This document shows, in pieces, positions 1 to 64,000 of a stretch of DNA of 64,000 bases. The stretch lies in the IMG/VR virus record IMGVR_UViG_3300018004_000004, positions 62,001-126,000 of that record; one strand, written 5' to 3'. The notes beneath the pieces are model-generated. The model had not been told where the DNA came from. It did no database searches and saw nothing but the letters and a program-made list of their open reading frames with translations. Both the position numbers and the translations under genes were made by a program. Each line of letters starts with the position of its first letter. Positions within the stretch are counted from its first letter, which is position 1.

Positions 1-440
1 TCACCGGCGGCACGACCAACGTAACAGATTGGTCTTCTTCGGTCACAGGTGTTGCAACTGTTGGAGCTCACACAGGACTGGTCACAGCAGTAGCACCTGG
101 CTTGACAGTGATAACGGCCGCATCAGATGAAGTAGGCACCCTTACCACTACAGCAACGATTCAAGTAGGTTCGGTCGCAGCAGCAGATGTCACTTTCATA
201 TCGAACTTCTTCCTTGGTTTGATCAAAGGCGTGGCTTCACCATTTGAAGCCACTCAACAGACAGCGATCCAAACGGCGGTGGCCCACATGCAAACAGGGA
301 CCCTGACGACGGCTGATTTGAACTTGCTACAAAGTATCTTGAACGTGCAGTACCAGCAGTTGAATACAGCAGGACCGTACCAAGCCGGCCAGTTGGCAGC
401 AGTAAAGCAAGCCTTGGCGGACATACGATCTCTGTTATAA
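1..440 (+). CDS. 5'-truncated protein with bacterial Ig-like (Big_2-type) domain
   Basis: Frame is open from position 3 and reads ...DWSSSVTGVATVGAHTGLVTAVAPGLTVITAAS, matching the Big_2 pattern WxSS..VATV...GLVTAV..G...ITA. Helical C-terminus, TAA at 438-440. Confidence 0.7.
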   Translation, partial: TGGTTNVTDWSSSVTGVATVGAHTGLVTAVAPGLTVITAASDEVGTLTTTATIQVGSVAAADVTFISNFFLGLIKGVASPFEATQQTAIQTAVAHMQTGTLTTADLNLLQSILNVQYQQLNTAGPYQAGQLAAVKQALADIRSLL

Positions 441-541
441 TAGGACTTAGGGGATAGAGGGCCCCAAGGTCCTCTCTAGACCCAGCGTAGTTAGGCCTTG
501 GATGCCCTTCCTGGGCGCGCTGAGCGACAAAGGTCTGGAGA

Positions 542-1009
542 TTGACCTTGAAGCCATCCTGCAATGGTTGGGGCCTCCCAAAGGCCCACAGTAAGGACGA
601 GCTGATTAAGCTTGTGAAGCAGACGTTATCCTTACAGCCAGACTACTCAGTTATTGATCTGGACCTCCCCTCTAATCAACATGCCTGCCCACCTGACTCC
701 GATCTCGGAGTCTGGTTGGATACATGGCATCTATTTGTAGACATCCTAGGCTCGAGTGATGACGCAGAAGTTGGCATTCGGGCAGCTAGGCTTTTCCTCT
801 TTGAGATTAGCACAAAGTGTGCTAGTATGTTATTCAGTGCCGATGCTAGTAAGCCGCCTCTGGATCAGTTTGGCTCGCCAGGCAAGTGCCTAGAGCTGCT
901 GTTCAATGAGAGCTCGTGTTATACTAATATCAGGCCCATTGCTATTTACAAGGGTCGAAAAGTTTACCTGGGCACGGAGCCCTCATCAACAAAGTCTTAC
1001 ATTCCTTAA
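542..1009 (+). CDS. hypothetical protein (start uncertain)
   Basis: 155-aa ORF co-directional with neighbours; TTG start; no recognised motif. Confidence 0.4.
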   Translation: MTLKPSCNGWGLPKAHSKDELIKLVKQTLSLQPDYSVIDLDLPSNQHACPPDSDLGVWLDTWHLFVDILGSSDDAEVGIRAARLFLFEISTKCASMLFSADASKPPLDQFGSPGKCLELLFNESSCYTNIRPIAIYKGRKVYLGTEPSSTKSYIP

Positions 1010-1025
1010 GGAGGAACGAGATCAA

Positions 1026-1247
1026 ATGATTACTTTAGGAGTTTTCGTAGCAGTAGCAGTTGCAGAGCTCGCAGTATTCTGCGGCGGTTTCTACGCTGGT
1101 GTGAAGTTGGGCATCGGTGAGCCGGAGAAGCTGTTGGCCGAACTTAAGAACGATGTTCTCGTTCTTCATACCAAGGCTACGGCAGATGTCGAAGTTGCCA
1201 AGACTTGGGTTCTCGCTGAGGTCGCAAAGATCAAGGCAAAGTTGTAA
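1026..1247 (+). CDS. small single-pass membrane protein
   Basis: AAGGAGG RBS before ATG 1026; hydrophobic N-terminus MITLGVFVAVAVAELAVFCGGFYAG followed by an amphipathic helix. Confidence 0.75.
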   Translation: MITLGVFVAVAVAELAVFCGGFYAGVKLGIGEPEKLLAELKNDVLVLHTKATADVEVAKTWVLAEVAKIKAKL

Positions 1248-1256
1248 ATCGTAATC

Positions 1257-1595
1257 CCCTCCAGCAGGCGCTCCCGCCTGTCGATGGAGGGAAATGGCCG
1301 CGACCTTAAGACGCGGCAACAGTGGAGCAGCGTAGAGGTCATTCCTCTCTGTGAACCACTCGAAATGAACGTGGCGGAATAGTTCGTCCTAGCTATACAA
1401 TAACGTCGGCAAGGCCCGGGCGGTAGCCTTAAAAAGCGCTGTCCGGTTGAATCAGGGCCGGGGTCAAGGCTGGGGGAAGTAAACGCGCGGGGATAAAGCG
1501 GGCTGGCCTTATGGTCAGTACTCATCGGAACCCGTGACCGTCGGTTGAGAAAAGGTCATTGCGTGGTGGAGACGGGAATCCACGCCGTTCATTTC
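1257..1595 (+). ncRNA. candidate large structured ncRNA, family unassigned
   Basis: No credible ORF. Hairpins at 1257-1291, 1298-1316 and 1321-1360. A perfect 10-bp long-range helix GAAATGAACG (1362-1371)/CGTTCATTTC (1586-1595) encloses further hairpins. Confidence 0.6.
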
Positions 1596-1609
1596 ATTTC
1601 ATTTTCTGT

Positions 1610-1698
1610 TGCGGGGTCGACTAGTCAGGCCGATGTCGCCAGTCTCATAAACTGGAACCGAAAGGGCACCGTGGGTTCGAATCCCACCTCCGCTACCA
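1610..1698 (+). tRNA. tRNA-Met(CAT), initiator-like acceptor with long variable arm
   Basis: Cloverleaf; anticodon arm CCAGT-CTCATAA-ACTGG; T arm GTGGG-TTCGAAT-CCCAC; encoded CCA; U1.U72 mismatch. Confidence 0.9.
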
Positions 1699-1712
1699 TC
1701 TTAGTTGTAAGC

Positions 1713-1784
1713 CTAGGGGTAGCTTAAGATCGAAAGCCCCGGATAGTACCGGGAGATACCGGACCGAGACCGGGCCCCTAAACC
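1713..1784 (+). ncRNA. non-canonical tRNA-like RNA (6-nt anticodon loop, no TTC) or tRNA pseudogene
   Basis: TAGGGG/CCCCTA acceptor; GCTT/AAGC D stem; CCCGG-ATAGTA-CCGGG; T arm CCGG-ACCGAGA-CCGG. Confidence 0.65.
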
Positions 1785-1799
1785 TTTAAGGAGACGACC

Positions 1800-1997
1800 A
1801 TGAAACGAGTCGCAACTGTAGTTGCTAATGATGGAAACACACGTACGAAAATCACGATCGAAGTGAACAACAAGGGACGTGATTTGACGCGCGACGAAGT
1901 GAAGCATGTAGTTGATCGCCTCACTGGTGACGTCTTCGCCGCGGTACAGAAGACTCCATACAGCAACTATCCCGTCACCGAAATCAAGGTGAAATAA
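1800..1997 (+). CDS. hypothetical protein
   Basis: AAGGAG RBS, ATG, 65 aa. Confidence 0.8.
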   Translation: MKRVATVVANDGNTRTKITIEVNNKGRDLTRDEVKHVVDRLTGDVFAAVQKTPYSNYPVTEIKVK

Positions 1998-2009
1998 GTT
2001 CTGCAGGCC

Positions 2010-2079
2010 GTAGGGTTGGTGCAATGGTTAGAATACCGGCTTTGGACCGGAGATATCCGTTCGATTCGGATACCCTGCA
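2010..2079 (+). tRNA. tRNA-Gln(TTG), degenerate copy without encoded CCA
   Basis: GTAGGGT/ACCCTGC acceptor; CCGG-CTTTGGA-CCGG; ATCCG-TTCGATT-CGGAT; weak D stem. Confidence 0.7.
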
Positions 2080-2090
2080 ATGAGATTAGT

Positions 2091-2137
2091 GCCGACAGCT
2101 GTCCCAGTGCAACATTGGCGGCCGTTCTGGGGTCGGC
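2091..2137 (+). other. intergenic stem-loop between tRNAs
   Basis: GCCGAC/GTCGGC closing stem with inner CCAGTG-CAA-CATTGG hairpin. Confidence 0.4.
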
Positions 2138-2150
2138 CTTGGATTTATGT

Positions 2151-2228
2151 GCCGTGTTAACTCAGTCCGGTCAGAGTGCCTCTCTTACAAAGAGGAAGTC
2201 CGAGGTTCAAATCCTTGACGCGGTACCA
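2151..2228 (+). tRNA. tRNA-Val(TAC)
   Basis: CCTCT-CTTACAA-AGAGG; GTTCAAATC; CCA end. Confidence 0.95.
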
Positions 2229-2244
2229 GATTTAAAGAGGGCAG

Positions 2245-2586
2245 ATGTTAGAGACCCCAAAAGAAGTGCTCGGTGAGGGATATCCTCTGCCAACAGAGCA
2301 GGCGCGTAAGGAAACAGCGCCCATCTGGGAACGAGCATTTGAGATACATGCGACGGCACATGTAGGTGATAGTCGCTTCCACGAAGGGAGCATGCTCCCA
2401 GTGAGAGGAGATGAGTATCACAACGGTACTCCCTACTGTGACTGTTACATGCGAGCCTGGCTGGAGTTTCATGATCCTGTAAAGATAGCAGAACCCCAGG
2501 CTATAGTGCGTGAGAAAGAACGACTACGCGAGCTAGAAGAAGAGAGACAGAAGTTCGCGATAGAATACTTTGAGAGAGTTGTATGA
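2245..2586 (+). CDS. hypothetical protein
   Basis: 113-aa ORF, GAGG RBS, ATGA overlap with the next gene. Confidence 0.7.
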   Translation: MLETPKEVLGEGYPLPTEQARKETAPIWERAFEIHATAHVGDSRFHEGSMLPVRGDEYHNGTPYCDCYMRAWLEFHDPVKIAEPQAIVREKERLRELEEERQKFAIEYFERVV

Positions 2587-3482
2587 TCATCGAGCAGGGT
2601 GAATGCAATCTTAAGGATTGGATCAAAGAGGTCGGCATGTCCGGCCGTATGCAGTCTGTCCTTATTGCTTCTTTCCGCGGCGCTGATTCAGACGACTCAC
2701 CGGAAGTAAAGAGAGTCGTACGTTGGATCCGTAAGCAGTGCATCAAGCTGAACAATCCAAGATCTCATTTCATGAGAGACACGGAGTTCATTGATATTAA
2801 AGCTCTTATGGATCAAGATGCCTGGCAATGGGATCGTTTGAAGACACACTTCTACGATCACCTGAAGCAGGCATTGGCAGTCATAGCATTCTTTCATCCT
2901 GATGAGTGGGTGCAGGCAAAAGCACTTAAGGCCTACCACGATCTGACAGAGCACGAGAGCATTGTGCCCGAGGACCGTGTAGACTTGGTCTCGCGATTGG
3001 CAGATACTAAACCGATCGCGCGCGGTGAATGGGTAGTGCAGGACTGGGTCCTGCAGTTGAGTGGTAAGATGCAATCAGCTTTGTTCTGCGCTATGCGCGG
3101 ATCCGATATCTCTACGGAAGATGAAGTCCGAAGATTAACACGCTGGCTGCGTTGGGTAGTCATGAGAGATGTAATGCCAGAGTCGCATTACATGAAAGAC
3201 AGAGAGTTTATGAGCTTAAAGGTCAGATTCGAAATGTATCCATCGGAGTGGGGTAACCTGCCGATTCACTTCCGGCACCACACCCGAGAAGCGCTCGAGA
3301 TCGTGGGATACATGCATCCGGATAAAGACATCCGTGAACGCGCTCTGGCCGCGTATGAAGATATTTGTAAGAAGTCTAAGGGCAAGCCAGAAACAAAGTC
3401 CATCCTGGTAAATCGTATGAAAGATGAGCCGGGCAGGACTGCTGATCCAAATCAGCAACGAACCAACCTTCCGGTAGCTTAA
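2583..3482 (+). CDS. phage protein made of two tandem copies of a ~135-aa helical domain
   Basis: Both halves share DW..SG(R/K)MQS...RG.D...EV.R..RW.R...SH(F/Y)M.D.EF...HF..H...AL......HPD...R(L/M).D. Confidence 0.85.
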   Translation: MIIEQGECNLKDWIKEVGMSGRMQSVLIASFRGADSDDSPEVKRVVRWIRKQCIKLNNPRSHFMRDTEFIDIKALMDQDAWQWDRLKTHFYDHLKQALAVIAFFHPDEWVQAKALKAYHDLTEHESIVPEDRVDLVSRLADTKPIARGEWVVQDWVLQLSGKMQSALFCAMRGSDISTEDEVRRLTRWLRWVVMRDVMPESHYMKDREFMSLKVRFEMYPSEWGNLPIHFRHHTREALEIVGYMHPDKDIRERALAAYEDICKKSKGKPETKSILVNRMKDEPGRTADPNQQRTNLPVA

Positions 3483-3485
3483 CAC

Positions 3486-3561
3486 TGGTAGGTGGTGCAA
3501 ATGGTAGTCACGCCGGGCCTTGAACCCGGAGATCCTGGTTCGAATCCAGGCCTACCAACCA
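3486..3561 (+). tRNA. tRNA-Gln(TTG) with C33
   Basis: CCGGG-CCTTGAA-CCCGG; CCTGG-TTCGAAT-CCAGG; CCA. Confidence 0.92.
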
Positions 3562-3562
3562 T

Positions 3563-3637
3563 GGGTTCGTAGCTTAAAGGTAGAGCAACCGCCTTTTAAG
3601 CGGTGGAATGCTGGTTCAAATCCAGCCGGACCCACCA
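3563..3637 (+). tRNA. tRNA-Lys(TTT)
   Basis: ACCGC-CTTTTAA-GCGGT; CCA. Confidence 0.95.
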
Positions 3638-3638
3638 C

Positions 3639-3718
3639 GCTCCATTAGCTCAGCGGAAACCAAGAGCACTCGGCTACGGACCGAGGGGTCGGGAGTTCGA
3701 ATCTCTCATGGAGCACCA
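3639..3718 (+). tRNA. tRNA-Arg(ACG)
   Basis: CTCGG-CTACGGA-CCGAG; CCA. Confidence 0.95.
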
Positions 3719-3726
3719 AGTTTCGC

Positions 3727-3802
3727 GGGCTTGTAGCTCAGACGGAAGAGCAGCGGAGTTCTAACCCGCAGGCAGAGAGTTCGAATCTCTCCAAGCTCGC
3801 CA
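3727..3802 (+). tRNA. tRNA-Arg(TCT)
   Basis: GCGGA-GTTCTAA-CCCGC (G32, A.C at 31:39); CCA. Confidence 0.9.
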
Positions 3803-3812
3803 AGATTTACGT

Positions 3813-3887
3813 TGCCTACTCGTTTAACTGGTAGGACGCCAGCCTCTGGAGCTGGATATGAAGGTTCGAGTCCTTCGAAGGCAACCA
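3813..3887 (+). tRNA. tRNA-Gln(CTG)
   Basis: CCAGC-CTCTGGA-GCTGG; CCA. Confidence 0.93.
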
Positions 3888-3898
3888 CATATTTACTA

Positions 3899-3973
3899 GC
3901 CATGGTAGCTCCAATGTAGAGCTGCGCACCTGTAATGCGCGGGTTGGGGGTTCAAGTCCCTCCCATGGCTCCA
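3899..3973 (+). tRNA. tRNA-Thr(TGT) with C33
   Basis: GCGCA-CCTGTAA-TGCGC; GCCATGG/CCATGGC acceptor, U73, CCA; D loop lacks GG. Confidence 0.92.
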
Positions 3974-3983
3974 CGAGGTCACA

Positions 3984-4196
3984 ATGAACCAAGGAAGACC
4001 AGCACCGAAGCAATGCCCGTCAGTGGGTCAAGGTGTCACCTTGGTTGCAGGCTACACCCAGATGATGCTGGGCGCCAGGGTGAACAAGACGTGGAACCCA
4101 ACTACAAGACAGTGGGAGTTCATGAGCCGGCCGGCCCTCACAGAAGGAACCAACGGCGGCAAGAGATTCGCATTTGGGCCATCTAAGCTGATCTAA
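3984..4196 (+). CDS. hypothetical protein
   Basis: GAGGT RBS, ATG, 70 aa, fills an inter-tRNA gap. Confidence 0.65.
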   Translation: MNQGRPAPKQCPSVGQGVTLVAGYTQMMLGARVNKTWNPTTRQWEFMSRPALTEGTNGGKRFAFGPSKLI

Positions 4197-4199
4197 GTA

Positions 4200-4208
4200 T
4201 GGTATAAT
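4200..4208 (+). promoter_or_regulatory. extended -10 promoter element TGGTATAAT
   Basis: Exact TGnTATAAT in an intergenic position; the same 9-mer recurs at 8367. Confidence 0.6.
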
Positions 4209-4214
4209 GGGTTT

Positions 4215-4379
4215 GTGTTCAACCCAATCTATCCGACCTGCTCTAAGTGGTGGCGCGCTGTTTTCCGGCTGCGCACCATAGAAAGAGATGGAAGCTTTCA
4301 GATACGCTGTAGATTGGTGAAATCAGATAAGTGTTGTCGGTTCTATTGGTTAGTTATACGTAGGCAACTACTATACTAA
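4215..4379 (+). CDS. possible leaderless small protein (54 aa)
   Basis: GTG 7 nt after TATAAT; MFNPIYPTCSKWWRAVFRLRT...LLY*. Confidence 0.35.
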   Translation: MFNPIYPTCSKWWRAVFRLRTIERDGSFQIRCRLVKSDKCCRFYWLVIRRQLLY

Positions 4380-4384
4380 TCAGG
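4368..4384 (+). promoter_or_regulatory. putative phage promoter motif CTACTATACTAATCAGG
   Basis: 17-mer identical to the reverse complement of 63212-63228; lies just upstream of tRNA-Gly. Confidence 0.6.
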
Positions 4385-4391
4385 GGTACGA

Positions 4392-4465
4392 GCGAGGTTG
4401 GTATAGTGGTAGCACGTGACCTTGCCAAGGTCGAGGCACCGGTTCGAATCCGGTACTTCGCTCCA
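4392..4465 (+). tRNA. tRNA-Gly(GCC)
   Basis: TGACC-TTGCCAA-GGTCG; U73; CCA. Confidence 0.95.
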
Positions 4466-4472
4466 GGATCTT

Positions 4473-4595
4473 ATGCTAGCTTATGCAATAACTTGCACTG
4501 TTCTAATGGCTGCTGTTTACTTCGCGCCATTCTGCAAGAAAGGGTTTCGACCCGACCAATCACCAAAGTACACGGTGGGTCCTCTTAAGGGATAA
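4473..4595 (+). CDS. small membrane peptide (40 aa)
   Basis: MLAYAITCTVLMAAVYFAPFCKKGFRPDQSPKYTVGPLKG*; exactly fills the gap between the two tRNA-Gly genes. Confidence 0.55.
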   Translation: MLAYAITCTVLMAAVYFAPFCKKGFRPDQSPKYTVGPLKG

Positions 4596-4604
4596 TCGGG
4601 ACCA

Positions 4605-4680
4605 GCGGCTGTGATGTTAACGGCCAGCATGTCTGCCTTCCAAGCAGAATGTATCGGTTCGAATCCGATTAGCCGCTCCA
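4605..4680 (+). tRNA. tRNA-Gly(TCC)
   Basis: TCTGC-CTTCCAA-GCAGA; U73; CCA. Confidence 0.95.
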
Positions 4681-4687
4681 AGCTCTC

Positions 4688-4772
4688 GAAGCACGGTAAG
4701 GGTCATGGCCCTACACGGACGCATACGGATGATGTACCATGAGCCGTCCGGCGCAGCCGCATTACGTGCTTC
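4688..4772 (+). ncRNA. candidate small multi-branched RNA (non-tRNA cloverleaf)
   Basis: GAAGCACG/CGTGCTTC closing stem; inner arms AGGGT/GCCCT, CGGACG/CGTCCG, GCG/CGC. Confidence 0.55.
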
Positions 4773-4776
4773 CCGG

Positions 4777-4853
4777 GCCTCCGTAGCTCAGCCTAGCAGA
4801 GCACCGGGCATCTAACCCGGGGGTCATCCGCGAAACACGGATCGGGGGCTCCA
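4777..4853 (+). ncRNA. non-canonical tRNA-like RNA (nominal TCT anticodon, A33, no D-loop GG, no TTC)
   Basis: All four stems pair (GCCTCCG/CGGGGGC, GCTC/GAGC, CCGGG/CCCGG, ATCCG/CGGAT) and CCA is encoded; loops are AGCCTAGCA, CATCTAA and CGAAACA. Confidence 0.8.
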
Positions 4854-4858
4854 CGATC

Positions 4859-5062
4859 TTGCCTCTGGCTCCTCGTAAGAGGGGTAGTTCAAAGCTCACA
4901 GGGGCGCCAAGTGTAGTAGATGTAATCCGAGTCGCCGATCTTGACGACCTTCAAAGTGAGGTACACCGATGTTCAAACAACATCGGCACCGCCATCTTCA
5001 TCATCGCCACTACGGAAGAGGGCTATATCTTCTACTGGAGTGGGAAGGTGACGGAGTGGTAG
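4859..5062 (+). CDS. hypothetical protein
   Basis: 67-aa ORF, TTG start, fills the gap. Confidence 0.45.
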   Translation: MPLAPRKRGSSKLTGAPSVVDVIRVADLDDLQSEVHRCSNNIGTAIFIIATTEEGYIFYWSGKVTEW

Positions 5063-5085
5063 TGTCTTCCTTAGGAGGAACGTTA

Positions 5086-5466
5086 ATGATTCAAGTATCA
5101 GACAGTTTGCTTTCAAATCTCGCGTTGGCACTCGTTGACCAGCTCGGTTTCCCAGCCAATCTGGATGGCGTAACTGCAGTATGGTCGATCGACAACGCGA
5201 ATGTTGGTTCCATTGTGGGCAACAACTTCGCAGCTGTGTTCACACCTGGAACAGATTTGACCGACGTCGGAACCATCACAGCAGCCGTGAGCATCAATGG
5301 CACGTTTGCTTTCAATGTAACCGTCCAGGTCCAGGTTGTATCTGGTGCACCAGTGAGTGGTACAATCACACTGAGTGGCACTTCTCCTCTGCCGGCCGCT
5401 GCACCCGCAGCCCCAGCAGCTCCAGCAGCCCCTGCAGCCCCAGCGGCAACAGGCGCAACAGCCTAA
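5086..5466 (+). CDS. beta-rich (Ig-like) protein with (PAA)n tail
   Basis: TAGGAGG RBS before ATG 5086; alternating beta-strand pattern with WSIDN; C-terminal PAAAPAAPAAPAAPAAPAA. Confidence 0.8.
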   Translation: MIQVSDSLLSNLALALVDQLGFPANLDGVTAVWSIDNANVGSIVGNNFAAVFTPGTDLTDVGTITAAVSINGTFAFNVTVQVQVVSGAPVSGTITLSGTSPLPAAAPAAPAAPAAPAAPAATGATA

Positions 5467-5479
5467 AGTAGTCCTAAGT

Positions 5480-5506
5480 CCTGAGGGGTGAGTAAGGCCC
5501 CTCAGG
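5480..5506 (+). other. stable hairpin after the gene (terminator or processing signal)
   Basis: CCTGAGGGG/CCCCTCAGG 9-bp stem, no U tract. Confidence 0.5.
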
Positions 5507-5527
5507 CAGAGATTAGAAGTATAAGAT

Positions 5528-5660
5528 TGGTAGCGCGAAAAGCGACAGGTAGCCCCTCTGTATACCGAGGGCAGGTGCTGAATCGTCCCAGACGTGGGGT
5601 GATTTGGAAGTTGGTCCACCGGAAGGCCAGCGCGGTTGTCGTGTAAGCCGTGCGCTATTG
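5528..5660 (+). ncRNA. candidate ~130-nt multi-branched RNA
   Basis: TAGCGC/GCGCTA and GCGACAG/TTGTCGT nested closing stems enclose three hairpins (5552-5572, 5581-5604, 5610-5631). Confidence 0.6.
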
Positions 5661-5678
5661 ATATTCCAAGAGGTTGCT

Positions 5679-5810
5679 ATGTGCACAATGAAGTGTCCTG
5701 TGTGCGGTAAGCAGGTTAGCAAACCTCAGCCTAAAGACGAGTTCGTCTGCCCATGTGGTTGGCGATCGGAAGCAAAAAAGAACAACGGAGAACATCATGA
5801 AGAACAGTAA
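5679..5810 (+). CDS. small zinc-ribbon protein
   Basis: GAGGT RBS; MKCPVCGK...FVCPCGW. Confidence 0.7.
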   Translation: MCTMKCPVCGKQVSKPQPKDEFVCPCGWRSEAKKNNGEHHEEQ

Positions 5811-5952
5811 CGGGTCTAAGACACCTCCAGCACAACTTAGCAAGACCCCGTATATCGGCGACCCGATCTTCGCGTCACCGACCACACACAAGGCAAAGGC
5901 CATCAAGCCTACTCAGCCGAAGGTGGCAAACTCGGGCGTCAAAAAGGGCTAA
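5797..5952 (+). CDS. small Lys/Pro-rich basic protein
   Basis: GGAG RBS; MKNSNGSKTPPAQLSKTPYIG...GVKKG. Confidence 0.7.
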   Translation: MKNSNGSKTPPAQLSKTPYIGDPIFASPTTHKAKAIKPTQPKVANSGVKKG

Positions 5953-5965
5953 GCCGGCAACGGTA

Positions 5966-6088
5966 ATGGCCCTCAGAAAGAAAGCGAAGAAGGCCTCATG
6001 GTTTAACCATGGGGCCACTCGACTAGCCGCGGCTACAGTACAAATGTACAAGCCGCAGAAGCCATTACCGCAACCCAAAGCAAAGTAA
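5966..6088 (+). CDS. small basic peptide (40 aa)
   Basis: MALRKKAKKASWFNHGATRLAAATVQMYKPQKPLPQPKAK*. Confidence 0.55.
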   Translation: MALRKKAKKASWFNHGATRLAAATVQMYKPQKPLPQPKAK

Positions 6089-6121
6089 TACTCCCACCTT
6101 TGGCTTGCCGTCCTGGCAGGC

Positions 6122-6127
6122 TATAAT
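6122..6127 (+). promoter_or_regulatory. -10 element TATAAT upstream of tRNA-Asn
   Basis: Consensus hexamer, intergenic; -35 weak. Confidence 0.45.
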
Positions 6128-6145
6128 ACAACATAGAGATTCTAC

Positions 6146-6221
6146 TGGAGTGTGGCTCAACCGGTACAGCATCTGGCCGTTAACCAGACACTTGGGGGTT
6201 CGAGTCCCTCTGCTCCAGCCA
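6146..6221 (+). tRNA. tRNA-Asn(GTT) with C33
   Basis: TCTGG-CCGTTAA-CCAGA; G73; CCA. Confidence 0.92.
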
Positions 6222-6226
6222 AGCTT

Positions 6227-6625
6227 ATGAAAGAGACGCCCAAAGTAGAGAAGCGCATATACGTTGTCCTCCCTTCATTCGTCATATCACCGACGATGTT
6301 CCTAAGAGAGGTCATTCCGATGTCCTGCGGCCGCTGTATAGCACAGGCATGTCATGTGGTATCGAAGCTGAAGCTGAGACTTAAACTGGATCCCGATGAA
6401 GAACACACAACCATCGTCCTCAAAGTCGTTGACAGCGACGAGCTGGAAAAAGTCCGTGATAAGATCTCACGCTCGCGTCTTCCGTGGGAAGAGTTTCGCG
6501 ATACCAACCCCGGGTACTATAAGACTGAAAAGTCCATCCTAACCGCGGTTGCTGTTTGTTGTTCGAGAAAGAAAGGTAAGTCACTGTTCCATGGCTACGA
6601 TGCCTGGCAGTGTGATGTGGAGTAA
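6227..6625 (+). CDS. peptidyl-tRNA hydrolase, Pth2 family
   Basis: MSCGRCIAQACH, IVLKVVDSDELE, EFRD and LTAVA match Pth2 motifs (MS.GK..AQ..HA; K.VLK.....EL; I.D; T...GP). The true start is ATG 6227, after tRNA-Asn. Confidence 0.82.
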   Translation: MKETPKVEKRIYVVLPSFVISPTMFLREVIPMSCGRCIAQACHVVSKLKLRLKLDPDEEHTTIVLKVVDSDELEKVRDKISRSRLPWEEFRDTNPGYYKTEKSILTAVAVCCSRKKGKSLFHGYDAWQCDVE

Positions 6626-6634
6626 ACTCGTGAA

Positions 6635-6720
6635 GAACGATACAATGGGCGGATGCATTCGATTGCTAGGCCTGCTTAGTTAGCAGGCCCGCGGACTGCC
6701 GTCCCCGGACCTTGTAGTTC
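6635..6720 (+). ncRNA. candidate rod-like structured RNA
   Basis: Nested GAAC/GTTC, TACAA/TTGTA, GGGCGG/CCGTCC and terminal GGCCTGCT/AGCAGGCC helices. Confidence 0.4.
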
Positions 6721-6723
6721 AAG

Positions 6724-6802
6724 GCGCTGGTGGACAAAATGGCAAAGCCGCCTCGTTCAGACCGAGGAGATTTTGTGGGTTCGAATCCCACCCAGCGCAC
6801 CA
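6724..6802 (+). tRNA. tRNA-Leu(CAG) lacking the long variable arm
   Basis: CCTCG-TTCAGAC-CGAGG; Leu-type D arm; variable region only AGATTTT; A73; CCA. Confidence 0.88.
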
Positions 6803-6815
6803 AGTTTATCGATGT

Positions 6816-6904
6816 GCTGGAGTGGCGTAACTGGCAGCCGCGCAGGGCTCAAGCCCCTGTGGCCCTAGAAAGCCGTGAGAGTTCGAATCTCTCCTTCAGC
6901 ACCA
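6816..6904 (+). tRNA. tRNA-Leu(CAA)
   Basis: CAGGG-CTCAAGC-CCCTG; long variable arm; CCA. Confidence 0.95.
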
Positions 6905-6905
6905 A

Positions 6906-6990
6906 GTACCTGTGCTGAAACTGGTAGCCAGCCGCGGTTGAGAGCCGCGTGCCGCAAGGCGTGGAGGTTCGAATCCTCTCAGGTACACCA
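6906..6990 (+). tRNA. tRNA-Leu(GAG)
   Basis: CGCGG-TTGAGAG-CCGCG; GCC-GCAA-GGC variable arm; CCA. Confidence 0.95.
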
Positions 6991-6995
6991 AGATT

Positions 6996-7313
6996 ATGAT
7001 ACCAACGCTTCTCAAGATCGCAGTGGGTATTCTGATTCCGGCCGCAACAGCAGACGGAGTCAGCACAGCTCACTTTCTGAGGAAAGGTTACACTGAAGCA
7101 GATCGAATCATGATCTGGATCTACGGCACCGATGATCCTTCAGTGAAGAGGATGTGGGTTCGTAGCAGCATTGCCGTAGCACTCGAGGTCCTTGTAGCAG
7201 GTATTGCAGCGCATTACTGGACACCTGCAGGATACGGATTTGGAGTTGGGTATCTGTGCCAGGCAGCTTATCACGTCTACTGTACAGTGAACAACTATAG
7301 GAACGTGCCATGA
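6996..7313 (+). CDS. small multi-pass membrane protein (DUF5658-like)
   Basis: Three hydrophobic segments; D..ST...L.KG..E motif shared with 7496-7849. Confidence 0.7.
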   Translation: MIPTLLKIAVGILIPAATADGVSTAHFLRKGYTEADRIMIWIYGTDDPSVKRMWVRSSIAVALEVLVAGIAAHYWTPAGYGFGVGYLCQAAYHVYCTVNNYRNVP

Positions 7314-7381
7314 AAGGCGGACAGAGCAGCGGAGTCGGTTATCGTAGCGCTTAATGAGCGCACGGAGAGGTGCGCTTCCAT

Positions 7382-7471
7382 GGAGGCGCAGCAGAGACGG
7401 GGATCTGCACTTGGCCGTAACCCAAGGTCCCAACGGGACTAGAGAAGGTTCAAATCCTTCCGTCTCCACCA
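7382..7471 (+). tRNA. tRNA-Tyr(GTA) with C33 and C8
   Basis: GGAGGCG/CGTCTCC acceptor; CTTGG-CCGTAAC-CCAAG; GTCCC/GGGAC variable arm; A73; CCA. Confidence 0.9.
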
Positions 7472-7495
7472 AGTTTAGAAGTACAAGGAGCAAAT

Positions 7496-7849
7496 ATGTT
7501 TGATCCATCGACAGATCCAAGAACGTGGCCCAATCAACCGGGCTTCTGGGAATCACTCGGTATCTTCGTTCTGTATGCTTACATGCTCGTTGCTATCCTG
7601 GGCGACACGTATTACACAGGGGTCGGACTGGCAAAGGGATTGAAGGAAATGAATCCTATCAATCGCTGGCTCTTCCCCAAGTTGGGTCAAGCATTGACTT
7701 GTTTTGTTGAAGCCGCGGCAATCACAGTAGTAGGTGGAGTCTTCATGGCCTATAGTATGCCGCTGGCTTATGGTTATTGGGGACTCATCGCAGCCCTCGA
7801 AACCTGGATGGTTTATCGTAATCGCAAGATCCTAGGATTGAGTTTGTAA
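7496..7849 (+). CDS. small multi-pass membrane protein (DUF5658-like)
   Basis: AAGGAG RBS; GDTYYTGVGLAKGLKEMNPINRWLF motif; three TM segments. Confidence 0.8.
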   Translation: MFDPSTDPRTWPNQPGFWESLGIFVLYAYMLVAILGDTYYTGVGLAKGLKEMNPINRWLFPKLGQALTCFVEAAAITVVGGVFMAYSMPLAYGYWGLIAALETWMVYRNRKILGLSL

Positions 7850-7895
7850 TGACGCGCGCACTAGAGCCACGACCCGAACGACCGTAAAAGGTCAC

Positions 7896-7969
7896 CGGGG
7901 TGTGTTCTAGTGGTAGGATCCATGCGTCGGAAGCATGGGGCGGAGGTTCGATTCCTCCCACCCCGACCA
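7896..7969 (+). tRNA. tRNA-Pro(CGG) with G32 and A37
   Basis: CATGC-GTCGGAA-GCATG; C1-G72, A73; CCA. Confidence 0.92.
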
Positions 7970-7978
7970 GATTTCCGT

Positions 7979-8053
7979 GGGGCAGTGGCGCAACGGGAGC
8001 GCAGATGCTTTGCAAGCATAAGGTTGTGGGTTCGATTCCCATCTGCTCCACCA
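7979..8053 (+). tRNA. tRNA-Ala(TGC)
   Basis: G3.U70; loop TTTGCAA; CCA. Confidence 0.95.
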
Positions 8054-8063
8054 AGGATTGACA

Positions 8064-8276
8064 ATGATCATCGAATCATACGTAACTGAAGTAGTAGATA
8101 CCGACACGAAGCAGAAGAGAGCTTTTGTCGGTGTAGTTGGTGGCGAAGTACTGTTGGATGTTCCCTTCAAGGATACCGATAACGAGAATCTGATCAAGAC
8201 TCTCGTATGCGCTATCAGGGTTCTCGAACAGAAGCTGGTAGATGCTGGCCAGCCGCCATTTGGTGGTATAGTTTAA
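8064..8276 (+). CDS. hypothetical protein
   Basis: AAGGA RBS; 70 aa; fills the tRNA gap. Confidence 0.7.
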   Translation: MIIESYVTEVVDTDTKQKRAFVGVVGGEVLLDVPFKDTDNENLIKTLVCAIRVLEQKLVDAGQPPFGGIV

Positions 8277-8279
8277 CGC

Positions 8280-8357
8280 AGGCCGGTCGTTTAGCCCGGT
8301 CCAGGACCTCGGTCTCCAAAACCGATGACGGTGGTTCAAATCCATCCTGGCCTGCCA
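8280..8357 (+). tRNA. tRNA-Trp(CCA)
   Basis: TCGGT-CTCCAAA-ACCGA; G73; CCA. Confidence 0.95.
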
Positions 8358-8366
8358 AAGGATTTG

Positions 8367-8375
8367 TGGTATAAT
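8367..8375 (+). promoter_or_regulatory. extended -10 promoter element TGGTATAAT
   Basis: Exact TGnTATAAT upstream of the Ser/Ser/Phe tRNA group. Confidence 0.6.
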
Positions 8376-8438
8376 AAAAACATGAACGATACAGCCAACT
8401 CGAGTAGTAGAAGCTCATCACGATCTACCCGTGTATAC

Positions 8439-8528
8439 GGAGGGTTGGCTGAGTTTGGAAAGGCGCCAGGTTGCTAACCTGAGGCCTGGTGAAAGCCAGC
8501 GTAGGTTCAAATCCTACACCCTCCGCCA
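8439..8528 (+). tRNA. tRNA-Ser(GCT)
   Basis: Loop TTGCTAA; long variable arm; G73; CCA. Confidence 0.95.
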
Positions 8529-8534
8529 AGTTTA

Positions 8535-8623
8535 GGAGGGCAGCGCTGAATGGTCGGCAACGGTCCCGAAAACCGAGACTCGTCGAAAGGCGAGACAGAG
8601 TTCGATTCTCTGGCCCTCCTCCA
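8535..8623 (+). tRNA. tRNA-Ser(CGA) with C33, A8 and U73
   Basis: GGAGGGC/GCCCTCC; CGGT-CCCGAAA-ACCG; long variable arm CTCGTC-GAAA-GGCGAG; CCA. Confidence 0.88.
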
Positions 8624-8625
8624 AA

Positions 8626-8699
8626 CCCGCGGTCGTTCAATGGTAGGACCCCTGACTGAAGATCAGGAGATGATGGTTCGAATCCATCCCAAGGGACCA
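8626..8699 (+). tRNA. tRNA-Phe(GAA), two acceptor-stem mismatches, G37
   Basis: CCTGA-CTGAAGA-TCAGG; CCCGCGG/CCAAGGG acceptor; CCA. Confidence 0.88.
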
Positions 8700-8706
8700 C
8701 AAGTTT

Positions 8707-8877
8707 ATGAGTAGTACAGAAGATCTGATTTACAGGCTGCGCAAGCGCGCTGAGATACGAAGGCAGATAACTACACGCAAGAGCGTACAAGAAGGAAAGC
8801 CTGATCGTATCGCCGATCTTCTGGAAGAAGCAGCCAATGAGCTGCAAAGATTATTGGATTTGACCTGTAGTAGATGA
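8707..8877 (+). CDS. small conserved-type phage protein (56 aa), absent from the ORF track
   Basis: MSSTEDLIYRLRKRAEIRRQITTRKSVQEGKPDRIADLLEEAANELQRLLDLTCSR*. Confidence 0.8.
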   Translation: MSSTEDLIYRLRKRAEIRRQITTRKSVQEGKPDRIADLLEEAANELQRLLDLTCSR

Positions 8878-9002
8878 GTAGTCCTTGTATTCTGGCTCTG
8901 CCATTCGGAAATAGCAGAGCGCGTCAATCGGCACGGTGTTGTACAATCCGTGGTGGCGCTCACGGATTACAACGAGACTAATCATCTAGGTCAGTTGTTC
9001 TT

Positions 9003-9096
9003 AGGTCTGCAGGAGCTGTAGTCACCACTGCATAAGCTGGTGCCCCCACATTACGGGGGAGAGCTGGCGTCGCCTTTGAGTGCTACAGTTAGACCT
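9003..9096 (+). ncRNA. candidate rod-like structured RNA with internal bubble
   Basis: AGGTCT/AGACCT; AGCTGTAG(T)CAC/GTGCTACAGTT bulged helix; terminal CCCCC/GGGGG hairpin. Confidence 0.5.
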
Positions 9097-9107
9097 TCGT
9101 ATTTCGC

Positions 9108-9186
9108 GGTGATATGGGACAGTCTGGCCTACTCCGCTCCCCTGTCACGGGAAACCTCGCCGGTTCAAATCCGGCTATCACCGCCA
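9108..9186 (+). tRNA. tRNA-Asp(GTC)
   Basis: Loop CTGTCAC; G73; CCA. Confidence 0.93.
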
Positions 9187-9187
9187 A

Positions 9188-9262
9188 GGCCCTATCGTCT
9201 ATGGGATAGGACTCCGGCTTCTCAAGCCGGCAACCCGGGTTCGATTCCCGGTGGGGTCACCA
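9188..9262 (+). tRNA. tRNA-Glu(CTC)
   Basis: CCGGC-TTCTCAA-GCCGG; CCA. Confidence 0.95.
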
Positions 9263-9296
9263 GTTTAACTTAGTCAAGGTCGGAGGACCAAGTACT

Positions 9297-9743
9297 ATGA
9301 GTAATGAAAAGAAAGACGCTACGCTTGGTATGTCACACGGTACGGCTACAAATAGATTACGTAAGCAGATAATGTTTAGATTACTGCAACGTTTGAATGA
9401 GAACTTTTGCTTTCGTTGTGGATGTGAAATACAATCAGTAGATGATCTAAGCATCGAACATAAGCAGCCTTGGGAAGGTATCAGTGCTGACTTATTCTGG
9501 GATGAAGAGAACATTGCCTTTTCTCACTTGCGATGCAATAGACCAGATAGACCAAGCGGTAGAAATGCGAATGCCAAGATTCCACCAATAGAAGGTGTAT
9601 GCTGGTGCGTTCCTGGCGATCATTTTGCTCCAGTCGATAACTTCTACAAGAATGAAAGTAGACCGACAGGATTACAGAACTGGTGCAAGGATCATAGACC
9701 TCCTCGATTAGGAGGCTACCACAAGTTTGCGATGCTCTGTTAG
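9297..9743 (+). CDS. HNH endonuclease with C-terminal Zn-binding domain
   Basis: CFRCG...LSIEHKQPW...NIAFSHLRCN; C-terminal CWC..DHF...NFYKN.SRPTGLQNWCKDH. Confidence 0.88.
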   Translation: MSNEKKDATLGMSHGTATNRLRKQIMFRLLQRLNENFCFRCGCEIQSVDDLSIEHKQPWEGISADLFWDEENIAFSHLRCNRPDRPSGRNANAKIPPIEGVCWCVPGDHFAPVDNFYKNESRPTGLQNWCKDHRPPRLGGYHKFAMLC

Positions 9744-9930
9744 TCAGCCGTGTATACGGAACATCATCGCCGATACGGTGACGTTAATCAACAGGAGTGT
9801 AACGAGCCTCGAAAACTCGTTTCGTCTGAAAAACCTCCGACCCTTGAGTTTAGATGTGTCGAGCGAGGACACATCGCATGGCTATCTGGGCGCCTCGAGC
9901 CGAAGGGTAGCCAGAGTTTAGCGGGACTAA
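9740..9930 (+). ncRNA. candidate ~190-nt multi-hairpin RNA directly after the HNH gene
   Basis: TTAGTC/GACTAA closing stem; hairpins CCGTG/TACGG, CATCG/CGGTG, AACGAG/CTCGTT, GATGTGTC/GACACATC, TGGCTATC/GGTAGCCA. Confidence 0.6.
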
Positions 9931-9940
9931 GTAGCTAGTG

Positions 9941-9990
9941 CTTTCCCCATCGGCTGCTACCTTGCCGTCGGCGGCATGGCCAGGGGAAAG
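9941..9990 (+). other. intergenic hairpin
   Basis: CTTTCCCC/GGGGAAAG closing stem with inner TGCCG/CGGCA. Confidence 0.45.
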
Positions 9991-10035
9991 GATCCTGTTC
10001 GCGACTGGATCTCACCCGCGGGTTTAGGAGACACA

Positions 10036-10194
10036 ATGTTTACACTTCTCAAGGTTGTAGTGGAAGGGATTCTTACCCTTCTTGTTTTCTTTGGCGGCAT
10101 GAAGTTCCAGCAACACTACCCTAACTTCATTGCGCGCGTTGATAGTATCCTAGCATGGATCAAGAACATCCTGCCAGGTACAACGAAGTCTTAA
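10036..10194 (+). CDS. small membrane protein (52 aa)
   Basis: TAGGAG RBS; MFTLLKVVVEGILTLLVFFGGMKF. Confidence 0.75.
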   Translation: MFTLLKVVVEGILTLLVFFGGMKFQQHYPNFIARVDSILAWIKNILPGTTKS

Positions 10195-10196
10195 GT

Positions 10197-10271
10197 GCCC
10201 AAGTCGTACATGGGTTAGGATCCCAATCTTTCAAGTTGGGGAACAGAGTTCGAGTCTCTGCTCGGGTACCA
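10197..10271 (+). tRNA. tRNA-Glu(TTC)
   Basis: CCAAT-CTTTCAA-GTTGG; CAGAG-TTCGAGT-CTCTG; CCA. Confidence 0.9.
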
Positions 10272-10272
10272 A

Positions 10273-10422
10273 ATGAACTTCAAGCGAAAGCGACCAAAGA
10301 ACGCACGCAGTGGCTGCCTAATGTGCAAGCCACATAAGATGAATGGAATCAAACATACTTACCATGTCAAAGGTATCAGAGGCAAGGTGAACATCAAGGA
10401 TTTAGAACGGAGAGTGGCCTAG
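10273..10422 (+). CDS. small basic CxxC protein (49 aa), absent from the ORF track
   Basis: MNFKRKRPKNARSGCLMCKPHKMNG...; the 3' end overlaps tRNA-Pro. Confidence 0.7.
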   Translation: MNFKRKRPKNARSGCLMCKPHKMNGIKHTYHVKGIRGKVNIKDLERRVA

Positions 10423-10486
10423 TCCGGTTTAAGGCGCGTGCCTTGGGCGCACGAGATCGAGAGTTCAAATCTCTCCTCTCCGACCA
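10408..10486 (+). tRNA. tRNA-Pro(TGG)
   Basis: CGTGC-CTTGGGC-GCACG; CCA. Confidence 0.95.
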
Positions 10487-10501
10487 TTTTGGAGCAACAC
10501 A

Positions 10502-10930
10502 ATGATGGATCTATTGCATAAGTTCTTACTGGGTGGCGAGATCTTCGCCGGCGCCGTAGCAAGCCTGGTATTTGTTTCTGTAGCAATAGGATCCATTAGA
10601 CACTGGGTGGACAAGGGCGCCAAGCCATTTGTCTATCCTGATGACGTACCTCTGGCAGAAGCCAAGGCAGCAGCAGAACCATACTGGCACAGAGCGCTGG
10701 TAGCTTTGGACATCTTCCTGAACGTGGTAGTCTTGTTTGGAGCCCAGGATGAGACGATGTCGACTCATGCCTGGCGCGCGGCGGTAGCCGGCAAGCTCTG
10801 GGGCAAGCTCATGAACCTGTGGCTCAATGGTTTTCAGCCTCAGCATGGCCCTCAGGCAGCTTCCGGCGATCTCGAACGAGCATTGGCTCGTGTTGCAGTA
10901 CTCATGAAAGCTTTGGGCTTATCTAAGTAA
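10502..10930 (+). CDS. membrane-anchored hypothetical phage protein
   Basis: GGAG RBS; N-terminal TM; ALD...N....G..DET.S..A.R motif. Confidence 0.75.
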   Translation: MMDLLHKFLLGGEIFAGAVASLVFVSVAIGSIRHWVDKGAKPFVYPDDVPLAEAKAAAEPYWHRALVALDIFLNVVVLFGAQDETMSTHAWRAAVAGKLWGKLMNLWLNGFQPQHGPQAASGDLERALARVAVLMKALGLSK

Positions 10931-11133
10931 TGCTGGCCTTCTGGAAGTACGTGCATCGCTGCACGAACAAAGAACGAACCCGAATCATCATCGGGTATCC
11001 TTCAGCAGTCTGCAGTATGCACAGCGAAACAGACTACGGCCAGATGTCTATCAGCGGATTGTTCTATAGGCTAACAAGATCCAAGAAGATCTTTAAGCCT
11101 GCTGTTCCGGACTTTGCAACTAGTCCTTTTTGA
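10930..11133 (+). CDS. hypothetical protein
   Basis: TAATG overlap with the upstream gene; 67 aa. Confidence 0.5.
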   Translation: MLAFWKYVHRCTNKERTRIIIGYPSAVCSMHSETDYGQMSISGLFYRLTRSKKIFKPAVPDFATSPF

Positions 11134-11137
11134 TCTT

Positions 11138-11483
11138 GGGGACGTCCCGGTTTCGACAGATAGCGGAACGACCTGAATGCATGCCGGTGCCTGACGACCG
11201 TAACTGTTGGAAAACTTTAACTGCAGAGTTTGAAGAACTGCCGTTGGCTGCTTAAAGCAGCCACGTCCTACCTGACGATGCCTATTGATTGGGCTAGGGC
11301 GTAAACTAGTGGGCTAAGCTTCCCGGGTCAGCTCCCTGCGAGCCGGGCGGATGAAAACCAAGAAGGGATACTGGGACCTCACTTGTCCGGTCTGTAGGCC
11401 CCTGAGAAACCGAACGGAATAAGCATGTAGTATTCATAAGTAATGCTTTCTGGACACGGGTTCAACTCCCGTCGTCTCCACCA
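11138..11483 (+). ncRNA. ssrA: tmRNA; tag ORF 11223-11255 = (A)AEFEELPLAA*
   Basis: 5' GGGGACGTCCCGGTTTCGAC; 3' GACACGGGTTCAACTCCCGTCGTCTCCACCA with G3.U70; TAACT before the GCA resume codon; stop codon inside a hairpin. Confidence 0.96.
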
Positions 11484-11502
11484 AGTGTAAAGGAAGGAAG
11501 AA

Positions 11503-12258
11503 GTGGCTCTCATAGCATTCGTTGGTGATACACACTACAGGTTCTATGAGATGTATGCTGCGTTGGCTGCCTGGCAACTACGTACAGGCAACCTGTTAGA
11601 CGCGATCATCCACGTAGGTGATTTTGGAGTTGATAAGTTCAATCCCCAGTGGGCTCACCTCTGGGAACGCGACAAGCAAGTTCCAATAGAGACTTATGTA
11701 AACATGGGCAACCATGAGAATCATGAGTCTATCAAAAAGTGGCAAGCCGAGCCTAATAGAATAGCTCGCTTGCACCTCCTGCCAGATGGCGGTGTCACTG
11801 ACATCGCTGGTGTAAAGGTTGCATCCGTCTGGGGAAACTACAGTCCCCGGAGCTGGATGAATCCTGATATAGTTAAGTGCGCAAGGAATCACTCGGTTCC
11901 AGGTAGTTTGAAAGCACTGCATATCTATCGTCCTCACGTTCTTGAGCTTCTCAGGTACGATGGGCCGGTGGATGTCTTAGTTACACATGATTGTTCGACA
12001 GCTGTTGTGCCATGGAAGTTCGCAGGCAAACCAGTACCAGAAGGTCTGCGCGCAGTCCTGGGACTAGATCACGATGAGACAGTACCTCCAGGATGTCCTG
12101 GATTTACGCAGCTGCTCAACAAGTTCAAACCTACATACCATTTCTACGGACACATGCATCTGAAAGACGTTCAGGAAAGGGAAGGAACCAAGGTTATCTG
12201 CCTAAATGCATTCGACTTCAATCAAAACGAAGCAGTTGAGATTGTGGCTTTCAAATAA
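11503..12258 (+). CDS. calcineurin-like metallophosphoesterase (Dbr1-like motif spacing)
   Basis: GDTH, GDFG, GNHE, DVLVTHD, FYGHMH motifs. Confidence 0.92.
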   Translation: MALIAFVGDTHYRFYEMYAALAAWQLRTGNLLDAIIHVGDFGVDKFNPQWAHLWERDKQVPIETYVNMGNHENHESIKKWQAEPNRIARLHLLPDGGVTDIAGVKVASVWGNYSPRSWMNPDIVKCARNHSVPGSLKALHIYRPHVLELLRYDGPVDVLVTHDCSTAVVPWKFAGKPVPEGLRAVLGLDHDETVPPGCPGFTQLLNKFKPTYHFYGHMHLKDVQEREGTKVICLNAFDFNQNEAVEIVAFK

Positions 12259-12270
12259 TACTACATGTGA

Positions 12271-12312
12271 CTGCGCATGGGTGCGACTGATTACGGGTTG
12301 CATCTGGCGCAG
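12271..12312 (+). other. strong intergenic hairpin
   Basis: CTGCGC/GCGCAG plus GGGTGCGACT/GGTTGCATCT. Confidence 0.45.
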
Positions 12313-12447
12313 AAACGTAATACTATACGACGGCCGTGCTAACCCAAGCATCCAACTACAACGGCAGGAGCTATAGAAGATCTTCAAGAGAGCATTCAGC
12401 TTGTTGGTCTCGTGGGAAAGCAAACCTAACATAGATATTAAACAAAC

Positions 12448-12485
12448 AAAGGGCCCAAGAGGAAGTTCTCTTGGGCCCCTTTTTT
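12448..12485. terminator. intrinsic terminator at the convergence of the two blocks (likely bidirectional)
   Basis: AAA-GGGCCCAAGAG-GAAGTT-CTCTTGGGCCC-CTTTTTT. Confidence 0.9.
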
Positions 12486-12502
12486 ATCTGTATAAGACTC
12501 GG

Positions 12503-12703
12503 TTATGGAATGAGCACCACCGAGGAACCATCATCAGTCAGTTGAAGTCTCTGACCTGGCTTCAGTGTAACTCCTGCTGCTGTAGCCAAAAAGTTCACAT
12601 AAGCTGTGTGAGCTGTATGTGCATTTTGCTGTGCAGCTGCAAAAGTCGCCTTGAGAGCAAGAGCCTGCGTCTGCTGTACTGTTGTTAATGTTACTGACTT
12701 CAT
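12503..12703 (-). CDS. small hypothetical protein (possible fibre chaperone)
   Basis: AAGGAG RBS; last gene of the structural operon. Confidence 0.75.
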   Translation of the reverse strand: MKSVTLTTVQQTQALALKATFAAAQQNAHTAHTAYVNFLATAAGVTLKPGQRLQLTDDGSSVVLIP

Positions 12704-12744
12704 TGTGTTTCTCCTTGTCGGAACCGCTTTGCTCCGAGATTAGA

Positions 12745-14043
12745 TTAGAGAGCTTCTAGCCTGATATGCAGGGCAAACTTCATAGCATTAGGACTGTTCG
12801 AGGCATATCCGGTTGTATTGTAGCTCAGACCACCACCACCCTTCGCATGGATCACCGCACTCCCTTGCAAGATCGTATTGAATACGTCTCCCGAGTTGGT
12901 CGGCGTCAAAGCCAACCATCCTACCGCTGTATTTGTGTCAGGGTCAGCCCATTGAATCTGGACAGACGGAAGTGTTGATGATACACCATCGACCGTGGTC
13001 AGAACAATGTAGGCCGATACACGATACATTCCGGTCGTGACATTGTACAAAGAAGTACCAGGAATATCAGCGCTCTGAGTGGCTAGATCCACGGCCGCAA
13101 TCTGTGAAGGAACACCTTTGCCCACTGTAACGATGTTGTCGTACTTGGTGATAGTCCCAACGAGCTCCACTCCAGAACTGGTCTTCAGACCATTGGTAGC
13201 GTTTAGAACACCTGTTGGATCCACATAAAGAGGCGCCGCTCCAGAAACACCATTAGCATACCACTCGGTGATGTTGGCAGCACCTGTCCCACCATGGAAA
13301 GCAACTACAGTACCTCCATTATAAACATCGAAGACGGCACCTGAATCTCCGCTAACGATCAACTGACCTGGGCTCAAGGAAGACGATACTCCAGGACCGT
13401 AGAAACTGAATCCGCTAGCATCAATACTTGCAGTATACGTAAATGAGTTAGTGCTTATATAGATGTAGGCACTACCATCAAAGTTATCTGCTATTGTAAA
13501 CTGTCCAGTGGCATCACTACTAAACGGCACTAGACTCAGCATATAATCGCCATTGGAGTCACCGTTGACAGTGACACCAACTCCACTTGGGTTGGTGACA
13601 ATCAACCCACCAGTCAGAGTTCCGCCGGCCAGGTCCAAGTAAAACGAAGAGTAGTCACTATCCTGTGCTGTGACTGCATTCGTACGGCCGAAGACCGATG
13701 ATACAGCACCCCCACCACCTCCAAAAGCAGCTTGAGCAAAGTGACCGGTAGTAGCATCATACGATACCAGAGCCTCTCCAGTGATGCCTGGAGTTGTTAT
13801 AGGTACTATACCTGGTATACCACCAGCGATCTCATTGACCGTTGCCTGGAGGGTGGCAACCTGCTGGGTTACCTCATTCAGCTGGGCTTGGATCGTCAGG
13901 GTTACCTGGCTGATAGTCGTATGGATGCCATTCAGATCCGCTTCGATCGTTGGGACGGCCGCGGCAGAAGGAATAGGCGAAGTGATACCATCCAGAGCTG
14001 TAAGTCTGTTCAGGATTGCGTTTATTTGTGCTGGTGAAGCCAT
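12745..14043 (-). CDS. tail fibre / receptor-binding-like protein
   Basis: N-terminal coiled coil; GAVSSVFGRTNAVTAQDSDY and YLDLAGGTLTGGL fibre motifs; G/T/S-rich beta region. Confidence 0.75.
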   Translation of the reverse strand: MASPAQINAILNRLTALDGITSPIPSAAAVPTIEADLNGIHTTISQVTLTIQAQLNEVTQQVATLQATVNEIAGGIPGIVPITTPGITGEALVSYDATTGHFAQAAFGGGGGAVSSVFGRTNAVTAQDSDYSSFYLDLAGGTLTGGLIVTNPSGVGVTVNGDSNGDYMLSLVPFSSDATGQFTIADNFDGSAYIYISTNSFTYTASIDASGFSFYGPGVSSSLSPGQLIVSGDSGAVFDVYNGGTVVAFHGGTGAANITEWYANGVSGAAPLYVDPTGVLNATNGLKTSSGVELVGTITKYDNIVTVGKGVPSQIAAVDLATQSADIPGTSLYNVTTGMYRVSAYIVLTTVDGVSSTLPSVQIQWADPDTNTAVGWLALTPTNSGDVFNTILQGSAVIHAKGGGGLSYNTTGYASNSPNAMKFALHIRLEAL

Positions 14044-14053
14044 TGTATTCCCC

Positions 14054-14608
14054 TTATTGAGCCATGAAGGCCGCTTCCTGGCCGAGCCATTGGCGCGCGT
14101 TCATCAAAGATGCTGACATCTCTCGAGCAGCCACCTGCCTCATCGTATGAGCAGTAGCTGTATCTCTATAATCTCCACCGAAGTTAACTCTCCGTTGGTT
14201 GGTGCCGAAGTCCACGAGAGGTTGGATTGCTCCTTGGAACATCCTATCCATAGTCGGCTGGACCATAGCCTGCAAAGCCAGGTCCGTAAGCATAGGAGGC
14301 AAGCCTGTAAGAGCACTAACTCCAACAGATAGAGCAGTTGTCACTCCGATCGATAACCCAGTTGCCAGGCCAGAGGACAGCTTCTGGTGCCGCGGCGCCA
14401 TGATAGCAGACTGAACACCAAAGCCGAGAGCAAAAGGAAACGACCCCTTGCCTACAGATCCCCAGGCCTTAGGTAGGCGCGCGGCCGGAGTCAAACTAGC
14501 ATAGCTCTTCCAGCCCCTCATTGTCGACATGGCTTTGTTACGGCCCCAGTTGACAGGACTGAACGGCATAGGTGCAGGCATGGTATCCGCTACGTTGATT
14601 CTAATCAT
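14054..14608 (-). CDS. hypothetical protein with hydrophobic Gly/Ala segments (possible virion protein)
   Basis: Inside the structural operon; C-terminal TMRQ.A...M..S..NAR..LG.EA..M. Confidence 0.7.
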   Translation of the reverse strand: MIRINVADTMPAPMPFSPVNWGRNKAMSTMRGWKSYASLTPAARLPKAWGSVGKGSFPFALGFGVQSAIMAPRHQKLSSGLATGLSIGVTTALSVGVSALTGLPPMLTDLALQAMVQPTMDRMFQGAIQPLVDFGTNQRRVNFGGDYRDTATAHTMRQVAAREMSASLMNARQWLGQEAAFMAQ

Positions 14609-14988
14609 TTCACAGTCTCCGCGTACTTACGCAGAGTCTCTCTTGTCTCATCCGGATGGTTGAGGATGTCACACTCCCATAAGATGAGTAGTTTGAAGCC
14701 TTTACGCCCCAGGTACTGATACCTATGGATGTCCTGGAATCGTTTCATCTGTTGCTTCCGAGTCTTCTTTGGATAGCAACGGTGGCAGCAGTGCCAGTAG
14801 CAGCCATTCAACTCTACGGCGCCCTTCTTGCCTATCACAATATCGATATGACAGCGCCCACATCTCACCTCAGTACGATAAGGAATCCCATCGGCATCTA
14901 ACCAAGCAGCCACCAGCTTCTCGATCGAAGTCTTAGGACGCTTGCGATTATGCTTTCGTGCGGCCGATCGCGGGATTCCTTTTCTCAT
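14605..14988 (-). CDS. Vsr/DUF559-like PD-(D/E)xK endonuclease
   Basis: TSIEKLV, HIDIV, AVELNGCYWHCCHRC, GFKLLILWECD. Confidence 0.85.
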   Translation of the reverse strand: MRKGIPRSAARKHNRKRPKTSIEKLVAAWLDADGIPYRTEVRCGRCHIDIVIGKKGAVELNGCYWHCCHRCYPKKTRKQQMKRFQDIHRYQYLGRKGFKLLILWECDILNHPDETRETLRKYAETVK

Positions 14989-15173
14989 ACCTTGAATGTC
15001 CCCACAAATGGCGGGTTGCGCCAGCTGGGAGCCATCGGATCCGGGAAACCTAGATTGACTACCTTCCCTTTCTTCGTACGCATCTTCCCCGCGGGCGAAG
15101 AAGGCTGGGCCATCACGGCGCCAGGCTTGAACTTCGTCACCTTACGGTTCGTATGTGTACGCTTAGCAGCCAT
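14985..15173 (-). CDS. small basic protein
   Basis: 62 aa, K/R/P-rich; coupled by TAATG and ATGA overlaps. Confidence 0.7.
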   Translation of the reverse strand: MAAKRTHTNRKVTKFKPGAVMAQPSSPAGKMRTKKGKVVNLGFPDPMAPSWRNPPFVGTFKV

Positions 15174-15316
15174 TACTTACCTTTCTTGGCCGGCGGGAAC
15201 AGGCTAGTGTTCTGTGTTACAGCGAAGTTGACAGGCTGAGGTGGGATCACCTTAGGTGTCGGCTTCGTGCCATTCGATCCCTTAATGTAGGGAGCTTTGG
15301 TTGGTGCTTTTGCCAT
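15173..15316 (-). CDS. small Lys/Pro-rich peptide (47 aa), absent from the ORF track
   Basis: AAGGAG RBS; MAKAPTKAPYIKGSNGTKPTPKVIPPQPVNFAVTQNTSLFPPAKKGK*. Confidence 0.75.
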   Translation of the reverse strand: MAKAPTKAPYIKGSNGTKPTPKVIPPQPVNFAVTQNTSLFPPAKKGK

Positions 15317-15334
15317 GGTCGTTTCTCCTTGATA

Positions 15335-17260
15335 TTAGAAAGTTTCAATCGTATAGACTACAATGATTTCCACTGTACCATCACCACCAGTTAACCCAGC
15401 CGAAGTACCTACAAGAAAGACTCCGATGTCCTTTCCAAGTACGTTCGTAGTAGACACAGCAGATGTAGTCGGAAGTGATGCCATTTGTGTACTCATAAAA
15501 AAGAGACCACTACCAGGACCGTCTACAAAACCGTGCGCTGGAAAATGATAGATAGGTTCAGGACTACCAACTCCGTAACGAATCTCTAACTGATTATCGT
15601 TATTACCAACCGTATAACCAGTTGTATTGGCAATATATCTCATATTGACCGAGATAATATTGTAGAAGCTTGTGCCTGTCAAGCTTGGAAGAAGTTGAAC
15701 TTCAGCCGATGCCAAGTTCAACAAGTCCGATTGAAGCAAAGTAACGGAGACCCTAGATAGACCCCCATTAGGAGCAGCCCAAGCTACAGAACGATTTATA
15801 CCTATCATCTGGCTAGTAAGAACTTGTCCATCCGTTCCAAGACTAGTGTTACCGTCCTTGATGCCTTTAAGTGGCGAGATATAACCAGCGTTCGCTATCA
15901 GATTGGCATAGCGATCTACCTGGAGATCTGCTTGACCAGTATGACCATTTATGAACCAGTCTTGAATATCTGAACCGTAGACATTGCCGCCGACCGCAAG
16001 GGAAGCATCGAAGCCATTATCTTGAACCCACAGTTTGCATCCCGGACTGGGATAGTTGACCGCAATCCCAGTATCACCAGTGAAGGTTCCACCATTATTG
16101 TATTGAACGGATCCAGTTGGTCCACCCGGAGATCCGCCTCCACCACCACTAACCCACAGAACTCCCGACCCTGTGCTAGAGAGAACTTGACCAGCAGTAC
16201 CTGCTGAGTAAGCAGAATCATAAAGAAGCGTGCCGGTAGCAGACAGATACAAAGCAGCATACGCACCAAAAGTCAGATCTCCATAAGCATCAACCGACAA
16301 GACAGGAGCTCCAGGAGCACCATTCTGATACCACTCCTGAATGTTATTGCTAGAAGCATCACCAGTAATAGTAAGTGCTGCTTGAACAAGACTACTTGGG
16401 TTTGGCGGAGCTACAGAAATCATCCCATTTGTAAAATCAACGAGAGTACCTGCTATACCACCAAAAGCTCCAGCATTATTACCCTGTATAGATCCAATAG
16501 GAGATCCAGGAGTTACGCCAGGAGCAGCCGTCAGATCTATATTGCTTCCAGCCGGCGTAATCGTCACCGAACTATCCGAGCTAGTTAGTGTCAGTACCCC
16601 AGACAAGCCAGCAAGGCTAGTCACCACCGTAACAGGTGTAACAGCAATCGTAACTGTACCACCAGCACCAGGTGTAAGCTCAATCCCAGAACCAGATATC
16701 AGATTCAGGATATTCTGTGTGCCATTTGCCACATTGTCAGTCAGAAATGATACAGAGATGGCTGCTATAGCTTGGGTGTTGGCGACCGTCTGGGCCGTCA
16801 AGGACTGCAAAGCAGCAGCGAAGTTCTGTAGGGCTTGAGCTACATCGTTCTGGTTAGTACTGGACAGCGCTGTTTGAAGACCCGAGACTTCTACACTCAG
16901 ACTATTGATCGTTGTCTGGGTAGTCTCGACGATACCTTCAATCACTCGAAGAGCATCCGCGATAGAGTTCGAAGTACCAGCCAAGCTATTGAAGAAGACC
17001 TGGCTATTGTCTGTTGTGTCCGCGTAGATGAAACGACCTTCCAATCCGTACGGAGCATTGCTGGGGTTCGGCTGAATAGTCGAAATCAACCCATTCAACA
17101 TAGGAATGAGAATGTCATCGATGAAGCCGGCCAGAGCAGCAAGGTCAGCCAGAGACTCCGTCCAGGAATCATTGTAGTCCTGTGAGCTGGGAGATCCGTT
17201 CAGCGGCGCCGCGCGCAGCGTCGAGACCAGTTCTACCGTTGATAGATCGAGATTTGCCAT
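15335..17260 (-). CDS. tail fibre protein, paralogue of 20031-21251
   Basis: First ~200 aa highly similar to 20031-21251; PG.P.GS.Q.NN.G.F.G and G..GQVL.S fibre repeats. Confidence 0.8.
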   Translation of the reverse strand: MANLDLSTVELVSTLRAAPLNGSPSSQDYNDSWTESLADLAALAGFIDDILIPMLNGLISTIQPNPSNAPYGLEGRFIYADTTDNSQVFFNSLAGTSNSIADALRVIEGIVETTQTTINSLSVEVSGLQTALSSTNQNDVAQALQNFAAALQSLTAQTVANTQAIAAISVSFLTDNVANGTQNILNLISGSGIELTPGAGGTVTIAVTPVTVVTSLAGLSGVLTLTSSDSSVTITPAGSNIDLTAAPGVTPGSPIGSIQGNNAGAFGGIAGTLVDFTNGMISVAPPNPSSLVQAALTITGDASSNNIQEWYQNGAPGAPVLSVDAYGDLTFGAYAALYLSATGTLLYDSAYSAGTAGQVLSSTGSGVLWVSGGGGGSPGGPTGSVQYNNGGTFTGDTGIAVNYPSPGCKLWVQDNGFDASLAVGGNVYGSDIQDWFINGHTGQADLQVDRYANLIANAGYISPLKGIKDGNTSLGTDGQVLTSQMIGINRSVAWAAPNGGLSRVSVTLLQSDLLNLASAEVQLLPSLTGTSFYNIISVNMRYIANTTGYTVGNNDNQLEIRYGVGSPEPIYHFPAHGFVDGPGSGLFFMSTQMASLPTTSAVSTTNVLGKDIGVFLVGTSAGLTGGDGTVEIIVVYTIETF

Positions 17261-17268
17261 AGATTACC

Positions 17269-20031
17269 TTATTGAAAGAATGTCGGGATCACAACAAAAC
17301 CTGACAGCAAAGGAGCCAGCAAGGGAGTGATTTCTGCAACCCAACCTTGAATCTCCGGATGCCCCGGGAAGTAATAATAAGGAGGTCCACCACCATCGTA
17401 GTTATACGCATACTGCGTGTGGACTTCTACCGGACCACCCACAATGTCCTGTGCAATATAGAGATACACAGCATTTGAATAGAAACCATAGTTAACATCG
17501 TTATTCGGATTGTTAACTACCCCCAGCAACTGATAAGCATTGTTCTGTGAATCCCAAATACTGATGGGAGGTGCAAACGTAAAGTTTGTCTGCGCTATCG
17601 TGAGACCAAGAATAAGCGCATTCCCTGGTGTAGTGTCATTAAAACTTGTAGAACCACCGCCCTGTCCACCTGGATTAGCCCCTTGTATCACTGTCGGTTG
17701 AGTATAGAACATAGCCAACGTTGCAGCCCAGTTGGCTGTGTGGGTTCCAATAGTTGAAACAGCCGTTACAGGAACAGGAGAAGCTTGATCCAACCATGCC
17801 ATTATCCCTGCATAAAGCGCCGGCCCGTTAGGAAACGCTGTGAAGCCCGAAGGCACACTGTTGTCTTGATTAGAGTTCTGACCAGAACCAAGGTAGATTA
17901 ACCACTCACTCCCTTGTGCTGGTGTTCCTGTAATCGAGATCGGAGCCGTCCCTTGCTGTCCAAGATCCGGTCCAATCGTGCCAGCCGGCGACACAGCCGT
18001 CACAATCTTCTCTACAATCTTTGGTATAGTAGGTACCTTCAAACCAGAGACTTCATAGATAGACCAAGTACCAGTGAATCCTCCACCACTAGGACCATCA
18101 AATGCCATTACGTCAAGCGTCTGAGTTCCACTCAGCGGCGAGGGACACCACCACACAAATACAGATGCTGAGTGTGCTGGTATAGCACCCAAGTTTGTGT
18201 TCGGCGCTATCCCGACCTGATACCACTGATTAGTATCGTCGACTGGATTGGCCCACAATAAACCACCATGAACAGCATCGCTTATCGTCAGCACACCAAT
18301 CACACCGTTACTGGTTGAGACAGGGCTGGTGAAAACTGCTCTCCATCCAAATCCAGCATTAGCACCTGTAATAGGAGTAGCACTTGAAGCACTCTGAATG
18401 ATGGCCGGCGTGCTAGCAGTAGGGATAAGAGCTATCGTTGCTGATGCAGAAACATTTGGAGTTCCCAGAGTGACTACAGCTCCAATCGGAGCGATAGCAC
18501 TAACAGTTTGAGCGAATACACCTTGACCTGCAGCTGTAGGACCTATACTTGTCCAGTTTCCAAGTCCAGGCACGATATTTGAAACTTCAAAGACCCAGCC
18601 GTTAGCTGAAGAACCTCCCGCAGATATACCAGACAGAATAGTTATACTTACAGTTAGTGTACTTGGGTTAGGTGCGAAGCAAGCCCACACTCCGGTAGCT
18701 GCACCGTCTACCCCACCAGTCTGAGTAAAACCTACCTGCGTCCAGACATTGCCATATGTATCTGTAACAGTGGCAGTAGTAATCGACCCTACGAATGTGT
18801 CATTTGTTGAAACGACAGCAATCAAAGTACTGCCTGGAGTTAAAGCACTACCAAATGTAGGAGTAACAGTACCAAAAGCTCCACCACCTTGCGCTGTTTG
18901 CAAGATAGCAGGTGTACTTCCATTGGTCTGGAATAGTGCCAGGACTCCCGCGCCAGGGTGACCAAAAGTCGTAAGAGTTGCTGCTGCTGTAATCGGGGAT
19001 ACACTAGGCAAATATCTTGTGTAGATATCTTGACCTATATATCCATTAGCTAACAATGTCCAGCCAGGACCAGGATCGAAATCAACCAGCTGATTGTAAG
19101 AAGCATAGGTAAAGAAGGCCCACTCATTTGGATGCGCTGGCGTCAGCGTAGCAGTGATAGCAATACAACTACTATTCTCATACGTAGCTGCCTGTACAGT
19201 CTCTAGTGGGAGATCATGAATACTTTGTCCCTGCGCAGCATAAGCAAACACAGCGTACATATCCGCTGTGTCAGGCATAAGAGCAGCCTCAATAACTGGG
19301 TTTGTAGCTCCACCTACAACATCTACGTGGTAGCTGGTTAGCTGATAAGGTGGCTCCACAGTCGACGGTAGAGAAGCATCCCCATAAAAAGTAGTCAGCT
19401 GAATATCAGCATTGTTGCTACCAATCCCCATCTGTGCTGTATAGCCAGTCTGGATGGAACTGACTATCTGATAGCCCATCTGACCGAACCAGTCAGGACC
19501 ACCCGTCCACTCTATATTCGCCAGCAGACTCATCGGAGCGATGACGGTTCCACCAGCACCTCCTGGATAACCAGCACCAGCAATACATCCAAATGAAATC
19601 AGTAACTCATGAGCATAGCGCGTAGTTACTGGGTTAGAAGTGTTCGTATGTAATGGGGAAGATGTAGCGCCGTATTGGGTTATCGGCACAGTAATCTGAT
19701 CTATACCAACGATACCCGAGAACTCAGCCAGGGCTACTCCACCATATGAGTTATTAGCCCCAGAAACTGTAACTGTATTCGCACCCGACGCATTGGCAAA
19801 AGTATACCAAGCGTTACTTTGCTGGCCAGAGGAGCTGCTTAAAGTAGCATAGATAGGAATCCAAGCATTACCAAGCGTATCTACAATGGTCAGTTTACGA
19901 GAATAAGTCCACTGTCCTTCGTACTGAGCAATCAACAGATTCCCAACCGTGACAGAGGAAGTAAAAGTGTTGGAGACAACACTACTACTTACCATTGTAG
20001 CATTGACGGCTTGGACGAGGGCTATACTCAT
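17269..20031 (-). CDS. repeat-rich beta-sandwich virion/adhesin protein
   Basis: Repeated ~130-aa units with (T/V).GN.LI...D..GN.W signatures. Confidence 0.7.
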   Translation of the reverse strand: MSIALVQAVNATMVSSSVVSNTFTSSVTVGNLLIAQYEGQWTYSRKLTIVDTLGNAWIPIYATLSSSSGQQSNAWYTFANASGANTVTVSGANNSYGGVALAEFSGIVGIDQITVPITQYGATSSPLHTNTSNPVTTRYAHELLISFGCIAGAGYPGGAGGTVIAPMSLLANIEWTGGPDWFGQMGYQIVSSIQTGYTAQMGIGSNNADIQLTTFYGDASLPSTVEPPYQLTSYHVDVVGGATNPVIEAALMPDTADMYAVFAYAAQGQSIHDLPLETVQAATYENSSCIAITATLTPAHPNEWAFFTYASYNQLVDFDPGPGWTLLANGYIGQDIYTRYLPSVSPITAAATLTTFGHPGAGVLALFQTNGSTPAILQTAQGGGAFGTVTPTFGSALTPGSTLIAVVSTNDTFVGSITTATVTDTYGNVWTQVGFTQTGGVDGAATGVWACFAPNPSTLTVSITILSGISAGGSSANGWVFEVSNIVPGLGNWTSIGPTAAGQGVFAQTVSAIAPIGAVVTLGTPNVSASATIALIPTASTPAIIQSASSATPITGANAGFGWRAVFTSPVSTSNGVIGVLTISDAVHGGLLWANPVDDTNQWYQVGIAPNTNLGAIPAHSASVFVWWCPSPLSGTQTLDVMAFDGPSGGGFTGTWSIYEVSGLKVPTIPKIVEKIVTAVSPAGTIGPDLGQQGTAPISITGTPAQGSEWLIYLGSGQNSNQDNSVPSGFTAFPNGPALYAGIMAWLDQASPVPVTAVSTIGTHTANWAATLAMFYTQPTVIQGANPGGQGGGSTSFNDTTPGNALILGLTIAQTNFTFAPPISIWDSQNNAYQLLGVVNNPNNDVNYGFYSNAVYLYIAQDIVGGPVEVHTQYAYNYDGGGPPYYYFPGHPEIQGWVAEITPLLAPLLSGFVVIPTFFQ

Positions 20032-21251
20032 TAGCTTGTTCTATATCCCCATAGCACGATGCCTACATCAGCAAGAGTTGTGTCTGGGGTGGCAGGTCCG
20101 TCGATCTCCAGAAGATCTCCAGGAGCAAAAGCTTGATTAGATGCTTGCGTAAAGACCCCGGTAGAGGAACCAAGAGCAAAGTTCACAGTGGCAAAAGGAG
20201 TACCAGCATGAGAGAAAGTAAAAGTCGTACTTGCTGCTGCAACTGCAGATGCTGTAGCAAAAGAACTAGCAGCACCAGCAGGAAACAATACATTGCGCGC
20301 GATCGGAATACGCAAGAGCTTCTGATTGGCAGAACCTAAGCCAGGAGCAAAAGCAGGCACATCAAAAGGAGGATGCAGCAAAGCCAGTGTAACTGTACCT
20401 GCGGCTTCCGAAGCATGAATCCCAAGCCCATCAGCTATGTTCAATAGAGCTTGAGTTGAGTTAGGAGAGCCGTTGGTTTCTAGATTCAGGGTGCCGCCCG
20501 AGCCCGTATAGGCAATCGTAACTGTACCAGCACTTTCAACCAATGCAATGTCCAACCCACCAGTCAAGTTCAGCAAAGTCTGAGTAGAGTTCGGAACAGA
20601 GTTAGTTCTAAGTGAGGCTAAGGTTAATGTATTACCTATCGTTACCACACCACCGGCACCAGAAACAAGAGAAATACCCGTGCCAGCAGTAAGATTCAAG
20701 ATGTTCTGAGTACCGTTAGGTACGCTGTCAGTCAAGAAGGTGATCGAGATCGCCGCGATAGCAGCTGTGTTCGCATTCACCTGAGCTGTCAAGCTCTCCA
20801 ATGCGGCCGCAAAGTTCTGCAACGCCTGAGCTACGTCATTCTGATTGGTGGAAGACAGCGCCGTCTGCAGCGCAGTGACTTCAATATTCAGGTTACCAAC
20901 TGTTGTCTGTACGGCGTTAACGATTCCCTGCAGTACTCGCAATGAGTCCGCGATCGTATTTGGTGTATTAGATAGATTGTCAAAGAAGACCTGAGAAGTG
21001 TCTGTCGTATCACTAAAGATGAATCGACCTTCGATTCCATTAGGTGTAGCAACCAGCGTCGGCTGAATGCTCGAGCTCAACCCATTGAGCATCGGAATCA
21101 AGATGTCATTGATGAATCCAGCCAGTGAAGCCAGATCTGCCAGCGACTCGGTCCATGAGTCGTTATAGTCTTGCGAACTTGCGGCGCCATTCAAAGGAGC
21201 GGCGCGAAGCGTCGAGACTAGTTCTACCGTAGGTACGTTAAGTTGGGCCAC
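20031..21251 (-). CDS. tail fibre protein
   Basis: Shared N-terminal anchor and coiled coil; three tandem T(D/N).(V/S)PN.TQ..LN...G..I......G.VT repeats. Confidence 0.8.
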   Translation of the reverse strand: MAQLNVPTVELVSTLRAAPLNGAASSQDYNDSWTESLADLASLAGFINDILIPMLNGLSSSIQPTLVATPNGIEGRFIFSDTTDTSQVFFDNLSNTPNTIADSLRVLQGIVNAVQTTVGNLNIEVTALQTALSSTNQNDVAQALQNFAAALESLTAQVNANTAAIAAISITFLTDSVPNGTQNILNLTAGTGISLVSGAGGVVTIGNTLTLASLRTNSVPNSTQTLLNLTGGLDIALVESAGTVTIAYTGSGGTLNLETNGSPNSTQALLNIADGLGIHASEAAGTVTLALLHPPFDVPAFAPGLGSANQKLLRIPIARNVLFPAGAASSFATASAVAAASTTFTFSHAGTPFATVNFALGSSTGVFTQASNQAFAPGDLLEIDGPATPDTTLADVGIVLWGYRTS

Positions 21252-21252
21252 T

Positions 21253-22554
21253 TTATACCTCTACAAGCTGGGCGCCAGAGTAAACGGGCGTAGTGTTAAG
21301 ATCGGAAGTCGTGAGTTGTACATGCAGCTGAGCCCCAAGTTGTGATGGCCCAGTCGTATAAGACACATCAAAGATGCGCGCGCTGTCATGCAGAGCGACG
21401 TATGTCACCAGATACATATTGCCAGACGTATCCAGCGTAAAGTATTGATTCGAAGGGGGTGTAGCCGCCGCAGACAACCCAGGAGCGATTCGCATTTCAA
21501 AAGGTGTTGCCGGGTTTGTTACGTCAGTTATCACCAAGGAAGACGAATATGCATTGGCTGGCAACTGATAGGTCACAGCCGGGCTAGGAAGCTGAAGTTG
21601 ACCTGTGACGGAGTCCAGTGGTACTGACGTTGAGTTGACCACCGTGGCGCCAGGGACTGGTACTATGGCGCCTGGGAATACTTCGAGGGCAGGGTTACCT
21701 CCCAAGGACAGGAAGTAAGTGATGCCTGGAACGGTCTCCGTCTCGAACTCCACGAAGGCAGTCCGCGGGGTCATCTGTATCTGATTAGTATAAACATCTG
21801 ACTGCAGATGGTATTGGACCGAGAAGGCATGGAAGTCCGTCAGGCCGAATGTAAAGACATCCCCACCCAGGACATCTGGGAGGGCTGGGGTAATAGCCAG
21901 GCGAATATACTGTGTCTCAGCCGGCGCGAACCAGGCAGCCAGACGGTACCCGTTCTGGGTCTGGCTAACGGCCGGAGCGAAGTTGATCCCATTCAAAGAG
22001 ATGTAGGGCTGGACAGTTGGACCCGCGGGCATATCCATCATGTCGAAGATGATCAACCCGGTTGTGACAGGGCTCAGAAGCTGGATATCGAAGGTGCCTA
22101 CCGGTACAGCCCCATTCTGGGTGGCGACCCTGTAGAGGGCTCCTAGATTGCCCGTAGAACCCGTCTGGGGGACCTGTAGAGCCTGGATCGTACCCTGGCT
22201 GGCAGAGAACCTTACCTGGGAGACGATCGCCTCTCCTGGCGCCTGGCGTTCACGAAGGGTAATATTGCCGGCGTCGCAGCGGAGGGTAGCTGTGGTAATA
22301 GGCTGATTGAAGTCTTTATCATCCGTGGTCAGGAACTTGACATCTATTCCGATCTCGGGCAGGCGATTAGCACGGACCTTCTTCCCATTCAGTTCGGCCA
22401 GGGCATTGTTAAACAGAAGCAAAGTGTTCTCACGCAGAACGACGCACTTGTTTATGGCGGCCTGGCCTTGGTTTATCAGGACGTCAAAGTTTGACTGGAC
22501 CGCGGATGCGCTCCCAGTTGTGCCGTCTACGAGAGGTGTGATTGAGGTAGCCAT
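21253..22554 (-). CDS. putative baseplate/virion structural protein
   Basis: Long beta-rich ORF in the coupled structural operon. Confidence 0.7.
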   Translation of the reverse strand: MATSITPLVDGTTGSASAVQSNFDVLINQGQAAINKCVVLRENTLLLFNNALAELNGKKVRANRLPEIGIDVKFLTTDDKDFNQPITTATLRCDAGNITLRERQAPGEAIVSQVRFSASQGTIQALQVPQTGSTGNLGALYRVATQNGAVPVGTFDIQLLSPVTTGLIIFDMMDMPAGPTVQPYISLNGINFAPAVSQTQNGYRLAAWFAPAETQYIRLAITPALPDVLGGDVFTFGLTDFHAFSVQYHLQSDVYTNQIQMTPRTAFVEFETETVPGITYFLSLGGNPALEVFPGAIVPVPGATVVNSTSVPLDSVTGQLQLPSPAVTYQLPANAYSSSLVITDVTNPATPFEMRIAPGLSAAATPPSNQYFTLDTSGNMYLVTYVALHDSARIFDVSYTTGPSQLGAQLHVQLTTSDLNTTPVYSGAQLVEV

Positions 22555-24068
22555 TATGCTTGCTCGAATGATGCTTGGAATAGATAGGGAGTAAAGTTGT
22601 TCTGCAGGGATGCTAGACCTGCAGTACCGAACGTTGATGTTTGGTAGCGAACTGTCACATTGCTCTGCGGCAGTGAAGCCAGAGTAAGTGTATTGTTTGT
22701 AAATACATAAGCCGAAGCGGGTTGCAGAGTAGAACCATAGTATACAGCCAATGTATTAGGGATCGGGGTCTCATTCAGGACGATCGGGCCGGTCACCGAG
22801 GTGAACACGATGTTGCGTTGTAACACCCCACCGTTGAGATTCGTGCTGGTAATGTTCCCCAGAGTGTAGTTCGGGGAGATTCCCGGGTCTCCATTTCCTT
22901 GGGCCAGCGGGCTTGCGGCCGAGCTGAAGGCTGCAGTCACGACGTCTAGCTGCGCGCGGTACCAGAACGGGGAACTAACCAGGGAGATAGACTGCCCAGG
23001 CTGGATCACCGAGAAGTGGACTCCGTCATAAGAGAGCTGGTGAGTGATCTGTGTCAGCTGATTGTAGATACGCTGTACAGTTGCGAAGTTCACGAGGCCA
23101 GTTGGAGTGTATATAGGCTTGGAGGTAAACTGACCCGAAGAGGCGAAGACACGCTGATGTGTTTCGATGCCACGGAGAGCGACGAAACCCTGGCCAATCA
23201 AATCAGCAATCACAATCTTCATCACACTGACCGTGCGCGGGTTGAAATCAATAATAGCATCACCGCTATACTTGCCAGACTTGGCATCCAATGTTAGATC
23301 ATCAGGGAAGAGCTCTGCATCAATCTTATCGAAGTAGATCCCATCTGGAGAACTAGTCAGGCTGATGATCTCCAGGCCCTCATAGTTATCCTGGTGTATA
23401 ATCAATCGATTCAACGGAGTAGGAGTAGAGAACTGTAGCTGCAGCTCGAGCTGAGACCCATTCCAAACCACCACGTTTGTTACAGAGTGTGTAGGGTTCA
23501 ACAGCTGCATCGGATCATAGTTAGCATTGGCTGTAGCAGTTGAGCTAATGCTCGACGGACCTGTAATGATGGTATTCGGATTTACCGTGGTGTCCGATGT
23601 CAGTGGGCAGGTAGCTACACCAGCATTGAAGTCTAGGTTTGCAGTATAGCCCGGCTGCATTTGAGCGTCATTGACGAATGCCTCAATATACTGGCTGGCG
23701 ATTGAGCCGTATACTTGTTCGCGGACTTTCTGACGCAGGGTATTCTGAACTCCAGCAGACAAGTTGTAGTACTGGGCAATCTGTGTCTCGATCGAAGTTA
23801 CTTCCGCAGCGATGTCATTACCGTCGTTGTTCAAGTTCCCCAGATAGGTAGTGATATCTCCCACGATGGCCGGCGTCTGGCCAGCAAAGAAAGCAGGAGG
23901 AGTCATCTTGTTTCCAAGATTCAACACACCATTCACCTGGCTATAGACTTCTGCTTGGTAATCAACCTGAGTGTAAGCTACGAATGAACGCAGTTGATTA
24001 GCAATGCGCGCGATCCTGTTAAGGATGAGCTGGCTTGTTTGAACGGAATCGAAGACGGGGTTAAACAT
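22554..24068 (-). CDS. putative baseplate/virion structural protein
   Basis: TAATG-coupled; helical N-terminus then beta-rich; SGQFTSKPI motif. Confidence 0.7.
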   Translation of the reverse strand: MFNPVFDSVQTSQLILNRIARIANQLRSFVAYTQVDYQAEVYSQVNGVLNLGNKMTPPAFFAGQTPAIVGDITTYLGNLNNDGNDIAAEVTSIETQIAQYYNLSAGVQNTLRQKVREQVYGSIASQYIEAFVNDAQMQPGYTANLDFNAGVATCPLTSDTTVNPNTIITGPSSISSTATANANYDPMQLLNPTHSVTNVVVWNGSQLELQLQFSTPTPLNRLIIHQDNYEGLEIISLTSSPDGIYFDKIDAELFPDDLTLDAKSGKYSGDAIIDFNPRTVSVMKIVIADLIGQGFVALRGIETHQRVFASSGQFTSKPIYTPTGLVNFATVQRIYNQLTQITHQLSYDGVHFSVIQPGQSISLVSSPFWYRAQLDVVTAAFSSAASPLAQGNGDPGISPNYTLGNITSTNLNGGVLQRNIVFTSVTGPIVLNETPIPNTLAVYYGSTLQPASAYVFTNNTLTLASLPQSNVTVRYQTSTFGTAGLASLQNNFTPYLFQASFEQA

Positions 24069-26074
24069 TAGCGTGTAGTAACCTGTAACTGTAGGGCTTG
24101 GGCCACAGACAGTTCATTACGGAACACAAACTTCACGAAGAAGTCGACGTGATCGGCGACAAAAGCACCTGGATACAGAATCGTAGTTCCAGGTGTGAAT
24201 GCAATCTCGTTCTGCTCGAGGACTGCATCATTCGCATCGTATGAGATATAACCAAGGTAGACTGCATTCGTCGACATATTTGTCAGTTCACAGTCTAGGC
24301 GAATGACTTCCGGTGTGCCTTGGACAAGATAAGGTCCGCTACTAAACACACCAGGGAGATTAGGGAGGTCATCATACGCTGCAATGTTTTGAACACCGAA
24401 CTCATAAAGAGCTCCTTCAAAGTGCTGAGGAATACCAGGCTGTGGACGTTGCACCGAGAAAGGCAAGCTAGATTGAAGCTGAGCCAGGGTGTCACGGCGC
24501 AGTGTATCCGGCGCCTGTACCAAGTACTCTTTCAACGCATAGTTTGTCTGGGCAAAGGTCACAACAAAAGATCTTACTAGCTGGCGCGCGAACTTGAAAG
24601 TAACTGCGCGGTCAAGAATGAATGGCGTGCTGACTACGATGGTCTGGTTTGCATCTGTAAATCCAAGAGCCACAATGCTTGTGATGGTTGGTGAGAAGTT
24701 AGTGAAAGGTTCCAGATGCAGACCATTCATGTAGACAGTCTGCTGTAGCGTAATAGTCAGTTGAGCGGTCTCACCGAATGTTCCTGAGCCCGGAGTAGTC
24801 ACAAGCAGAACCATTTCTCCAGCCGCGGCTACGTTTGTCGAGCTACCTATCACCTGTAGATAGAGTCCCAGTGGAACCCCAAGCTCATCAAAGAGCGGGA
24901 AGTTACCATTCTGAATATCGATCGGAATGAAGTCTGTCGTATCGTCCGGATACGGACGATTCTGATCCAACATGAAGATAGGACTCCAGTGTGTCTGATC
25001 GATCGAGCACTGATAAGCCGGATAGTATTCCTCGAACATGATCGTGACATTCTGTCCAGGCAGAGCACCAGTCGATAGAACAGTCAGCTGTGATGTCTGA
25101 TTGACTGTGTAATCCAGACCTTGAGTGAAGACCTTGGTTGGAGTAAAGACTTGGACGGTGTCGGCTGTTACATTGAATGGACTGAGTTTGATGACCTGAT
25201 TACCTATCAGGTTTGTGACGATGATATTTTGTTGGCGAGGCTGGAATAGGATGCGTACATAGACAGGAAGACTTCCTCCTGCCACTGAGCCTGTGGCAGT
25301 ATAGAGCCCAGCGGCCGAACCGCCCACCGGCAGTTGTACCGCGATAACTGGCGCACCAAACGTAAGTATCGGAGAGGGTTCCAGAGTAGAGAGATACGCC
25401 CACGTCTGGTCATTACTATAGATGGTTTCATACTGTGTCTGTCCTGAGTTCGGAGTAAAGGACCAGGCTATATCCTTCACCGGTATGTTACGGTGGATTG
25501 TGGGGGAACCAATACCTTGTGTAGCCGTACTATCCCCACTGAGTACATAGGAAACATCCGGTACTGGAGTGAGATAAGCTACACCATTAGTGGGGTCGGT
25601 CTGATAGGTAGCACCACCTGTAGTAGGATAAACCTCACTTGTAGAACCATGACCCGACTCGAAGTTCCAGAGACTGACCTGGGAAGTTGGCAAGTATGGG
25701 CGTTGGGATCCCCATACTTCTATCTCGGCCGCGGCGATTGTCTTATCAATCAGATCCGATTCCTTCTGGATTGTGGAAAGCAGAGCCGTGATTGTGCTCT
25801 GCATGTTCTCCACTTCACTTGTTATTGCATTGTAGCGCGCCTGTAGAGTCTGTACCGGAGTATTCACGTCCGTCACATAGGCAGTATTGCCGGCCGCCGG
25901 AAGGGTAAGAGTCGAGAAACTCTGGCCTTCAGCCTGGATGGTCTGGGCCGCCGACGTATCAAACAGAGTTCCACCACCATACTCGCCAGCAGAGATATCC
26001 GTCTCAAGCTGAGCCAGCAGCTGCTCATACAGATAAGCAGTGAGGTTCGATTGGTAGTTTCCAAGTAGTTGCAT
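24068..26074 (-). CDS. putative baseplate/virion structural protein
   Basis: TAATG-coupled; coiled-coil N-terminus; YEFGVQNI/GVFSSGPY motif similar to its neighbours. Confidence 0.7.
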   Translation of the reverse strand: MQLLGNYQSNLTAYLYEQLLAQLETDISAGEYGGGTLFDTSAAQTIQAEGQSFSTLTLPAAGNTAYVTDVNTPVQTLQARYNAITSEVENMQSTITALLSTIQKESDLIDKTIAAAEIEVWGSQRPYLPTSQVSLWNFESGHGSTSEVYPTTGGATYQTDPTNGVAYLTPVPDVSYVLSGDSTATQGIGSPTIHRNIPVKDIAWSFTPNSGQTQYETIYSNDQTWAYLSTLEPSPILTFGAPVIAVQLPVGGSAAGLYTATGSVAGGSLPVYVRILFQPRQQNIIVTNLIGNQVIKLSPFNVTADTVQVFTPTKVFTQGLDYTVNQTSQLTVLSTGALPGQNVTIMFEEYYPAYQCSIDQTHWSPIFMLDQNRPYPDDTTDFIPIDIQNGNFPLFDELGVPLGLYLQVIGSSTNVAAAGEMVLLVTTPGSGTFGETAQLTITLQQTVYMNGLHLEPFTNFSPTITSIVALGFTDANQTIVVSTPFILDRAVTFKFARQLVRSFVVTFAQTNYALKEYLVQAPDTLRRDTLAQLQSSLPFSVQRPQPGIPQHFEGALYEFGVQNIAAYDDLPNLPGVFSSGPYLVQGTPEVIRLDCELTNMSTNAVYLGYISYDANDAVLEQNEIAFTPGTTILYPGAFVADHVDFFVKFVFRNELSVAQALQLQVTTR

Positions 26075-26586
26075 TAGGCCACGTCAAAGTCTGCAGTTAG
26101 TTGAATGTTGTAGATATCGTACTGTGTTGCTTGCTCAGGGATGACATACTTAAGCACCAGGTTCGCCGAGTCAAATGGTCCAAGAACACCATTCAAACCG
26201 TTCAATCCTACGGCAACCGCTGGCAAAAGCACCCAGGTCGAGGGCGCGGCTTCATAGCCATAGGTTGTGGAGAAAGCCGTATAGGTTTTGCCACCATCAT
26301 AGCTAATGAACAACCCGCCACCTTGTGTTGGCCATACTCCCTGTACAACAGCAATCTGTTTGGGATCGCCCGTCAGATAGAGTTTCACATTACGAAATGT
26401 ATCGAATGTCTGTAAGTCATGGGAACTGGAGGACATACGTACATTGACTGGGGTTGTTTCATGGCTAGGGAATGTGATGCCCTGAACACATTGATTCTCC
26501 TGGAAGACAAGATTCACCAATCCAATAAGGACGGCCGAGCCTTGTGTCCAGTTCAGGTATACTCCGGGAGTGGGTAGGTTGCTCAT
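26074..26586 (-). CDS. putative virion structural protein
   Basis: TAATG-coupled 170-aa beta-rich ORF. Confidence 0.65.
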   Translation of the reverse strand: MSNLPTPGVYLNWTQGSAVLIGLVNLVFQENQCVQGITFPSHETTPVNVRMSSSSHDLQTFDTFRNVKLYLTGDPKQIAVVQGVWPTQGGGLFISYDGGKTYTAFSTTYGYEAAPSTWVLLPAVAVGLNGLNGVLGPFDSANLVLKYVIPEQATQYDIYNIQLTADFDVA

Positions 26587-28154
26587 TATGCTGTGGTCTC
26601 GTTGCCTTCAGAGTCATAGTAAGTTATGACTGGTATTGTTCCCATGGGTACAACGGCATTTACAATCTGTGATACTTCCGCAGAAGTGAACGTTTGTAGA
26701 AGCGTGACTGGCAGATACAGCATCATAGATCCGCCGGCCGGGAATGGCTTACCATCCCAGAATCCGAGATCCCAGAAGTTGACTGCCTGAGGAATGCCTT
26801 GATATAGTGGCGCCAATCCGCCACCGCGCACACGCGCGTCAGTGAAAGTAAAGTCTCCCACCGACACGGCCTGGCCTACCAGTATTGTACCAAAGAAATG
26901 GTTGGTTCCTTGGGTAGGGACAGGATCATTCGTAGCAGTTATAGTGCCATTCTCATCCTGAACCTGGTAGTAGATATAGTGCAGAGGATCTGCACCATCA
27001 ATCTTCTGATAGAACGAAATGATCTTGTTCCGAACACTCGGATTGGTGTATGGGTTGATATCCAAGCTACTGAAGACTACATCAGGCTCCAGGTAAGAGA
27101 AGAACCCAAAGATGATGTCTGTCGGTTCAGTCTCAACCGATACTTGTACGACTCCAGTGTTAGGATCTATATCCACGAACTGATTCAACCGCCATGGGTA
27201 TAGGAAGCCGTTGCCTGTTTGTCCAGCCAATGCATACTTCAGAACGTAGTTCTTGTCATAGATCAATACGTTAGGGTAGACGTTGTTGTAGAGGATAGGA
27301 CGACGCTCGAACTGAATCAAGTGCGTTGCTATCGAAGTACCCGGGACCCAGCTCCCCAGCTGGTAGGGCTTTTGAGGAGTCCAGACTTGATTGCCGTACT
27401 CCGGCGGGATGTGCTGTAGACTGAATCGTATACGCGCGCGCCATGGATCATTTGGAATGTCATTGTAAGGCTGCAGGATCTGGTATCCGTTCTGTGCATA
27501 CCATCTTACATAGTAAGTAGTAGCAGCATTCACCGTAAGAACGATCGTAGAAGCTGTATAGGTGTTCTCACTGGGCGTAAAGGGAGCCGAGGCGATCACA
27601 TTATAGAACTTCAGAATCTCCAGATGAAGGAAACCAACTGCATCAACGTAGCGTACCTGGTATTGAACGTAAGGCAACACCGTGTTATTGACATTCGGTA
27701 GAGAGTGAAGCAAGAAGGTAGCTGTAACACTTCCCCGAGTCAGCGAACGAATGATAGGACCAGATGCTGATGTCATAGTCGGCGTTGCTATCGTATTACC
27801 TTTGAGGTCGAGAATCGTTACGTTTGACACCCCGGTTGGTAATACATGCTGATAGTACAACGGACTTCCTAACCCATCAACTTGATCCGTTAGCTCAAAG
27901 AACTGGTTAGCAAACTGATACTGCAACGCTCCAGAGATAGCTATTGAGGATTGTAAAGCTGGGGCAGTAAATACCGTATGAGGAGTAGTCAGCTGCGTCA
28001 TTGTCAGCGCGCCAGGCTGATAGACATTGTTATTGACGTCTGTCAACTGGGACGGCGACTCAGGCGTAGTAGACACCTGAGCTATCGGAATCGACCTGGT
28101 GGGCAGATTCTGAGTGTAGTAAACGAACTGTACTCCACGATTGGGTGTAGGCAT
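26586..28154 (-). CDS. putative baseplate structural protein
   Basis: C-terminal DARVRGGGL...WDLGFWDGKPFP motif; operon position. Confidence 0.7.
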   Translation of the reverse strand: MPTPNRGVQFVYYTQNLPTRSIPIAQVSTTPESPSQLTDVNNNVYQPGALTMTQLTTPHTVFTAPALQSSIAISGALQYQFANQFFELTDQVDGLGSPLYYQHVLPTGVSNVTILDLKGNTIATPTMTSASGPIIRSLTRGSVTATFLLHSLPNVNNTVLPYVQYQVRYVDAVGFLHLEILKFYNVIASAPFTPSENTYTASTIVLTVNAATTYYVRWYAQNGYQILQPYNDIPNDPWRARIRFSLQHIPPEYGNQVWTPQKPYQLGSWVPGTSIATHLIQFERRPILYNNVYPNVLIYDKNYVLKYALAGQTGNGFLYPWRLNQFVDIDPNTGVVQVSVETEPTDIIFGFFSYLEPDVVFSSLDINPYTNPSVRNKIISFYQKIDGADPLHYIYYQVQDENGTITATNDPVPTQGTNHFFGTILVGQAVSVGDFTFTDARVRGGGLAPLYQGIPQAVNFWDLGFWDGKPFPAGGSMMLYLPVTLLQTFTSAEVSQIVNAVVPMGTIPVITYYDSEGNETTA

Positions 28155-28155
28155 A

Positions 28156-30789
28156 TTACACGATTGTAAAGACGAATGGGCTATTCACTGGTGTACCACC
28201 TGTTGGGGTAACAGTTAGAACACCGGTTGTTGCTCCCGCAGGGATGGTGCAAGTAATACTTGTCGAAGAGTATCCAGAGATGGCTGCAGCGTGGCCGTTG
28301 AAAGCAAATGTGCCCGAGCTACCAAAGTTACGACCCTGGATCTGAACAGTGTTTCCAACAGATCCCTGGTTGAAAGTCTGGGTTGTTGTATCGAATGCAC
28401 TAATGATCAACGCATTCGCAGTTAGATTTCTCCAAGCAACCGCGCTAACTGCAGCAATACCGTTGAAGACATACTGATGGCTTTCATCAGCTGTTCCAAT
28501 AACCTTGACGATGCGAGTGCTGTTGTTAACCACAGCCTCGTAGTAGTTGCCCTTCGTGTCATAGGTAATGTTCATAGCAAATGACAGAGAAGCGCTGGCG
28601 TAGAAGTTAGTAGAGCTCCAACCCGTTGCTTCAGGCAAAGCTACTTGCTGAGTGCCTGCATACACACCATGACCGAAAGCGATTTCAAAGAAACCACCAA
28701 AGTTGATGATAACGTAGGTAATCGAAGCTGATGTGCTTGGGTAAGCAACATCCGCTTGACCTGTAGGATTGTGTGGCAATCCAGGCTGACCTGTTATTGT
28801 ACCCCCACCAGGATTGATTGAGTCACCTGGGAAGGAAGGTCCAGGAGTTGTCACAACACGAACAGAGATGTTTGTCTTTGCATCGGTGTACGCAGTGACA
28901 TCAGAGATGATACCCGATACTGTAGTGTTGACGTAAGTCTCGCTGGCAGCACCAATATCAGCTGCACTCAAACCATGAGGATTGTTATTCCCATGAGAGT
29001 TGTAGTTAACGTGCTCAGCCAGCACATTAGCAATCAAGGACATCAAGCCAAGCGTACCACGATATGTAGCTGGTCCGCCTGTGCCGTTTAACCCTTGCGC
29101 GTTAGCCGCATTCGCCAGCAAGGAGTACAGATCTCCACTATGTGTCAAAGCTGCCTTGCGAACGTTTGTATTGCTTAAGAGAACAGCAGCATCGCCGGAT
29201 ACCGAGGTCGTAGCTTCATTGACTGTGAAACCACCAGTATCAGAAGTTACAGAAGCCGGATGGCTTGTACCCAATCCCAGCTGTTGGCCAACGTGCGAAG
29301 CAGGAGCGGCGCCGACCTGAGAGGCTGTATAGTCTCCAGCTTGCGCGGTAACAACTCCAAAGCGGCCGTTGAATGACACAACGCCAGCGCTACCACCACT
29401 AGCAGCAAAGAGAGCATCGAGGGCCGCGGTGATTGTCTCTTTCTTTGTCTTGTAGATGAGAACATCGCTGGAGATACCACCCTGATTCAAAGTGGCTGTA
29501 GCTCCGGTGACTTCATCTACAGCATAAGGATTTGTCAGAATCAGAGTGGTAGCCGAAGACGATGTGCACAACAGTTCAACACCGTTGTTACCAACATTCG
29601 TGAAGCCGGCAACCGTAAAGCGATAGCCAACAAAGAAGTCGCCAGCGCCACTGACAGACTCACTACCAATGGTTCCTGTAATGGCACCGTTATAGGTTAC
29701 AACGCTGCCAGCAACAGATACAGATGACAGACTGAATGTTACGAATGCAGCTGGGTCATAGGCTGGGAGGTTAGCTGGGCCAGCATTGGTCCAAATCCAC
29801 TCCACGCTGCTTGTCGGCGGGCTATTAGAAATAGCCTGCCATGTCACACCACCGACGTTTGTATTCCAACCGCCGAGAGTGTATGTAGGACCAGCAGTTA
29901 CGGCAATCAGGTCAGTGACTGCTGTGGCTGGTATGTGAGCTGGCAAATAAGGACTGATTAGCTGAGGGCCTGTCTGCGTAGTAGAGCAGATCTGCAGGTT
30001 GCCGTTGCTGTCAACTACCTTTGCACCCGGGGCCGCGAGACCAGCAACCCACGTAGGATACGAAGAAGCCTGGAGACCTGTCTGAATAAGTTGAGCAACA
30101 GACCCAGTCTCAACACTGAGAGGAGCTGGAACACGAGGATCGTGCACGCGCGCGTCAGTAGTACCAACAGCCAGGCCTGTAGTATCAGTTAATGCTACCA
30201 GCCCAGCCTGATTCGGATTACCTTGAGCATAAGGAAGCACGCCATTGATGTAAGTGACTGTCACGTTTGGCGTAGCACTCATGTCGAAGATAGCAAGGAC
30301 GATCGCCGATGAGTTCTTTGCAAACTGAGTAGGGCTCGGCGAGCCATGAGTATCTGTCCAGTCCACATCCAGGTTCAACTGGCCAGCCTGAATAGTGGGC
30401 TCGCCAGTAATACCATCGATGAAGGACGGATCATCCGAACTTGTCTTCTGATCCCATGACCAGTTCAAGTAAAGATTTACAGTGCCTGATACAGGCTGTG
30501 AGCCGGCTATCGTTACTGTATTACCCAGCGATTCAAAACGATCATTCACCAATACGTAGATTGGGAAGCTGGCATTGGAGTGCGTCATTACGATCGTAGA
30601 GCCAGTGATATTGAACACACAGTTGAGCAGCGTACCTTGTGCAAACAGCTGTGCCATACCGGTGATTCCGTTGATCGCAGTGACCGAACGGCCCTCGAGT
30701 ATAGTCTGCAGCAACGTCACGTTGCTGGCATCGAGGATGTTACCCCCGATGAAGTCAATATAGCGGTAGAGAGATGGATTTGAAGGCAT
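28156..30789 (-). CDS. baseplate-attached tail fibre protein with C-terminal IPT/TIG domain
   Basis: GVVSFNGRFGVVTAQAGDY and NPHGLSAADIGA fibre motifs; C-terminal GSVGNTVQIQGRNFG...ITCTIPAGATTG. Confidence 0.78.
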   Translation of the reverse strand: MPSNPSLYRYIDFIGGNILDASNVTLLQTILEGRSVTAINGITGMAQLFAQGTLLNCVFNITGSTIVMTHSNASFPIYVLVNDRFESLGNTVTIAGSQPVSGTVNLYLNWSWDQKTSSDDPSFIDGITGEPTIQAGQLNLDVDWTDTHGSPSPTQFAKNSSAIVLAIFDMSATPNVTVTYINGVLPYAQGNPNQAGLVALTDTTGLAVGTTDARVHDPRVPAPLSVETGSVAQLIQTGLQASSYPTWVAGLAAPGAKVVDSNGNLQICSTTQTGPQLISPYLPAHIPATAVTDLIAVTAGPTYTLGGWNTNVGGVTWQAISNSPPTSSVEWIWTNAGPANLPAYDPAAFVTFSLSSVSVAGSVVTYNGAITGTIGSESVSGAGDFFVGYRFTVAGFTNVGNNGVELLCTSSSATTLILTNPYAVDEVTGATATLNQGGISSDVLIYKTKKETITAALDALFAASGGSAGVVSFNGRFGVVTAQAGDYTASQVGAAPASHVGQQLGLGTSHPASVTSDTGGFTVNEATTSVSGDAAVLLSNTNVRKAALTHSGDLYSLLANAANAQGLNGTGGPATYRGTLGLMSLIANVLAEHVNYNSHGNNNPHGLSAADIGAASETYVNTTVSGIISDVTAYTDAKTNISVRVVTTPGPSFPGDSINPGGGTITGQPGLPHNPTGQADVAYPSTSASITYVIINFGGFFEIAFGHGVYAGTQQVALPEATGWSSTNFYASASLSFAMNITYDTKGNYYEAVVNNSTRIVKVIGTADESHQYVFNGIAAVSAVAWRNLTANALIISAFDTTTQTFNQGSVGNTVQIQGRNFGSSGTFAFNGHAAAISGYSSTSITCTIPAGATTGVLTVTPTGGTPVNSPFVFTIV

Positions 30790-30799
30790 GTGTTATTCC

Positions 30800-33700
30800 T
30801 TATGGAGTGACGATCCCCAATCTATTTTGGTTGAGCACGCTGTCCGAGAGCGGCGTTGGATAGTATGGCGGACCAAGGGTCTGAGCCGTACTTGGTACGA
30901 TATACGGATTATTGATGAGCTGGTTCGGCGGTTGCATCTGCAACATGATTGAGTTGCTATAGATGTTCGTACCTACCACCTGCATCTGAATGATTTCTCT
31001 TTCCAGGAACTGAAATAGATAAGCCTGTACGAAGCCCTGAGACGGATTCGGCAGAGTCTTATCGAATACAACCTGAACAGCCTCACCATTAAATCCCTGA
31101 GAAGTATCAACCAACGTACCAGATAACTGAGCTGTAGGAGCAAGTACACCAGCATTTGTCTGATACGAAAGAGTTGTATAGCCAGCCGACGGTGTATTCA
31201 GAGATACTGCTGTAACTTTCCAGGAGCCATCGAGGCTTGGGGATGTGGCGTTGTAAACGTTGATGATATCGTTTACAGCGATCGTAATGGTATTGTGTCC
31301 TTGGATTACTTCGACTGTTGCTAGACCAGTACCATCGATTTGAGAGTTACCAAACAAGCTGAAGATGTTGTCAAAGTAATCGTTCCCGAGCTTATCATAG
31401 ACATGGATAGGAACGGCCGTGCTTGGACCCGGAGTACCGCGGTTAGACCAAGCAACGGTATTGTCTGTTGTTGGTTGATTGAAAAGCTTGGCCCATGTCG
31501 GTGGAGTCAGACCAGAAGTTCCGGCACCACCGGTATTAACTTTCTGTATATTTCCATTAGGATCTAGAATCACATCCCCATCTTGATAATCATAACTAGG
31601 CACCCAAGGGATAAGATTCTTAGTCCACTCAGTAAGAACACCGTTCATGATGAAGTTACTATACGTCAGTGTGGCTCCCGCTTCAGATTCAGTGCCCGAA
31701 CCTGCAGTAGTTGTGGGAGTGCTAACAACATTACCGACAACCGACAGGACATTCTGGAAGCCATTCAATGTCGAAGTCGTACAGCCTACGATCTTGACAT
31801 TCTGCCCTTTCTCAAGATTCGTTGGAGTGGTAGCCAGAGTATACTGAGCAACATTACCTGCCCAGGAGACACTGAGAATAGTCTCGGCGCCATCCACTGT
31901 ACCATCTGCTACGAAAGGCACAGCACCGGTAGCTAACAAGCTACCTGCTACTTGTGGCGTCGAGGCCAGTGATCCAGACTGTACCCACTGCACTGTCCAA
32001 ACTCCGGAGGACAAAGCAGCCGATGTCAAAACCCAGGAGCCATCCAATATAGAAGATGTAGCATTGGATATAGTGACAGGATTGCCCACGGCCAGGGTGA
32101 TTGGAGGATTGTTCACCACTTGTGCTGTAGCGTGGCCAGACAAGGTCACACCTATATCCGCATTACCTGTCAGATCCAGCGCACTAAGACCGAACAAGGG
32201 TTGATTGCTCAGCACAGGATAGACATAATCCAGCCAACCTTCATTCGACGGAGGTGCAGCCCAGAGCTGGCTAATAGCAATCGGAACAGGCAATACCAGT
32301 GTATCTGTTGGCCCGGCCAATCCAACGACAGTCACAGTCCCTGGATCATTTGGCATATTGACAGTCAGTGTATTGATAGAAGCATCGACCGTCAGTATCT
32401 GCCAATCACCATTCCAGGCCGCAGGAGCAAAGCCTGTCAGACGGAGATTACCACCTGCCCAATACTCATGCAACAGAGGAGCCGGCAGTTCAACAGTTCC
32501 GTAGCCGCCACCTGAAACTAAAGTCCAGGTAGGTGTAACTGAAGGCGTCTGTGTGGTACTAGTAACTAACCATGGAGATACAGTCGGAATGTAGAAACCA
32601 AAATCGTTGTCAGGCTGATATACAAGGTTTGCAATCCCGTCACCACCAGTTACAACAACCACTGGAGTGGTATTGGGATCTACACCGTTGATCAACCCGC
32701 GGAACGGGTAACTCTGCAGCGGCTGTCCGTTGAGTGGATTGTATCCACCAGGTACAACCTGCAGCTGAGCACCTGGTATCACTTCATTCGGCAAGCTACC
32801 AATGGCCGTAGCTGTTAATAGCGCATGGTCACCATTGTAATAGATAGGCCCATAGGCTATTAAGCCTATAATCGAGCTGAGTGTCGGAGGGATGGCGATC
32901 TGTGGCTTGTCGGCCGACAAAGTCACTGCCACTGGGCGTAGGACGCGATGCTGCAAGAACACGTAACCACTTGACAGGCCAGAGAATGCAGGATTCAGAT
33001 CTGGGGTCAGGAGACGTGTATTCTTCAGGAGATCCTGTTCATCAGGGATGTTTGTATTTTGGATCTCAGTCTCATCCGGAACATCATACTCATACTCTAC
33101 TGCTATGGCCGGGTTGACCACAGCAAAGAGAGGCTGGCCGGCAGCAGTACCACTAGCTTTGGGGAACGTGATGAAACCCTGCTCGCGATTAAACGTGTAG
33201 GCAGGGATATTGACGTCTGGCCCAGTAACATACAGCTTAATCACACTATCAACTGGATAGTATGGCAGATCAAAGTACTCGGTAACACCGCCCGACAACA
33301 CACCTAGTAAGATAGTTGTCTGGGGACTCTGAACTGCAGGATTGATTGTCAATATCCCTGTTACACGATCGACGGTAAACTGAGGGTTGACCACATCCGC
33401 AGGATTGAAGTTGGGTCCGAAAGTATAGCGAGCATTCAGATTGTATTCGTAGAAGCCCTGGCCATCCAAGCGCCAGTTACCAACAAAGACGGTAGTTTGT
33501 TCACGCGGCGGAGCCAGCAGCTGATACGTTAGAGATCCACCGACAACGGATGGCAGGAACTCTAGGTTCCAGTTGTCAGATGGGAAGAAGTAACGCTTTA
33601 CACCAGTGAAGTACTGGCCATGCAGCGCGCGCAGATAGACAGAGCTATCGATCTCTTGCAACTCAATCGGCTCCAGGTCGTTGGTTTCGCCGATGCTACC

Positions 33701-34549
33701 CACACCACCGATAAACTCCTGAGTGATCTTGCTGGTATCTGTATCCCACTTTGTAGGCACAATGGCAACTGAGTTCTCAGTTGTATTATCGCGCCAGCGA
33801 TATTGTCCCCAGGTGAATCCAGGTAGATTAACAGATACCTGTCGGTTCACAGGCAGCAAACGCATTCTCTGAGCCAAACCCTGATCGCGTTGCTGTATAT
33901 ACAATATACACGACGGCTGCACGACATAGTGAGCCACATCATTCATGTCGATCGGGTGATACAACCCTGTAGGCAGGATCGACAGGTTGAGATACTGTGC
34001 TTCGGCGCCGGCTGGAGCTGTAAACTGCAGATTGATCTGTACTGCGTTAGCAATACCAGAAATGATTGTGCTGATTGGCAGCAACAGAGGAACTCCTGGC
34101 GGCCCATAAGTGCCGCTAGGAAGAGCCAAGCTAAGTCCAACAGGACCAGCAGACATACCACTGATCAAAATCGTGATGTTACCAGATACACTGGTGTAAG
34201 TAGTCTGTGGATAAACAATAGCACCAACTAGATGTCCAGCAGCTGTCGTACTGTTGTACCCGCGGGTGCACCCGCTGATGTGTGGAGAAGGTGTCTTGGA
34301 TGCCGAAGAGTAAGCGATCTCTTCCCCATCGATTGTTATCACCCCACCTGTCGGGGAGAACTCATCAACCTGAGTAAGGTAGATTGTTGTTGCTGAAGGA
34401 GAGACGCCCTGAGAAACGATAGACGTATATGCATCACCAAGATACGCAGAGGTAGTCTTGATGGCACCCTTCGTCGGGACAGACGTCCACTTAGGTGTGA
34501 AGCCTGTAATAGGCAGGGTCAGTCCAGCATCTTTGAACCATTGTAGCAT
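30800..34549 (-). CDS. large baseplate/tail structural protein
   Basis: 1249 aa, beta-rich; GCTRGYNSTTAAGH.VGA motif; W.PS.DY..GDVI carbohydrate-binding-like module. Confidence 0.75.
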   Translation of the reverse strand: MLQWFKDAGLTLPITGFTPKWTSVPTKGAIKTTSAYLGDAYTSIVSQGVSPSATTIYLTQVDEFSPTGGVITIDGEEIAYSSASKTPSPHISGCTRGYNSTTAAGHLVGAIVYPQTTYTSVSGNITILISGMSAGPVGLSLALPSGTYGPPGVPLLLPISTIISGIANAVQINLQFTAPAGAEAQYLNLSILPTGLYHPIDMNDVAHYVVQPSCILYIQQRDQGLAQRMRLLPVNRQVSVNLPGFTWGQYRWRDNTTENSVAIVPTKWDTDTSKITQEFIGGVGSIGETNDLEPIELQEIDSSVYLRALHGQYFTGVKRYFFPSDNWNLEFLPSVVGGSLTYQLLAPPREQTTVFVGNWRLDGQGFYEYNLNARYTFGPNFNPADVVNPQFTVDRVTGILTINPAVQSPQTTILLGVLSGGVTEYFDLPYYPVDSVIKLYVTGPDVNIPAYTFNREQGFITFPKASGTAAGQPLFAVVNPAIAVEYEYDVPDETEIQNTNIPDEQDLLKNTRLLTPDLNPAFSGLSSGYVFLQHRVLRPVAVTLSADKPQIAIPPTLSSIIGLIAYGPIYYNGDHALLTATAIGSLPNEVIPGAQLQVVPGGYNPLNGQPLQSYPFRGLINGVDPNTTPVVVVTGGDGIANLVYQPDNDFGFYIPTVSPWLVTSTTQTPSVTPTWTLVSGGGYGTVELPAPLLHEYWAGGNLRLTGFAPAAWNGDWQILTVDASINTLTVNMPNDPGTVTVVGLAGPTDTLVLPVPIAISQLWAAPPSNEGWLDYVYPVLSNQPLFGLSALDLTGNADIGVTLSGHATAQVVNNPPITLAVGNPVTISNATSSILDGSWVLTSAALSSGVWTVQWVQSGSLASTPQVAGSLLATGAVPFVADGTVDGAETILSVSWAGNVAQYTLATTPTNLEKGQNVKIVGCTTSTLNGFQNVLSVVGNVVSTPTTTAGSGTESEAGATLTYSNFIMNGVLTEWTKNLIPWVPSYDYQDGDVILDPNGNIQKVNTGGAGTSGLTPPTWAKLFNQPTTDNTVAWSNRGTPGPSTAVPIHVYDKLGNDYFDNIFSLFGNSQIDGTGLATVEVIQGHNTITIAVNDIINVYNATSPSLDGSWKVTAVSLNTPSAGYTTLSYQTNAGVLAPTAQLSGTLVDTSQGFNGEAVQVVFDKTLPNPSQGFVQAYLFQFLEREIIQMQVVGTNIYSNSIMLQMQPPNQLINNPYIVPSTAQTLGPPYYPTPLSDSVLNQNRLGIVTP

Positions 34550-35352
34550 TAGGTCGCCCAGTAACTCTGATCTTGTTGCATAATCGCTTGCACAGCTTCT
34601 TGAACTTGATACACCATAGTGCCGCCAGGCCCTTGCGCCATCTGACCAACGGCCGGATCCAGCAATGAGTAGATCGACACATCCCCGCCGATAATGTTAT
34701 ACGGCCACACTAACCGCTTGTAGGTTATTTGTGTGCCAGTTGGGACTGGAGCGCTGAAGACAAACGTGCCAGCAGCATAGTTGGGTGTGTAAGTGGGAAC
34801 TGGTACATTAAAGAGTTCTGATCCCGGGATAACATTGGGATACCCAACATTAACATTCTGACCAGAGATCGGCTGCGCGATGACTGTGAGGAGGTTCGAT
34901 TGCCGAGATATCCGAATAGTTGGCCCGTCCGCAACCAGTAGTGTAGCCGTTGCAATCGTGCCCGCGTTGATCGCCCCCACAACGTCAGATAACAAGTACC
35001 AAGTCCAAGCATCGTCGATATCCACTAGGACTACCGGAATGGTTTGGGTAGTCAGAAGTATTGTATCAGTAAGAACTATGCCATTCAAAGCTATGTCCAC
35101 TCGTAGTGGATTACCTGACACACTGGTCAGTGAGATCACGTTACCGATGCTAAGACCCAGCTGAAGAGTAAGCTCATTTAGCAAGCCTACATAGTCTTGA
35201 CTGGTGTCTATGCGAGTAGCGTTATTCAGGCGCTTGACGTATGCTTCAGATGTCTCGCCCGGCAGGCGACTCAGGCCTATCAGTACTCCTACTTCATCAG
35301 CGTAGGTAGTGCTGTTGGTCTGCGTAATCGTTGTGATAGTTGTAGGTGCCAT
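34549..35352 (-). CDS. baseplate wedge protein (gpI-like)
   Basis: DEVGVLIGLSRLPGETSEAYVKRL motif; lies near the gpJ-like gene. Confidence 0.65.
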   Translation of the reverse strand: MAPTTITTITQTNSTTYADEVGVLIGLSRLPGETSEAYVKRLNNATRIDTSQDYVGLLNELTLQLGLSIGNVISLTSVSGNPLRVDIALNGIVLTDTILLTTQTIPVVLVDIDDAWTWYLLSDVVGAINAGTIATATLLVADGPTIRISRQSNLLTVIAQPISGQNVNVGYPNVIPGSELFNVPVPTYTPNYAAGTFVFSAPVPTGTQITYKRLVWPYNIIGGDVSIYSLLDPAVGQMAQGPGGTMVYQVQEAVQAIMQQDQSYWAT

Positions 35353-36890
35353 TAGCTTATGATGACTGACGAGTAGTCGTCTGTTGCATAGATCGTTCTA
35401 GTGCTAGGATCCCACACATAAGCATCATACGAGATCTTTAGCGGGATTGCGAACTGTCCGGTCCAGGCCCAGAGCTTGTCGTAGGAATCAAACGCAATAC
35501 CCTGTATGCTAGGAACCACAGTGGCCAGACTGATCGTAGTCTTGACTTGGGCCGTGAAGTTTCCGAACGGAAAAGTGTCGGTTGTTTTGGCATTGTACGT
35601 CCCTAATGTTTCCAGGGAGATTAGCCACGTACCAATGACCGTCAGTGGAAACGCTACAGGTGTGGGATAGCCATCATTCCAGCCTCCCGTACCTGAGTAC
35701 TGCTGAAGAATCCCGTTCGGCAGGAGCACATACAGATTGCCATGCGGATCCTCGACGACGTAACGCCATTGCGTTACTGTGGAGGCTTGTGCCATTGCAA
35801 CCGGAGAGATATAGGCATACTTCGTATCCCCAGGCTGATTATAATCATACCACACATTGATAGTGTATGCTGGTTCCGAAGTATGTCCAGTCTCAAGCAG
35901 ATTGGCCGGCATCGGTGTTCTGCGATCGACATAGATCAGATTGGTCCCATCAGTCAAGAATAGGCCGTTAGTATTTGGTTCGACGGCGCAATCCACCATG
36001 GTAGTAGGAAGTTGATATGTCTGGTATGTTTCATACCCAGAGAACCTATTACGCTTGTAGACTTCCTTTAGTGTCACGTCATCTAACTGCCAGAAGCGCG
36101 GGAAGGTAACACCACGGTAGGCAGGATGTGTGAACGGACGATCGATATCCTGCTCGGCCGGGAGCTGAACTCCAAGCACATAACCTATCAGCTGGCAGCC
36201 TACAGGCAATCCTGTAATGCTGATGTTGCTGATTGAATACCATACGGAGTCGGTCTGATAGAAACCATCATCCGAAATGACCAGGACTTCGTTACGAGTC
36301 TTGATGTCCTGCGGCCAGATGGCCGGCGGATTCAGATACCCCGTAATCGAGACACTGAAAGCTGTCGTTACCGAGCCCATCCCGTGTACTGTGAACAAGA
36401 TAGAGTTAGGCAGAGCCAATACACCCGGGTTGAAACTATACGGTGTAACCCCATCCCCAGTCACATTGAGAATCTGAGGGTTTGACAAAGGCACAGCAGG
36501 TACACTTAGATCCTGGTAGATACGCGTAGGCACCGGAAGTGTATCATCATAGGCCCTTAATGTAACCAGAGGGCCTCCAGTTATCTGACCCTGAATCGTT
36601 GTCGGCGGCAGCAAGTTGCCTTGGGCATCATACGGCAGACTAAAGGACAGTGGAACCAGAGCCCCAAAGTATACACCGCTGTTATCTATGTTCATCGGAA
36701 CATCTGATAGATTCAGCGCGCGCAGCTCACGATTGATCTGCATGTTCTGCAGCTCCATCGGATTAGCCACAGCATTCAGGAGCTGAGCAACTACTGTGAC
36801 CGGATTCTCACGAACACGGATGTCAGTATCCGGGTAATAGTTCAGCATCACCTGGGTCAGGTGCGAATAGATTGTTGGCGGTGTGCTCAT
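35352..36890 (-). CDS. putative baseplate protein
   Basis: Directly downstream of the gpJ-like gene, TAATG-coupled. Confidence 0.65.
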   Translation of the reverse strand: MSTPPTIYSHLTQVMLNYYPDTDIRVRENPVTVVAQLLNAVANPMELQNMQINRELRALNLSDVPMNIDNSGVYFGALVPLSFSLPYDAQGNLLPPTTIQGQITGGPLVTLRAYDDTLPVPTRIYQDLSVPAVPLSNPQILNVTGDGVTPYSFNPGVLALPNSILFTVHGMGSVTTAFSVSITGYLNPPAIWPQDIKTRNEVLVISDDGFYQTDSVWYSISNISITGLPVGCQLIGYVLGVQLPAEQDIDRPFTHPAYRGVTFPRFWQLDDVTLKEVYKRNRFSGYETYQTYQLPTTMVDCAVEPNTNGLFLTDGTNLIYVDRRTPMPANLLETGHTSEPAYTINVWYDYNQPGDTKYAYISPVAMAQASTVTQWRYVVEDPHGNLYVLLPNGILQQYSGTGGWNDGYPTPVAFPLTVIGTWLISLETLGTYNAKTTDTFPFGNFTAQVKTTISLATVVPSIQGIAFDSYDKLWAWTGQFAIPLKISYDAYVWDPSTRTIYATDDYSSVIIS

Positions 36891-38092
36891 TAAGATGCCG
36901 GTATCAGGTTGATCGGATTAGAGATCGAGTACTCAGTTACAATGCGTTCGCCCAAAGCTGGCGTGTAGTCTTGTACCAAGAAGCGGCTGTATCTTGATCC
37001 GTCAGCGCGGCTGCGCCAGATGAAGATACTATTTATAGGATCATCGGGAGTTCCAATGTCAAGGATATTCTGATCAGCGTTGATTATCTGGGCTGCGAGT
37101 TCATTGATGATCAAGGGACTCCCGATGCTTAAGTTGTTGATGTAGTTCTGTGCGGCCGCCACAGCATTTTGAAGGATGCTGGCTTGATTGGCCGAGGACA
37201 CACCGGCAACGAAGGTAACCGTTGTCTCGAGGCTTATACCTACGAGATTCGGCGCCACAGCCAGACCTGTTAGAGGATAGGCTGCTGTGTTATTGATGGC
37301 TGTCTGGACGAGCTGGAGCAAACTTGGAGGGACTTGAGGGGCGATTCCATAAACATAACATGTAAACGTGCCCGCCTGAGGCTGGAAAACAACATTCTGC
37401 ACGCCGGGGACTTGTAGAATAGCGAACTGTAGAGCCGCTTGATTGGCTCCAGCTCTGGATGTGATCTTGAGGTTGATTCTGTAGCGATAGTCATTATCAC
37501 TCTCCGCGTCGGATCCGCCGACCACCCCAAAGTTATTCGTAACAAGCAAGGTGCCGTACTGAGACTGTGCATAGTTCTGGAAGTTGCAAACGTCAATGAC
37601 GCCTGCAGCAATGTTACCTGCGGAGCCTGGTGTCTGACTAGCTGCTGAGAAGAAAGCCGAGCTGGCTGCAGCCACTAGAGTCACAGCTTGGGTAAGAACG
37701 AATACAGGACCACCTGGAGTACTGGAGGTAACGATTGTACCTACAGGCACTATAATATTCTGGCCATTATTGATTGTACCAAAGGTCCCAGAACGAACGT
37801 AGAACTCGAAGTTGTTGTCATCTGGTGTGACTGTGGTATTCGTCTGAGCCAGACGCGTTACACCGAAGATGTCTCCGATCAAATCCAGAGAGCTGCCAGT
37901 AGCATAAGGCAGCAGACTCTGAGACACCATATTGAAACAGTCTGTCTCTGTAGTACCCAGCACATCTCCAACGATGTCAGCGATCGCGCGCGCCTTACCG
38001 CCAGGCGACAGCTGAGTGATAGCTGTAGTTGCCAGAGCGCTTAGGATCTGATTTTGGAATGTAGTCGCTGAGGTAGGTTGCTGTATGGGCAT
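36890..38092 (-). CDS. baseplate wedge protein, gpJ family
   Basis: ATGSSLDLIGDIFGVTR, GSAGNIAAG, GGSDAESDNDYRYRI, VPGVQNV motifs. Confidence 0.92.
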   Translation of the reverse strand: MPIQQPTSATTFQNQILSALATTAITQLSPGGKARAIADIVGDVLGTTETDCFNMVSQSLLPYATGSSLDLIGDIFGVTRLAQTNTTVTPDDNNFEFYVRSGTFGTINNGQNIIVPVGTIVTSSTPGGPVFVLTQAVTLVAAASSAFFSAASQTPGSAGNIAAGVIDVCNFQNYAQSQYGTLLVTNNFGVVGGSDAESDNDYRYRINLKITSRAGANQAALQFAILQVPGVQNVVFQPQAGTFTCYVYGIAPQVPPSLLQLVQTAINNTAAYPLTGLAVAPNLVGISLETTVTFVAGVSSANQASILQNAVAAAQNYINNLSIGSPLIINELAAQIINADQNILDIGTPDDPINSIFIWRSRADGSRYSRFLVQDYTPALGERIVTEYSISNPINLIPAS

Positions 38093-38093
38093 A

Positions 38094-38501
38094 TTAGGAA
38101 ACCGTCGATGTCCCTGTCAATGGATTCAGCGTTGCTGTTGCGATCAAGGACTGATTGAGATAAACATAGATCGTGATGATGTCATTGTCCTGAATACTCT
38201 GGACATTGAAGGAACCGCGAGGAAGGAACTGATTGGTCAGAGAGTTATTTACCTGCCGGCGCAAGGTGATGTTAAGCTCCTGATTAATCGTATCACCTAG
38301 TCTGGCTTGCAGGTCAGCCCCGATTGGATATAGCTGCCAGCCATTAAGCGCCGCCTTCAATCGGGTACGTGTCATGTCCTGGATACTAGCCAGGGTAGAA
38401 GGGTTAGTTGTAGCAAGATCACCGCCAGAGAGGATAAAGTCGCCTTGCGACATCCACTGGAAGTCTATGAAGCCGCCCGGGATTGTAGGTGAAGTTGCCA
38501 T
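38094..38501 (-). CDS. baseplate wedge / sheath initiator (gp25-like)
   Basis: GDLA...IQ...TRL.....W..YP.GADL...LG motif; precedes gpJ. Confidence 0.75.
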   Translation of the reverse strand: MATSPTIPGGFIDFQWMSQGDFILSGGDLATTNPSTLASIQDMTRTRLKAALNGWQLYPIGADLQARLGDTINQELNITLRRQVNNSLTNQFLPRGSFNVQSIQDNDIITIYVYLNQSLIATATLNPLTGTSTVS

Positions 38502-38917
38502 TAGCTTGGGAAACTAGGATCAGCTGCTTGTAGATTGCTGACTGAGCTAGAGACAGTAGCAGCTGAGGACAAAAGACGAGGAGTATCGTTCACGAGGGTT
38601 GGCACCGGAACTGCAGCGCTCGACCCTATACTTGAAAGCTGGACTGGATTGAGAGTCCAATAACCGCAACCAAAGTGGATATTCTCCAATGACTCGGAGA
38701 ACGATGTCGGACCACTGATAGCGATACCGAAGATGTTGTCTACCAAGATGCCAAGGCCCAACTTACTGTACATGGCCGCAGACGCATCATCAATGAAGAC
38801 ATACGGCTGGCCAACCCAATCAGTACCAGCGTGTATAAGCTTAGGAACTTGCGTACCCGGCGGGGCAAACAAGGGTAGTTGTTGGTCATTCACGATCGCA
38901 TTGGCAGGAGTAGACAT
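38501..38917 (-). CDS. hypothetical protein (central-spike position)
   Basis: Coupled ORF between the hub and gp25-like genes. Confidence 0.6.
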   Translation of the reverse strand: MSTPANAIVNDQQLPLFAPPGTQVPKLIHAGTDWVGQPYVFIDDASAAMYSKLGLGILVDNIFGIAISGPTSFSESLENIHFGCGYWTLNPVQLSSIGSSAAVPVPTLVNDTPRLLSSAATVSSSVSNLQAADPSFPS

Positions 38918-39576
38918 TAGGTGCCACCAACTATCCCATGATCATCTGGATTGACCGTATTGAAGGAGTAGGCGAAGGAAGCCTTTGAAACAGTGCCAGC
39001 CACAGGTGTTTCTTGATACTGAACACTGGTAGAGGTAAACGGAGTAGTCATGGGAGGAATACGATGTGATTCTGCCACAACATGATCCATCTCCTGGAAC
39101 GGACCCAGGGTGCGAAGAATATCATGATGCTGTTCCGATACATACGGAAGAAGTCGGCATCTGATGTAGGTGTTATCGAACTTGCTATCGAGGATCCCTG
39201 GAGTCACAACATTCCCCTGGTTATCCACAACGCCTGCATTGTCTTCTACCGCGGCAATCCAGACCAAGTAGTTACCAGTATTCTGATCCACGACAGGATT
39301 CGCAAGTTTATTAGGGTCAGTCGTACCGGAGAGATATAGAACGGGGTCGGGTCCTTGACCGCTATCAGGATCTGCATTTGCTTGCTGCTGAATCCAGATA
39401 CGCCGCGGACAGGAGGTACGGTATGGGTCCGTAGATGTGTCGCCGGCTTTGCTGAAGTTCTGACAATGCGAGCAGGGACTAACTACCGCCAACTCTTTCT
39501 GAGCAGCTGACTTAGTAGAATCCGACGTGCTGGCAATCCTGAGACCTAGCTCAGCGTTGCGTTGATCCTTTGCCAC
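38917..39576 (-). CDS. hypothetical protein (central-spike position)
   Basis: GGAGG RBS with GTG start; CxxC...C motif. Confidence 0.7.
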   Translation of the reverse strand: MAKDQRNAELGLRIASTSDSTKSAAQKELAVVSPCSHCQNFSKAGDTSTDPYRTSCPRRIWIQQQANADPDSGQGPDPVLYLSGTTDPNKLANPVVDQNTGNYLVWIAAVEDNAGVVDNQGNVVTPGILDSKFDNTYIRCRLLPYVSEQHHDILRTLGPFQEMDHVVAESHRIPPMTTPFTSTSVQYQETPVAGTVSKASFAYSFNTVNPDDHGIVGGT

Positions 39577-39587
39577 ATCTACCTCCT

Positions 39588-39602
39588 CTGATTAGTATAC
39601 CA
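39588..39602 (-). promoter_or_regulatory. putative promoter TGGTATACTAATCAG
   Basis: Intergenic; shares the TATACTAATCAG core with 4372 and 63212. Confidence 0.6.
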
Positions 39603-39612
39603 TATCGCGTGG

Positions 39613-42600
39613 TTAGATAAGACCCATATTGCGAGCCTGGCGGAACGAGAACATAAGGGGCTCGATTTCGTCTTCCTTGAAATACTGCCACTTTGTCTGC
39701 AAAGTACCCAGAACATCATCCACCTTCCAGCCTTCTAGACCTGAAATCCAGGGTCTCTGGAAACGAGTAAGTGGAGCAATACCCATTGGATTGAGGCGGT
39801 TAACTATCTTACCGGTCCAGAAGATAGCTGCTCCGCCTGCTAGCGCGGCCGGCACAGCAATCCATGGACTGATAGCCGCGGCGCCAATCAAGGCAAGAAT
39901 GCCTAACTCCGCCTCAACCACAGGCAAGTTGGAGCTATTGATTAGAGGATTGTGTATCGTCCAGCCTTCAATCTGGGTTTCCATTCTGGTCAGCATATCC
40001 CACACAGCCTGGTGTATAGGCATGCTCAGCTTATCGTTGATCACGACAAACGCGCGCGGACGTACGATCGTAATGAAACCAGTCTCCTGATTGAATGAGT
40101 GGATCACACTATCAACTTCGACCGGGCCCGAGATGCCGGTGGAAGGATCCAGAAGCATCAGGACATCGAAAGGCTCGATCTCTGGGTTGCCAAGAAGTAC
40201 CAACTCACCACGATAAGCCTTAGCCAGTTCATCACGCAAAAAGCTCTGCATGTAGGCATTCGTATAAGGCGTATCGCCTTTGATGTTCTTCTTGTCCACA
40301 ATGAACGGATCAGCGAGCAACATACGACGATACTGCGAGGGTATCGCTTCATTGGCTGGTAACGTCTGATTCACCAAGCGGACTGTATTGTAAAAGTTCT
40401 CATTCAGATTGATACCGTTATGAATGATGTTATCACCATTCACTAAGTGCCAACGACGGACGGGCTTCATACGAGCATTCACAGCCAGATTAGCACCTGG
40501 TTGAGTCTGTTGATTTAGCCAGGTGTAGTAGTTCTGGACTAGTTGCTGAAGACCTTGTTCTCCCTGGAATGGAGAGATTGTTTTGCCAGGAGACGTGCCT
40601 ATAACCAGGCCAAGAGAAGAAACATTACTTGCCATCTGCTGCGCGAAGATGTTAGTGATGTTGAAGAAGACTCCAGGCCCACCACCATTGATGTAACCTA
40701 TCATCTTGTCAGCGGCCGCATTAGGACTTTGTAAAGTTGCACCTACAGTAGCTATAAAGAAAGTATAGAACTCTGAGCCTTCTGTGGCGCCATTCAGAGT
40801 ATATTCATATTGGTTCTCTGCACTAGAAGCCCATTGAGAACCAACACCGTTGCAGAAAGCCCTGAACTGAGCCTGTCCACTATTGGTACCACCTGTCCAC
40901 CAGAGATTAAACTGGATCGTATCTGAAGCCGCTTGCTGCTGCAACTCGACCTCGCCTGGGACTGGCGTACGCGAAGAATAGAAATCATGTGGATTAGCAA
41001 ACACAAGGGTAGCATCCGCAGTATATGGAAAACCATATTGCTTAACGGCGAGAATGAACTCAGGATAGCGACGAGCAATATCCTGGATATACGTCCAAGG
41101 AGTCATAATAGAATCCTTGGGGATGTAGTACTCTGGCGAACCGTAGCCGCCTGGCAGTTCATACCACCACGTACGAGCTCCACCCTTTGCATCAGCTATA
41201 GCTGTACCATCTGGTCCAAAGATGTGTGTTGTTAGGATATTCTCAAAGCTACGATCGTAGCCTGATTCTAATCCAGTTGCCCCAGCCGTCAGAGGTGAAC
41301 TGCTAGCCAGAATCAAAACCGAACCCAGCAGGGTGTTCCAGTTATGGCCCTTGATGTAGTGATCCGTCGGAGCGCCAAGCTGCCAACGACCAAAATGCTT
41401 AGCTGTGCTGACACTCAGCATGGCACTCATAACGTCAGCCACAGTCCCACCTGGAGAGTTAAGGCCAGGAATCTTGTAGCCTCCAACAGTACTGTTGCCT
41501 CCGAAGGCAGGTGTGTTACCGAAGATACCACCAAGCAAATCACCTGGGATACTAGGTATATTGCTAGGAAAATCACGAACACTCTTTACAAGAGCATTGG
41601 TCAGCTTGTTGATACGCCCATCAACCGTAAATCCATCCTTACGGATCTCATCTTGGGCCGGCACAACTAGCTCCAGCATGTAGCTCTGGCAGACGATCGA
41701 GAGGATCTCATCACCCTCGATTTGTGTTACCTGGCCGGTAAAGACAGGCACAAGCAAATCAGGATTATTCGAGAACCCCATGCGCACCTGTACCTTAGTA
41801 CCGGTCTGTAGAGCAAAATAACGAAGCGGGAACTTGTTATCGACCTGGCGATTCGATGTGGTAGTATCAACAGGACGATGGGCCGCGATCTGAGGGAATC
41901 GATTATCAAGAGTCCATGCATCAGCTGTGGGCTGATTGATATCCATACTAGCCACACCACCAGCAGGGATGACAAGCTGCTGATCGGCTGGTATGTTAGT
42001 TGTTACCGGCGCGTGCAGTCTTGCTTCCTGGCGGCCTTGCGGCGTACCGTCAAACATGTGTTGATCCAACATGTGCAGGAGATTGGAGACCTGAATGACC
42101 GCTGTGTCGGGTCTATCCCGATAGCGAATGATCTCCATATCAAGAACCGTAGCATACGAGTAGAAGTTATCGTAAGCGTAGAACGGTTTCTGCGCGTTGT
42201 CTTCCATCAGGAACAACTTGAATGTGGGGAATGCCTTGGACATCGTGTAGCTAGAAGGCTTAACATTTGAAATGATAGCCTGTGCATTACCCGTGAAGGA
42301 TGCTGTATTTGTATGAACCAGCTTCCCTGTATCGACATTAGGGGTTACTTGTTCGAAGTTTGTTACCGAAGTCATTGTCTGCGAAACAATGGAAGTGATC
42401 TGCTTCTGCATGCTGGCAATCAGGTCAGCATTGTCATCATGGAAGTACATGGCCGGATTGTTATCGCGGCCGACGTATGTAACATCTTTGAGACCCATAT
42501 CCAGATAGCACGAGTGTCCTGGGAGCTGAGCATTACCAGGTGTGGTAATCGTCTGTGTTGTCACAAACATAGGTTTCAGCTGTGGAGACGACTGCGCGCG

Positions 42601-45468
42601 TTGCATTTGGTCACGAATCAACTGATAGTTGTTAGCATAGGCAAAACCCACAAACTGATCCCATAGCTGATTGACCGGTGACTCTAAAGCAGGATCTGCA
42701 GCCAGAGCTGCAGAGACACGGGCATCAATATTCTTGGAGTAGGTTTGAAACAGCTGATAATCCGGCAGCTCGGATAGAGTTGGCCAGTTCTTAATCAGGA
42801 AATAGTCGGAATAGTTTAACTGACCACCATGACTCTTGATTCGATTCGCTATATCTGGGAAGTCTTCGGTGAAGGTATTATCTCTCAGACCTGTTAGGCT
42901 GCTTGGAAACTCATCTAGCAACTTAACCATCAGCAGTTGCTCCTGTTGCTCGAAAGGAGCAGGAGACAGCACATTGTAAGCTTCACTAGAGATAGGAGGA
43001 GGAGCCAGAAAATGCGTAAGCGCTTGCTGCACCGCTGTGCCTAATGCAACACCCCCAATAGCACCTGATACTGCACCTCCGGCTGGTGTTACAGTCGGTG
43101 ATTGCTGAGTTAACCAGTTCCACAAGAACTGATTAGCTTCTGCTCCAGTAGCAGTAGTCCCTGTCACTGAAGAAACAGCGGTCGATACTGTATTTGAGTA
43201 CGTCATCATCTTTGCCAAGTTCACCAAGGCAGTGAGCGATGTATCACCAGAGAAGTCATTGACGATCGTGCCGTCACGCAGGATCTTCAGCCAGATTTGA
43301 GAGAATCCAAAGGGTGTTGTATTCACCTGATATGGATTTGGACCCTCAGCATAATAGACGTTCTCATATTGAATGGCATTGTACTGGGCAGTTACTTCAC
43401 TTGCTGCTTCAGGTATAGTCTCAGTTGTCAGTTCCTTTGTCAACAAGCCGCGAATACCCAGCATGTTAAGGACTTGGTTCTGGACTGCTATCGATTGCAT
43501 ACGATGAATAGAGTTCACACGGCGCCACTCATTGCGCAGGCTCTGGAACTGATCTTCCAGCATCTTAGTCATATTGGATAGCAAGCTGAGTCCAGTATGT
43601 TCCGGTTCCGGATAACTATCAGCTTCTGGGATCTTGGCATTCGACAGCAACCCAACAGATACCAATGTAGACCCAGGACCCAAGTGCTGATAGGTAGGAT
43701 ATTGATATCCAGCCAATGGTATCTGAGAGATGTTATTGACGAACACAACGGAGATCTGCATCGGATAGATAAAGTGTTCTGGATCTATATCTTCGATATC
43801 CGAGCTGGCCGGCTGATCATCATTCTCCTTCGCTGTCATCTTGATGTAGTGTTCTTTGTATAGGAACGCAGCAGACTCAGTAGCATAATCATACGTATAG
43901 TTGTTGTTCAACAGATAGCGAATCTGCGTTGTCATCGGCGGTGGGGTTGTCGCAGTCGGTGGCGGGTTGGTTGAGTTAGAAATGTTTGGAGGTGTGTTTG
44001 TGTTATTACCGCTTACCACTGGAGTGGTATTCGTTGCCGGGTTAGGATTACCAGCAGGCGGTATTGTACCTTCCTGAGGAGTGAAAGCATTTGGATCATT
44101 CGATAGTGTGCGGTAAGTATTCGTAGCCTTCGTGAACCAAGTGTTATCCATACTTGGAGAACCTTGTCCATTATTCACGATGCCTTGTCCAAAACGATGT
44201 GCTTCCCAAGCCGACAGAGCAGAACCATTGTTAGCACGCAGCTTGAGAATAGCCCAACCTGTAGCCATGTCATTCTGAAGCTGGGCTTGTCCACCTGTGA
44301 TAGGCGGGCTCATCATCCAAGAGATATAGGTTGCCAATACAGGATCTGTTGACTGCGGACTTGGAACAGACTTAGAGCCCCAGTTGTATCCATTGTTGGT
44401 ACGAGCAGCAACTAGATAACCACTCTGCACAGCCACAGAAACATAGTGTGTGCCAAGATAAGTATCAGCTGCCTTCATAGCATCAATAGCAGCCGCGCGC
44501 ACCCACTGCAGAAGACCTACTGCAGCCGAAGGCTTGCCGGTATTGGTCACTGTAGACTTGTTGATCGCCGAATAGTTATTATTGGATTCCGGAAAGGCAG
44601 CAGACTTCACCCACCACTGAATAGCAGGATTATGGATATCAGTTGTGTCGATAATGATGTTATCTACGAAGTTTCCAGCGCTGGCTTTCCCCTGCGCAGC
44701 AGTACCTTGTCGAGTGGCTCCAGGATTGGCTGGATTGAGGGCTCCAGATCCGGCCGGCGGAGGATTGAGACCTGTATCGTTAGGCAGTGCACAAGCAGCA
44801 TACTCGCGCGCAGTAAACGTAATACTACCAGGTATTTGTCCCTGCCAGTTCGTGGAGGAGACAGTCATACCTGTATCAGGCTGTTGGGTAGGATCACTAT
44901 TCAGATTCGTCTGGATCCAGTTCAACAAGTAAGCTGTGAAAAGTGGCGAGTTCAGAGCACTGGAAGTAGAGTTGCCTGTCCAATCATCATACTGGAAGTT
45001 CTTGGAGTACGGACGATAGTTGAAGTACGACATCGTCATGGTAACTTGCAGTGTGTCAATCAAATCAGGATTAGTTTCCACACGCATCTGACGCAGAGCA
45101 AAAGCCATAACGTCATCTGCAGTAGCTCCTTGAGTTAGAACTGCAGGGTTCACGATCTGACGGATATGATCGTTCTCTACTTCAACGAAGGGAGCAGCCT
45201 TAAACATAGCCAGGAGCATCTGTACATCAGTCCATGCTGAGTAGTCGGCATTATCATAATCAGCAACGCACTTCCAAGTCCACGTTACATCCCAACGCGA
45301 CTGACCAGTCTTGATAGGAATAGCGAACGGGAAGCGCAGAGGCATAACCTCTTCTCCGTTGATAACCTTGTGGCACTGAATCTGTTCCGGAGGAATGTTC
45401 AGTACAAGGTTACCAATACGGAAGTATCCCGCTTGATTGTCATCTCGAGTTGTGATTATCTGTCCCAT
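39613..45468 (-). CDS. baseplate hub-like protein with lytic transglycosylase (SLT-like) insert
   Basis: LQTGTKVQVRMGFSNNP..L.PVFTGQVTQI and YRGELVLLGNPEIEPFD hub motifs; FPESNNN.SA.N...SAAVGLLQWV SLT motif; C-terminal hydrophobic segment. Confidence 0.8.
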   Translation of the reverse strand: MGQIITTRDDNQAGYFRIGNLVLNIPPEQIQCHKVINGEEVMPLRFPFAIPIKTGQSRWDVTWTWKCVADYDNADYSAWTDVQMLLAMFKAAPFVEVENDHIRQIVNPAVLTQGATADDVMAFALRQMRVETNPDLIDTLQVTMTMSYFNYRPYSKNFQYDDWTGNSTSSALNSPLFTAYLLNWIQTNLNSDPTQQPDTGMTVSSTNWQGQIPGSITFTAREYAACALPNDTGLNPPPAGSGALNPANPGATRQGTAAQGKASAGNFVDNIIIDTTDIHNPAIQWWVKSAAFPESNNNYSAINKSTVTNTGKPSAAVGLLQWVRAAAIDAMKAADTYLGTHYVSVAVQSGYLVAARTNNGYNWGSKSVPSPQSTDPVLATYISWMMSPPITGGQAQLQNDMATGWAILKLRANNGSALSAWEAHRFGQGIVNNGQGSPSMDNTWFTKATNTYRTLSNDPNAFTPQEGTIPPAGNPNPATNTTPVVSGNNTNTPPNISNSTNPPPTATTPPPMTTQIRYLLNNNYTYDYATESAAFLYKEHYIKMTAKENDDQPASSDIEDIDPEHFIYPMQISVVFVNNISQIPLAGYQYPTYQHLGPGSTLVSVGLLSNAKIPEADSYPEPEHTGLSLLSNMTKMLEDQFQSLRNEWRRVNSIHRMQSIAVQNQVLNMLGIRGLLTKELTTETIPEAASEVTAQYNAIQYENVYYAEGPNPYQVNTTPFGFSQIWLKILRDGTIVNDFSGDTSLTALVNLAKMMTYSNTVSTAVSSVTGTTATGAEANQFLWNWLTQQSPTVTPAGGAVSGAIGGVALGTAVQQALTHFLAPPPISSEAYNVLSPAPFEQQEQLLMVKLLDEFPSSLTGLRDNTFTEDFPDIANRIKSHGGQLNYSDYFLIKNWPTLSELPDYQLFQTYSKNIDARVSAALAADPALESPVNQLWDQFVGFAYANNYQLIRDQMQRAQSSPQLKPMFVTTQTITTPGNAQLPGHSCYLDMGLKDVTYVGRDNNPAMYFHDDNADLIASMQKQITSIVSQTMTSVTNFEQVTPNVDTGKLVHTNTASFTGNAQAIISNVKPSSYTMSKAFPTFKLFLMEDNAQKPFYAYDNFYSYATVLDMEIIRYRDRPDTAVIQVSNLLHMLDQHMFDGTPQGRQEARLHAPVTTNIPADQQLVIPAGGVASMDINQPTADAWTLDNRFPQIAAHRPVDTTTSNRQVDNKFPLRYFALQTGTKVQVRMGFSNNPDLLVPVFTGQVTQIEGDEILSIVCQSYMLELVVPAQDEIRKDGFTVDGRINKLTNALVKSVRDFPSNIPSIPGDLLGGIFGNTPAFGGNSTVGGYKIPGLNSPGGTVADVMSAMLSVSTAKHFGRWQLGAPTDHYIKGHNWNTLLGSVLILASSSPLTAGATGLESGYDRSFENILTTHIFGPDGTAIADAKGGARTWWYELPGGYGSPEYYIPKDSIMTPWTYIQDIARRYPEFILAVKQYGFPYTADATLVFANPHDFYSSRTPVPGEVELQQQAASDTIQFNLWWTGGTNSGQAQFRAFCNGVGSQWASSAENQYEYTLNGATEGSEFYTFFIATVGATLQSPNAAADKMIGYINGGGPGVFFNITNIFAQQMASNVSSLGLVIGTSPGKTISPFQGEQGLQQLVQNYYTWLNQQTQPGANLAVNARMKPVRRWHLVNGDNIIHNGINLNENFYNTVRLVNQTLPANEAIPSQYRRMLLADPFIVDKKNIKGDTPYTNAYMQSFLRDELAKAYRGELVLLGNPEIEPFDVLMLLDPSTGISGPVEVDSVIHSFNQETGFITIVRPRAFVVINDKLSMPIHQAVWDMLTRMETQIEGWTIHNPLINSSNLPVVEAELGILALIGAAAISPWIAVPAALAGGAAIFWTGKIVNRLNPMGIAPLTRFQRPWISGLEGWKVDDVLGTLQTKWQYFKEDEIEPLMFSFRQARNMGLI

Positions 45469-48400
45469 TAGGATTCCAGTTGTTCTCGAATCGTCTCACG
45501 ACGGCGGAGAGTACTCATCTTGTTTCTCCATCCGTTGCGATAGTTCACATTGATATTTGATACACCATTATTGCCAGAGATCTGACTAATCATACGTTGC
45601 ATTTCAATCGTATCCTGGCGATTCTGAGCCTTCATTCTTACTTCCAGATCTGTACGCTGGCGCATTGGCGCCACGATCGTTGTAGATGTACCACCGCGCA
45701 GAGGAAGCTGACGACGAGGTGGGTTAACAGAAGACATAGCACCGGTTATTGGCTCGCCCGGGACCTGATCTGTTACAGTCTCAGTAGTTTCTGGTCTGAA
45801 GTTCCCACGCGGCCGACCGAAAGTAGCCTGCGTCGGAGTAACCTTCTTGACATGGCTGGTAAGAACTGCTCCTACAGCCGCGGCTCCGACTCCAATAGCC
45901 AGAACACCTAGGTTACCTTTGGACTCTCTGTAAGTACTCTTGAGACCCTCATTGATGGCGCCGAGGACTTTGGAAACAGACATCCCCGAGCCTTTCTCGC
46001 GCGCCAGGCCAATCAGCCAAGGAGGAGGCGTACCCATCTCCTTGTACAAGGCCTGCAGACGATAGAGGGAATCACCCTCCATATCCGTAGTTGCCTTAGT
46101 CAGAAGTTCGGCAGCACGATCTGCCCTAACATTACGCCCTATGATAAACTCGGAGAGTGTTCCTTGGAACTTCTCGGAGTCCAGCACGTCCATCAAAACA
46201 TTCCGCTTGGTGCCGGGAGCTACCCTCATCCCAGTAAGCTCTTCAAACAAAGGAGCGGTCTCTGCAGTAATGATCGATTCCTTACCGTAGCCAGAGATAA
46301 CTTCCCTCATACCCTCGGTGAACTTAGCTACACCTTCCGGCGTGCGAGATTCCAAGCCACCTACCAATCTTCTGTACAATCCCAGAGGATCCTCAGGATT
46401 CAACTTCATCTTGCCCTTCTGGGCAGAGATAGGTACCTGACGGATCGTCCACAGCATGTGACCGAGGATATCTCTTTCCATCGGCTTCACACCGATTGTA
46501 GGATGCATCTCGACGTTCATGTACAAGCGAGTCAGTAAGTTAGAGTACGCACCAACCACACCACCAGCCATACGCTGTGTGACTTGTTCTGCTCTTCCAC
46601 CTGCACTAGCCAACTTAAGACTTTCTTCAAGCATAGAAGGCAGAGTCTTCACACCAGCTTCTGCGATGTTACGTGAGTCTTCAACGCTCCCGTACAGCAT
46701 CTCAAGAGTCTTCAGGCTTCTCCACTGGTTGCTATTCAGAGCATTGATAGCAGCCTGGGCTTCACGTTCGGCTTGAGAACCCTTGCGATAGAAGAACAGA
46801 TTCAGGATATCCTTATCGTCATCGGCGCCGAACAAGCCACGGATGCGCTCATCCATACCGACCATGTTAGGACCCATGCCAGCATCAGGAGCCACCTTCA
46901 CACGCATGTAAGGAGCTGACTGAATAGGGTGACGAGCAGCCGTAGCGTAGATATCTTCTCCGGCGAGTAATGCTTTACGGATCTCTGGGTCGCGGACTCG
47001 GCCGGCCATCTGCTCATTGATAAGGAGTTCAAATGGGTTTTCCTGGGCGCGCGTCTGAATGAAACCAGACACAGCTCCCAAGACATCTGTACCACGGGCA
47101 CGGTAGAATCCTTCCTTCCCGAACAGTACACGCTGGGCTTCATCAAGGTGAGCGGAGATCGCCGCGGACATCATAACGGGATCCTTCTGCCACTTGACTA
47201 CGTCCGCCAGCGTCTTTTCATAATCCGTGGGGCTATAAGTAAGACCCTCACCAACCTTTTCATAGAGGTTGCTACCACCGCCGTGTGCCAACTTACCAAG
47301 GACAGGAATGTGAGTAACTTCAAGGTCACGTCCAGCCACACGTGCGTACACCGGCTGATCAAGTTTGATAGAAAAGTTCTCTTGGACGAGCTTATTTGAG
47401 GGATCAAAGATACCTCCAACTCGGCCTTCCATCGTGCCTATTCTGAGATTGGCTGCAGCCTCCTCTATGGGGATAACAGTCCCCAGAGACTTGGTGAAGT
47501 CACCACCTACGAACTGGGCAGCAAAAGCAGAAGCTCTTCCCGGATCGCCACCATGGAAATCCAAGCGGCTCATCAACTCCTTCATACCTTCCACATTACC
47601 AGCTCTCCACATCTCGGAGAACATATCGTATGTGGCGCCGACCATCTGAGGTACATTACGGCGAGTGCTATCCCAGAACGCCGCAAAGGAGAACATGGCG
47701 TTCTTCTGCATGTAGTTCATCAGACTTTCTTCACCGCTACGTCTGAAGGCAGAGAAGAGCTCACCCTCGGTCCCAGGAGCACCACGCTGAGCAAAGCCAG
47801 CAACATCACGCAGGTAGTCTTCTGTAAGTTGACCCACCGACTGCATACGGAGTCGACGGCCCTCCAGATCCAGGCTGCGTACGTATTCCGAATCTTCGAG
47901 CAGATGGAAGACGTTATTTCCAGTACCAGTACGCTGCGCGCGAATACCCTGAGCAGCAAGATCAGCCATGTACTTATTGACACGATCCAATGCTTCCAGG
48001 TTTGCCCAGTCAGCCTTTAGATGCACACTGTTAGCAGCAATATCGCTAGACACAGCAGCTGCTTGCGATACCATAAGGCGGAAAGGATCGCTAGTCTTAG
48101 CTTGCATGTAGTGTAGCGGAGCTAGAGCTTCCACAAAGCTAGGGATAGCAGTCTTAGATCCAGTAGCTTCACCGTATAGATTCAGCAGCTCGACCTGGCG
48201 ACGGAAGATGTCTTCCTCGGGTACGATAGCCAGACCCTTCACGCCAGCGATGTCAATCTTGGCTCCTGTCTCTACTGGATACTCTTGACGCAGCTTGAGC
48301 TCGAACTGGCCGCTAGGTGTAGTGGACCAGCCTTCTATGAATGTAGAAGGAGCTTCCGACGTGACAGGATTCAAACCCTCAAATCCGATTAGTGTCTCTG

Positions 48401-50237
48401 GGCTAAGGGACTTTTTGATGTAATCCTCGGGGTTGAGATGAAGCTTGTCGACGTAGACGTTCTTACGCGACTCCATCTTCAGCCGGCGGAACTTCTCGTG
48501 AAGGATAATATCACCTTCACCCAACCCACCCAAGCCACGGCCGGCTTCTAGATAGCCCTTCTCGCCGAGCTTACCACTGATCTTACCCCAAGCAGCCTCT
48601 GCCTGGGCGCGTGTCATCTTTGGATTGTCGGCCAGTATGCGTTGGATAGCAGTCTCTTTATAGCCAGCCAATCCTTCTGCTGTTTTCGGCAAGTCGCCGA
48701 ACAGCGACTTCTGTTGTGGCGACACACCAGCCACGGACATCTGTATTTCCGGAACACCTCCGATGGATTCAACCGCGGAAGTTGTAAAGCTTGGACGGAA
48801 CTCCTCACCAATGGTCTCAGCTTTCAGCTGCAAGTCCTTGGTGAAGGATCTATAGAAATACGTTTGCTTAGCGAGCGAAGGCGCACCTCCCGGGATGTAG
48901 AGTTCCGATTCAGCGAACTCGAACACACCTTTCGATGTGCCTCCCTCAGAACCAATGCGAGTCATACCACGACCCAGCATCTTGATAGTGTACTGGATCC
49001 GTTCCAGGTCTGACAGATCCTCAAATGCCTTGCCTCCATAAATAGGCAAGCTGCTAGGAATAGCAGCGCGAGAACGGATATACAGAGCTTGTGGAGAAAG
49101 GTTAGCAAGCTGGGATTCAAGACGTGTTTGAAGCTTGAATGGATCTTCGGGGACCACGCCGCCGAAATAAGCAGCACGACCAATATCACCTTTCAGCTTT
49201 CCCCAATCCTGAGTCAGGTGTTCAGCAACGAATGTATCCAGTTCGAATACTCGTTCTGGCGTGTGAATGTGGCGCCCGACTCCAACCTTGCCTTCAATGT
49301 TGACGGATCCTGTCTTGGGATCAAACAGAGGGATATGAAGCTCGCCCTTTGGACCCTTGATGTTGACACCCAGCATACGGCCGACAGTTCCATCTGCCAC
49401 CTGCTCGGCAACGACCGTAGCAGAGGACACCTGTCCCTGACGGATCGCGCGCTGAATAGCATCAGCTACTTCTGGACGCTGACCGTGCAACTGACCATAA
49501 GCTTCCAGCCACTCCATACTAGTAGTCTTACCAGTCATGCTCATCTTGAGTGGATTGGCAAACGGACCGAGATCCTTGAGCTTCTTGGCCCAGCCAAGAC
49601 GGCTACTCAGCTCCTTGACGAAGCGGGGATCAGCTCTATTGGCGTTGACGATACCACGGAGCTCTGACTCTGCCATGCCGGCCAGAGGACCTCCGCGCGC
49701 AACTCTAGTAAGATCTAGCGGAGAAGCTACCCGCTGTCTGGCGCCTTCCACAGCATAGGTAAGCAGATCACGCTTGTTAGACATGCCCAGAAGCTCATGA
49801 AAGAGGTTCTCCGCCTGCTCCATGCTCTTCTCGATCGGTGGCCCACCGCGGTCAACCTGGCTGAAGAAATCTACGGCCGCATTGTCGGCCCAGGTACGGA
49901 AGATGGGATTGAGAGCTCCTGCACCCCCACCTGTCTTTTCCAGAGCTGAACGTAAGTCCTTGAATCTAGTAGCTTTATTGCTACCAAAAAACATAGGCAT
50001 CTCACGTGCGAACTGCATGCCAGCTCGAGCTGTACGGGAGGCAGATGTTACCAAGCCCGGGCCGGCAAGACCCATAGCCGCTACAATAGGGGTAGTTATG
50101 ACGGCAGTCCGGAAGTAACCGCGGTTCTCATCCTTAAGGAAAATAGGGGCCGTAGCCGAGGCAAAGGCAGTGGCAAAGGCCACACCTGGATGTTCAGTTG
50201 CAAGGCTTTTAACGGCTTTTAGGAACCCGGTAAACAT
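45468..50237 (-). CDS. candidate single-chain two-barrel (DPBB) virion RNA polymerase at the tape-measure position
   Basis: Beta-like GAKIDIAGVKG, then beta'-like ARHP...GLFGADDDKDILNL (DxDxD); hydrophobic termini. Confidence 0.72.
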   Translation of the reverse strand: MFTGFLKAVKSLATEHPGVAFATAFASATAPIFLKDENRGYFRTAVITTPIVAAMGLAGPGLVTSASRTARAGMQFAREMPMFFGSNKATRFKDLRSALEKTGGGAGALNPIFRTWADNAAVDFFSQVDRGGPPIEKSMEQAENLFHELLGMSNKRDLLTYAVEGARQRVASPLDLTRVARGGPLAGMAESELRGIVNANRADPRFVKELSSRLGWAKKLKDLGPFANPLKMSMTGKTTSMEWLEAYGQLHGQRPEVADAIQRAIRQGQVSSATVVAEQVADGTVGRMLGVNIKGPKGELHIPLFDPKTGSVNIEGKVGVGRHIHTPERVFELDTFVAEHLTQDWGKLKGDIGRAAYFGGVVPEDPFKLQTRLESQLANLSPQALYIRSRAAIPSSLPIYGGKAFEDLSDLERIQYTIKMLGRGMTRIGSEGGTSKGVFEFAESELYIPGGAPSLAKQTYFYRSFTKDLQLKAETIGEEFRPSFTTSAVESIGGVPEIQMSVAGVSPQQKSLFGDLPKTAEGLAGYKETAIQRILADNPKMTRAQAEAAWGKISGKLGEKGYLEAGRGLGGLGEGDIILHEKFRRLKMESRKNVYVDKLHLNPEDYIKKSLSPETLIGFEGLNPVTSEAPSTFIEGWSTTPSGQFELKLRQEYPVETGAKIDIAGVKGLAIVPEEDIFRRQVELLNLYGEATGSKTAIPSFVEALAPLHYMQAKTSDPFRLMVSQAAAVSSDIAANSVHLKADWANLEALDRVNKYMADLAAQGIRAQRTGTGNNVFHLLEDSEYVRSLDLEGRRLRMQSVGQLTEDYLRDVAGFAQRGAPGTEGELFSAFRRSGEESLMNYMQKNAMFSFAAFWDSTRRNVPQMVGATYDMFSEMWRAGNVEGMKELMSRLDFHGGDPGRASAFAAQFVGGDFTKSLGTVIPIEEAAANLRIGTMEGRVGGIFDPSNKLVQENFSIKLDQPVYARVAGRDLEVTHIPVLGKLAHGGGSNLYEKVGEGLTYSPTDYEKTLADVVKWQKDPVMMSAAISAHLDEAQRVLFGKEGFYRARGTDVLGAVSGFIQTRAQENPFELLINEQMAGRVRDPEIRKALLAGEDIYATAARHPIQSAPYMRVKVAPDAGMGPNMVGMDERIRGLFGADDDKDILNLFFYRKGSQAEREAQAAINALNSNQWRSLKTLEMLYGSVEDSRNIAEAGVKTLPSMLEESLKLASAGGRAEQVTQRMAGGVVGAYSNLLTRLYMNVEMHPTIGVKPMERDILGHMLWTIRQVPISAQKGKMKLNPEDPLGLYRRLVGGLESRTPEGVAKFTEGMREVISGYGKESIITAETAPLFEELTGMRVAPGTKRNVLMDVLDSEKFQGTLSEFIIGRNVRADRAAELLTKATTDMEGDSLYRLQALYKEMGTPPPWLIGLAREKGSGMSVSKVLGAINEGLKSTYRESKGNLGVLAIGVGAAAVGAVLTSHVKKVTPTQATFGRPRGNFRPETTETVTDQVPGEPITGAMSSVNPPRRQLPLRGGTSTTIVAPMRQRTDLEVRMKAQNRQDTIEMQRMISQISGNNGVSNINVNYRNGWRNKMSTLRRRETIREQLES

Positions 50238-50274
50238 ATTCGGCTTATCTCACTGATTTAATGGCTCTAATCGA

Positions 50275-50306
50275 CTCCTAGGGCCCTTTACGGGGCATTC
50301 TAGGAG
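50275..50306. other. intergenic hairpin between the two giant genes
   Basis: CTCCTAG/CTAGGAG with inner GCCCT/GGGGC. Confidence 0.45.
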
Positions 50307-50307
50307 C

Positions 50308-53300
50308 TTAGCTGGTGCTCTCTTCCCGGTACTCGTCCTCATTCCGGCGAATATCCCGCATAACCTCTTTGTCTCCCTGTTCGTCGACGCTTATAGACAC
50401 GTTGGAGCCTGCCACTCGGTTAGGACCGCCCGAGGAGACCACTTGCGGATTCTTATCTTGTCCCTCGAGGATAATACGCTCCACAGTTTGTCGTATGCGT
50501 TCTGTAGGTTGTGAACCGCTAGAAACAAGTTCTCGCACAGCTCCATCGATGTAGGGCTTGCGCCAGAGGAGGGCTGCCCGGTCGTCGTAGATGTTGAAGT
50601 CGTGGTAATCATAGCCTTCGTTCTGAATAATCTTAAGCTTGACATCCTCATAGTCAATGCCTTGCTCCCATAGCGGAGAACCAGGACCGGGGATATCAAA
50701 GCCGAGCTTGCCAAAGGTTTCGGCGATTTGCTTCGAACGGATGTAGTCTGCGTAGCTGAGGTCTGTTTTCGCTTGCTCATACTCTTTGAGGCCTTCCTCT
50801 GTGTAGAGGACTCCGCCTTCTTCAATGGCTGGTATTATCTTGCCCGCGAGGCGAGCAAGCATAGCATCAGTTTTTACCCACTGAGCAGTAAGGGCTCGGG
50901 CTAGTTCCGGAGAGACAGATTCAAGAATCTGCTGGCGCTTGTCCGGATCTGTTTCTTGGAGGAATGCTGGGAAGTAAAGCTTCTCGCGCCGAGGGAGGGT
51001 TTGAGAGACAAACTGAGGATTGCCAAAGAGATTGGCACCAATATTCGTTCTCTTACCCTGACTAGTATACCTGCCTTTCTGGCCTGGATGCGCTCCTGCC
51101 TGCACATCTGCACGCAGATATTCCAACTCATCGACCAAGCTATCCATTAGACGGCGATGTTCGACTTCTTCCGGCACCAATACACCGCCAGTGAAACGAC
51201 GGTAGGTACCGCGGGCCCATGCAGCAATCATATCATGGAACGGCTTCTGCCATCTACGCATGCGCGCGCCGTAGACTTCCTGTTCCTGATAGAGAGACAA
51301 AGCTGTGCGCTCATTCCAGTACTTTGTGTGGAATGGAGTTGGTACGAAGCGGAGAGGTCCACCCTCACCTGTGAAGGCCAGAGTCTCGGCGTACTTACCG
51401 AGAGCTACCTGGGTGGAGGAATACATGGCCTGAGCTTCTGCCCCGCCGTAATCCTTTCTGAACTGTCCGAGACCTCGATCGATGATTTCTTTGTTGATAT
51501 TAACATCATCAATGAAGATGACAGCACGAGACTCAGCCGCATGCTCTTCAGTACCCTTAGGCACAACAAGAGTAGCCTGCATGCCAACCTGGCTAGACAA
51601 GTAATCATCCAGAGAAGCTTGTTTCTCCGTAACGGCCTTAGCACTCTGAGAGCGAGTAAGTTCATTCTCCTCGCCGAGTGTTGTAGCTGAGAGATCGGAA
51701 GCAGACATACCAAGAGAACTGAATATGAACTTGCGTCCTGGATACTGCTCCAGCTCAATACCTTCTGGTGTAGCCTTGGTGATCGTTCCTTGGATCTGTT
51801 CGATCGAAGCAGTGAAACGACGCTGACCGAACTGGATCGTCGATTCCTTCATCTGGCGCACTTGATCTTCAGTGCGTGCAAACTCGATCTCCAGACGAGC
51901 ATCTCTCTGTGCGGCCGCGCGCACCTTGGAGCGATAGATCATGTACTCCTTACTCCAAGGAGCAACATCAGCCAGAATCTTGTAACGATAGATGTCTGGG
52001 TATTCTTCTGCCTTCAAGCCACGAAGCTCTGGATGCAGAGCAGCATAACCACGGCCTGGAAGACGAGCACCACCTTCCGGTATCTTGGCGAACGGATCGC
52101 CAGTACGGAAGTTGATCATGTAATCTTCGCCAGGCAGCCAACGAGGCATTGTATTCGGGATCTCATTAGCTTGCGGAGCTAGCTTATCAGGCTGAATGAA
52201 ACGGCGGAGAGGTTCTGAATAACCGAACGGCATGCCACCAGTTCCGCTAGGGTTGAAGCCAGACACAGCACCCAACTCACGCTGGTAGTACTGACGGGAC
52301 AGATTCGTCATTTGACGACTGCCCTGCAATACAACATCTTGACCCGGTGTTCCGGCGCCAGGAGTTCCAGCCTTACCATAAAGGGTTGTAGCTATGAACC
52401 CAGGCAGACCTGTATATTCAGCAAAGGCCAGCGCTTCACGACCGACAACATCCTTGAAGCCAAACTCCTCACGAGGCCGAGATGGCGCCAGGCCACCCAA
52501 CGCCATGTTAGGTTCTAGACGCGGGCTATACAACGTATAGTTGTTGATGTCCCATTCGCCTTGGTGCATTCTCTGTGTTGGCTTTACGATGCGGCCGACT
52601 GTGGCAGCCAGCAGCGGACCAATGAGAGGCACGTTGGAGAAAGCAGGAGATGTGATTGGGTATGGACGGCTAGCGTAGTTCGCGCGTTCCAGCCAGTATG
52701 GATCCTTTATGTACTTGAACGGATGCAGCAGTGGGTGATGTTCCCAGTATGCATCTTCCGAACCATAGGTCGATACCATCTCGGCCTTGGTCTTCATCAA
52801 CTGATACCAGTGCGGACGGAAGTACTTGATGCGACCGCCACTGAACGGAGTGGAACCTACATCCCACCAACGGCCGGCGCGGATTGGAACTTCTTCTTCA
52901 CCAGAGTAGATGCGTTGCAGCTCATCTTCAGTCTTACGGCTGCCCAACATACCAGGCACGAAAGGCAGAGCCAGCAAAGCACCGATACCTGCACCCTTCC
53001 AGAAGGCCTTGTGAGAAGCAGCTACTCGAGCAGCGTGGACTGGGAACTCTTGGGCGCCACGAGCAATGTTGACCCAGTGAATACCTGCACCAATAGCACC
53101 AGCTCCGATAGGCAGAGCTAACGGACCATACTGCGGACCTGGTACGATCTCTTCGTACTTATCTGTGATCGCACGGAGGCCTGGGATTGCGTCGGTTGCG
53201 CGCGCCCAGGCAAGATGAGCCTTAAGCGGAACCTCGGCGAGCGTCTCAGCTGGTTTATTTCCCAGCTGGTAGTTGATGTAACGTGCGGCCGTGATAGCAA

Positions 53301-55233
53301 GATATGCAGGCAGCACACGCTTGAGCATCAGCGCATTGAGCATTCCGCCTTCGCCGGCGAACGGAATGTGGAACAGTTTGTTGTATGAGCCCTTAGGCAG
53401 ACCCATACCGATATCAGACAACAGACGGAGTGGGCGCTCAGCAGCTTCGAATGCTACACGTTGACCTGTTCTGTAGGCCGATTCGATACCACCCACGAGT
53501 CCAGGCTGACGACCGTAGAGAGGTTCGAAGAACTGGAACTCTCCACCAATCTGTCTCTTGAAAGCCTGTCCCTTTGTGAGGGGAGTTCCTGGTCTCTGGC
53601 TGGCGCGGAGATTCTGGAACATCTCCCACATCTCAGCAAGAGGACCTTTGTCAGTCAGTGTACGAGGGAATACCTGTTCGCGGAGCTTGGCGCCAAAGGC
53701 AGCCGATGATCCTGTCAGCCGGCCGCGTTCGGCAAAGCGAATAGCTTCACCGCGGCCGCCAACCAAACTCAGATACGGAGAGGAAGCTGAGGTTCGAGTG
53801 AACCTCATTCCTGTCTTAGCAAAGCGTTCATCCAGGGCGCTGACACCAATCAGGCGCTCGATGTGCTTACCCATCTCGGTAAGCTCAGAACCGCGTATCA
53901 GTTGTTCGGCCGCAAAGGAAACTTCCTCTGGCAGATAACTGGACATGCGCTGAGACAGACCGAAGGTACGGAAGAGGCCGCCAGGCGAACGCGCTTCTAC
54001 CGTCTTCATGAACTGATAGACGCCCTCAGCATAGCCAGACCAGTTCTTAAGAGCAAACTTATGTGCTCCTACAACTGCGGCGCCACCAGCCAACCAGGCA
54101 GCTACCTTCAGAGTATTGCGATCGTCCTGTCCATCCCAACCGGATCCAAAATCAGTCAAGGCATGACGGCTCTCAGCAGCCAGACCTGTACCACTCAAAC
54201 CGGTGATCTGAGTCTGACGATCGCTTCTCTTGCTGCTTGCGATAGCCCACGCTGCGGTTGCCGCGGCAGCAAAGACCAGGGCAACAGAGATACCCTTTCC
54301 TATGGCACTGACTTTGTTAGGCAGGACCTTGGCACCACGCTCAGCCTGAGCAGCTACCTTCTCAGCCCAGGGGCTGGCATAGATCTTGGAGAAGAACGTC
54401 TCGGCAGTCTCACCTGGGGGCAAGAGTTGTGCAGAGCCCAGAGCTTCTTCCCAACTGTGCCCACGCTGTAGGTTTCTCTTGGCTGTGCGCAGGCGCTCAA
54501 AGAGGGTCTGCTCGACCTTGACGTCAGTCACAGCCTCATGATAGCCGGCAGCTCCAGCCAGCTTGGGACCCATGAGTCTTTCAAGTCCGCCGGCCGCACC
54601 AGCAATATTCTCAACCTTCCAGCCAGGAACCCACTGCATCTCCTCTACGTTACGCGCCAGCATACCTGGGCCGGTAGTCTTGGAGATAGGAGTGGATGGG
54701 CCCATGCGCAGGTGACGTTCTGCGAAAGCTGGGTTGTCTTGTCCGTAACCCAGCGCCAGTTCAAAGAATGACTGCTCCAAGCCGAATACCTTTACTCCCT
54801 TGCGCTTGAAGAAGTCCTTGTATCCAGCGAGGCTGGGATAACGGCCGGCGATCTCAGTGAGCACACCAGTATCGTACTTGACATTCCAGCCAGTCAGTAG
54901 GAAACGCTTCTTACGAGAGAGTTCTTCTTCGGCCGAGGCAAAGAAGCGTCGAGCTGCTTCTTCTTCACCGACCTGACCAAGCTTCATAGCCTGAGAAAGA
55001 ACTTGCTCGCCTTTCGCATAGTTGTACGCAAACGGGATATGAATCCCGCTCACAGGATCGGTATATCCAGTGCGAGGCTTTACTAATGTGGTGGGATGAA
55101 ACGGGGATGCTACGTAAGGAGGGAGTTTTGAAGCGAAGATCTGGAGCAGGCCTGTGTTCTTATGTCCAGCGGACAGGCCTGTAGTCTCGACGTCGAGAAC
55201 ATGAAAGAAATGCTTTTGATGCCAGGTTGCCAT
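50308..55233 (-). CDS. tape-measure-like protein with N-terminal DEDDh 3'-5' exonuclease and a degenerate SNase-like domain
   Basis: LDVETTGL, GWNVKYD, YHEAVTDV; several Gly/Ala hydrophobic segments; RAVIFIDDVNINKEIIDRGLG. Confidence 0.78.
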   Translation of the reverse strand: MATWHQKHFFHVLDVETTGLSAGHKNTGLLQIFASKLPPYVASPFHPTTLVKPRTGYTDPVSGIHIPFAYNYAKGEQVLSQAMKLGQVGEEEAARRFFASAEEELSRKKRFLLTGWNVKYDTGVLTEIAGRYPSLAGYKDFFKRKGVKVFGLEQSFFELALGYGQDNPAFAERHLRMGPSTPISKTTGPGMLARNVEEMQWVPGWKVENIAGAAGGLERLMGPKLAGAAGYHEAVTDVKVEQTLFERLRTAKRNLQRGHSWEEALGSAQLLPPGETAETFFSKIYASPWAEKVAAQAERGAKVLPNKVSAIGKGISVALVFAAAATAAWAIASSKRSDRQTQITGLSGTGLAAESRHALTDFGSGWDGQDDRNTLKVAAWLAGGAAVVGAHKFALKNWSGYAEGVYQFMKTVEARSPGGLFRTFGLSQRMSSYLPEEVSFAAEQLIRGSELTEMGKHIERLIGVSALDERFAKTGMRFTRTSASSPYLSLVGGRGEAIRFAERGRLTGSSAAFGAKLREQVFPRTLTDKGPLAEMWEMFQNLRASQRPGTPLTKGQAFKRQIGGEFQFFEPLYGRQPGLVGGIESAYRTGQRVAFEAAERPLRLLSDIGMGLPKGSYNKLFHIPFAGEGGMLNALMLKRVLPAYLAITAARYINYQLGNKPAETLAEVPLKAHLAWARATDAIPGLRAITDKYEEIVPGPQYGPLALPIGAGAIGAGIHWVNIARGAQEFPVHAARVAASHKAFWKGAGIGALLALPFVPGMLGSRKTEDELQRIYSGEEEVPIRAGRWWDVGSTPFSGGRIKYFRPHWYQLMKTKAEMVSTYGSEDAYWEHHPLLHPFKYIKDPYWLERANYASRPYPITSPAFSNVPLIGPLLAATVGRIVKPTQRMHQGEWDINNYTLYSPRLEPNMALGGLAPSRPREEFGFKDVVGREALAFAEYTGLPGFIATTLYGKAGTPGAGTPGQDVVLQGSRQMTNLSRQYYQRELGAVSGFNPSGTGGMPFGYSEPLRRFIQPDKLAPQANEIPNTMPRWLPGEDYMINFRTGDPFAKIPEGGARLPGRGYAALHPELRGLKAEEYPDIYRYKILADVAPWSKEYMIYRSKVRAAAQRDARLEIEFARTEDQVRQMKESTIQFGQRRFTASIEQIQGTITKATPEGIELEQYPGRKFIFSSLGMSASDLSATTLGEENELTRSQSAKAVTEKQASLDDYLSSQVGMQATLVVPKGTEEHAAESRAVIFIDDVNINKEIIDRGLGQFRKDYGGAEAQAMYSSTQVALGKYAETLAFTGEGGPLRFVPTPFHTKYWNERTALSLYQEQEVYGARMRRWQKPFHDMIAAWARGTYRRFTGGVLVPEEVEHRRLMDSLVDELEYLRADVQAGAHPGQKGRYTSQGKRTNIGANLFGNPQFVSQTLPRREKLYFPAFLQETDPDKRQQILESVSPELARALTAQWVKTDAMLARLAGKIIPAIEEGGVLYTEEGLKEYEQAKTDLSYADYIRSKQIAETFGKLGFDIPGPGSPLWEQGIDYEDVKLKIIQNEGYDYHDFNIYDDRAALLWRKPYIDGAVRELVSSGSQPTERIRQTVERIILEGQDKNPQVVSSGGPNRVAGSNVSISVDEQGDKEVMRDIRRNEDEYREESTS

Positions 55234-55238
55234 GCATA

Positions 55239-55559
55239 TTACACACTGAAGCTCTTACCACAGCCACACTGGCTGCGCACATGTGGATTAGTAAACCTAA
55301 ATCCAGATGCGTCTAGGCCTTCGATGTAGTCTACAGATACATCCTCAAGATACATCAAGCTCATTGGGTCCACGACTACTTTCACGGGACCAAACTCAAA
55401 CAGTTCCCAGTCCGGCTCGTATTCATCAACGAGACCGATAGAGTATTCGAATCCGGAGCAGCCGCCACCTTTCACACCAAGGCGGACGAACGGCCGATCT
55501 GGGTTATCTTTGAGGACGCTGACGAGCTTGTCCTGGGCGGCGATTGAAAGCTGGATCAT
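55239..55559 (-). CDS. iscA: A-type Fe-S cluster carrier protein (IscA/SufA/ErpA, HesB family)
   Basis: RLGVKGGGCSGFEY, VVDPMSLMYL, GFRFTNP...CGCGKSF. Confidence 0.95.
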   Translation of the reverse strand: MIQLSIAAQDKLVSVLKDNPDRPFVRLGVKGGGCSGFEYSIGLVDEYEPDWELFEFGPVKVVVDPMSLMYLEDVSVDYIEGLDASGFRFTNPHVRSQCGCGKSFSV

Positions 55560-56070
55560 TCCTTCTCTCCAATGCTATTTGCTGCGCATCTGTGAGCTGC
55601 TTTTTCTTTCGTTGTAACTTGCTCTTAGAATCCTTGACAGACTTAGGATCCATCGGGTTGAGTGGCACGCCCGACACAAACTCAGCTTGGGCCAAGCGAG
55701 TAAGGAGTGTTTCCGAATCCCAGCCATCCATCACCTCGAAGGGGATCTTGAATACAGATGCTATGAAGGCCTGTGCGCACAACAGATAAGAGTCTGTTAC
55801 CTTCTTGCGCGCGTTCTCCAGCGGTAGAGACAGCGTCTGGAAAGATCCAGAGAACGGGCTCTTCTCAAGCTGGTCCTTGTAAATCCACATCATGATCCCG
55901 GCCGGAATCTCTTCCGGCCGCGGACCGTGGACGACACACAACTTATAGACGTGTAGGGCTACTTCAGCGGGAGGCCCTTGACGAGAACGGGCATCTCGGT
56001 ACTCTCCCCAAGTAAGATCACGCCAGACTACACGTGTCCCACTGGGCCAAGTGGCGGCCCTAGTTGTCAT
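55504..56070 (-). CDS. putative tail assembly chaperone
   Basis: Between the tube genes and the tape-measure locus; WRDLTWGEY motif. Confidence 0.6.
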   Translation of the reverse strand: MTTRAATWPSGTRVVWRDLTWGEYRDARSRQGPPAEVALHVYKLCVVHGPRPEEIPAGIMMWIYKDQLEKSPFSGSFQTLSLPLENARKKVTDSYLLCAQAFIASVFKIPFEVMDGWDSETLLTRLAQAEFVSGVPLNPMDPKSVKDSKSKLQRKKKQLTDAQQIALERRNDPAFNRRPGQARQRPQR

Positions 56071-56073
56071 AGA

Positions 56074-56553
56074 TTACAGCTCGGCTGAAAGGAACTCGAT
56101 CTGCTGTGGATCCATGAAATCCGACAGCTTCGTTACCTTCGTGAAGAGGGTGGCCGGGAGGCCAGCAGTGCCATTGCGCAACCGAACGTCGGTCAGCTTA
56201 CCATTCTCGCCGGCATTGGTCCAGACAACAGCCTTGATAACGGCGTGGAGTTGCATTTCGAGTTCAGCATCCGCCACTGGAGTTGCCATGTTTTGGATCT
56301 GCTTTTGGATTGTGGTCAGCTCTAGACCGGTCAGTCCGCGGACAATGTAAGCACGCTTACCGTCGGGAGTAAAGAGTTCGAGTCTGTTGTTAGGGGCTTG
56401 CTGCTTCCATGCAGCAATCTGATCCTTCGTCGGAGCCCCAGGCAGGGATGCTAGGAACTCGTGTGGATCCATATTGGAACGGTCTACAGGCTTGGTTTCG
56501 CCTGGAGTACCAGTACCTTGTACTTCTACTTCTGCTTCCGGATTGTGTGTCAT
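56074..56553 (-). CDS. putative tail assembly chaperone
   Basis: AGGAG RBS; IAAWKQQ...YIVRGLT..E...AGLPATL...V..LSDF; operon position. Confidence 0.65.
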   Translation of the reverse strand: MTHNPEAEVEVQGTGTPGETKPVDRSNMDPHEFLASLPGAPTKDQIAAWKQQAPNNRLELFTPDGKRAYIVRGLTGLELTTIQKQIQNMATPVADAELEMQLHAVIKAVVWTNAGENGKLTDVRLRNGTAGLPATLFTKVTKLSDFMDPQQIEFLSAEL

Positions 56554-56574
56554 TCTAGATTCTCCTGATGATCT

Positions 56575-56583
56575 ATTATAACA
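56575..56583 (-). promoter_or_regulatory. extended -10 element TGTTATAAT
   Basis: Intergenic, upstream of the chaperone/IscA/tape-measure genes. Confidence 0.55.
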
Positions 56584-56742
56584 TTACTTCTTCTTGCGAG
56601 AACGCTTCTTGAAGAACTCTACTTGGCCAAGCCGAACATGGGCCTGGTGCTTGGACTTACTGCAACCAAGATTCTTGCCTTTCTCAGAGAGAACGCAGTA
56701 CTTACTGCCCCTCTTCCGTATCACATCTTCCATGGTTTCCAT
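56584..56742 (-). CDS. small basic protein (52 aa), absent from the ORF track
   Basis: (METMED)VIRKRGSKYCVLSEKGKNLGCSKSKHQAHVRLGQVEFFKKRSRKKK*. Confidence 0.7.
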   Translation of the reverse strand: METMEDVIRKRGSKYCVLSEKGKNLGCSKSKHQAHVRLGQVEFFKKRSRKKK

Positions 56743-56824
56743 AGACTCGCTTGACCTCTCTGTACATTCCGCGGGCCACTACAATAACCGCCACAACGCA
56801 GAATATGATGTTACCCCAATGCAT
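56702..56824 (-). CDS. small membrane peptide (40 aa)
   Basis: TAATG-coupled; MHWGNIIFCVVAVIVVARGMYREVKR. Confidence 0.55.
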   Translation of the reverse strand: MHWGNIIFCVVAVIVVARGMYREVKRVYGNHGRCDTEEGQ

Positions 56825-58158
56825 TATCTGAGTCTCCGCGCGATGAACCCATAGGAATCCAGAATGGTCTGGCCATCCTGGGCCATCACTTGATCATTCG
56901 AAATCAGCTTGCACTTCTCCAGGTAGCGAATACGCTTCACTCCTGTAATCTCATTACCCAGCTCGATACGGATGTCAAACAGAACATCCTGGTAGACAGC
57001 ATTGTCGAACCCAATCACACTAGAGAACGTAGTATTCTGCTGCGTGATGTTGGTTGCCAGTGTCTGCATCTGCTCCGGAGTCAGGCCAGCTCGTAGAGTG
57101 TTGATTTGAATCTGCAGATTGGCAGCCTGCTTGGCCGACCCTGTATCGTTCGGGTTGTTGTTTGCCTGCTGATTAAGATTATCACGAGCAGCCATGAGTC
57201 CCAAAATACGTGTGATGGTTGCTGCAGCCGGGCTATTCACCAAAGCCTGGGTGTTTTGGGTGTTCTGGATGAATCTCTGGTACTCCTGCATGACGGTATA
57301 TAGATAGCCTTCCGTCACGAAGTTGATAGTGAACTGACCTTGAACCAGGGATCTACCCTGGGCGTAGGCATCCACATAGCGGCTGGCATAGCCATAGATA
57401 GGAACCGCGTTATCCTGGAGAGCGTACTGGACGGAGTTCAACTCATCGATGAAGATATTCCCAATATACATGCGCGCGCCGGTGACCGTGAAGTACTTAT
57501 CATACTCCGAGTTGGGATAGGTATACTCAGACGGCGCCGGAGGAACAGTGGAGGTACTGCTTACGATGCTGGAAGGCGAAGATGTACTCTGGGAAGAGTC
57601 AGTCGGGTTACCGGTCTGTTGACCGTTATTGGCATCAGCCAGCTGAACCAAGGTAATCACATACGGATCAGTCTGGGTGGTAACTACCAGAGACTGACTG
57701 TAGGGCGAATAGCCTTGTAGCGTGGCGGCAAGGGTGTATGTACCAAGCGGAATGGGATTCAGAGTGGTAGAGGTACCTGAGTTGTCGGTTACACCATTGT
57801 CGGTGGCCGGCCCTGAAATGCCCCACGCAATACCAGGCACGGCAGGCTTGAATGAGAGAGTGATATTGGTCGTCGGCTGGGCACTAGGCGACAACGAAAC
57901 CTGTACCGACTGAGAGACTGTTGTGTTAACTGAAAGCAGCTGGCTAAGAGCTTGATATCCAGTAGCCTTTACCTGCATCTGAGCCTGGATAGGATTCAAC
58001 AATACTCGGAACGATACACGCCCATTCGAATCAGTCACCACCGAGAACTGTGTTGGATCGAAGTTCGCCGATCCATTGATAAACACCTGTGCCCCAGAGA
58101 TAGGAGCATTAGTTGCCCCATCGATAACGGTTAGTACTATTGGGCTGTAAGTAGCCAT
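56824..58158 (-). CDS. tail-tube-family paralogue with N-terminal carboxypeptidase-regulatory-like/PEGA domains
   Basis: VIDGATNAPISGAQV, GTYTLAATLQGY; then PIYGYAS...AQGRSLVQGQFTINF and YGFIAR. Confidence 0.75.
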   Translation of the reverse strand: MATYSPIVLTVIDGATNAPISGAQVFINGSANFDPTQFSVVTDSNGRVSFRVLLNPIQAQMQVKATGYQALSQLLSVNTTVSQSVQVSLSPSAQPTTNITLSFKPAVPGIAWGISGPATDNGVTDNSGTSTTLNPIPLGTYTLAATLQGYSPYSQSLVVTTQTDPYVITLVQLADANNGQQTGNPTDSSQSTSSPSSIVSSTSTVPPAPSEYTYPNSEYDKYFTVTGARMYIGNIFIDELNSVQYALQDNAVPIYGYASRYVDAYAQGRSLVQGQFTINFVTEGYLYTVMQEYQRFIQNTQNTQALVNSPAAATITRILGLMAARDNLNQQANNNPNDTGSAKQAANLQIQINTLRAGLTPEQMQTLATNITQQNTTFSSVIGFDNAVYQDVLFDIRIELGNEITGVKRIRYLEKCKLISNDQVMAQDGQTILDSYGFIARRLR

Positions 58159-59138
58159 TAGGCTGCCACACTCGAGGAGAAGATATTCGAAGGAGGAATA
58201 GCGAACTGCTGTTTGTTGTTCATGACTGCTTCAACAGTATTCTCTGGCGCCACACTCTGACCGGCATTGGTTGGATTGAATAGAGCACTGGCTTCAAAGT
58301 TCAACAGAGGTGTAAAGTCGGAGGCCATATAGCTGACAGTCTGTTCAGCCAGCATGTCATTAGTAGAGTATACCACACCATCGGTCACGAAATCCACGCC
58401 GAGGACACGACGATAGCTGGCATTGCCATACTCATCTGTGAAGAGCATGGTCATGTTGAATGGAGGGAGCTGATCGACCTTGATGTAGAAAGTATCCTTG
58501 GATAGGTCATGGGCTGATAGCTGGTTAGCCATCAAGAATCTGTACAGAACATCGACGGTGAACTGAGTGAGCACCATAGTACCAGCTATGGTACGACGGC
58601 CGCGAGCGAAGCCCTTTGGATTGATGTAGCCGGCCGCGCGCACAGCAGCCTTCTCTCTGTGAATCGAGACAGTGAAAGTAGTACATTCAATCAACTGCTT
58701 CTGGTTCTTGCGGACCGAACTGACTGTATCTGTATTGACCAGATCCACTATGATCTTCAGGTCCGTGCCTGTGTAGGTCGAGAAATCATTCTGTAGGCCC
58801 ACAGTGAGTGTTCCGTCTGGATTGTAGATGGAGAGACCTGTGCCTCCATTAGGATTGGCAACCAAGTCATTTAGACTATACGGAACTGTACCAGTCCCTA
58901 TTGGAATACCAATCGATGTCGCAAACGGATTACCTACAGTGGGGATCGATCCACCTGTTTGGTTGGTGATATCGCTTACGGAAGGTATCGCATTACCCTG
59001 AATCGTTGTAGGAGTGGAATCGTACGGGCCTGGTTGTTTCTCAGTAATAGGAAACAGACCAGACGAAAGAAGAGACGTCTGGTCGCCGTTAACTGGAGAA
59101 AAACCAACTGTAACTACACTGAGGGAGGGAATGGACAT
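58158..59138 (-). CDS. tail-tube-family paralogue
   Basis: SIHREKAAVRAAG..NPKGFARGRRTIAGTMV and DQLPPFNMT match 59229-59927. Confidence 0.78.
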   Translation of the reverse strand: MSIPSLSVVTVGFSPVNGDQTSLLSSGLFPITEKQPGPYDSTPTTIQGNAIPSVSDITNQTGGSIPTVGNPFATSIGIPIGTGTVPYSLNDLVANPNGGTGLSIYNPDGTLTVGLQNDFSTYTGTDLKIIVDLVNTDTVSSVRKNQKQLIECTTFTVSIHREKAAVRAAGYINPKGFARGRRTIAGTMVLTQFTVDVLYRFLMANQLSAHDLSKDTFYIKVDQLPPFNMTMLFTDEYGNASYRRVLGVDFVTDGVVYSTNDMLAEQTVSYMASDFTPLLNFEASALFNPTNAGQSVAPENTVEAVMNNKQQFAIPPSNIFSSSVAA

Positions 59139-59156
59139 AGGAGGGAGGGATCAAGC

Positions 59157-59190
59157 AAAAAGGGCTGCCACTGAGTTCAGCAGCAGCCCC
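59157..59190 (-). terminator. intrinsic terminator after the major tube gene
   Basis: On the - strand GGGGCTGCTGCTG-AACT-CAGTGGCAGCCC-TTTTT. Confidence 0.85.
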
Positions 59191-59228
59191 TGGATAGAGC
59201 ACTAGCTTCGAAAGAGACTTCTTAAAGA

Positions 59229-59927
59229 TTAGCTGCCACCTTCACCAGAAAGATTCGGGAAGGCAGTTACCACAGCAGACCAAGGTTCAACGAGACGAGC
59301 AACCCATGTTGCCTGCATCTCGGTCACCGCGTCATCGATGCTGACTCCCATACCTTCATTTAGGATCTCAACACCGAAGATCTTCATCGTAGTGGCGGCT
59401 CCGATTTCATTCGTACCGGCCAGAGTGATGTCAAAGGGAAGGATTTGATCCGAGTACCATGGTACAGCTTCCTGCTTGAAGCCCGAGACCGCGTTGACCG
59501 GCACTTCGGCCGAATCAACAGTCGTCGGGAGCGGGATGGGGACTGCACGTGTCAGAGACGAGGAGAAGATCGCTGTCTGCGAGAGCTGCTGTTGGGCAGC
59601 TGGGTTGTATTCCGGACGAACGTCATCGATGTTGGCTACGAATACACCAGATGCTTCATAGATGATGTTCAACAGAGCATGACGATCGAAGTTGATCCAG
59701 ACCAAGGAGCCAGCAACGCCGCGCTTGTTACGGCTAAAGGCACGAGGGTCGGGAGATCCCATCGTGTAGATAGGCGCCTTCTCGCGAGTAACGCTGTAGC
59801 TGATCGCCTGGATCTCGGCGAACGGGATGTTGCCGATCTGGGCACGGATGTCCGAGCCTGAGAACGAGTTGTAGGAACGAGCGATTTCGCTTTCGAGCGA
59901 GTTACCGCCATTTGTATTAATAGCCAT
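59229..59927 (-). CDS. tail tube protein
   Basis: Directly after the sheath and followed by a terminator; SFSGSDI, ISYSVTREKAPIYTMG, DQILPFDIT, GVEILNEG.G.SIDD. Confidence 0.82.
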   Translation of the reverse strand: MAINTNGGNSLESEIARSYNSFSGSDIRAQIGNIPFAEIQAISYSVTREKAPIYTMGSPDPRAFSRNKRGVAGSLVWINFDRHALLNIIYEASGVFVANIDDVRPEYNPAAQQQLSQTAIFSSSLTRAVPIPLPTTVDSAEVPVNAVSGFKQEAVPWYSDQILPFDITLAGTNEIGAATTMKIFGVEILNEGMGVSIDDAVTEMQATWVARLVEPWSAVVTAFPNLSGEGGS

Positions 59928-59972
59928 TTGTTTATGACTCCTGGGAGGAGATACTACTGAGGAAGTTTACCC

Positions 59973-59997
59973 GGGGCCAACCACGAGAGTCAGCCCC
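59973..59997 (-). other. hairpin between the sheath and tube genes
   Basis: GGGGCTGAC/GTTGGCCCC on the - strand. Confidence 0.45.
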
Positions 59998-60017
59998 AGA
60001 TTAAACCGTTGATACTA

Positions 60018-62483
60018 TTAGCCGTTCAGGTTAATACCGATTGTGGCATTCAACTGAACCAGCTCATTTGCAGGAACGAAGCTGATCTGGATTGAAGCCT
60101 GACCAATCTTCTGCTGAGCTGGAGTGGATGTGATCGTGAAGTTGTAGCTCGAGAGATAACCGCGCTTCTGGAGGTTCAAGCAGTCGGCGTCAAGAGCAGT
60201 CTTCAAGGCCACCAAGGACAAACCATCGTTGGTTCCGTTGCCAATGTAGTTGTTGGCCTCTCCCAGAACTGTCTGGATGACCAAGAACTTGATGCGCTGA
60301 CGGAGAGCCAGAGTATAATCGCTTGCCACTGTTGCCGCGGTCTTGTCGATCAAGGCAACCGGCAGAACACCCACACCCTTGTAACGAAGCATGTTGATGT
60401 CTGCGAATGTGAGAGCATCGAGCTGGTTGAGGCTTGCACGATAGAGCTGCTGTGCACCCGCAACTGGCTTGTTGGTAACTGCCTTCTGCTGGTCGAGCGT
60501 GCTGACCAAGCCGGCGATGATACCAGCAATGTTGCCGACGTAAGTGCCGTAGCCGTTCGACAGGAGAGCGTAATCACCCTGTGGACAGAGATAAGCACCC
60601 ATATCAACCTTGTAGCCGTTGCTGTCGATTTCCGGGCCACCATCGTACTCACCCGAGTCTGTATCAAACAGACCAGGCAGACGGTAACCATTACTCCAGT
60701 CGGCGCATGCCGAGTTCAACGAGCTGGCGCTGCAGCCAACCAACCAAGGAGTACCCAGCAAACCGCCACCTGACGTTGCCGGATTACCTGTGACCGGGTT
60801 ATAGGTCGGCAGATAGCCGATCCATGCCTTCACAGCCGGGAGCGAGAAGTTGCTCAAGCTTGCGGGACCACCAAAGCCGATGAAGCCGAGGCAGCCGCCA
60901 TTGTCAGCCTGAGGAGCTTCGCTCTGATTGAAGCAGAAGCGCGCGAGCTGATAAGCGAAGTTGACTTCGTGGAATCCGGACTGTTGGACTGTTCCACCAG
61001 CGCCGACACCAGATGCCAAACGAGTAGCAGCAGTGGAGAAGCTGAACACAACAGGAGTCGTCGGAGAAACCTGACCCTGAAGCAGAGCAGAAGCCAGCTG
61101 CTGGTTGTTGGAGTTGTAGAAGTGAGCATCCGAGGCCCACTGATAAATAGGATTGCCGGAGGCGTCAACACCAGTCCACAACCAGTCAAGAGCGTTGGGG
61201 TTCGTAACTGGATTGTTGATGGCTGTCGAGGCGCCTGTATAGAACGCAACGTTCGGGTTGTCACCGAGAGCGCCAGGAGTGATTGCTTCATCGATCGGGA
61301 AGCCCTGGAGCAGGTTGATTGCATTCTGTTGTGCGATGTACAGCTGGCGGCCAGTGAGACCGATACCTGTGATTGGCGCGACGTATACTGCACCACCACC
61401 GATGTTCTGGATCTCAACAGCATTTGCCAAACTGTCTGTACCAGTACCGATTGCGGTACCAGCAATAGCAGAACCTGTAACCTGGGAATCACCAGTGTTC
61501 AGGATTGCGGAGCTGCCTGTCACGGCCGGGTCGTTAGACCAGACCACCTGGTTATCAAGCCACAGAGAGAGCAAGCCGTTCTTGTACCACACGCTGTAAC
61601 GCGAGTTGGCATCTGCTTCGACCTGGCCCAAAGTGATGAGTAAGCCAGGATATGCAGCAACCGGCTGCTGGCCGTAAGCTGGAGTTGCAGACAGAGTACC
61701 TGCTGTAAGAGTGTAAGGACCGCCCACTGTGAAAGGACCAGCAGCAGTCAATACGATATCGTGTGTACCAATGCTCAGAACTTCGTACACTCCGTCCAAA
61801 GCAGACGAAGGAGAACCAAGACCAGCATCAGTCAAACCTGCCAGTGTAACCTGGGCGCCGACCACAACACCCGCAGTAGGAGAACCAGAATAATGCAGAT
61901 CAACTGTCGTTGCAGTCAATGCTTGAACTGTCTGGAAGTTAGCAAACGTATCTGCGATCGCCGTTGGAGTTTCAATAGCGTGATCAGGCGAACCAATCTG
62001 GTCCACCAGGATTGTGTTGCCAACGACCTGTGAAATCGGCTGTGCTGCGATATTGTAACCGGCGAAGGAGAAACCTGTTACTGTAAGAGGAGCCCCATCA
62101 ACCAGGTCAGCAGTCGGAGGAAATGCAGTTGTGTAGGTGATAACACCATCAGACAGAACTGCGCTAATGATGGCATTGTTCGGACCAAAACCGGATCCAG
62201 AAGTTCCAACCAGAAGAGTGCCCTGAGCAGTACCGACGCGCATCAGGTAAACATTGTCGCAGTATACGGCCGCTTCAGACATCCCGCGGATTAGCGTACC
62301 TTGCAGCCCGAAAAGAGTGGTTGCTGTAGCAACGCTTACAACCTGATAAGGGCTGTTTGCGGGTCCAGTCGCGGAGGTACCAAGGACCATGATGGATTGA
62401 TTTGTTGGGGTGTTAACGGCGGCCAGACCACCGTCTACGGTCTGTACCTGGACACCCGGCAGATTTGCAAAAGTGAAGGACAT
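60018..62483 (-). CDS. contractile tail sheath protein
   Basis: N-terminal LPGVQVQTVDGG...VLGTSATGPANSPY; C-terminal QLDALT...N.YIG...SFVPANELVQL. Confidence 0.9.
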   Translation of the reverse strand: MSFTFANLPGVQVQTVDGGLAAVNTPTNQSIMVLGTSATGPANSPYQVVSVATATTLFGLQGTLIRGMSEAAVYCDNVYLMRVGTAQGTLLVGTSGSGFGPNNAIISAVLSDGVITYTTAFPPTADLVDGAPLTVTGFSFAGYNIAAQPISQVVGNTILVDQIGSPDHAIETPTAIADTFANFQTVQALTATTVDLHYSGSPTAGVVVGAQVTLAGLTDAGLGSPSSALDGVYEVLSIGTHDIVLTAAGPFTVGGPYTLTAGTLSATPAYGQQPVAAYPGLLITLGQVEADANSRYSVWYKNGLLSLWLDNQVVWSNDPAVTGSSAILNTGDSQVTGSAIAGTAIGTGTDSLANAVEIQNIGGGAVYVAPITGIGLTGRQLYIAQQNAINLLQGFPIDEAITPGALGDNPNVAFYTGASTAINNPVTNPNALDWLWTGVDASGNPIYQWASDAHFYNSNNQQLASALLQGQVSPTTPVVFSFSTAATRLASGVGAGGTVQQSGFHEVNFAYQLARFCFNQSEAPQADNGGCLGFIGFGGPASLSNFSLPAVKAWIGYLPTYNPVTGNPATSGGGLLGTPWLVGCSASSLNSACADWSNGYRLPGLFDTDSGEYDGGPEIDSNGYKVDMGAYLCPQGDYALLSNGYGTYVGNIAGIIAGLVSTLDQQKAVTNKPVAGAQQLYRASLNQLDALTFADINMLRYKGVGVLPVALIDKTAATVASDYTLALRQRIKFLVIQTVLGEANNYIGNGTNDGLSLVALKTALDADCLNLQKRGYLSSYNFTITSTPAQQKIGQASIQISFVPANELVQLNATIGINLNG

Positions 62484-62503
62484 CTTTTCCTCCGGAAGTT
62501 TCT

Positions 62504-63193
62504 TTACGGACTAGGAATCTTGTATTCTTCAACCAGATCGATAGACTGCTCTGGGTTAGGCGGTCCGCCCACCGTGACATTAATCGACTCTAGGTTCTTA
62601 CATTCGAAAGTCTCGATCAACTCAAGTCGAACGTTGTAATCCAGATGACGGAAATGAACTTCTTGCCCGTACTCTCTGGTGAACTGACATGGCCCACGTT
62701 CCTCGAATGTCATGTAGTGTACGCCGCGGGCTTTGAAGAAACTAAGGTCAAAGATGTACCGCATCATCATCTTATGAAACCACTTAGTTACTTGGTCGGC
62801 ACGCTCGCTTGACAGTGAATGACATACGAAGCGTACGGTCATCATCTCCCACCACGCGATCGTAATCAGCGAGTAGCCTTTCTTGGTCGGGTGCGGGCGT
62901 CTTTCTCTTAGCGTCGGTCCTTTAGGGATCCGAAGCCCTTTGGGGTCTGTTGCTGCTCGAACGGACTTTTGGATACCAAAAATGATGACATCGAAACTCG
63001 TATCGAAGTTCCCCAGGTTATCCTTAGGGAACTCAGCCACAAGAATAGGTGCCTTTTGGCCTGGAGGGCCAGCGGAAGCAAGGTGCAGCTTCATAGCCTC
63101 GCCAACCGCATCGAAAAAGGTATCCCAGTCAACGGCAGGGAGTGGTGAGCGGGTCAAGTACAACGGTTGATGTGCTTCATTCGTTGGGCCCAT
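62504..63193 (-). CDS. putative tail terminator/completion protein
   Basis: Immediately upstream of the sheath; ATG 63193 with GGAG RBS. Confidence 0.6.
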   Translation of the reverse strand: MGPTNEAHQPLYLTRSPLPAVDWDTFFDAVGEAMKLHLASAGPPGQKAPILVAEFPKDNLGNFDTSFDVIIFGIQKSVRAATDPKGLRIPKGPTLRERRPHPTKKGYSLITIAWWEMMTVRFVCHSLSSERADQVTKWFHKMMMRYIFDLSFFKARGVHYMTFEERGPCQFTREYGQEVHFRHLDYNVRLELIETFECKNLESINVTVGGPPNPEQSIDLVEEYKIPSP

Positions 63194-63211
63194 CGACAAA
63201 CTCCATTCCAA

Positions 63212-63228
63212 CCTGATTAGTATAGTAG
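63212..63228 (-). promoter_or_regulatory. putative phage promoter motif CTACTATACTAATCAGG
   Basis: Intergenic; identical to 4368-4384. Confidence 0.62.
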
Positions 63229-63240
63229 AATCAAGGACCT

Positions 63241-63876
63241 TTAAACAGTGACCTTCTCACAGCCTAGCTCAAAGAACTCTATGCGGCCGTTGTCTCCGTG
63301 GTGTGCTGTAAGGGTACGTATCCGCCATTCCTCAGTCCTAATCATGGCCGGATCCATCTGCCCATCCGGACCGACTTTAAGCTCGAAAAGCTTATCAGGC
63401 GCCGGGCGGGTAGGAATCGAGTAGCGTTCATAGTCCGGGACGTCGTACCAGAACATGAACGCCAGGCATCTATCGGAGTCCTGGACGCCTATAGGAGAGA
63501 TCTGACCATGCTGCTGAATCTGAGTGGCGCTGCCCAAAACCGAGCCAAAGTTCTTGGCGAAATAGACTGTCTTGATCTCCTCGGTAAAAAGGTAACCCTC
63601 ACCATTGCAGTAGACACAGTTAGGGTCCGGAGAACCATTCTGAACACCAAAAGATAGATAGCACTGGCACTTAGTGTTAGAGAGCTTGCGATAGATCGCC
63701 GGCCGGCCAACACCAGGATCCTCAAAATCACCATTCATAGTACGCGCGAACCACTCACGAAGATCGAATGCAGTCATCTCCGGATAGGCAGTATCCTCGA
63801 ATGAGCCCGAGACGGGTCTATTAGGATTCTGTTGATTGTAGCTCGGCAGACCTTTATTGATGATGATCTGTGACAT
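63241..63876 (-). CDS. putative head-closure/neck protein
   Basis: CQC......P...CVYCNGEGY Zn motif, as in neck proteins of large myophages; ATG 63876 follows the upstream stop. Confidence 0.65.
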   Translation of the reverse strand: MSQIIINKGLPSYNQQNPNRPVSGSFEDTAYPEMTAFDLREWFARTMNGDFEDPGVGRPAIYRKLSNTKCQCYLSFGVQNGSPDPNCVYCNGEGYLFTEEIKTVYFAKNFGSVLGSATQIQQHGQISPIGVQDSDRCLAFMFWYDVPDYERYSIPTRPAPDKLFELKVGPDGQMDPAMIRTEEWRIRTLTAHHGDNGRIEFFELGCEKVTV

Positions 63877-63878
63877 GG

Positions 63879-64000
63879 TTATCCATTGCCTACAAGTGTC
63901 AAGCAAATATCTGCAAGTGTAGTATCCGGTGTGACTGGGCCGTCTATTTCTAGTAGATCAGTAGCAAGAAAAGACGAATCTGAAGCCTGTGTAAACGTCG
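63879..64000 (-). CDS. 3' end of a virion protein sharing the C-terminal domain of 20031-21251
   Basis: TFTQASDSSFLATDLLEIDGPVTPDTTLADICLTLVGNG* vs VFTQASNQAFAPGDLLEIDGPATPDTTLADVGIVLWGYRTS*. Confidence 0.8.
   Translation of the reverse strand, partial: TFTQASDSSFLATDLLEIDGPVTPDTTLADICLTLVGNG

What the first reader, a model, noticed from the sequence alone, without database searches (positions are those of the whole stretch)
1257..1595. ~340-nt ornate non-coding RNA candidate at the head of the tRNA array
Seen: three consecutive 5' hairpins, then a domain closed by a perfect 10-bp helix (1362-1371/1586-1595). Inside are CCGGGCGGT(A)GC/GCGCTGTCCGG, GCTGGCC-TTAT-GGTCAGT and GCGTGG/CCACGC, plus interleaved CTCA/TGAG and TGACC/GGTCA pairings that suggest a pseudoknot. 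Established: large ornate RNAs such as GOLLD and ROOL occur next to phage tRNA clusters. Inference: a compact relative or a new large ncRNA class. I cannot assign it to a family by eye.
Basis: partly seen in the sequence, partly recalled or inferred. Interest (0 to 1): 0.72.

Follow-up and report, generated by a model that had tools for sequence, protein, structure and literature searches.

The report
New structured phage RNA beside tRNAs
A roughly 340-base stretch in front of the tRNA genes of an uncultured 215-kb phage from peat is a real, intricately folded non-coding RNA. It matches no described RNA family, and its job is still unknown.

Summary
Window 1257-1595 (+ strand) lies between a 73-aa ORF and tRNA-Met, has no conserved ORF, and forms three 5' hairpins followed by a domain closed by the perfect 10-bp helix 1362-1371/1586-1595.

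I found ten distinct versions in related ~210-kb phage contigs. I reached them through a neighbouring 299-aa gene.

- **Structure:** across nine full-length versions, 93% of cells in 64 proposed pairs are standard pairs, against 79% in shuffles and 31-45% in slid controls. 33 pairs show compensatory changes.
- **Strand:** G-U pairs outnumber A-C by 56 to 8, which fixes the + strand.
- **Family:** Rfam 15 gives no match even at E<=10 for three versions, so it is not GOLLD, ROOL, RNase P or an intron.
- **Distribution:** one copy per genome, always upstream of the array's first tRNA (Met), and absent from several close relatives.

Two peat metatranscriptome contigs cover it.

Best reading: an accessory, stable, compactly folded RNA made from the tRNA-array transcript, similar in context to GOLLD and ROOL. 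Its function is inferred, not shown.

The parts
1026..1247 (+). Upstream 73-aa ORF (membrane/coiled-coil-like). Its stop codon lies 9 nt before the RNA's first hairpin. Homologues sit directly upstream of the RNA in L004, and upstream of it but separated by a further gene in L017.
1257..1291 (+). Hairpin H1 (1257-1269 with 1276-1291). The structure is kept in all lineages but the sequence varies.
1297..1317 (+). Hairpin H2 (GCCGCG/CGCGGC).
   Evidence: 5 of 6 pairs with compensatory changes
1321..1360 (+). Hairpin H3 (outer 1321-1328/1353-1360, inner 1335-1338/1344-1347).
1362..1371 (+). 5' strand of the closing helix of the main domain.
   Evidence: three compensatory pairs in L017 and one in L010
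1372..1415 (+). Junction with invariant blocks (…ACGTGGCGGAA… and …TAYAATAAC…). Contains a weakly supported small hairpin, 1373-1376/1385-1389.
1416..1446 (+). Hairpin B. Variable in length (about 30-70 nt among homologues). 5 of 6 basal pairs are compensatory.
1447..1486 (+). Conserved junction (GGTTGA.. / ..GGAAAGTAAAC) with a weakly supported hairpin C, 1456-1459/1468-1471.
1487..1535 (+). Helix D (1487-1491 GCGGG with 1531-1535 CCCGT). It encloses hairpin E (1502-1508/1513-1519) and the 5' strand of the pseudoknot (1521-1526).
   Evidence: D is compensatory in four lineages (L004/L010, L020/L025, L017, L012)
1536..1557 (+). Helix F (1536-1539 GACC with 1554-1557 GGTC). It encloses the 3' strand of the pseudoknot (1544-1549 GTTGAG), which pairs with 1521-1526 CTCATC. 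An invariant AAAA linker follows the pseudoknot strand.
   Evidence: pseudoknot 98% paired, 5 of 6 pairs compensatory; F pair 1537/1556 switches A-U to G-C in 4 sequences
1561..1585 (+). Hairpin G (GCGTGG/CCACGC) with a conserved 13-nt loop (…TGGAGACGGGAAT…).
   Evidence: 5 of 6 pairs compensatory
1586..1595 (+). 3' strand of the closing helix.
1596..1609 (+). U-rich tail linking the RNA to the next gene. A T-rich run follows the closing helix in all lineages.
1610..1698 (+). tRNA-Met(CAT), the first gene of the array of 25 tRNAs plus a tmRNA. An RNase P cut at its 5' end would define the RNA's 3' end in this phage (inferred).

Best explanation
SHOWN. Window ~1257-1600 (+ strand) encodes a structured non-coding RNA of about 340 nt that belongs to a previously uncatalogued family. 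It has three 5' hairpins and then a ~235-nt domain closed by a 10-bp helix. The 3' half of that domain (1472-1585) is a compact core built from helix D, hairpin E, a pseudoknot, helix F and hairpin G. These are joined by nearly invariant purine-rich strands.

The RNA is single-copy and sits between cistrons. It starts 2-10 nt after the upstream stop codon in most lineages and ends 9-19 nt before the next gene. It always lies upstream of the first tRNA (Met) of the phage's tRNA/tmRNA array. It is present in some members of one clade of ~210-kb peat/soil phages and absent from others.

INFERRED, about 45% likely. It has no room for a promoter of its own, so it is transcribed as part of the polycistronic transcript that runs into the tRNA array. 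It is then trimmed out by the nucleases that mature the tRNAs; in this phage, RNase P cutting at 1609/1610 would make its 3' end. It persists as a stable, compactly folded particle protected by its terminal helices. It then acts in trans as an accessory factor that binds or mimics a conserved cellular or phage macromolecule of the translation/tRNA sphere. This is the role suspected for GOLLD and ROOL RNAs, which occupy the same kind of genomic place.
For: - **Non-coding:** no + strand stop-free stretch longer than 63 codons, frames differ between homologues, and indels are not multiples of three.
- **Structure:** 93.4% of cells paired against 79.1% in shuffles (0/500); 33 pairs with double changes; slid controls 31-45%. 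The 5' hairpins have 19 of 28 compensatory pairs.
- **Strand:** 56 G-U cells against 8 A-C cells.
- **New family:** no Rfam hit at gathering score or at E<=10 for three versions. No BLAST hit in 50,697 phage records.
- **Distribution:** a covariance model of the core finds exactly one copy in each of ten lineages and none elsewhere.
- **Selection:** the core is 74-80% identical in phages whose neighbouring 299-aa gene is only 69-71% identical at DNA level. Many unpaired positions are invariant.
- **Intercistronic position and varying downstream gene:** tRNA-Met in four lineages, a 203/205-aa Cys-rich protein in three lineages (L004, L020, L025), and a 111-aa membrane protein in L017.
- **Accessory pattern:** relatives L015, L022, L026, L027, L029 and L182 keep the array and flanking genes but lack the RNA.
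- **Expression hint:** in two peat metatranscriptomes, the only contigs of this phage within 800-2600 are 100%-identical pieces at 1157-1389 and 1267-1510.
- **Context precedent:** GOLLD and ROOL are phage/prophage RNAs often near tRNA islands (PMC12286853; PMC5737381).
Against: No transcript ends are known. The RNA-library pieces are low-depth assembled contigs. DNA carry-over cannot be excluded, and one piece (1157-1389) runs from the upstream ORF into the RNA, which would also fit an unprocessed mRNA segment.

No partner, ligand or activity is identified. No protein gene co-occurs with the RNA. A cis-acting role at the head of the array fits the position equally well.

The family is small: ten sequences in about seven lineages. 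All were found through one neighbouring gene, so the true distribution is unknown.
Confidence: 0.5

Rival explanations
1. It is a cis-acting leader of the tRNA/tmRNA array. The folded RNA stays on the nascent transcript and changes what RNA polymerase or processing enzymes do downstream. Examples are processive antitermination through a long, largely untranslated and highly structured operon (as HK022 put RNA or the EAR element do, from my own knowledge), attenuation at the closing helix plus U-run, or a landing platform for tRNA-processing nucleases.
For: The RNA is always upstream of the first tRNA of the array and on the same strand, whatever gene follows immediately. It has no promoter space of its own and abuts its neighbours. 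The closing helix is followed by a T-rich run in all lineages. One RNA-library contig bridges the upstream ORF and the RNA.
Against: Close relatives have the same array and no such element, and nothing replaces it, so array expression does not need it. At ~340 nt with many invariant unpaired bases it is far larger than known antitermination RNAs. The closing helix is AU-rich with a 215-nt 'loop', so it is a poor intrinsic terminator; the terminator scan found none here. No boxA-like sequence was seen (by eye).
Confidence: 0.25
2. It is a ribozyme, either self-cleaving or acting on other RNAs such as tRNA precursors. The pseudoknotted, sequence-invariant 3' core would be the active site.
For: The RNA is large, with a nested pseudoknot and many invariant unpaired nucleotides in junctions and in the loop of hairpin G. 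[quoted passage not shown] It sits next to RNAs that need processing.
Against: There is no match to any known ribozyme family in Rfam. No conserved cleavage-site context could be recognised. The by-eye likeness to RNase P motifs does not survive inspection of the architecture.
Confidence: 0.1
3. It is a miniaturised or highly diverged member of a known family: GOLLD, ROOL, RNase P RNA or a group I intron.
For: Its context is like GOLLD and ROOL. Short words resemble RNase P conserved regions (GGAAAGU…; …GGAACCCGU…), seen by eye.
Against: No Rfam hit at E<=10 for three versions. The helix formed by …GCGGG/CCCGU… encloses only ~40 nt, namely one hairpin plus a pseudoknot strand. P4 of RNase P encloses the whole specificity domain and P15-P18. 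The strand following it pairs downstream, not back to a P2/P1. The flanks are different genes in different phages, so there are no exons to join.
Confidence: 0.03
4. The conservation is at the DNA or protein level (a promoter or operator, an origin, or a small ORF), and the apparent RNA structure is incidental.
For: An invariant TAYAAT-containing block (1394-1404) looks like a -10 box. A 32-codon ORF exists at 1284-1382, and longer stop-free runs exist on the - strand.
Against: Compensatory changes occur in 33 pairs, including helices that span the TAYAAT block. The G-U excess is strand-specific. ORFs are not conserved in frame or length. No sigma-70-like promoter was found on the + strand.
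Confidence: 0.02

Closest known systems
GOLLD RNA (Rfam RF01998)
   Same: A phage/prophage-encoded, highly structured ncRNA of unknown function that often lies next to tRNA islands. One studied example lies beside a tRNA-Met (PMC12286853).
   Different: GOLLD RNAs often exceed 800 nt and have a universally conserved 3' half. This RNA is ~340 nt, gives no covariance-model match, and has a different helix plan. Whether it forms oligomeric cages as GOLLD does was not tested.
ROOL RNA (Rfam RF03087)
   Same: A phage/prophage RNA near tRNA islands with multiple pseudoknots and no known protein partner (PMC5737381; PMC12286853).
   Different: [quoted passage not shown] This RNA has one main multi-helix domain and one demonstrated pseudoknot, occurs in one phage clade, and gives no model match.
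Stable RNAs 'species 1 and 2' of the phage T4 tRNA cluster (from my own knowledge, not checked here)
   Same: Small stable RNAs of unknown function encoded within a phage tRNA gene cluster, co-transcribed with the tRNAs and released by the tRNA-processing machinery. This is the maturation route I infer here.
   Different: They are much smaller (~120-140 nt) and less ornate. No sequence relation was tested or is expected.
Processive antitermination RNAs (HK022 put, EAR; from my own knowledge)
   Same: Folded RNA elements at the head of a long operon that act in cis on the transcribing polymerase. EAR contains a pseudoknot.
   Different: They are about 70-130 nt. This element is about three times larger and is dispensable in close relatives with the same array.
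Bacterial RNase P RNA (RF00010/RF00011)
   Same: Similar size (~340-400 nt), a link to tRNA processing, a closing P1-like helix, and short words resembling CR-I and CR-V.
   Different: No model match. The candidate 'P4' encloses ~40 nt instead of the whole specificity domain. There is no P2/P3 arrangement.

Membership tests
GOLLD RNA | Match to the family covariance model (conserved 3' half) | tested here: not met
   No Rfam hit at E<=10 for window 1150-1800, L017 4640-5040 or L020 3362-3720
GOLLD RNA | Length typically above 800 nt | tested here: not met
   322-361 nt in nine versions
GOLLD RNA | Phage/prophage location near tRNA genes | tested here: met
   Upstream of tRNA-Met at the head of a 25-tRNA array in a 215-kb virus record
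GOLLD / ROOL RNAs | Homo-oligomeric nanocage assembly | not testable with these tools
   Complex prediction refuses RNA-only jobs
ROOL RNA | [quoted passage not shown] | tested here: not met
   No Rfam hit. ~340 nt with one demonstrated pseudoknot
RNase P RNA (bacterial A/B, archaeal, type T) | Match to a family model with conserved regions CR-I to CR-V | tested here: not met
   No hit at E<=10
RNase P RNA (bacterial A/B, archaeal, type T) | Long-range P4 helix enclosing P5-P18, with its 3' strand followed by the P2 and P1 3' strands | tested here: not met
   Helix D (1487-1491/1531-1535) encloses only hairpin E and one pseudoknot strand. The next strand pairs downstream as helix F
Group I / group II intron | Model match, and insertion within a gene whose exons join | tested here: not met
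   No Rfam hit. The flanks are complete, unrelated genes that differ between phages
Riboswitch / gene-specific 5' leader | Constant association with one downstream gene family, plus an expression platform | tested here: not met
   The downstream neighbour is tRNA-Met, a 203/205-aa Cys-rich protein or a 111-aa membrane protein, depending on lineage. No terminator-like site was found
tmRNA / tRNA-like RNA | tRNA-like domain and tag reading frame, called by ARAGORN or Rfam | tested here: not met
   ARAGORN and Rfam call nothing in 1257-1609. The phage's tmRNA is elsewhere, at 11138-11483

The most novel reading that the evidence does not exclude
The RNA is the founding member of a new class of self-sufficient RNA machines carried by soil jumbo phages. 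It would be either a new large ribozyme or an RNA-only particle or decoy that engages the host's tRNA/translation apparatus or a tRNA-targeting defence. Its double-nested pseudoknot core would be the active or binding site.
Probability: 0.2. Interest if true: 0.85.

Novelty: new variant of a known kind. Interest (0 to 1): 0.62.

Why it matters
Large, intricately folded bacterial and phage RNAs are rare. Those understood so far are ribozymes, ribonucleoprotein scaffolds or, as shown for GOLLD, ROOL and OLE, RNA-only assemblies (PMC12286853).

This is a third, unrelated ornate RNA sitting beside a phage tRNA island, alongside GOLLD and ROOL. It strengthens the idea that phages pair such RNAs with their tRNA sets for a common and still unknown reason.

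At ~340 nt, and with a well-defined secondary structure, it is a more tractable object for probing, cryo-EM and activity assays than its larger counterparts. It also comes from peat-soil jumbo phages, a group with almost no functional annotation.

Tried and rejected
- **Rfam.** The gathering-score scan of the whole window gave only tRNAs and the tmRNA. Permissive scans (E<=10) of three versions gave nothing in the RNA.
- **BLAST.** The 362-nt region against 50,697 phage records gave no match. Megablast of 12 kb gave only a 33-nt tRNA word shared with Tunturiibacter phage Tunturi_5.
- **RNase P idea.** I raised it from GGAAAGU and GGAACCCGU words seen by eye. I rejected it on architecture and on the absence of any model hit.
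- **Second candidate partner for CCCGU.** The AAGCGGG at ~1498-1504 is rejected by the covariation pattern. Changes in four lineages are matched only by the 1487-1491 strand.
- **Pattern scans for more members.**
  - The 28-nt core pattern found only the known viral contigs and nothing in 185,579 species genomes.
All were chance by the covariance model, best 16 bits.
  - A 5'-block pattern added two chance hits.
- **151 Acidobacteriota genomes.** One 24-bit hit, antisense to a STAS-like coding sequence, so chance.
- **Extra long-range pairings.** A search among invariant strands gives several mutually exclusive candidates, for example 1372-1377 with 1538-1543. None has variation to test it.
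- **The neighbouring 299-aa protein.** No Pfam hit and no usable atlas lead.
- **Co-occurrence.** No protein gene tracks the presence of the RNA.

Full report
**Where it is.** The window is bases 62001-126000 of a 215,395-base virus record rated complete. Positions 1610-10486 carry 25 tRNA genes, followed by a tmRNA at 11138-11483. The finding occupies the gap between a 73-codon ORF that ends at 1247 and the first tRNA, tRNA-Met(CAT), at 1610-1698. The exact sequence occurs in at least 18 peat, wetland and soil DNA runs from 2014-2020.

**Checking the observation.** On its own the sequence folds only about 2.3 standard deviations better than shuffles, and so does the opposite strand. A single-sequence argument would therefore be weak.

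**Finding relatives.** DNA searches of cultured phages found nothing. The neighbouring 299-aa protein (2583-3482) has about 30 relatives at 51-89% identity in metagenomes. I fetched their contigs. An nhmmer search with the region, iterated once, found the element in ten distinct versions:
- the window sequence, which has identical copies in L002, L003 and L005;
- L007, L008, L009, L004 and L010;
- L020, with a partial copy in L021;
- L025 and L017;
- L012, which is cut off by the end of its contig.

The versions are 322-361 nt long. They are 70-81% identical to the window overall, and 74-90% identical in the 3' core. In the distant relatives (L012, L017, L020, L025) this is higher than the 69-71% DNA identity of the neighbouring gene.

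**Structure.**
- RNAalifold on nine full-length versions predicted 60 pairs, 28 of them with compensatory changes.
The final model has 64 pairs in 12 helices.
- In that model 93.4% of cells are standard pairs, against 79.1 +/- 1.0% in 500 column shuffles (none reaches the observed value) and 31-45% when partners are slid by 1-3 columns. 33 pairs have changes on both sides.
- The pseudoknot 1521-1526/1544-1549 is 98% paired, with 5 of 6 pairs compensatory. It crosses both helix D (1487-1491/1531-1535, compensatory in four lineages) and helix F (1536-1539/1554-1557).
- The closing helix has three compensatory pairs in L017 and one in L010.
- The three 5' hairpins have 19 of 28 compensatory pairs.
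- Two small hairpins (1373-1389 and 1456-1471) are only weakly supported.
- G-U cells outnumber A-C cells 56 to 8, so the + strand is the RNA strand.
- No reading frame is conserved.

**What it is not.** Rfam 15 gives no match in the element at the gathering score, or at E<=10, for three divergent versions. This covers GOLLD, ROOL, OLE, raiA, RNase P, introns, riboswitches and known ribozymes. Two words resemble RNase P conserved regions. However, the helix they would form encloses only one hairpin and a pseudoknot strand, and the next strand pairs downstream. The architecture is therefore different.

A covariance model of the 3' core (R1) gave the following:
- It scores 111-136 bits on the ten members.
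- It finds exactly one copy per genome.
- It finds nothing in relatives that lack an nhmmer hit.
- It finds nothing real in the 107 loci fetched by the two looser pattern scans of the viral and species-genome collections.
- In 151 Acidobacteriota genomes it gives a single 24-bit match, antisense to a coding sequence, which I count as chance.

**Context.** In every relative the array begins with tRNA-Met(CAT), and in most tRNA-Val(TAC) follows. Where present, the element is always upstream of that tRNA-Met.
- In the window, L007, L008 and L009, the tRNA starts 14 nt after the closing helix.
- In L004, L020 and L025, an ORF for a conserved 203/205-aa Cys-rich protein starts 9-17 nt after it.
- In L017, an ORF for a 111-aa membrane protein starts 19 nt after it.
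- Upstream, the first hairpin begins 2-10 nt after a stop codon in most lineages, and 43 nt after it in L017.

The element is thus wedged between cistrons with no room for its own promoter, and no sigma-70-like promoter or terminator-like site was found. Relatives L015, L022, L026, L027, L029 and L182 keep the flanking genes and the array but lack the element, and nothing replaces it. No protein gene tracks its presence. The surrounding block is itself variable: a ClpB-like AAA+ gene, a 141-aa gene and the 205-aa gene come and go.

**Expression.** Four RNA libraries share words with 1000-2300. When laid on 800-2600, two peat metatranscriptomes of one study each give a single 100%-identical contig of this phage. 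The contigs lie at 1267-1510 (depth 2.2) and 1157-1389 (depth 6.7), and nothing covers the flanking ORFs. This is suggestive of accumulation. It is not proof, because these are assembled contigs, DNA carry-over is possible, and no ends are defined.

**Interpretation.** Shown: a new, strongly constrained, pseudoknotted ncRNA of about 340 nt at the head of a phage tRNA array.

Inferred:
- It is transcribed with its neighbours.
- It is released by tRNA-processing nucleases. In this phage, RNase P at 1609/1610 would cut it free.
- It persists as a compact particle that acts in trans on a conserved partner.

The accessory, patchy distribution, the changing downstream gene and the many invariant unpaired bases favour this over a gene-specific leader. 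The fixed position ahead of the array keeps a cis-acting role (antitermination or a processing platform) as the main rival. A ribozyme remains possible.

The closest known things are GOLLD and ROOL, which are phage RNAs often near tRNA islands and of unknown function (PMC12286853, PMC5737381). Only the context is shared with them, not the fold or the sequence. An earlier survey of IMG/VR reported candidate structured RNAs of 29-151 nt (PMC10690425). Its supplementary alignments are not held, so I could not check whether a fragment of this RNA is among them.

**Limits.** There are ten sequences from about seven lineages, all reached through one neighbouring gene. No 3D or oligomer prediction was possible for RNA alone.

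Noticed in passing
window 1610-1698: The first tRNA of the array, tRNA-Met(CAT), is 89 nt long with a ~12-nt extra arm, which is unusual for a CAU-anticodon tRNA. An 88-89-nt form is also present in L004, L008, L017, L020 and L025. Other relatives have a 74-78-nt form.
   Followed up: partly
window 1716-1782: The spacer after tRNA-Met folds as a cloverleaf-like, tRNA-like element that ARAGORN does not call. It has a weak, sub-threshold YrlA hit of 22 bits. The corresponding place in L009 is called a tRNA with a 4-nt anticodon, and L008 has a call with a 2-nt anticodon.
   Followed up: partly
window 11138-11483: A phage-encoded tmRNA (Rfam 150 bits) with tag peptide AEFEELPLAA closes the tRNA array. 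Relative L015 has one with tag ADIYEALPLAA.
   Followed up: no
window 2583-3482: This 299-aa protein is an internal duplication: two ~140-aa halves with invariant W/H/D/R positions, including HF..H and HPD motifs. It is conserved at the head of the array in all relatives. It has no Pfam family and no usable atlas or structure lead.
   Followed up: partly
window 3502-3574 (- strand): ARAGORN calls a tRNA-Arg(tcg) on the minus strand, overlapping tRNA-Gln and tRNA-Lys on the plus strand. The same mirror call appears in L010. It is probably an artefact of tRNA symmetry.
   Followed up: no
L004 5133-5744; L020 3718-4335; L025 4328-4945; L015 4552-5175: A conserved 203-207-aa Cys-rich protein lies between the RNA (or a ClpB-like AAA+ gene) and tRNA-Met in many relatives. 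It is missing from the window's genome and is not annotated at the corresponding place in L017.
   Followed up: partly
G000 outside the window: 8456-8931, 39441-40051, 205189-205649: The same phage genome has other gaps of 460-610 nt with no ORF of 70 or more codons on either strand. These could hold further non-coding RNAs.
   Followed up: no
window 39613-55233 (- strand): Three consecutive very large ORFs of 1951, 1589 and 1641 aa lie in the structural-gene region.
   Followed up: no

Follow-up and report, generated by a model that had tools for sequence, protein, structure and literature searches.

Animal mitochondria use a single tRNA-Met for initiation and elongation, and work on E. coli mutants showed that an initiator tRNA with a U1:A72 pair can act in elongation while it is still formylated. 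The initiator tRNA is also a target of toxins, being cut by enteric VapC. All initiator tRNAs that have been described possess, to our knowledge, a short variable loop of class I. The determinants of bacterial initiators have been summarised (PMC5389676). In E. coli, the middle pair G30:C40 of the three anticodon-stem G:C pairs, or G30 alone, is sufficient and essential, and the flanking pairs add fitness (PMC5389676). Natural initiators with a degenerate set of these pairs (3GC), namely au/GC/GC, GC/GC/gu and au/GC/gu, occur in alpha-proteobacteria and mycoplasmas (PMC5389676). Host defences directed against tRNAs include a bacterial Schlafen that cuts the anticodon arm of the Met(CAU), Ile(CAU) and Lys(UUU) tRNAs (PMC13056530). 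Mycobacteriophage tRNAs with variants of the anticodon loop were proposed to escape host tRNA nucleases (PMC10264068), and a further case of nuclease escape is tRNA-Lys of phage T5 against PARIS (PMC11464382).

The window analysed here, 64,000 nucleotides in length, comprises bases 62001-126000 of a 215,395-bp IMG/VR virus record of an uncultured phage. Pfam searches of the phage genome identified a portal protein, a primase, a ribonucleotide reductase, a ligase and an SNF2 helicase, thus the record represents a tailed jumbo phage. ARAGORN and Rfam revealed 32 tRNA genes for all 20 amino acids together with a tmRNA; the 32 include a tRNA-Tyr at window positions 7382-7471 that was found by Rfam and, at a relaxed setting only, by ARAGORN. 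The same phage DNA was present in more than 15 metagenomes of peat, wetland and soil sampled between 2014 and 2020, and the tRNA stretch studied here occurred in them without variants. The phage is a live, widespread entity.

Within the tRNA array of the phage, ARAGORN called a tRNA-Met(cat) at exactly 1610-1698, and the stretch reached 44.9 bits with the Rfam family RF00005, the gathering score of which is 29 (E 2.5e-6, referring to the whole window). RF00005 aligned the surplus bases as an insertion into the variable loop and flagged 1:72 and 13:22 as non-pairs. The single-sequence fold was a cloverleaf with a small additional hairpin, its z-score of -0.46 being uninformative, and covariance model R1, which was built from the subfamily described below, scored the tRNA with 100.4 bits. 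The features are collected in Table 1. Those on which the earlier note had based its proposal of an initiator-like tRNA with a long variable arm (U1.U72, G2-C71, C3-G70, A11-U24, A73, the CCAGT/ACTGG stem and the CC-GAAA-GG hairpin) are all present in the sequence. We consider the gene to be probably a functional, phage-encoded tRNA-Met of the initiator type, belonging to a conserved lineage of phages and mobile elements in which the variable loop carries a short GNRA-capped hairpin.

Table 1 Features of the tRNA gene and its upstream region (positions in the window; paired positions in tRNA numbering)
Feature	Position	Strand	Description	Basis
tRNA(CAU), probable initiator-type tRNA-Met	1610-1698	+	89 nt, extra variable arm, encoded CCA	ARAGORN, RF00005, covariance model R1, identical copies in other metagenome contigs
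Acceptor stem	1610-1616 (5' strand), 1688-1694 (3' strand)	+		sequence, RF00005 alignment
Acceptor pairs		+	U1.U72 (unpaired), G2:C71, C3:G70, G4:C69, G5:C68, G6.U67, G7:C66	sequence
A73	1695	+		sequence
Encoded CCA	1696-1698	+		sequence
D arm	1619-1637	+	G10:C25, A11:U24, C12:G23, U13.U22; 3-bp stem, 13.22 mismatch	sequence, RF00005 alignment
D loop	within 1619-1637	+	11 nt; A14, G15, G18G19	
Anticodon arm	1639-1655	+	CCAGU/ACUGG, strands 1639-1643 and 1651-1655	sequence, ARAGORN
Anticodon-stem pairs	within 1639-1655	+	29:41 A:U, 30:40 G:C, 31:39 U:A	sequence
Anticodon loop		+	CUCAUAA; anticodon CAU at 1646-1648	sequence, ARAGORN
Variable region	1656-1670	+	15 nt, AA-CC-GAAA-GG-GCACC	sequence
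Variable-region hairpin	1658-1665	+	CC-GAAA-GG	sequence
Linker	within 1656-1670	+	GCACC, 3' of the hairpin; last C is the partner of G15	
T arm	1671-1687	+	GUGGG / UUCGAAU / CCCAC	sequence, RF00005 alignment
Upstream hairpin and T-rich tract	1561-1609	+	GCGTGG ... CCACGC, 13-nt loop, then T-rich tract reaching the 5' end of the tRNA	sequence

Judged from its sequence, the hairpin with T-rich tract upstream of the tRNA may be a terminator or a processing signal of the upstream unit. The hairpin is also kept in the relative L368, and a T-rich motif directly 5' of the tRNA, TTTCTGT or TTTCAAT, is common to members of the subfamily. A simple scan for promoters and terminators made no call at the tRNA and missed this hairpin, the loop of which is too long. 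Comparison of the neighbouring open reading frames to PHROGs and Pfam gave no clues to the host or to the function of the tRNA, and a neighbouring protein of 299 amino acids, used as query, matched in near-identical phages only.

Identical copies of the tRNA were detected in other metagenome contigs by an exact-word scan. A structural pattern consisting of CUCAUAA, a long spacer and the T loop matched at least 117 stretches in viral contigs, and the matches listed contained at least 77 distinct CAU tRNAs with variable regions of 13-22 nt. Among these listed matches, 48 of the 77 have both G2:C71 and C3:G70, and position 1:72 in these 48 is occupied by U.U (20), C.A (7) or A.A (5), strong pairs being rare. 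Within the same listed set, A73 is present in 40 of these 48 long-armed initiator-like tRNAs (40/47 in the count for the wider family), nearly every variable region forms a hairpin, and a GAAA cap closes the hairpin in 20 of the 77 long-armed CAU tRNAs. BLAST searches against cultured phages gave no match for the tRNA with its flanks, and for the tRNA alone only matches to tRNA-Met of ordinary length or partial matches to tRNA-Ser; E. coli genomes gave no match. In prokaryotic genome bins, nearly all listed matches of the long pattern were located in dense arrays of 10-30 tRNA genes. Archaeal matches, which were initiators containing introns, were excluded. The array of the isolate Prevotella sp. 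KH2C16 adjoins two phage-type integrases and a HipA-like kinase; this strain and Xanthocytophaga flavus each have several ordinary CAU tRNAs and one additional, long-armed copy.

A narrower pattern, derived from the D arm of the tRNA, yielded 18 distinct close homologues from viral and metagenome contigs. In this subfamily the arm is 2-4 bp long and followed by a linker of 3-5 nt. The GAAA loop is invariant (18/18) on a stem of changing composition: of the two pairs proximal to the loop, the first is CG in 14, GC in three and AU in one member, the second GC in nine, CG in eight and UA in one. Three members have the canonical C1.A72. A first covariance-model search had matched tRNAs of all kinds, and its mixed alignment was set aside; the alignment used here comprises the 30 best matches, i.e. 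the closest relatives, of a model built from the 18 homologues. Standard pairs filled 97.1% of the pair cells of these 30 sequences in comparison to 74% in shuffles, and none of 500 shuffles reached 97.1%. Compensatory changes were observed in all five helices. The arm helix (helix 4) was paired to 94.9%, and both modelled arm pairs covaried with changes on both sides. U8, A14, G18G19, U33, the CAU anticodon and the T loop were invariant in the 30 relatives, A11:U24 and G30:C40 were present in 30/30, G2:C71 in 28/30 and C3:G70 in 27/30, with U.G in the other three. Position 1:72 was unpaired in 14 relatives, U:A in 12, U.G in two and a strong pair in two, and the pair 31:39, U:A in the tRNA of the window, was U.G in most relatives. 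The covariation together with the pairing frequency in the relatives shows the extra arm to be a structural element that is under selection. The gene truly belongs to a family that is conserved, widespread and associated with phages. The earlier note had reasoned that its proposal would fall if homologues lacked the arm; the arm was present in every homologue found.

Of the three peculiarities ascribed to the tRNA, the arm, the missing GGG/CCC of the anticodon stem and the U.U at 1:72, the arm alone is truly unusual. A scan of viral contigs for initiator-like CAU tRNAs with a variable loop of any length presented 120 unselected stretches, and two of them (about 2%) had the long arm. Among 126 CAU tRNAs in newly fetched loci, none had a length of at least 82 nt. 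Despite this rarity, the long arm was encountered on initiator-like tRNA(CAU) in more than 100 viral contigs. The other two peculiarities turned out to be the norm among phage initiator-like tRNAs. All three G:C pairs were retained by 16 of 85 short-armed tRNAs and missing as a set in 69, a frequency not distinguishable from that of the long-armed tRNAs (11/47; Fisher p = 0.65), and U.U was the second most frequent combination at 1:72 among the 85. The missing GGG/CCC, shared by most short-armed phage initiators, therefore does not single out the gene in the window. That the GGG/CCC is absent is literally true, yet the middle pair G30:C40 is retained, as it is in 83/85 short-armed and 45/47 long-armed phage initiator-like tRNAs. 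The missing set does not disqualify the tRNA as initiator, since G30:C40 alone sustains E. coli (PMC5389676). The particular stem of this tRNA, au/GC/ua, is not among the natural variants given in PMC5389676.

The tRNA combines the CAU anticodon with the tRNA-fMet features of a 1:72 without Watson-Crick pairing, G2:C71, C3:G70, A73 and A11:U24; it lacks the three consecutive G:C pairs and the class I variable loop of 4-5 nt. All formyltransferase features of the acceptor and D stems are thus present, and they are conserved in the relatives, in agreement with the initiator-like character first proposed. An elongator tRNA-Met has a stable G1:C72 and a pyrimidine11:purine24 pair, where the tRNA of the window has U.U and A11:U24. 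Both elongator features were found in the only other CAU tRNA of the phage (genome positions 207675-207752; G1:C72, C11:G24, normal 5-nt variable loop), which gave only a weak match to tRNA-Arg in BLAST searches of annotated E. coli genomes. This second tRNA probably does the elongator job in the window phage, but it could instead be a tRNA-Ile2, as AUA accounts for 14% of the Ile codons of the phage. A peptide deformylase gene (81.8 bits) lies near it at genome positions 208733-209179; genes for a formyltransferase (Fmt), TilS or MetRS were not found in the phage genome. For the window phage, a specialised initiator is the more likely and most economical reading because of the U.U mismatch, the partner tRNA with G1:C72 and the phage's own deformylase. 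A comparable pair is seen in the loci L369 and L374, where a long-armed C1.A72 tRNA stands next to a typical elongator-like tRNA-Met. CAU tRNAs of the same arrays that have a strong or a G.U pair at 1:72 nearly always carry C11:G24 or U11:A24, with one exception.

Three relatives are complete by CheckV, carry terminal repeats and were examined as whole genomes (G001, G002, G004). Their arrays of 32, 31 and 26 tRNAs cover 20, 20 and 18 amino acids, respectively. Each of them has the long-armed tRNA as its only CAU tRNA, in a fixed slot between Ile(GAU) and Gly(UCC) and with U1:A72 as a weak pair, whereas AUA is served by a tRNA-Ile(UAU). That the sole Met tRNA of an array for 20 amino acids is long-armed would suit an elongator or a dual role at least equally and raises a dual role, which the earlier note did not contain. 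In these complete relatives it is a serious possibility that the long-armed tRNA serves as both initiator and elongator in a mitochondrion-like manner. As a general reading, a general-purpose or dual tRNA-Met, part of which is formylated and part delivered to EF-Tu as in animal mitochondria, or a tRNA acting mainly as elongator, appears unlikely to us. The weak U:A pair of the three sole Met tRNAs is in favour of it, as it is the pair with which the mutant E. coli initiator can elongate. Arrays of at least 15 tRNAs fit as well: with an elongator-like partner present, the long-armed tRNA was mismatched at 1:72 in 8/8 cases, and without a partner it was weakly paired in 9/12, which belong mostly to one subfamily. 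This association is only suggestive, since it rests largely on one related subfamily with few independent events and partial loci may be missing their partner tRNAs. The copy of the window phage itself has a true U.U mismatch and a G1:C72 partner, which argues against a dual role there.

Short- and long-armed initiator-like tRNAs occur together in nine of the arrays (L357, L006, L013, L062, L091, L108, L121, L286 and L377), and this coexistence suggests that the long-armed form may do something other than act as a plain initiator. It would also suit a function outside of translation, such as titrating a tRNA-directed defence protein of the host as its decoy or sponge, as a primer or regulatory tRNA-like RNA, or no function at all in a decaying copy. 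A further point for such a reading comes from L368, a close relative with 88-92% identity and a syntenic organisation. Its homology to the window phage breaks inside the T arm, and immediately behind the tRNA there is an insertion of about 450 bp. The T arm is a different one and shows compensatory changes; the 3' half that was replaced results in U1:A72 and lacks an encoded CCA. Contigs of public metatranscriptomes cover 1300-1510 and 5092-5318 and leave the tRNA uncovered, which is uninformative for a tRNA. Against these points stand the purifying selection on all helices and universally conserved positions, with compensatory changes, the conservation of the MetRS and Fmt identity elements, which a mere decoy need not keep, and the fixed slot Ile(GAU) - Met - Gly(UCC) wherever the tRNA is the sole Met tRNA. 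A non-translational role is therefore quite improbable. Evidently, tRNA halves have been exchanged, and to this limited extent the term chimeric, used in the earlier note, is justified; as the description of a singular re-engineering event it does not hold, the architecture being rather an old and diversified trait of the lineage.

The earlier note had also allowed for a tRNA-Ile2, in which the host TilS converts C34 to lysidine and AUA is read as Ile. Such a tRNA would share the CAU anticodon and A37/A38 with the tRNA of the window, AUA is in use by the phage (8.2 per 1000 codons), and ARAGORN cannot separate Met from Ile2. The acceptor stem, however, is initiator-like (xGCGGGG with 1:72 unpaired), in contrast to Ile2 and its strong G1:C72 stem, TilS is missing from the phage genome, and C12:G23 and A29:U41 differ from what we take to be the IleRS elements. 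The complete relatives of the same subfamily contradict the alternative most directly: they possess a tRNA-Ile(UAU) for AUA and no other CAU tRNA, therefore the long-armed tRNA has to be a Met tRNA and an Ile2 identity is very unlikely. Equally far-fetched is a class II body with the identity of Leu, Ser or Tyr that would place a residue other than Met at AUG, in the manner of the nematode V-arm tRNAs and allo-tRNAs, for which the long variable region, the 3-bp D stem with its 13.22 mismatch, the A73 shared with tRNA-Leu and the tRNA-Ser genes of phiCbK-like phages among the best partial BLAST matches in cultured phages might be quoted, but which is opposed by the short arm of just 2-4 bp with a 3-5-nt linker (the arms of the phage's own Leu, Ser and Tyr tRNAs are longer), by A73 instead of the G73 of Ser, by a CAU anticodon that rules out bacterial Tyr and is the dominant MetRS determinant, by the normal 7/5 architecture of acceptor and T stems, and by G15:C48 and A11:U24, which are presumably not the Leu pattern.

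For the initiator-type tRNA-Met, the path from gene to protein is most likely the following. The tRNA would be produced from the phage array and trimmed by host enzymes, its CCA being encoded. By the established identity rules, the host MetRS would charge it via CAU, A73, G2:C71 and C3:G70. Formylation would fall to the host enzyme, as the phage has no own Fmt, and is expected from the unpaired 1:72 in combination with G2:C71, C3:G70 and A11:U24. The P site of the 30S subunit would accept the tRNA through G30:C40, and the peptide deformylase encoded by the phage would then process the fMet proteins. Our best guess, held with low confidence, is that the arm alters the recognition by tRNA-directed host nucleases or other tRNA-binding proteins and leaves MetRS, Fmt and the ribosome undisturbed.

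Asn, Thr, Lys, Ile and Cys tRNAs from arrays of the same kinds carry similar arms, often of the form stem-GAAA-stem with a CAYC-like linker. The cultured phage phiCbK has a tRNA-Lys(CUU) of 87 nt with an AGC-GAAA-GCU arm; a long-armed CAU tRNA was not found in phiCbK. Long arms were enriched in tRNAs for ANN codons in arrays selected for a long-armed CAU tRNA (p = 1e-6), but neither the unselected sample (p = 0.09) nor the genome bins (p = 1.0) showed this at a significant level, so that we treat this enrichment as a lead and not as a result. As arms are present on other phage tRNAs and nucleases of the anticodon arm are known, a counter-defence or labelling role is plausible. We tentatively propose that the arm is an armour or a label on phage tRNAs, the initiator as well as Asn, Thr, Lys, Ile and Cys tRNAs, which would protect them from tRNA-cleaving or tRNA-modifying defence enzymes of the host or make them selectively visible to a phage factor, with charging and ribosome function intact, and, as a linked reading, that the long-armed tRNA works as a mitochondrion-like dual initiator/elongator in relatives where it is the sole Met tRNA; this proposal is possible rather than likely. 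The earlier note had considered that the tRNA may be toxin-resistant or relaxed in its initiation properties, both of which are speculative readings. The stem beside the known VapC cut site differs in the tRNA of the window, and equally so in short-armed phage initiators. Since the anticodon loop is the canonical, unchanged CUCAUAA, an escape through mutations of the loop, as proposed in PMC10264068, is not directly applicable. During translocation, long arms must reposition around the A-site finger (PMC11231383). An arm might be more easily tolerated on an initiator, because the initiator never passes through the A site.

In the open-access literature searched, a long variable arm was not described for any initiator or Met tRNA, be it from phages or from another source, though such an absence is not a proof, and the main text of PMC10264068 does not use the word 'variable'. 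The arm is a recurrent and conserved design in the tRNA gene clusters of phages, apparently undescribed so far, and not a one-off. With a conserved and covarying arm, the initiator-type tRNAs would represent a structural variant that is new for an RNA among the most constrained in biology; the arm recurs in more than 100 contigs of phages as well as in mobile arrays of tRNA genes in cultured Bacteroidota. The phages also offer a natural test of the features required for an initiator: they nearly always keep G30:C40 and discard the flanking G:C pairs, which matches the genetics of E. coli. Further, the family may give a clue to the ways in which phages shield their tRNAs from the growing number of tRNA-targeting defences, and might provide orthogonal initiator scaffolds for synthetic biology. 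If the arm proves to be neutral baggage, what remains is a curiosity in the evolution of phage tRNAs.

Among the known systems, the animal mitochondrial tRNA-Met has its parallel in the complete relatives, whose sole Met tRNA is a CAU tRNA weakly paired at 1:72; the mitochondrial tRNA belongs, however, to another domain of life without sequence relation, and the window phage has a second CAU tRNA. With the phage tRNAs for which an escape from nucleases was proposed or shown (PMC10264068, PMC11464382) the tRNA of the window shares that it is the phage copy of a tRNA species attacked by defences. Those cases rest on substitutions in the anticodon loop, whereas here the loop is canonical and the changes are found in the stem and in the added arm. 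A helical extra arm in the variable region and a shortened D stem are likewise present in the class II tRNAs (Leu, Ser, Tyr) as well as in V-arm tRNAs with unexpected anticodons, such as nematode nev-tRNAs and allo-tRNAs. The phage arm is much shorter, with 2-4 bp, is capped by a GNRA loop and has a longer single-stranded linker; acceptor and T stems are a normal 7/5, and the identity elements point to Met and formylation instead of Leu or Ser. The natural initiators with a degenerate 3GC (PMC5389676) show the same pattern as the phage initiator-like tRNAs, a variation of the first and third pairs around a constant G30:C40. The cellular representatives keep a purine-pyrimidine third pair and have no extra arm, in contrast to the pyrimidine-purine U:A or U.G and the arm of the phage tRNA. 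In comparison to bacterial tRNA-fMet, the phage tRNA has U.U and not C.A at 1:72, the middle G:C pair only, a U13.U22 mismatch and a hairpin-forming variable region of 15 nt in place of a 5-nt loop. With the E. coli tRNA-fMet (metZWV/metY) it has in common the CUCAUAA loop, the lack of a Watson-Crick pair at 1:72, the acceptor pairs G2:C71, C3:G70, G4:C69 and G5:C68, A73, A11:U24 and G30:C40.

Loss of the classical three G:C pairs is general among phage initiator-like tRNAs. Among 85 phage initiator-like tRNAs(CAU) with an ordinary variable loop, from an unselected viral sample (L129-L245) and from loci among the matches listed (L005-L121), the classical three G:C pairs were gone in 69, and G30:C40 was retained in 83. 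At 1:72 of phage initiator-like tRNAs, U.U, A.A, A.C and C.U mismatches were as common as C.A.

Hairpin extra arms were also present on phage-array tRNAs for Asn, Thr, Lys, Ile and Cys, which normally have short loops (loci L009, L046, L098, L107 and L124 among others). In arrays that had been chosen because they hold a CAU tRNA with a long arm, 13 of 51 Asn tRNAs carried such a hairpin; the four readers of ANN codons pooled reached 30/193 versus 14/383 for the other class I tRNAs. Overlong tRNA-Lys genes occur in the cultured phage phiCbK. On contigs unrelated to one another, tRNA-Ile(UAU) genes with a long arm shared the conserved motif YAGAUNAG in the loop of that arm and had odd D and T arms as well, which suggests that they form a distinct, recognisable class.

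The window phage possesses a near-complete translation kit. Twenty-five tRNAs and a tmRNA are packed into about 10 kb (window 1610-11483), and the genome-wide total of 32 tRNAs covers all 20 amino acids. The tRNA-Leu(CAG) is unusually short for class II, the converse of the long-armed tRNA-Met. An antisense tRNA-Arg call in the array is probably false. A second small cluster (Ile, Leu, Lys, Met(CAU), Cys) includes a gene for peptide deformylase; its distance to the phage's second CAU tRNA is about 1 kb.

Coordinates of features in the window phage and in other loci
Feature	Position	Remarks
tmRNA	window 11138-11483	tag AEFEELPLAA
tRNA-Tyr(GUA)	window 7382-7471	not called by ARAGORN at default settings
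antisense 'tRNA-Arg(tcg)' call	window 3502-3574	overlaps two sense-strand tRNAs
tRNA-Leu(CAG)	window 6724-6802	79 nt, variable region 9 nt
peptide deformylase gene	genome G000:C1:208733-209179, outside window; ORF L398:4715-5434	PF01327, 81.8 bits
insertion in L368	L368 reverse complement 2641-3094	versus window 1693-1702
tRNA-Lys genes, phiCbK	NC_019405.1 50139-50323 (L399 867-1051)	87 and 91 nt
long-armed tRNA-Ile(UAU)	L098 4202-4291; L122 6648-6736	also L185, L198, L045, L087, L090, L281

Metatranscriptome contigs were identical to the phage at window 1300-1510 and 5092-5318. The former stretch held no convincing ORF; just downstream of it, a hairpin with a T-rich tract (1561-1609) abuts the long-armed tRNA-Met. 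The syntenic relative L368, with 88-92 % identity, has an insertion of about 450 bp immediately 3' of this tRNA, and the tRNA's T arm and 3' acceptor strand have given way to different ones. The insert looks like an element that entered the 3' end of the tRNA, carrying its own copy of that end.

Several Prevotella genomes have in common an array of eight tRNAs (Ser, Ser, Phe, Tyr, Trp, long-armed Met, His, Cys; L295, L312, L313, L323, L329, L330). In Prevotella sp. KH2C16 (L295, NZ_FOOW01000001.1), the array adjoins two integrases of the phage type as well as a HipA-like toxin kinase, and is therefore a mobile element that has integrated in cultured bacteria.

What the first reader, a model, noticed from the sequence alone, without database searches (positions are those of the whole stretch)
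4777..4853. Fully paired tRNA-shaped RNA that has lost its conserved loop nucleotides
Seen: all four stems pair and CCA is encoded. The D loop (AGCCTAGCA) has no GG, the T loop (CGAAACA) has no TTC, and position 33 is A (CATCTAA). The acceptor GCC/GGC-U73 looks Thr-like while the nominal anticodon is TCT. A normal tRNA-Arg(TCT) already exists at 3727. Inference: stems kept while elbow and U-turn residues changed together suggests a functional non-decoding tRNA mimic. It could be a decoy for nucleases or sensors, an aminoacyl donor outside the ribosome, or a processing signal.
Basis: partly seen in the sequence, partly recalled or inferred. Interest (0 to 1): 0.7.

Follow-up and report, generated by a model that had tools for sequence, protein, structure and literature searches.

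The report
Elbow-less tRNA-like gene in jumbo phage
A giant phage and its relatives keep, under clear natural selection, a tRNA-shaped RNA gene derived from tRNA-Thr that has given up the loop nucleotides every normal tRNA needs, so it probably works outside ordinary decoding, perhaps in the phage-host fight over tRNAs.

Summary
Window 4777-4853 (+) folds as a perfect 21-pair cloverleaf with U73 and an encoded CCA. It has no GG in the D loop, no TTC in the T loop, and A at position 33. ARAGORN and the Rfam tRNA model do not call it.

It is neither chance nor a decaying pseudogene. Eleven distinct syntenic homologues occur in related ~210-kb phages, usually just after tRNA-Gly(UCC). Across them 97% of stem cells pair and 12 of 21 pairs show compensatory double changes.

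- Conserved: the top of the acceptor stem (G1-C72, C2-G71, mostly U4·G69), U73-CCA, U8-A9, the D stem, the variable loop, and anticodon-loop positions 34, 36 and 37 (U-N-U-A).
- Not conserved: the D-loop interior and the T loop. The T loop never reads TTC.

Some members have 6-nt anticodon loops, a ~38-nt insertion at the T arm, or fused arms. The body is closest to the phages' tRNA-Thr, while the anticodon is mostly UCU.

My best reading (about 0.4) is a non-decoding tRNA mimic, most likely a bait for tRNA-directed host enzymes. The main rival is a nuclease-proof spare decoder. No expression data could be obtained.

The parts
4777..4853 (+). The tRNA-like gene itself: 7/4/5/5-bp cloverleaf, D loop without GG, anticodon loop CATCTAA (A33, UCU), variable loop GGGTC, T loop CGAAACA, U73, encoded CCA.
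   Evidence: Sequence; MFE fold; 92 bits to family model R1; only copy in the genome; covariation across 11 homologues.
4861..4909 (+). Second, smaller acceptor-like element 8 nt downstream. It has a 7-bp stem, GCCTCTG/CAGGGGC, whose first five pairs match the candidate's acceptor (including U4.G69). The stem encloses a GTAA-capped hairpin and a short TTCAAAG segment, followed by G and CCA.
   Evidence: Fold -21.7 kcal/mol, z = -2.9, 0 of 200 shuffles as good. The same kind of element lies next to the homologue in L122, L124, L126, L129, L134 (two copies) and L135, with compensatory changes at pairs 1-72 and 5-7 and U4.G69 kept in all.
4605..4680 (+). tRNA-Gly(UCC), the syntenic anchor. In most relatives the tRNA-like gene follows it within 2-100 nt.
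3899..3973 (+). tRNA-Thr(UGU), the closest canonical paralogue. It shares GCC.../...GGC, TA-GCTC...GAGC, variable GGGTT, U73 and CCA, and it has C33.
3727..3802 (+). Canonical tRNA-Arg(UCU) with a normal elbow, U33 and G73. It makes the candidate redundant as an AGA decoder.
5530..5665 (+). Conserved structured RNA of unknown kind (closing stem plus four hairpins). In relatives it starts 1-10 nt after the tRNA-like gene or minihelix. Here it is separated from them by ORF 5086-5466. It may be a co-transcribed partner; membership in the same functional unit is not shown.
   Evidence: RNAalifold on 8 homologues: 40 pairs, 20 with compensatory changes. No Rfam match at E<=10.

Best explanation
The locus encodes a real, selected, tRNA-Thr-derived tRNA-like RNA that is matured like a tRNA. 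It sits in the tRNA array on the same strand, has a 7-bp acceptor stem and an encoded CCA, and is probably cut out by RNase P and 3' trimming. It probably no longer serves as a ribosomal decoder. It keeps an acceptor end (G1-C72, C2-G71, U4.G69, U73-CCA), the tRNA core (U8-A9, D stem, variable loop) and an anticodon-arm hairpin showing U34-N-U36-A37-R38. This is the loop type of tRNAs that read ANA codons, here UCU as in tRNA-Arg. It has dropped the G18-G19/T54-Psi55-C56 elbow and, in most members, U33.

My favoured mechanism is inferred, not shown. The RNA, together with the adjacent acceptor-stem minihelix, would act as a bait or poor substrate for host enzymes that attack tRNAs during infection: T-loop, anticodon-loop or CCA-tail nucleases, or 3'-end modifiers. 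The missing elbow and U-turn would keep it out of translation.

Shown: the gene family, its selection, what is and is not conserved, and its tRNA-Thr ancestry. Inferred: processing, non-decoding status and the bait function.
For: 1) Eleven distinct syntenic homologues in relatives whose neighbouring 299-aa protein is 61-89% identical. 97.4% of stem cells pair, 12 of 21 pairs have double compensatory changes, and the covariation score is 0.635 against 0.195 in shuffles (0 of 500 reach it).
2) Conservation is the reverse of a normal tRNA. Mean pairwise identity is 0.53 for the T loop and 0.60 for the D loop, against 0.71 for the anticodon loop, 0.85 for the variable loop and 1.0 for the D stem, positions 8-9 and 73. 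No member has TTC in the T loop or GG in the D loop.
3) Several members have features that are hard to reconcile with decoding. L126 and L136 have 6-nt anticodon loops; L126 is seen in three independent contigs. L121 and L122 have a ~38-nt two-hairpin insertion at the T arm that itself shows compensatory change. L124 has one long hairpin in place of the anticodon and T arms.
4) Nominal anticodons differ (UCU in 8, UUU, UAU) while the Thr-like acceptor and U73 never change, so aminoacylation identity does not track the anticodon.
5) A canonical tRNA-Arg(UCU) is present in the window and in most relatives where the array was recovered. AGA is only 4.7 per 1000 codons, so there is no codon demand.
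6) A second element that keeps only the same acceptor stem plus NCCA recurs beside it. This points to the acceptor end as a functional core.
7) The genome is equipped for conflict over tRNAs: two RNA-ligase ORFs, a metallophosphoesterase next to the tmRNA and a PTH2 in the array, and C33 in 28 of 191 canonical tRNAs of this clade.
8) Published host effectors fit the altered sites. Cash cleaves the T loop at UUC, needs U54 and U55, and also cuts before UC in anticodon loops (PMC13462974). Cas13b6 cuts after U in anticodon loops, including excision of U33 (PMC13692257). Cas12a3 cuts CCA tails and accepts minimal acceptor-stem substrates (PMC12851939).
Against: There is no direct evidence of expression, processing, charging or binding. 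The two metatranscriptomes that contain the phage do not cover this small RNA. A stoichiometric bait must compete with the whole cellular tRNA pool. No promoter-like site lies upstream. C33 in clearly canonical tRNAs of the same phages, and A33 in a few otherwise normal bacterial tRNA-Arg(UCU) genes, show that a non-U33 loop need not abolish decoding. tRNAPyl (my own knowledge) shows that a tRNA without a canonical elbow can be used by bacterial ribosomes. A bait does not obviously need a conserved U4.G69 or conserved U73. The T-arm insertion in L121 and L122 could be read as a long variable arm, which ribosomes tolerate.
Confidence: 0.4

Rival explanations
1. Nuclease-proof spare decoder. The RNA is still a working tRNA, read as UCU (Arg) here. 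Its T loop, D loop and position 33 have been rewritten so that host nucleases that need UUC in the T loop or anticodon loop, or U33, cannot cut it. It backs up the canonical tRNA-Arg(UCU) when that one is destroyed.
For: Full cloverleaf geometry, G53-C61, A57, a 7-nt T loop, A37 and CCA are kept. A33 removes the U33-U34-C35 'UUC' from the anticodon loop without touching the anticodon, and the T loop lacks UUC, matching Cash requirements (PMC13462974). C33 is common in canonical tRNAs of this clade. Phage tRNAs are known to escape nucleases through loop mutations (PMC10264068). Other phages carry otherwise normal tRNAs with A18 in the D loop and G55 in the T loop. One family member (L134) passes the Rfam tRNA threshold (44 bits) and ARAGORN calls L135 as Arg-tct. 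RNA ligases are present in the genome.
Against: Only this one tRNA of 32 has a rewritten T loop, which would not help against a general T-loop nuclease. Two members have 6-nt anticodon loops, two have the T-arm insertion and one has fused arms. The anticodon changes between orthologues without any change in acceptor or discriminator. ArgRS determinants known from E. coli (A20, A/G73; my own knowledge) are absent. There is no AGA demand. L121 and L136 keep UUC in the anticodon loop.
Confidence: 0.22
2. Processing and stability module. The tRNA-like fold and the minihelix serve mainly as RNase P and 3'-end processing signals. They punctuate the array transcript and define the 5' end of the conserved structured RNA and small ORF that follow.
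For: In most relatives the conserved structured RNA begins 1-10 nt after the tRNA-like gene or minihelix. Acceptor stem plus CCA is the part most conserved, and it is shared with the minihelix. T4 also makes small RNAs of unknown role (RNAC, RNAD) from its tRNA region (PMC3014915).
Against: A pure processing signal does not explain the conserved U34, U36, A37, the covarying anticodon stem, the invariant D stem and variable loop, or the fixed U73. In the window an ORF separates it from the downstream RNA. Ordinary tRNAs flank many other genes in the array and could do the same job.
Confidence: 0.12
3. Aminoacyl carrier outside the ribosome. The RNA is charged (Thr-like acceptor) and donates its amino acid to a transferase, kept away from EF-Tu and ribosomes by its altered elbow, like the staphylococcal non-proteogenic tRNA-Gly.
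For: The precedent has the same signature: TGC or TGT instead of TTC in the T loop, no pseudouridine, and poor EF-Tu and ribosome binding (PMC7826273). The family has a conserved acceptor top, U73 and CCA.
Against: The phage genome contains no FemAB, Acetyltransf_6, LPG_synthase_C or Leu/Phe-transferase domain, and no class IIb synthetase or ArgRS. G35, a main ThrRS determinant in E. coli (my own knowledge), is absent in every member. The conserved anticodon-loop 3' half is unexplained. The minihelix has a different discriminator (G or A).
Confidence: 0.08
4. Decaying tRNA pseudogene with no function.
For: Not called by tRNA finders. A redundant canonical tRNA-Arg(UCU) exists. The T and D loops are degenerate. 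L124 looks badly rearranged.
Against: All 21 pairs are intact here and 97% are intact across 11 diverged homologues, with 12 pairs showing double compensatory changes. Positions 8-9, the D stem, position 73 and the CCA are invariant. The position is syntenic across phages whose neighbouring protein is only 61-89% identical.
Confidence: 0.03

Closest known systems
Non-proteogenic tRNA-Gly of Staphylococcus (cell-wall glycine donors; PMC7826273)
   Same: A tRNA paralogue kept beside a normal isoacceptor. Cloverleaf and CCA end are intact. The T loop lacks TTC (TGC or TGT) and the D/T arms are altered. It binds EF-Tu and ribosomes poorly and works outside translation.
   Different: Those are bacterial, keep the cognate Gly anticodon and identity, and have known partner enzymes (FmhB, FemA, FemB). 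Here the body is Thr-like with a non-Thr anticodon, U33 is often lost, the T loop is hypervariable, and no transferase was found in the phage.
Phage tRNAs with loop mutations that escape host tRNA nucleases (PMC10264068; PMC11555353; PMC12409363)
   Same: Phage-encoded, located in tRNA arrays, and differing from host-type tRNAs at nuclease recognition positions in a loop. The genome also carries RNA-repair-type genes.
   Different: The described cases are fully canonical tRNAs changed only in the anticodon loop, and they still decode. This family has also lost the elbow, includes members with 6-nt loops and arm insertions, and does not keep one anticodon.
T4 RNAC and RNAD, small stable RNAs from the T4 tRNA region (PMC3014915; PMC9697503)
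   Same: Non-tRNA small RNAs encoded inside a phage tRNA cluster, presumably released by tRNA-processing enzymes, with function unknown.
   Different: No sequence or structural relationship was tested. The present RNA is a complete cloverleaf clearly derived from tRNA-Thr.
tRNAPyl (my own knowledge; reviews PMC11363022, PMC11764691 were listed but not read)
   Same: Lacks G18-G19 and T54-Psi55-C56 yet is a stable L-shaped tRNA. This shows that elbow consensus is not strictly required.
   Different: tRNAPyl has a CUA anticodon with U33, a 6-bp anticodon stem, a 3-nt variable loop, one nucleotide between the acceptor and D stems, and its own synthetase. None of these features is present here.
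Canonical phage tRNA-Thr(UGU/CGU) of the same genomes
   Same: Same acceptor start and end (GCC.../...GGC), U8-A9, D stem GCTC/GAGC, variable loop GGGTY, U73 and encoded CCA. These are the highest non-family scores with model R1 (60-72 bits).
   Different: tRNA-Thr keeps GGTTCRAnTCC in the T arm and G35. The family has neither.

Membership tests
Canonical elongator tRNA (Rfam RF00005) | Cloverleaf with 7-bp acceptor, 4-bp D, 5-bp anticodon and 5-bp T stems | tested here: met
   covariation.
Canonical elongator tRNA (Rfam RF00005) | G18-G19 in the D loop and T54-Psi55-C56 in the T loop (elbow) | tested here: not met
   D loop AGCCTAGCA and T loop CGAAACA. No family member has both.
Canonical elongator tRNA (Rfam RF00005) | U33 and a 7-nt anticodon loop | tested here: not met
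   A33 here and in 5 other distinct homologues. Two homologues have 6-nt loops.
Canonical elongator tRNA (Rfam RF00005) | Score at or above the family gathering threshold (29 bits) | tested here: not met
   No hit at E<=10 even on the 81-nt stretch. One homologue (L134) does pass, at 44 bits.
Canonical elongator tRNA (Rfam RF00005) | Core nucleotides U8, A14, A21, G53-C61, purine 57, purine 37, and 3' CCA | tested here: met
tRNA-Arg(UCU) | Anticodon UCU with C35 | tested here: met
   Loop CATCTAA. UCU in 8 of 10 homologues that have an anticodon arm.
tRNA-Arg(UCU) | Arg-type body: A20 in the D loop, A/G73, and similarity to the phage's own tRNA-Arg | tested here: not met
   D loop ends GCA and the discriminator is U. 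The alignment with window and L136 tRNA-Arg(UCU) shows different acceptor, variable loop and discriminator. tRNA-Arg scores 50 bits with R1, against 60-72 for tRNA-Thr. That A20 and position 73 are ArgRS determinants is my own knowledge from E. coli.
tRNA-Thr | G1-C72, C2-G71 and the discriminator used by the phage's tRNA-Thr (U73) | tested here: met
tRNA-Thr | Anticodon NGU (G35, U36) | tested here: not met
   Position 35 is C, U or A and never G in any member. U36 is invariant.
Staphylococcus-type non-proteogenic tRNA | T loop without TTC, altered D loop, and a normal isoacceptor present | tested here: met
   precedent in PMC7826273.
Staphylococcus-type non-proteogenic tRNA | A partner aminoacyl-tRNA transferase | tested here: not met
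   No FemAB, Acetyltransf_6, LPG_synthase_C or Leu_Phe_trans domain in the 215-kb phage genome. A host-encoded partner cannot be excluded.
Staphylococcus-type non-proteogenic tRNA | Aminoacylated in vivo but weak EF-Tu and ribosome binding | not testable with these tools
   Needs acid-gel charging and EF-Tu or ribosome binding assays.
tRNA pseudogene | Substitutions fall on stems and loops alike; no compensatory change among orthologues | tested here: not met
   97.4% of cells paired, 12 of 21 pairs with double changes, 0 of 500 shuffles as high.
tRNAPyl | CUA at positions 34-36, 6-bp anticodon stem, 3-nt variable loop, one nucleotide between acceptor and D stems | tested here: not met
   UCU at 34-36, 5-bp stem, 5-nt variable loop, two nucleotides (TA) at positions 8-9.

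The most novel reading that the evidence does not exclude
A clade of ~210-kb phages encodes a dedicated set of tRNA mimics: an elbow-less, U-turn-less tRNA-Thr derivative that displays a tRNA-Arg(UCU)-type anticodon loop, plus one or two acceptor-stem/CCA minihelices. These RNAs would be released by the tRNA-processing machinery and would act as RNA baits or inhibitors of tRNA-directed bacterial immunity (T-loop, anticodon-loop or CCA-tail nucleases, or 3'-end modifiers). That would be an RNA-based anti-defence principle not yet described.
Probability: 0.25. Interest if true: 0.85.

Novelty: new variant of a known kind. Interest (0 to 1): 0.66.

Why it matters
tRNAs are now known to be a main battlefield between phages and bacteria. 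Host effectors include PrrC, PARIS, retron effectors, Schlafen/Cash, Cas13 and Cas12a3.

The phage countermeasures described so far are canonical tRNAs with a few loop changes, or repair enzymes. A conserved phage RNA that keeps the tRNA frame and acceptor end but discards the universally conserved elbow and U-turn would be a different kind of countermeasure: either a non-decoding mimic or an unusually rebuilt decoder.

In both cases it shows which tRNA features can be dispensed with under selection. It also gives a natural test substrate for nucleases that recognise the T loop, U33 or the CCA tail.

It exposes a blind spot as well. ARAGORN and the Rfam tRNA model miss the window gene; among the homologues, ARAGORN calls only L135 and Rfam only L134. 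Similar genes may therefore be common in viral metagenomes.

Tried and rejected
- Near and protein BLAST against GenBank phages found nothing.
- The downstream ORF (5086-5463) found no relatives in viral contigs.
- The exact D-arm/T-loop pattern found only an identical contig. L005, L119, L139 and L140 are 100% identical copies of the same phage and carry no comparative information.
- The metagenome scan with the neighbour-protein alignment added no new variants.
- Metatranscriptomes X1 and X2 contain the phage (perfect contigs over 5092-5445 and 6627-6798) but nothing over 4777-4909. This is uninformative, because these are Logan contigs of standard libraries.
- The promoter/terminator scan shows nothing next to the gene.
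- A T-box-like or kissing-loop link between the anticodon loop and the downstream structured RNA was considered and dropped. The AGA in one hairpin loop of the window copy is not conserved in L121 or L122.
- Reading the loop as a shifted CUA/UUA suppressor anticodon was considered, because U-YUA-R is common to most members. It was rejected as the primary reading. Long ORFs are open under table 11, stops are 49 TAA, 11 TAG and 11 TGA, and U36-A37-A38 is the normal context of NNU anticodons.
- The reverse strand was checked by eye and is not tRNA-like.
- The conserved 299-aa neighbour protein (2583-3479) was modelled (pLDDT 86). It has no informative fold match in PDB or the AlphaFold clusters, so it gives no functional clue.
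- The A33-UCU pattern scan in 185,579 genomes gave 9 hits. Six of them are ordinary tRNA-Arg(UCU)-type cloverleaves (ARAGORN confirms the Arg-tct call for the three checked) and do not score as family members.
- Two recurrent viral sequences that match the same pattern do not fold as cloverleaves and were not pursued.

Full report
**What is there.** Window 4777-4853 (+) reads as a textbook cloverleaf in geometry but not in its loops.
- Acceptor GCCTCCG/CGGGGGC, TA at positions 8-9, D stem GCTC/GAGC.
- D loop AGCCTAGCA, A26, anticodon stem CCGGG/CCCGG, anticodon loop CATCTAA.
- Variable loop GGGTC, T stem ATCCG/CGGAT, T loop CGAAACA, then U73 and CCA.

This cloverleaf is the minimum-free-energy fold (-32.1 kcal/mol, z = -2.2). 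ARAGORN does not report it at any threshold. The Rfam tRNA model gives no hit at E<=10, even when only the 81 nt are searched.

**Chance.** I scanned both strands of the whole genome for perfect 7/4/5/5-bp cloverleaves followed by N+CCA, with no demand on loop sequence. The scan finds 11: ten annotated tRNAs and this element. Twenty first-order Markov random genomes of the same size contain none.

**Context.** The window is bases 62001-126000 of a 215,395-bp IMG/VR phage record.
- It is a myovirus, with a tail sheath and baseplate.
- The element lies inside a same-strand array of about 26 tRNAs plus a tmRNA. The genome has 31 ARAGORN tRNAs in all, each with a canonical GTTCRAnnC T arm and an encoded CCA.
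- The array also holds a PTH2-like ORF, and a metallophosphoesterase sits next to the tmRNA.
- Two RNA-ligase-family ORFs lie elsewhere in the genome.
- No class IIb synthetase, ArgRS or CCA-adding enzyme was found.
- No FemAB, Acetyltransf_6, LPG_synthase_C or Leu/Phe-transferase domain was found.

**Homologues.** GenBank phages hold nothing similar, and identical contigs carry no information. The conserved 299-aa protein 1.3 kb upstream (2583-3479) has a graded series of relatives at 51-89% identity. Fetching their contigs and scanning for acceptor + D arm + NCCA without loop constraints gave ten further distinct homologues. They usually lie just downstream of tRNA-Gly(UCC) or, in L136, tRNA-Gly(GCC).

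| Homologue | Coordinates | Support |
|---|---|---|
| L122 | 4917-5029 | single contig |
| L121 | 6102-6213 | also L142 |
| L124 | 19059-18989 (minus strand) | single contig |
| L126 | 13102-13177 | also L127, L128 |
| L129 | 12924-12999 | also L130, L131 |
| L132 | 14565-14637 | single contig |
| L134 | 9323-9397 | single contig |
| L135 | 1811-1884 | single contig |
| L136 | 8348-8423 | single contig |
| L137 | 8907-8980 | single contig |

**Selection.** I counted pairs on the 11-sequence alignment with the cloverleaf imposed.
- 97.4% of cells form standard pairs, against 76% in shuffles and 31-52% when partners are slid by 1-3 columns.
- 12 of 21 pairs show changes on both sides.
- The covariation score is 0.635 against 0.195 in shuffles; 0 of 500 shuffles reach it.
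- The acceptor, anticodon and T stems all covary. The D stem is invariant.

**What is conserved.** Mean pairwise identity among seven four-arm members:

| Region | Identity |
|---|---|
| Positions 8-9, D stem, position 73 | 1.0 |
| Variable loop | 0.85 |
| Anticodon loop | 0.71 |
| D loop | 0.60 |
| T loop | 0.53 (as low as the freely covarying stems) |

- T loops read CGAAACA, CGGAACA, CGCAACA, AGAATTA, GTCAGCA and CCAAACG. None has TTC. Only G53-C61 and A57 are constant.
- D loops keep A14, R15 and A21 but never GG.
- The anticodon loop aligns as (N)(A/U)-U-N-U-A-R. U34, U36 and A37 are invariant. Position 35 is C in eight members, U in one and A in one, and never G.
- Position 33 is A in six distinct members whose stems all differ. 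A33 is therefore selected, or at least tolerated over a long time.
- In the acceptor, G1-C72 and C2-G71 are invariant, and U4·G69 is present in 9 of 11.

**Origin.** A covariance model of the family (R1) scores members as follows.
- Typical members score 82-92 bits, the aberrant members 62-68, and L124 scores 40.
- The best non-members are the phages' tRNA-Thr genes at 60-72 bits. tRNA-Arg(UCU) scores about 50.
- Only one copy exists in the window's genome.

A side-by-side alignment shows that the family shares the acceptor ends, D arm, variable loop and U73 with tRNA-Thr, not with tRNA-Arg. The family is therefore a tRNA-Thr paralogue whose position 35 is no longer G.

**Features that argue against ordinary decoding.**
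- L126 (three independent contigs) and L136 have 6-nt anticodon loops.
- L121 and L122 carry a ~38-nt insertion with two hairpins at the 5' side of the T arm. The insertion is conserved between them, with compensatory change in one hairpin and in acceptor pair 6-67.
- L124 has a single long hairpin in place of the anticodon and T arms. L132 has a 4-bp T stem with a 9-nt loop.
- The nominal anticodon varies between three amino-acid identities while the acceptor and discriminator never change.
- The window and most relatives where the array was recovered also have a canonical tRNA-Arg(UCU). AGA is only 4.7 per 1000 codons.

**Counter-evidence.**
- 28 of 191 canonical tRNAs of this phage clade have C33 (Gln, Thr, Asn, Ile, Lys, Val, Met, Glu). 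A tRNA-Tyr missed by the finders also has it (7382-7468, 39 bits).
- Seven bacterial genomes have an A33-UCU loop in a tRNA-shaped gene. Six of these have normal bodies, and ARAGORN calls the three checked as tRNA-Arg(UCU).
- A non-U33 loop alone therefore does not prove loss of decoding.

**Neighbours.**
- Eight nucleotides downstream, 4861-4909 forms a second acceptor-like helix. Its first five pairs repeat the candidate's acceptor, including U4·G69. It encloses a GNRA-capped hairpin and ends in G-CCA (z = -2.9).
- Equivalent minihelices lie beside the homologue in L122, L124, L126, L129, L134 (two copies) and L135. They show compensatory changes and an invariant C2-G71, C3-G70 and U4·G69.
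- Further downstream is a ~140-nt structured RNA with 20 of 40 pairs covarying and no Rfam match. In relatives it follows directly; here it comes after an inserted ORF. A small zinc-ribbon ORF follows it.

**Literature.**
- Host effectors are known that cut the T loop at UUC, need U54 and U55, and also cut before UC in anticodon loops (Cash; PMC13462974).
- Others cut after U in anticodon loops, including excision of U33 (Cas13b6; PMC13692257).
- Cas12a3 cuts CCA tails and accepts minimal acceptor-stem substrates (PMC12851939).
- Phage tRNAs escape anticodon nucleases through loop mutations (PMC10264068).
- Staphylococcal non-proteogenic tRNA-Gly is a natural precedent for a T-loop-altered tRNA that works outside the ribosome (PMC7826273).
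- T4 makes two small RNAs of unknown role from its tRNA region (PMC3014915).
- I found no description of a phage tRNA-like decoy.

**Interpretation.**
- Shown: a selected, tRNA-Thr-derived RNA gene family that keeps the acceptor end, the core and the 3' half of the anticodon loop, but not the elbow.
- Inferred: it is processed like a tRNA, it no longer decodes, and, with the minihelix, it acts as a bait or poor substrate for tRNA-directed host enzymes. Overall confidence is about 0.4, of which the bait function itself is about 0.25.
- Rivals: a nuclease-proof spare decoder (0.22), a processing and stability module for the downstream RNA (0.12), an aminoacyl donor (0.08) and a pseudogene (0.03).

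**Expression.** Two metatranscriptomes hold perfect contigs of the neighbouring ORF but nothing over the small RNA. This is uninformative for a 77-nt structured RNA in standard libraries.

**Novelty.** This is a new variant of a known kind, the non-canonical tRNA paralogue. It is not represented in Rfam and is largely missed by standard tRNA finders: among the homologues ARAGORN calls only L135 and Rfam only L134.

Noticed in passing
window 3486-3561, 3899-3973, 6146-6221; genome 205087-205162; many tRNAs in L121-L149: About 15% (28 of 191) of the otherwise canonical tRNAs of this phage clade have C instead of the near-universal U at position 33 (Gln-UUG, Thr-UGU/CGU, Asn-GUU, Ile-GAU, Lys-UUU, Val-UAC, Met-CAU, Glu-UUC). 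This suggests systematic remodelling of the U-turn nucleotide, possibly to escape U-specific anticodon-loop nucleases.
   Followed up: partly
window 7382-7471: A class-II tRNA-Tyr(GUA) with loop CCGTAAC (C33), a normal T loop and CCA. ARAGORN and the whole-window Rfam scan both miss it, but it scores 39 bits when searched locally. Orthologues lie at L121:8607-8696 and L122:6882-6971.
   Followed up: yes
window 4861-4909: Acceptor-stem minihelix ending in G-CCA. It shares its first five pairs, including U4.G69, with the tRNA-like gene. It recurs in six relatives, with two copies in L134.
   Followed up: partly
window 5530-5665: Conserved ~140-nt structured RNA (closing stem plus four hairpins; 20 of 40 pairs with compensatory changes) with no Rfam match. 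It lies upstream of a Shine-Dalgarno site and a small zinc-ribbon ORF starting at 5680.
   Followed up: partly
L002:5211-5287(-), L072:4097-4173, L092:2039-2115, L017:3471-3547, L110:1377-1453: In unrelated phages, tRNAs with A18 instead of G18 in the D loop tend to have G55 in the T loop (CGCGCAT, TGCAAAT, TGCGAAT, GGCAGAT, AGCATAT), while keeping C56, U33 and normal anticodon loops. This is an apparent A18:G55 covariation and the same TGC signature as staphylococcal non-proteogenic tRNA-Gly.
   Followed up: partly
L164:4215-4291(-) (Armatimonadota MAG, 1.36-Mb contig): A stand-alone tRNA-like gene in a bacterial genome with the same set of oddities: GCC.../...GGC acceptor, U73, D loop without GG, loop TATCTAA (A33, UCU) and T loop CTAGCAA. 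It has no CCA, has a promoter-like site upstream and a T run downstream, and lies near four tandem tRNA-Gln genes.
   Followed up: partly
window 5086-5466: ORF with a C-terminal Pro-Ala repeat, inserted between the minihelix and the conserved RNA only in this lineage. It has no Pfam or PHROG match, and it is the part of the region seen as perfect contigs in two metatranscriptomes.
   Followed up: partly
window 2583-3482: Conserved 299-aa all-helical protein made of two homologous halves, found next to the tRNA array in all relatives. The AlphaFold model is confident (pLDDT 86) but matches no known fold or family.
   Followed up: yes
window 3502-3574 (-): ARAGORN's minus-strand 'tRNA-Arg(tcg)' overlaps tRNA-Gln and tRNA-Lys on the plus strand. 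It is a mirror-image false positive, and Rfam does not report it.
   Followed up: yes
window 6152-6625, 11138-11483, 11503-12258; genome 194046-195332 and 213944-215083: A translation and RNA-repair toolkit: a PTH2-like peptidyl-tRNA hydrolase inside the array, a tmRNA (tag AEFEELPLAA), a calcineurin-like phosphoesterase beside the tmRNA, and two RNA-ligase-family ORFs elsewhere in the genome.
   Followed up: partly
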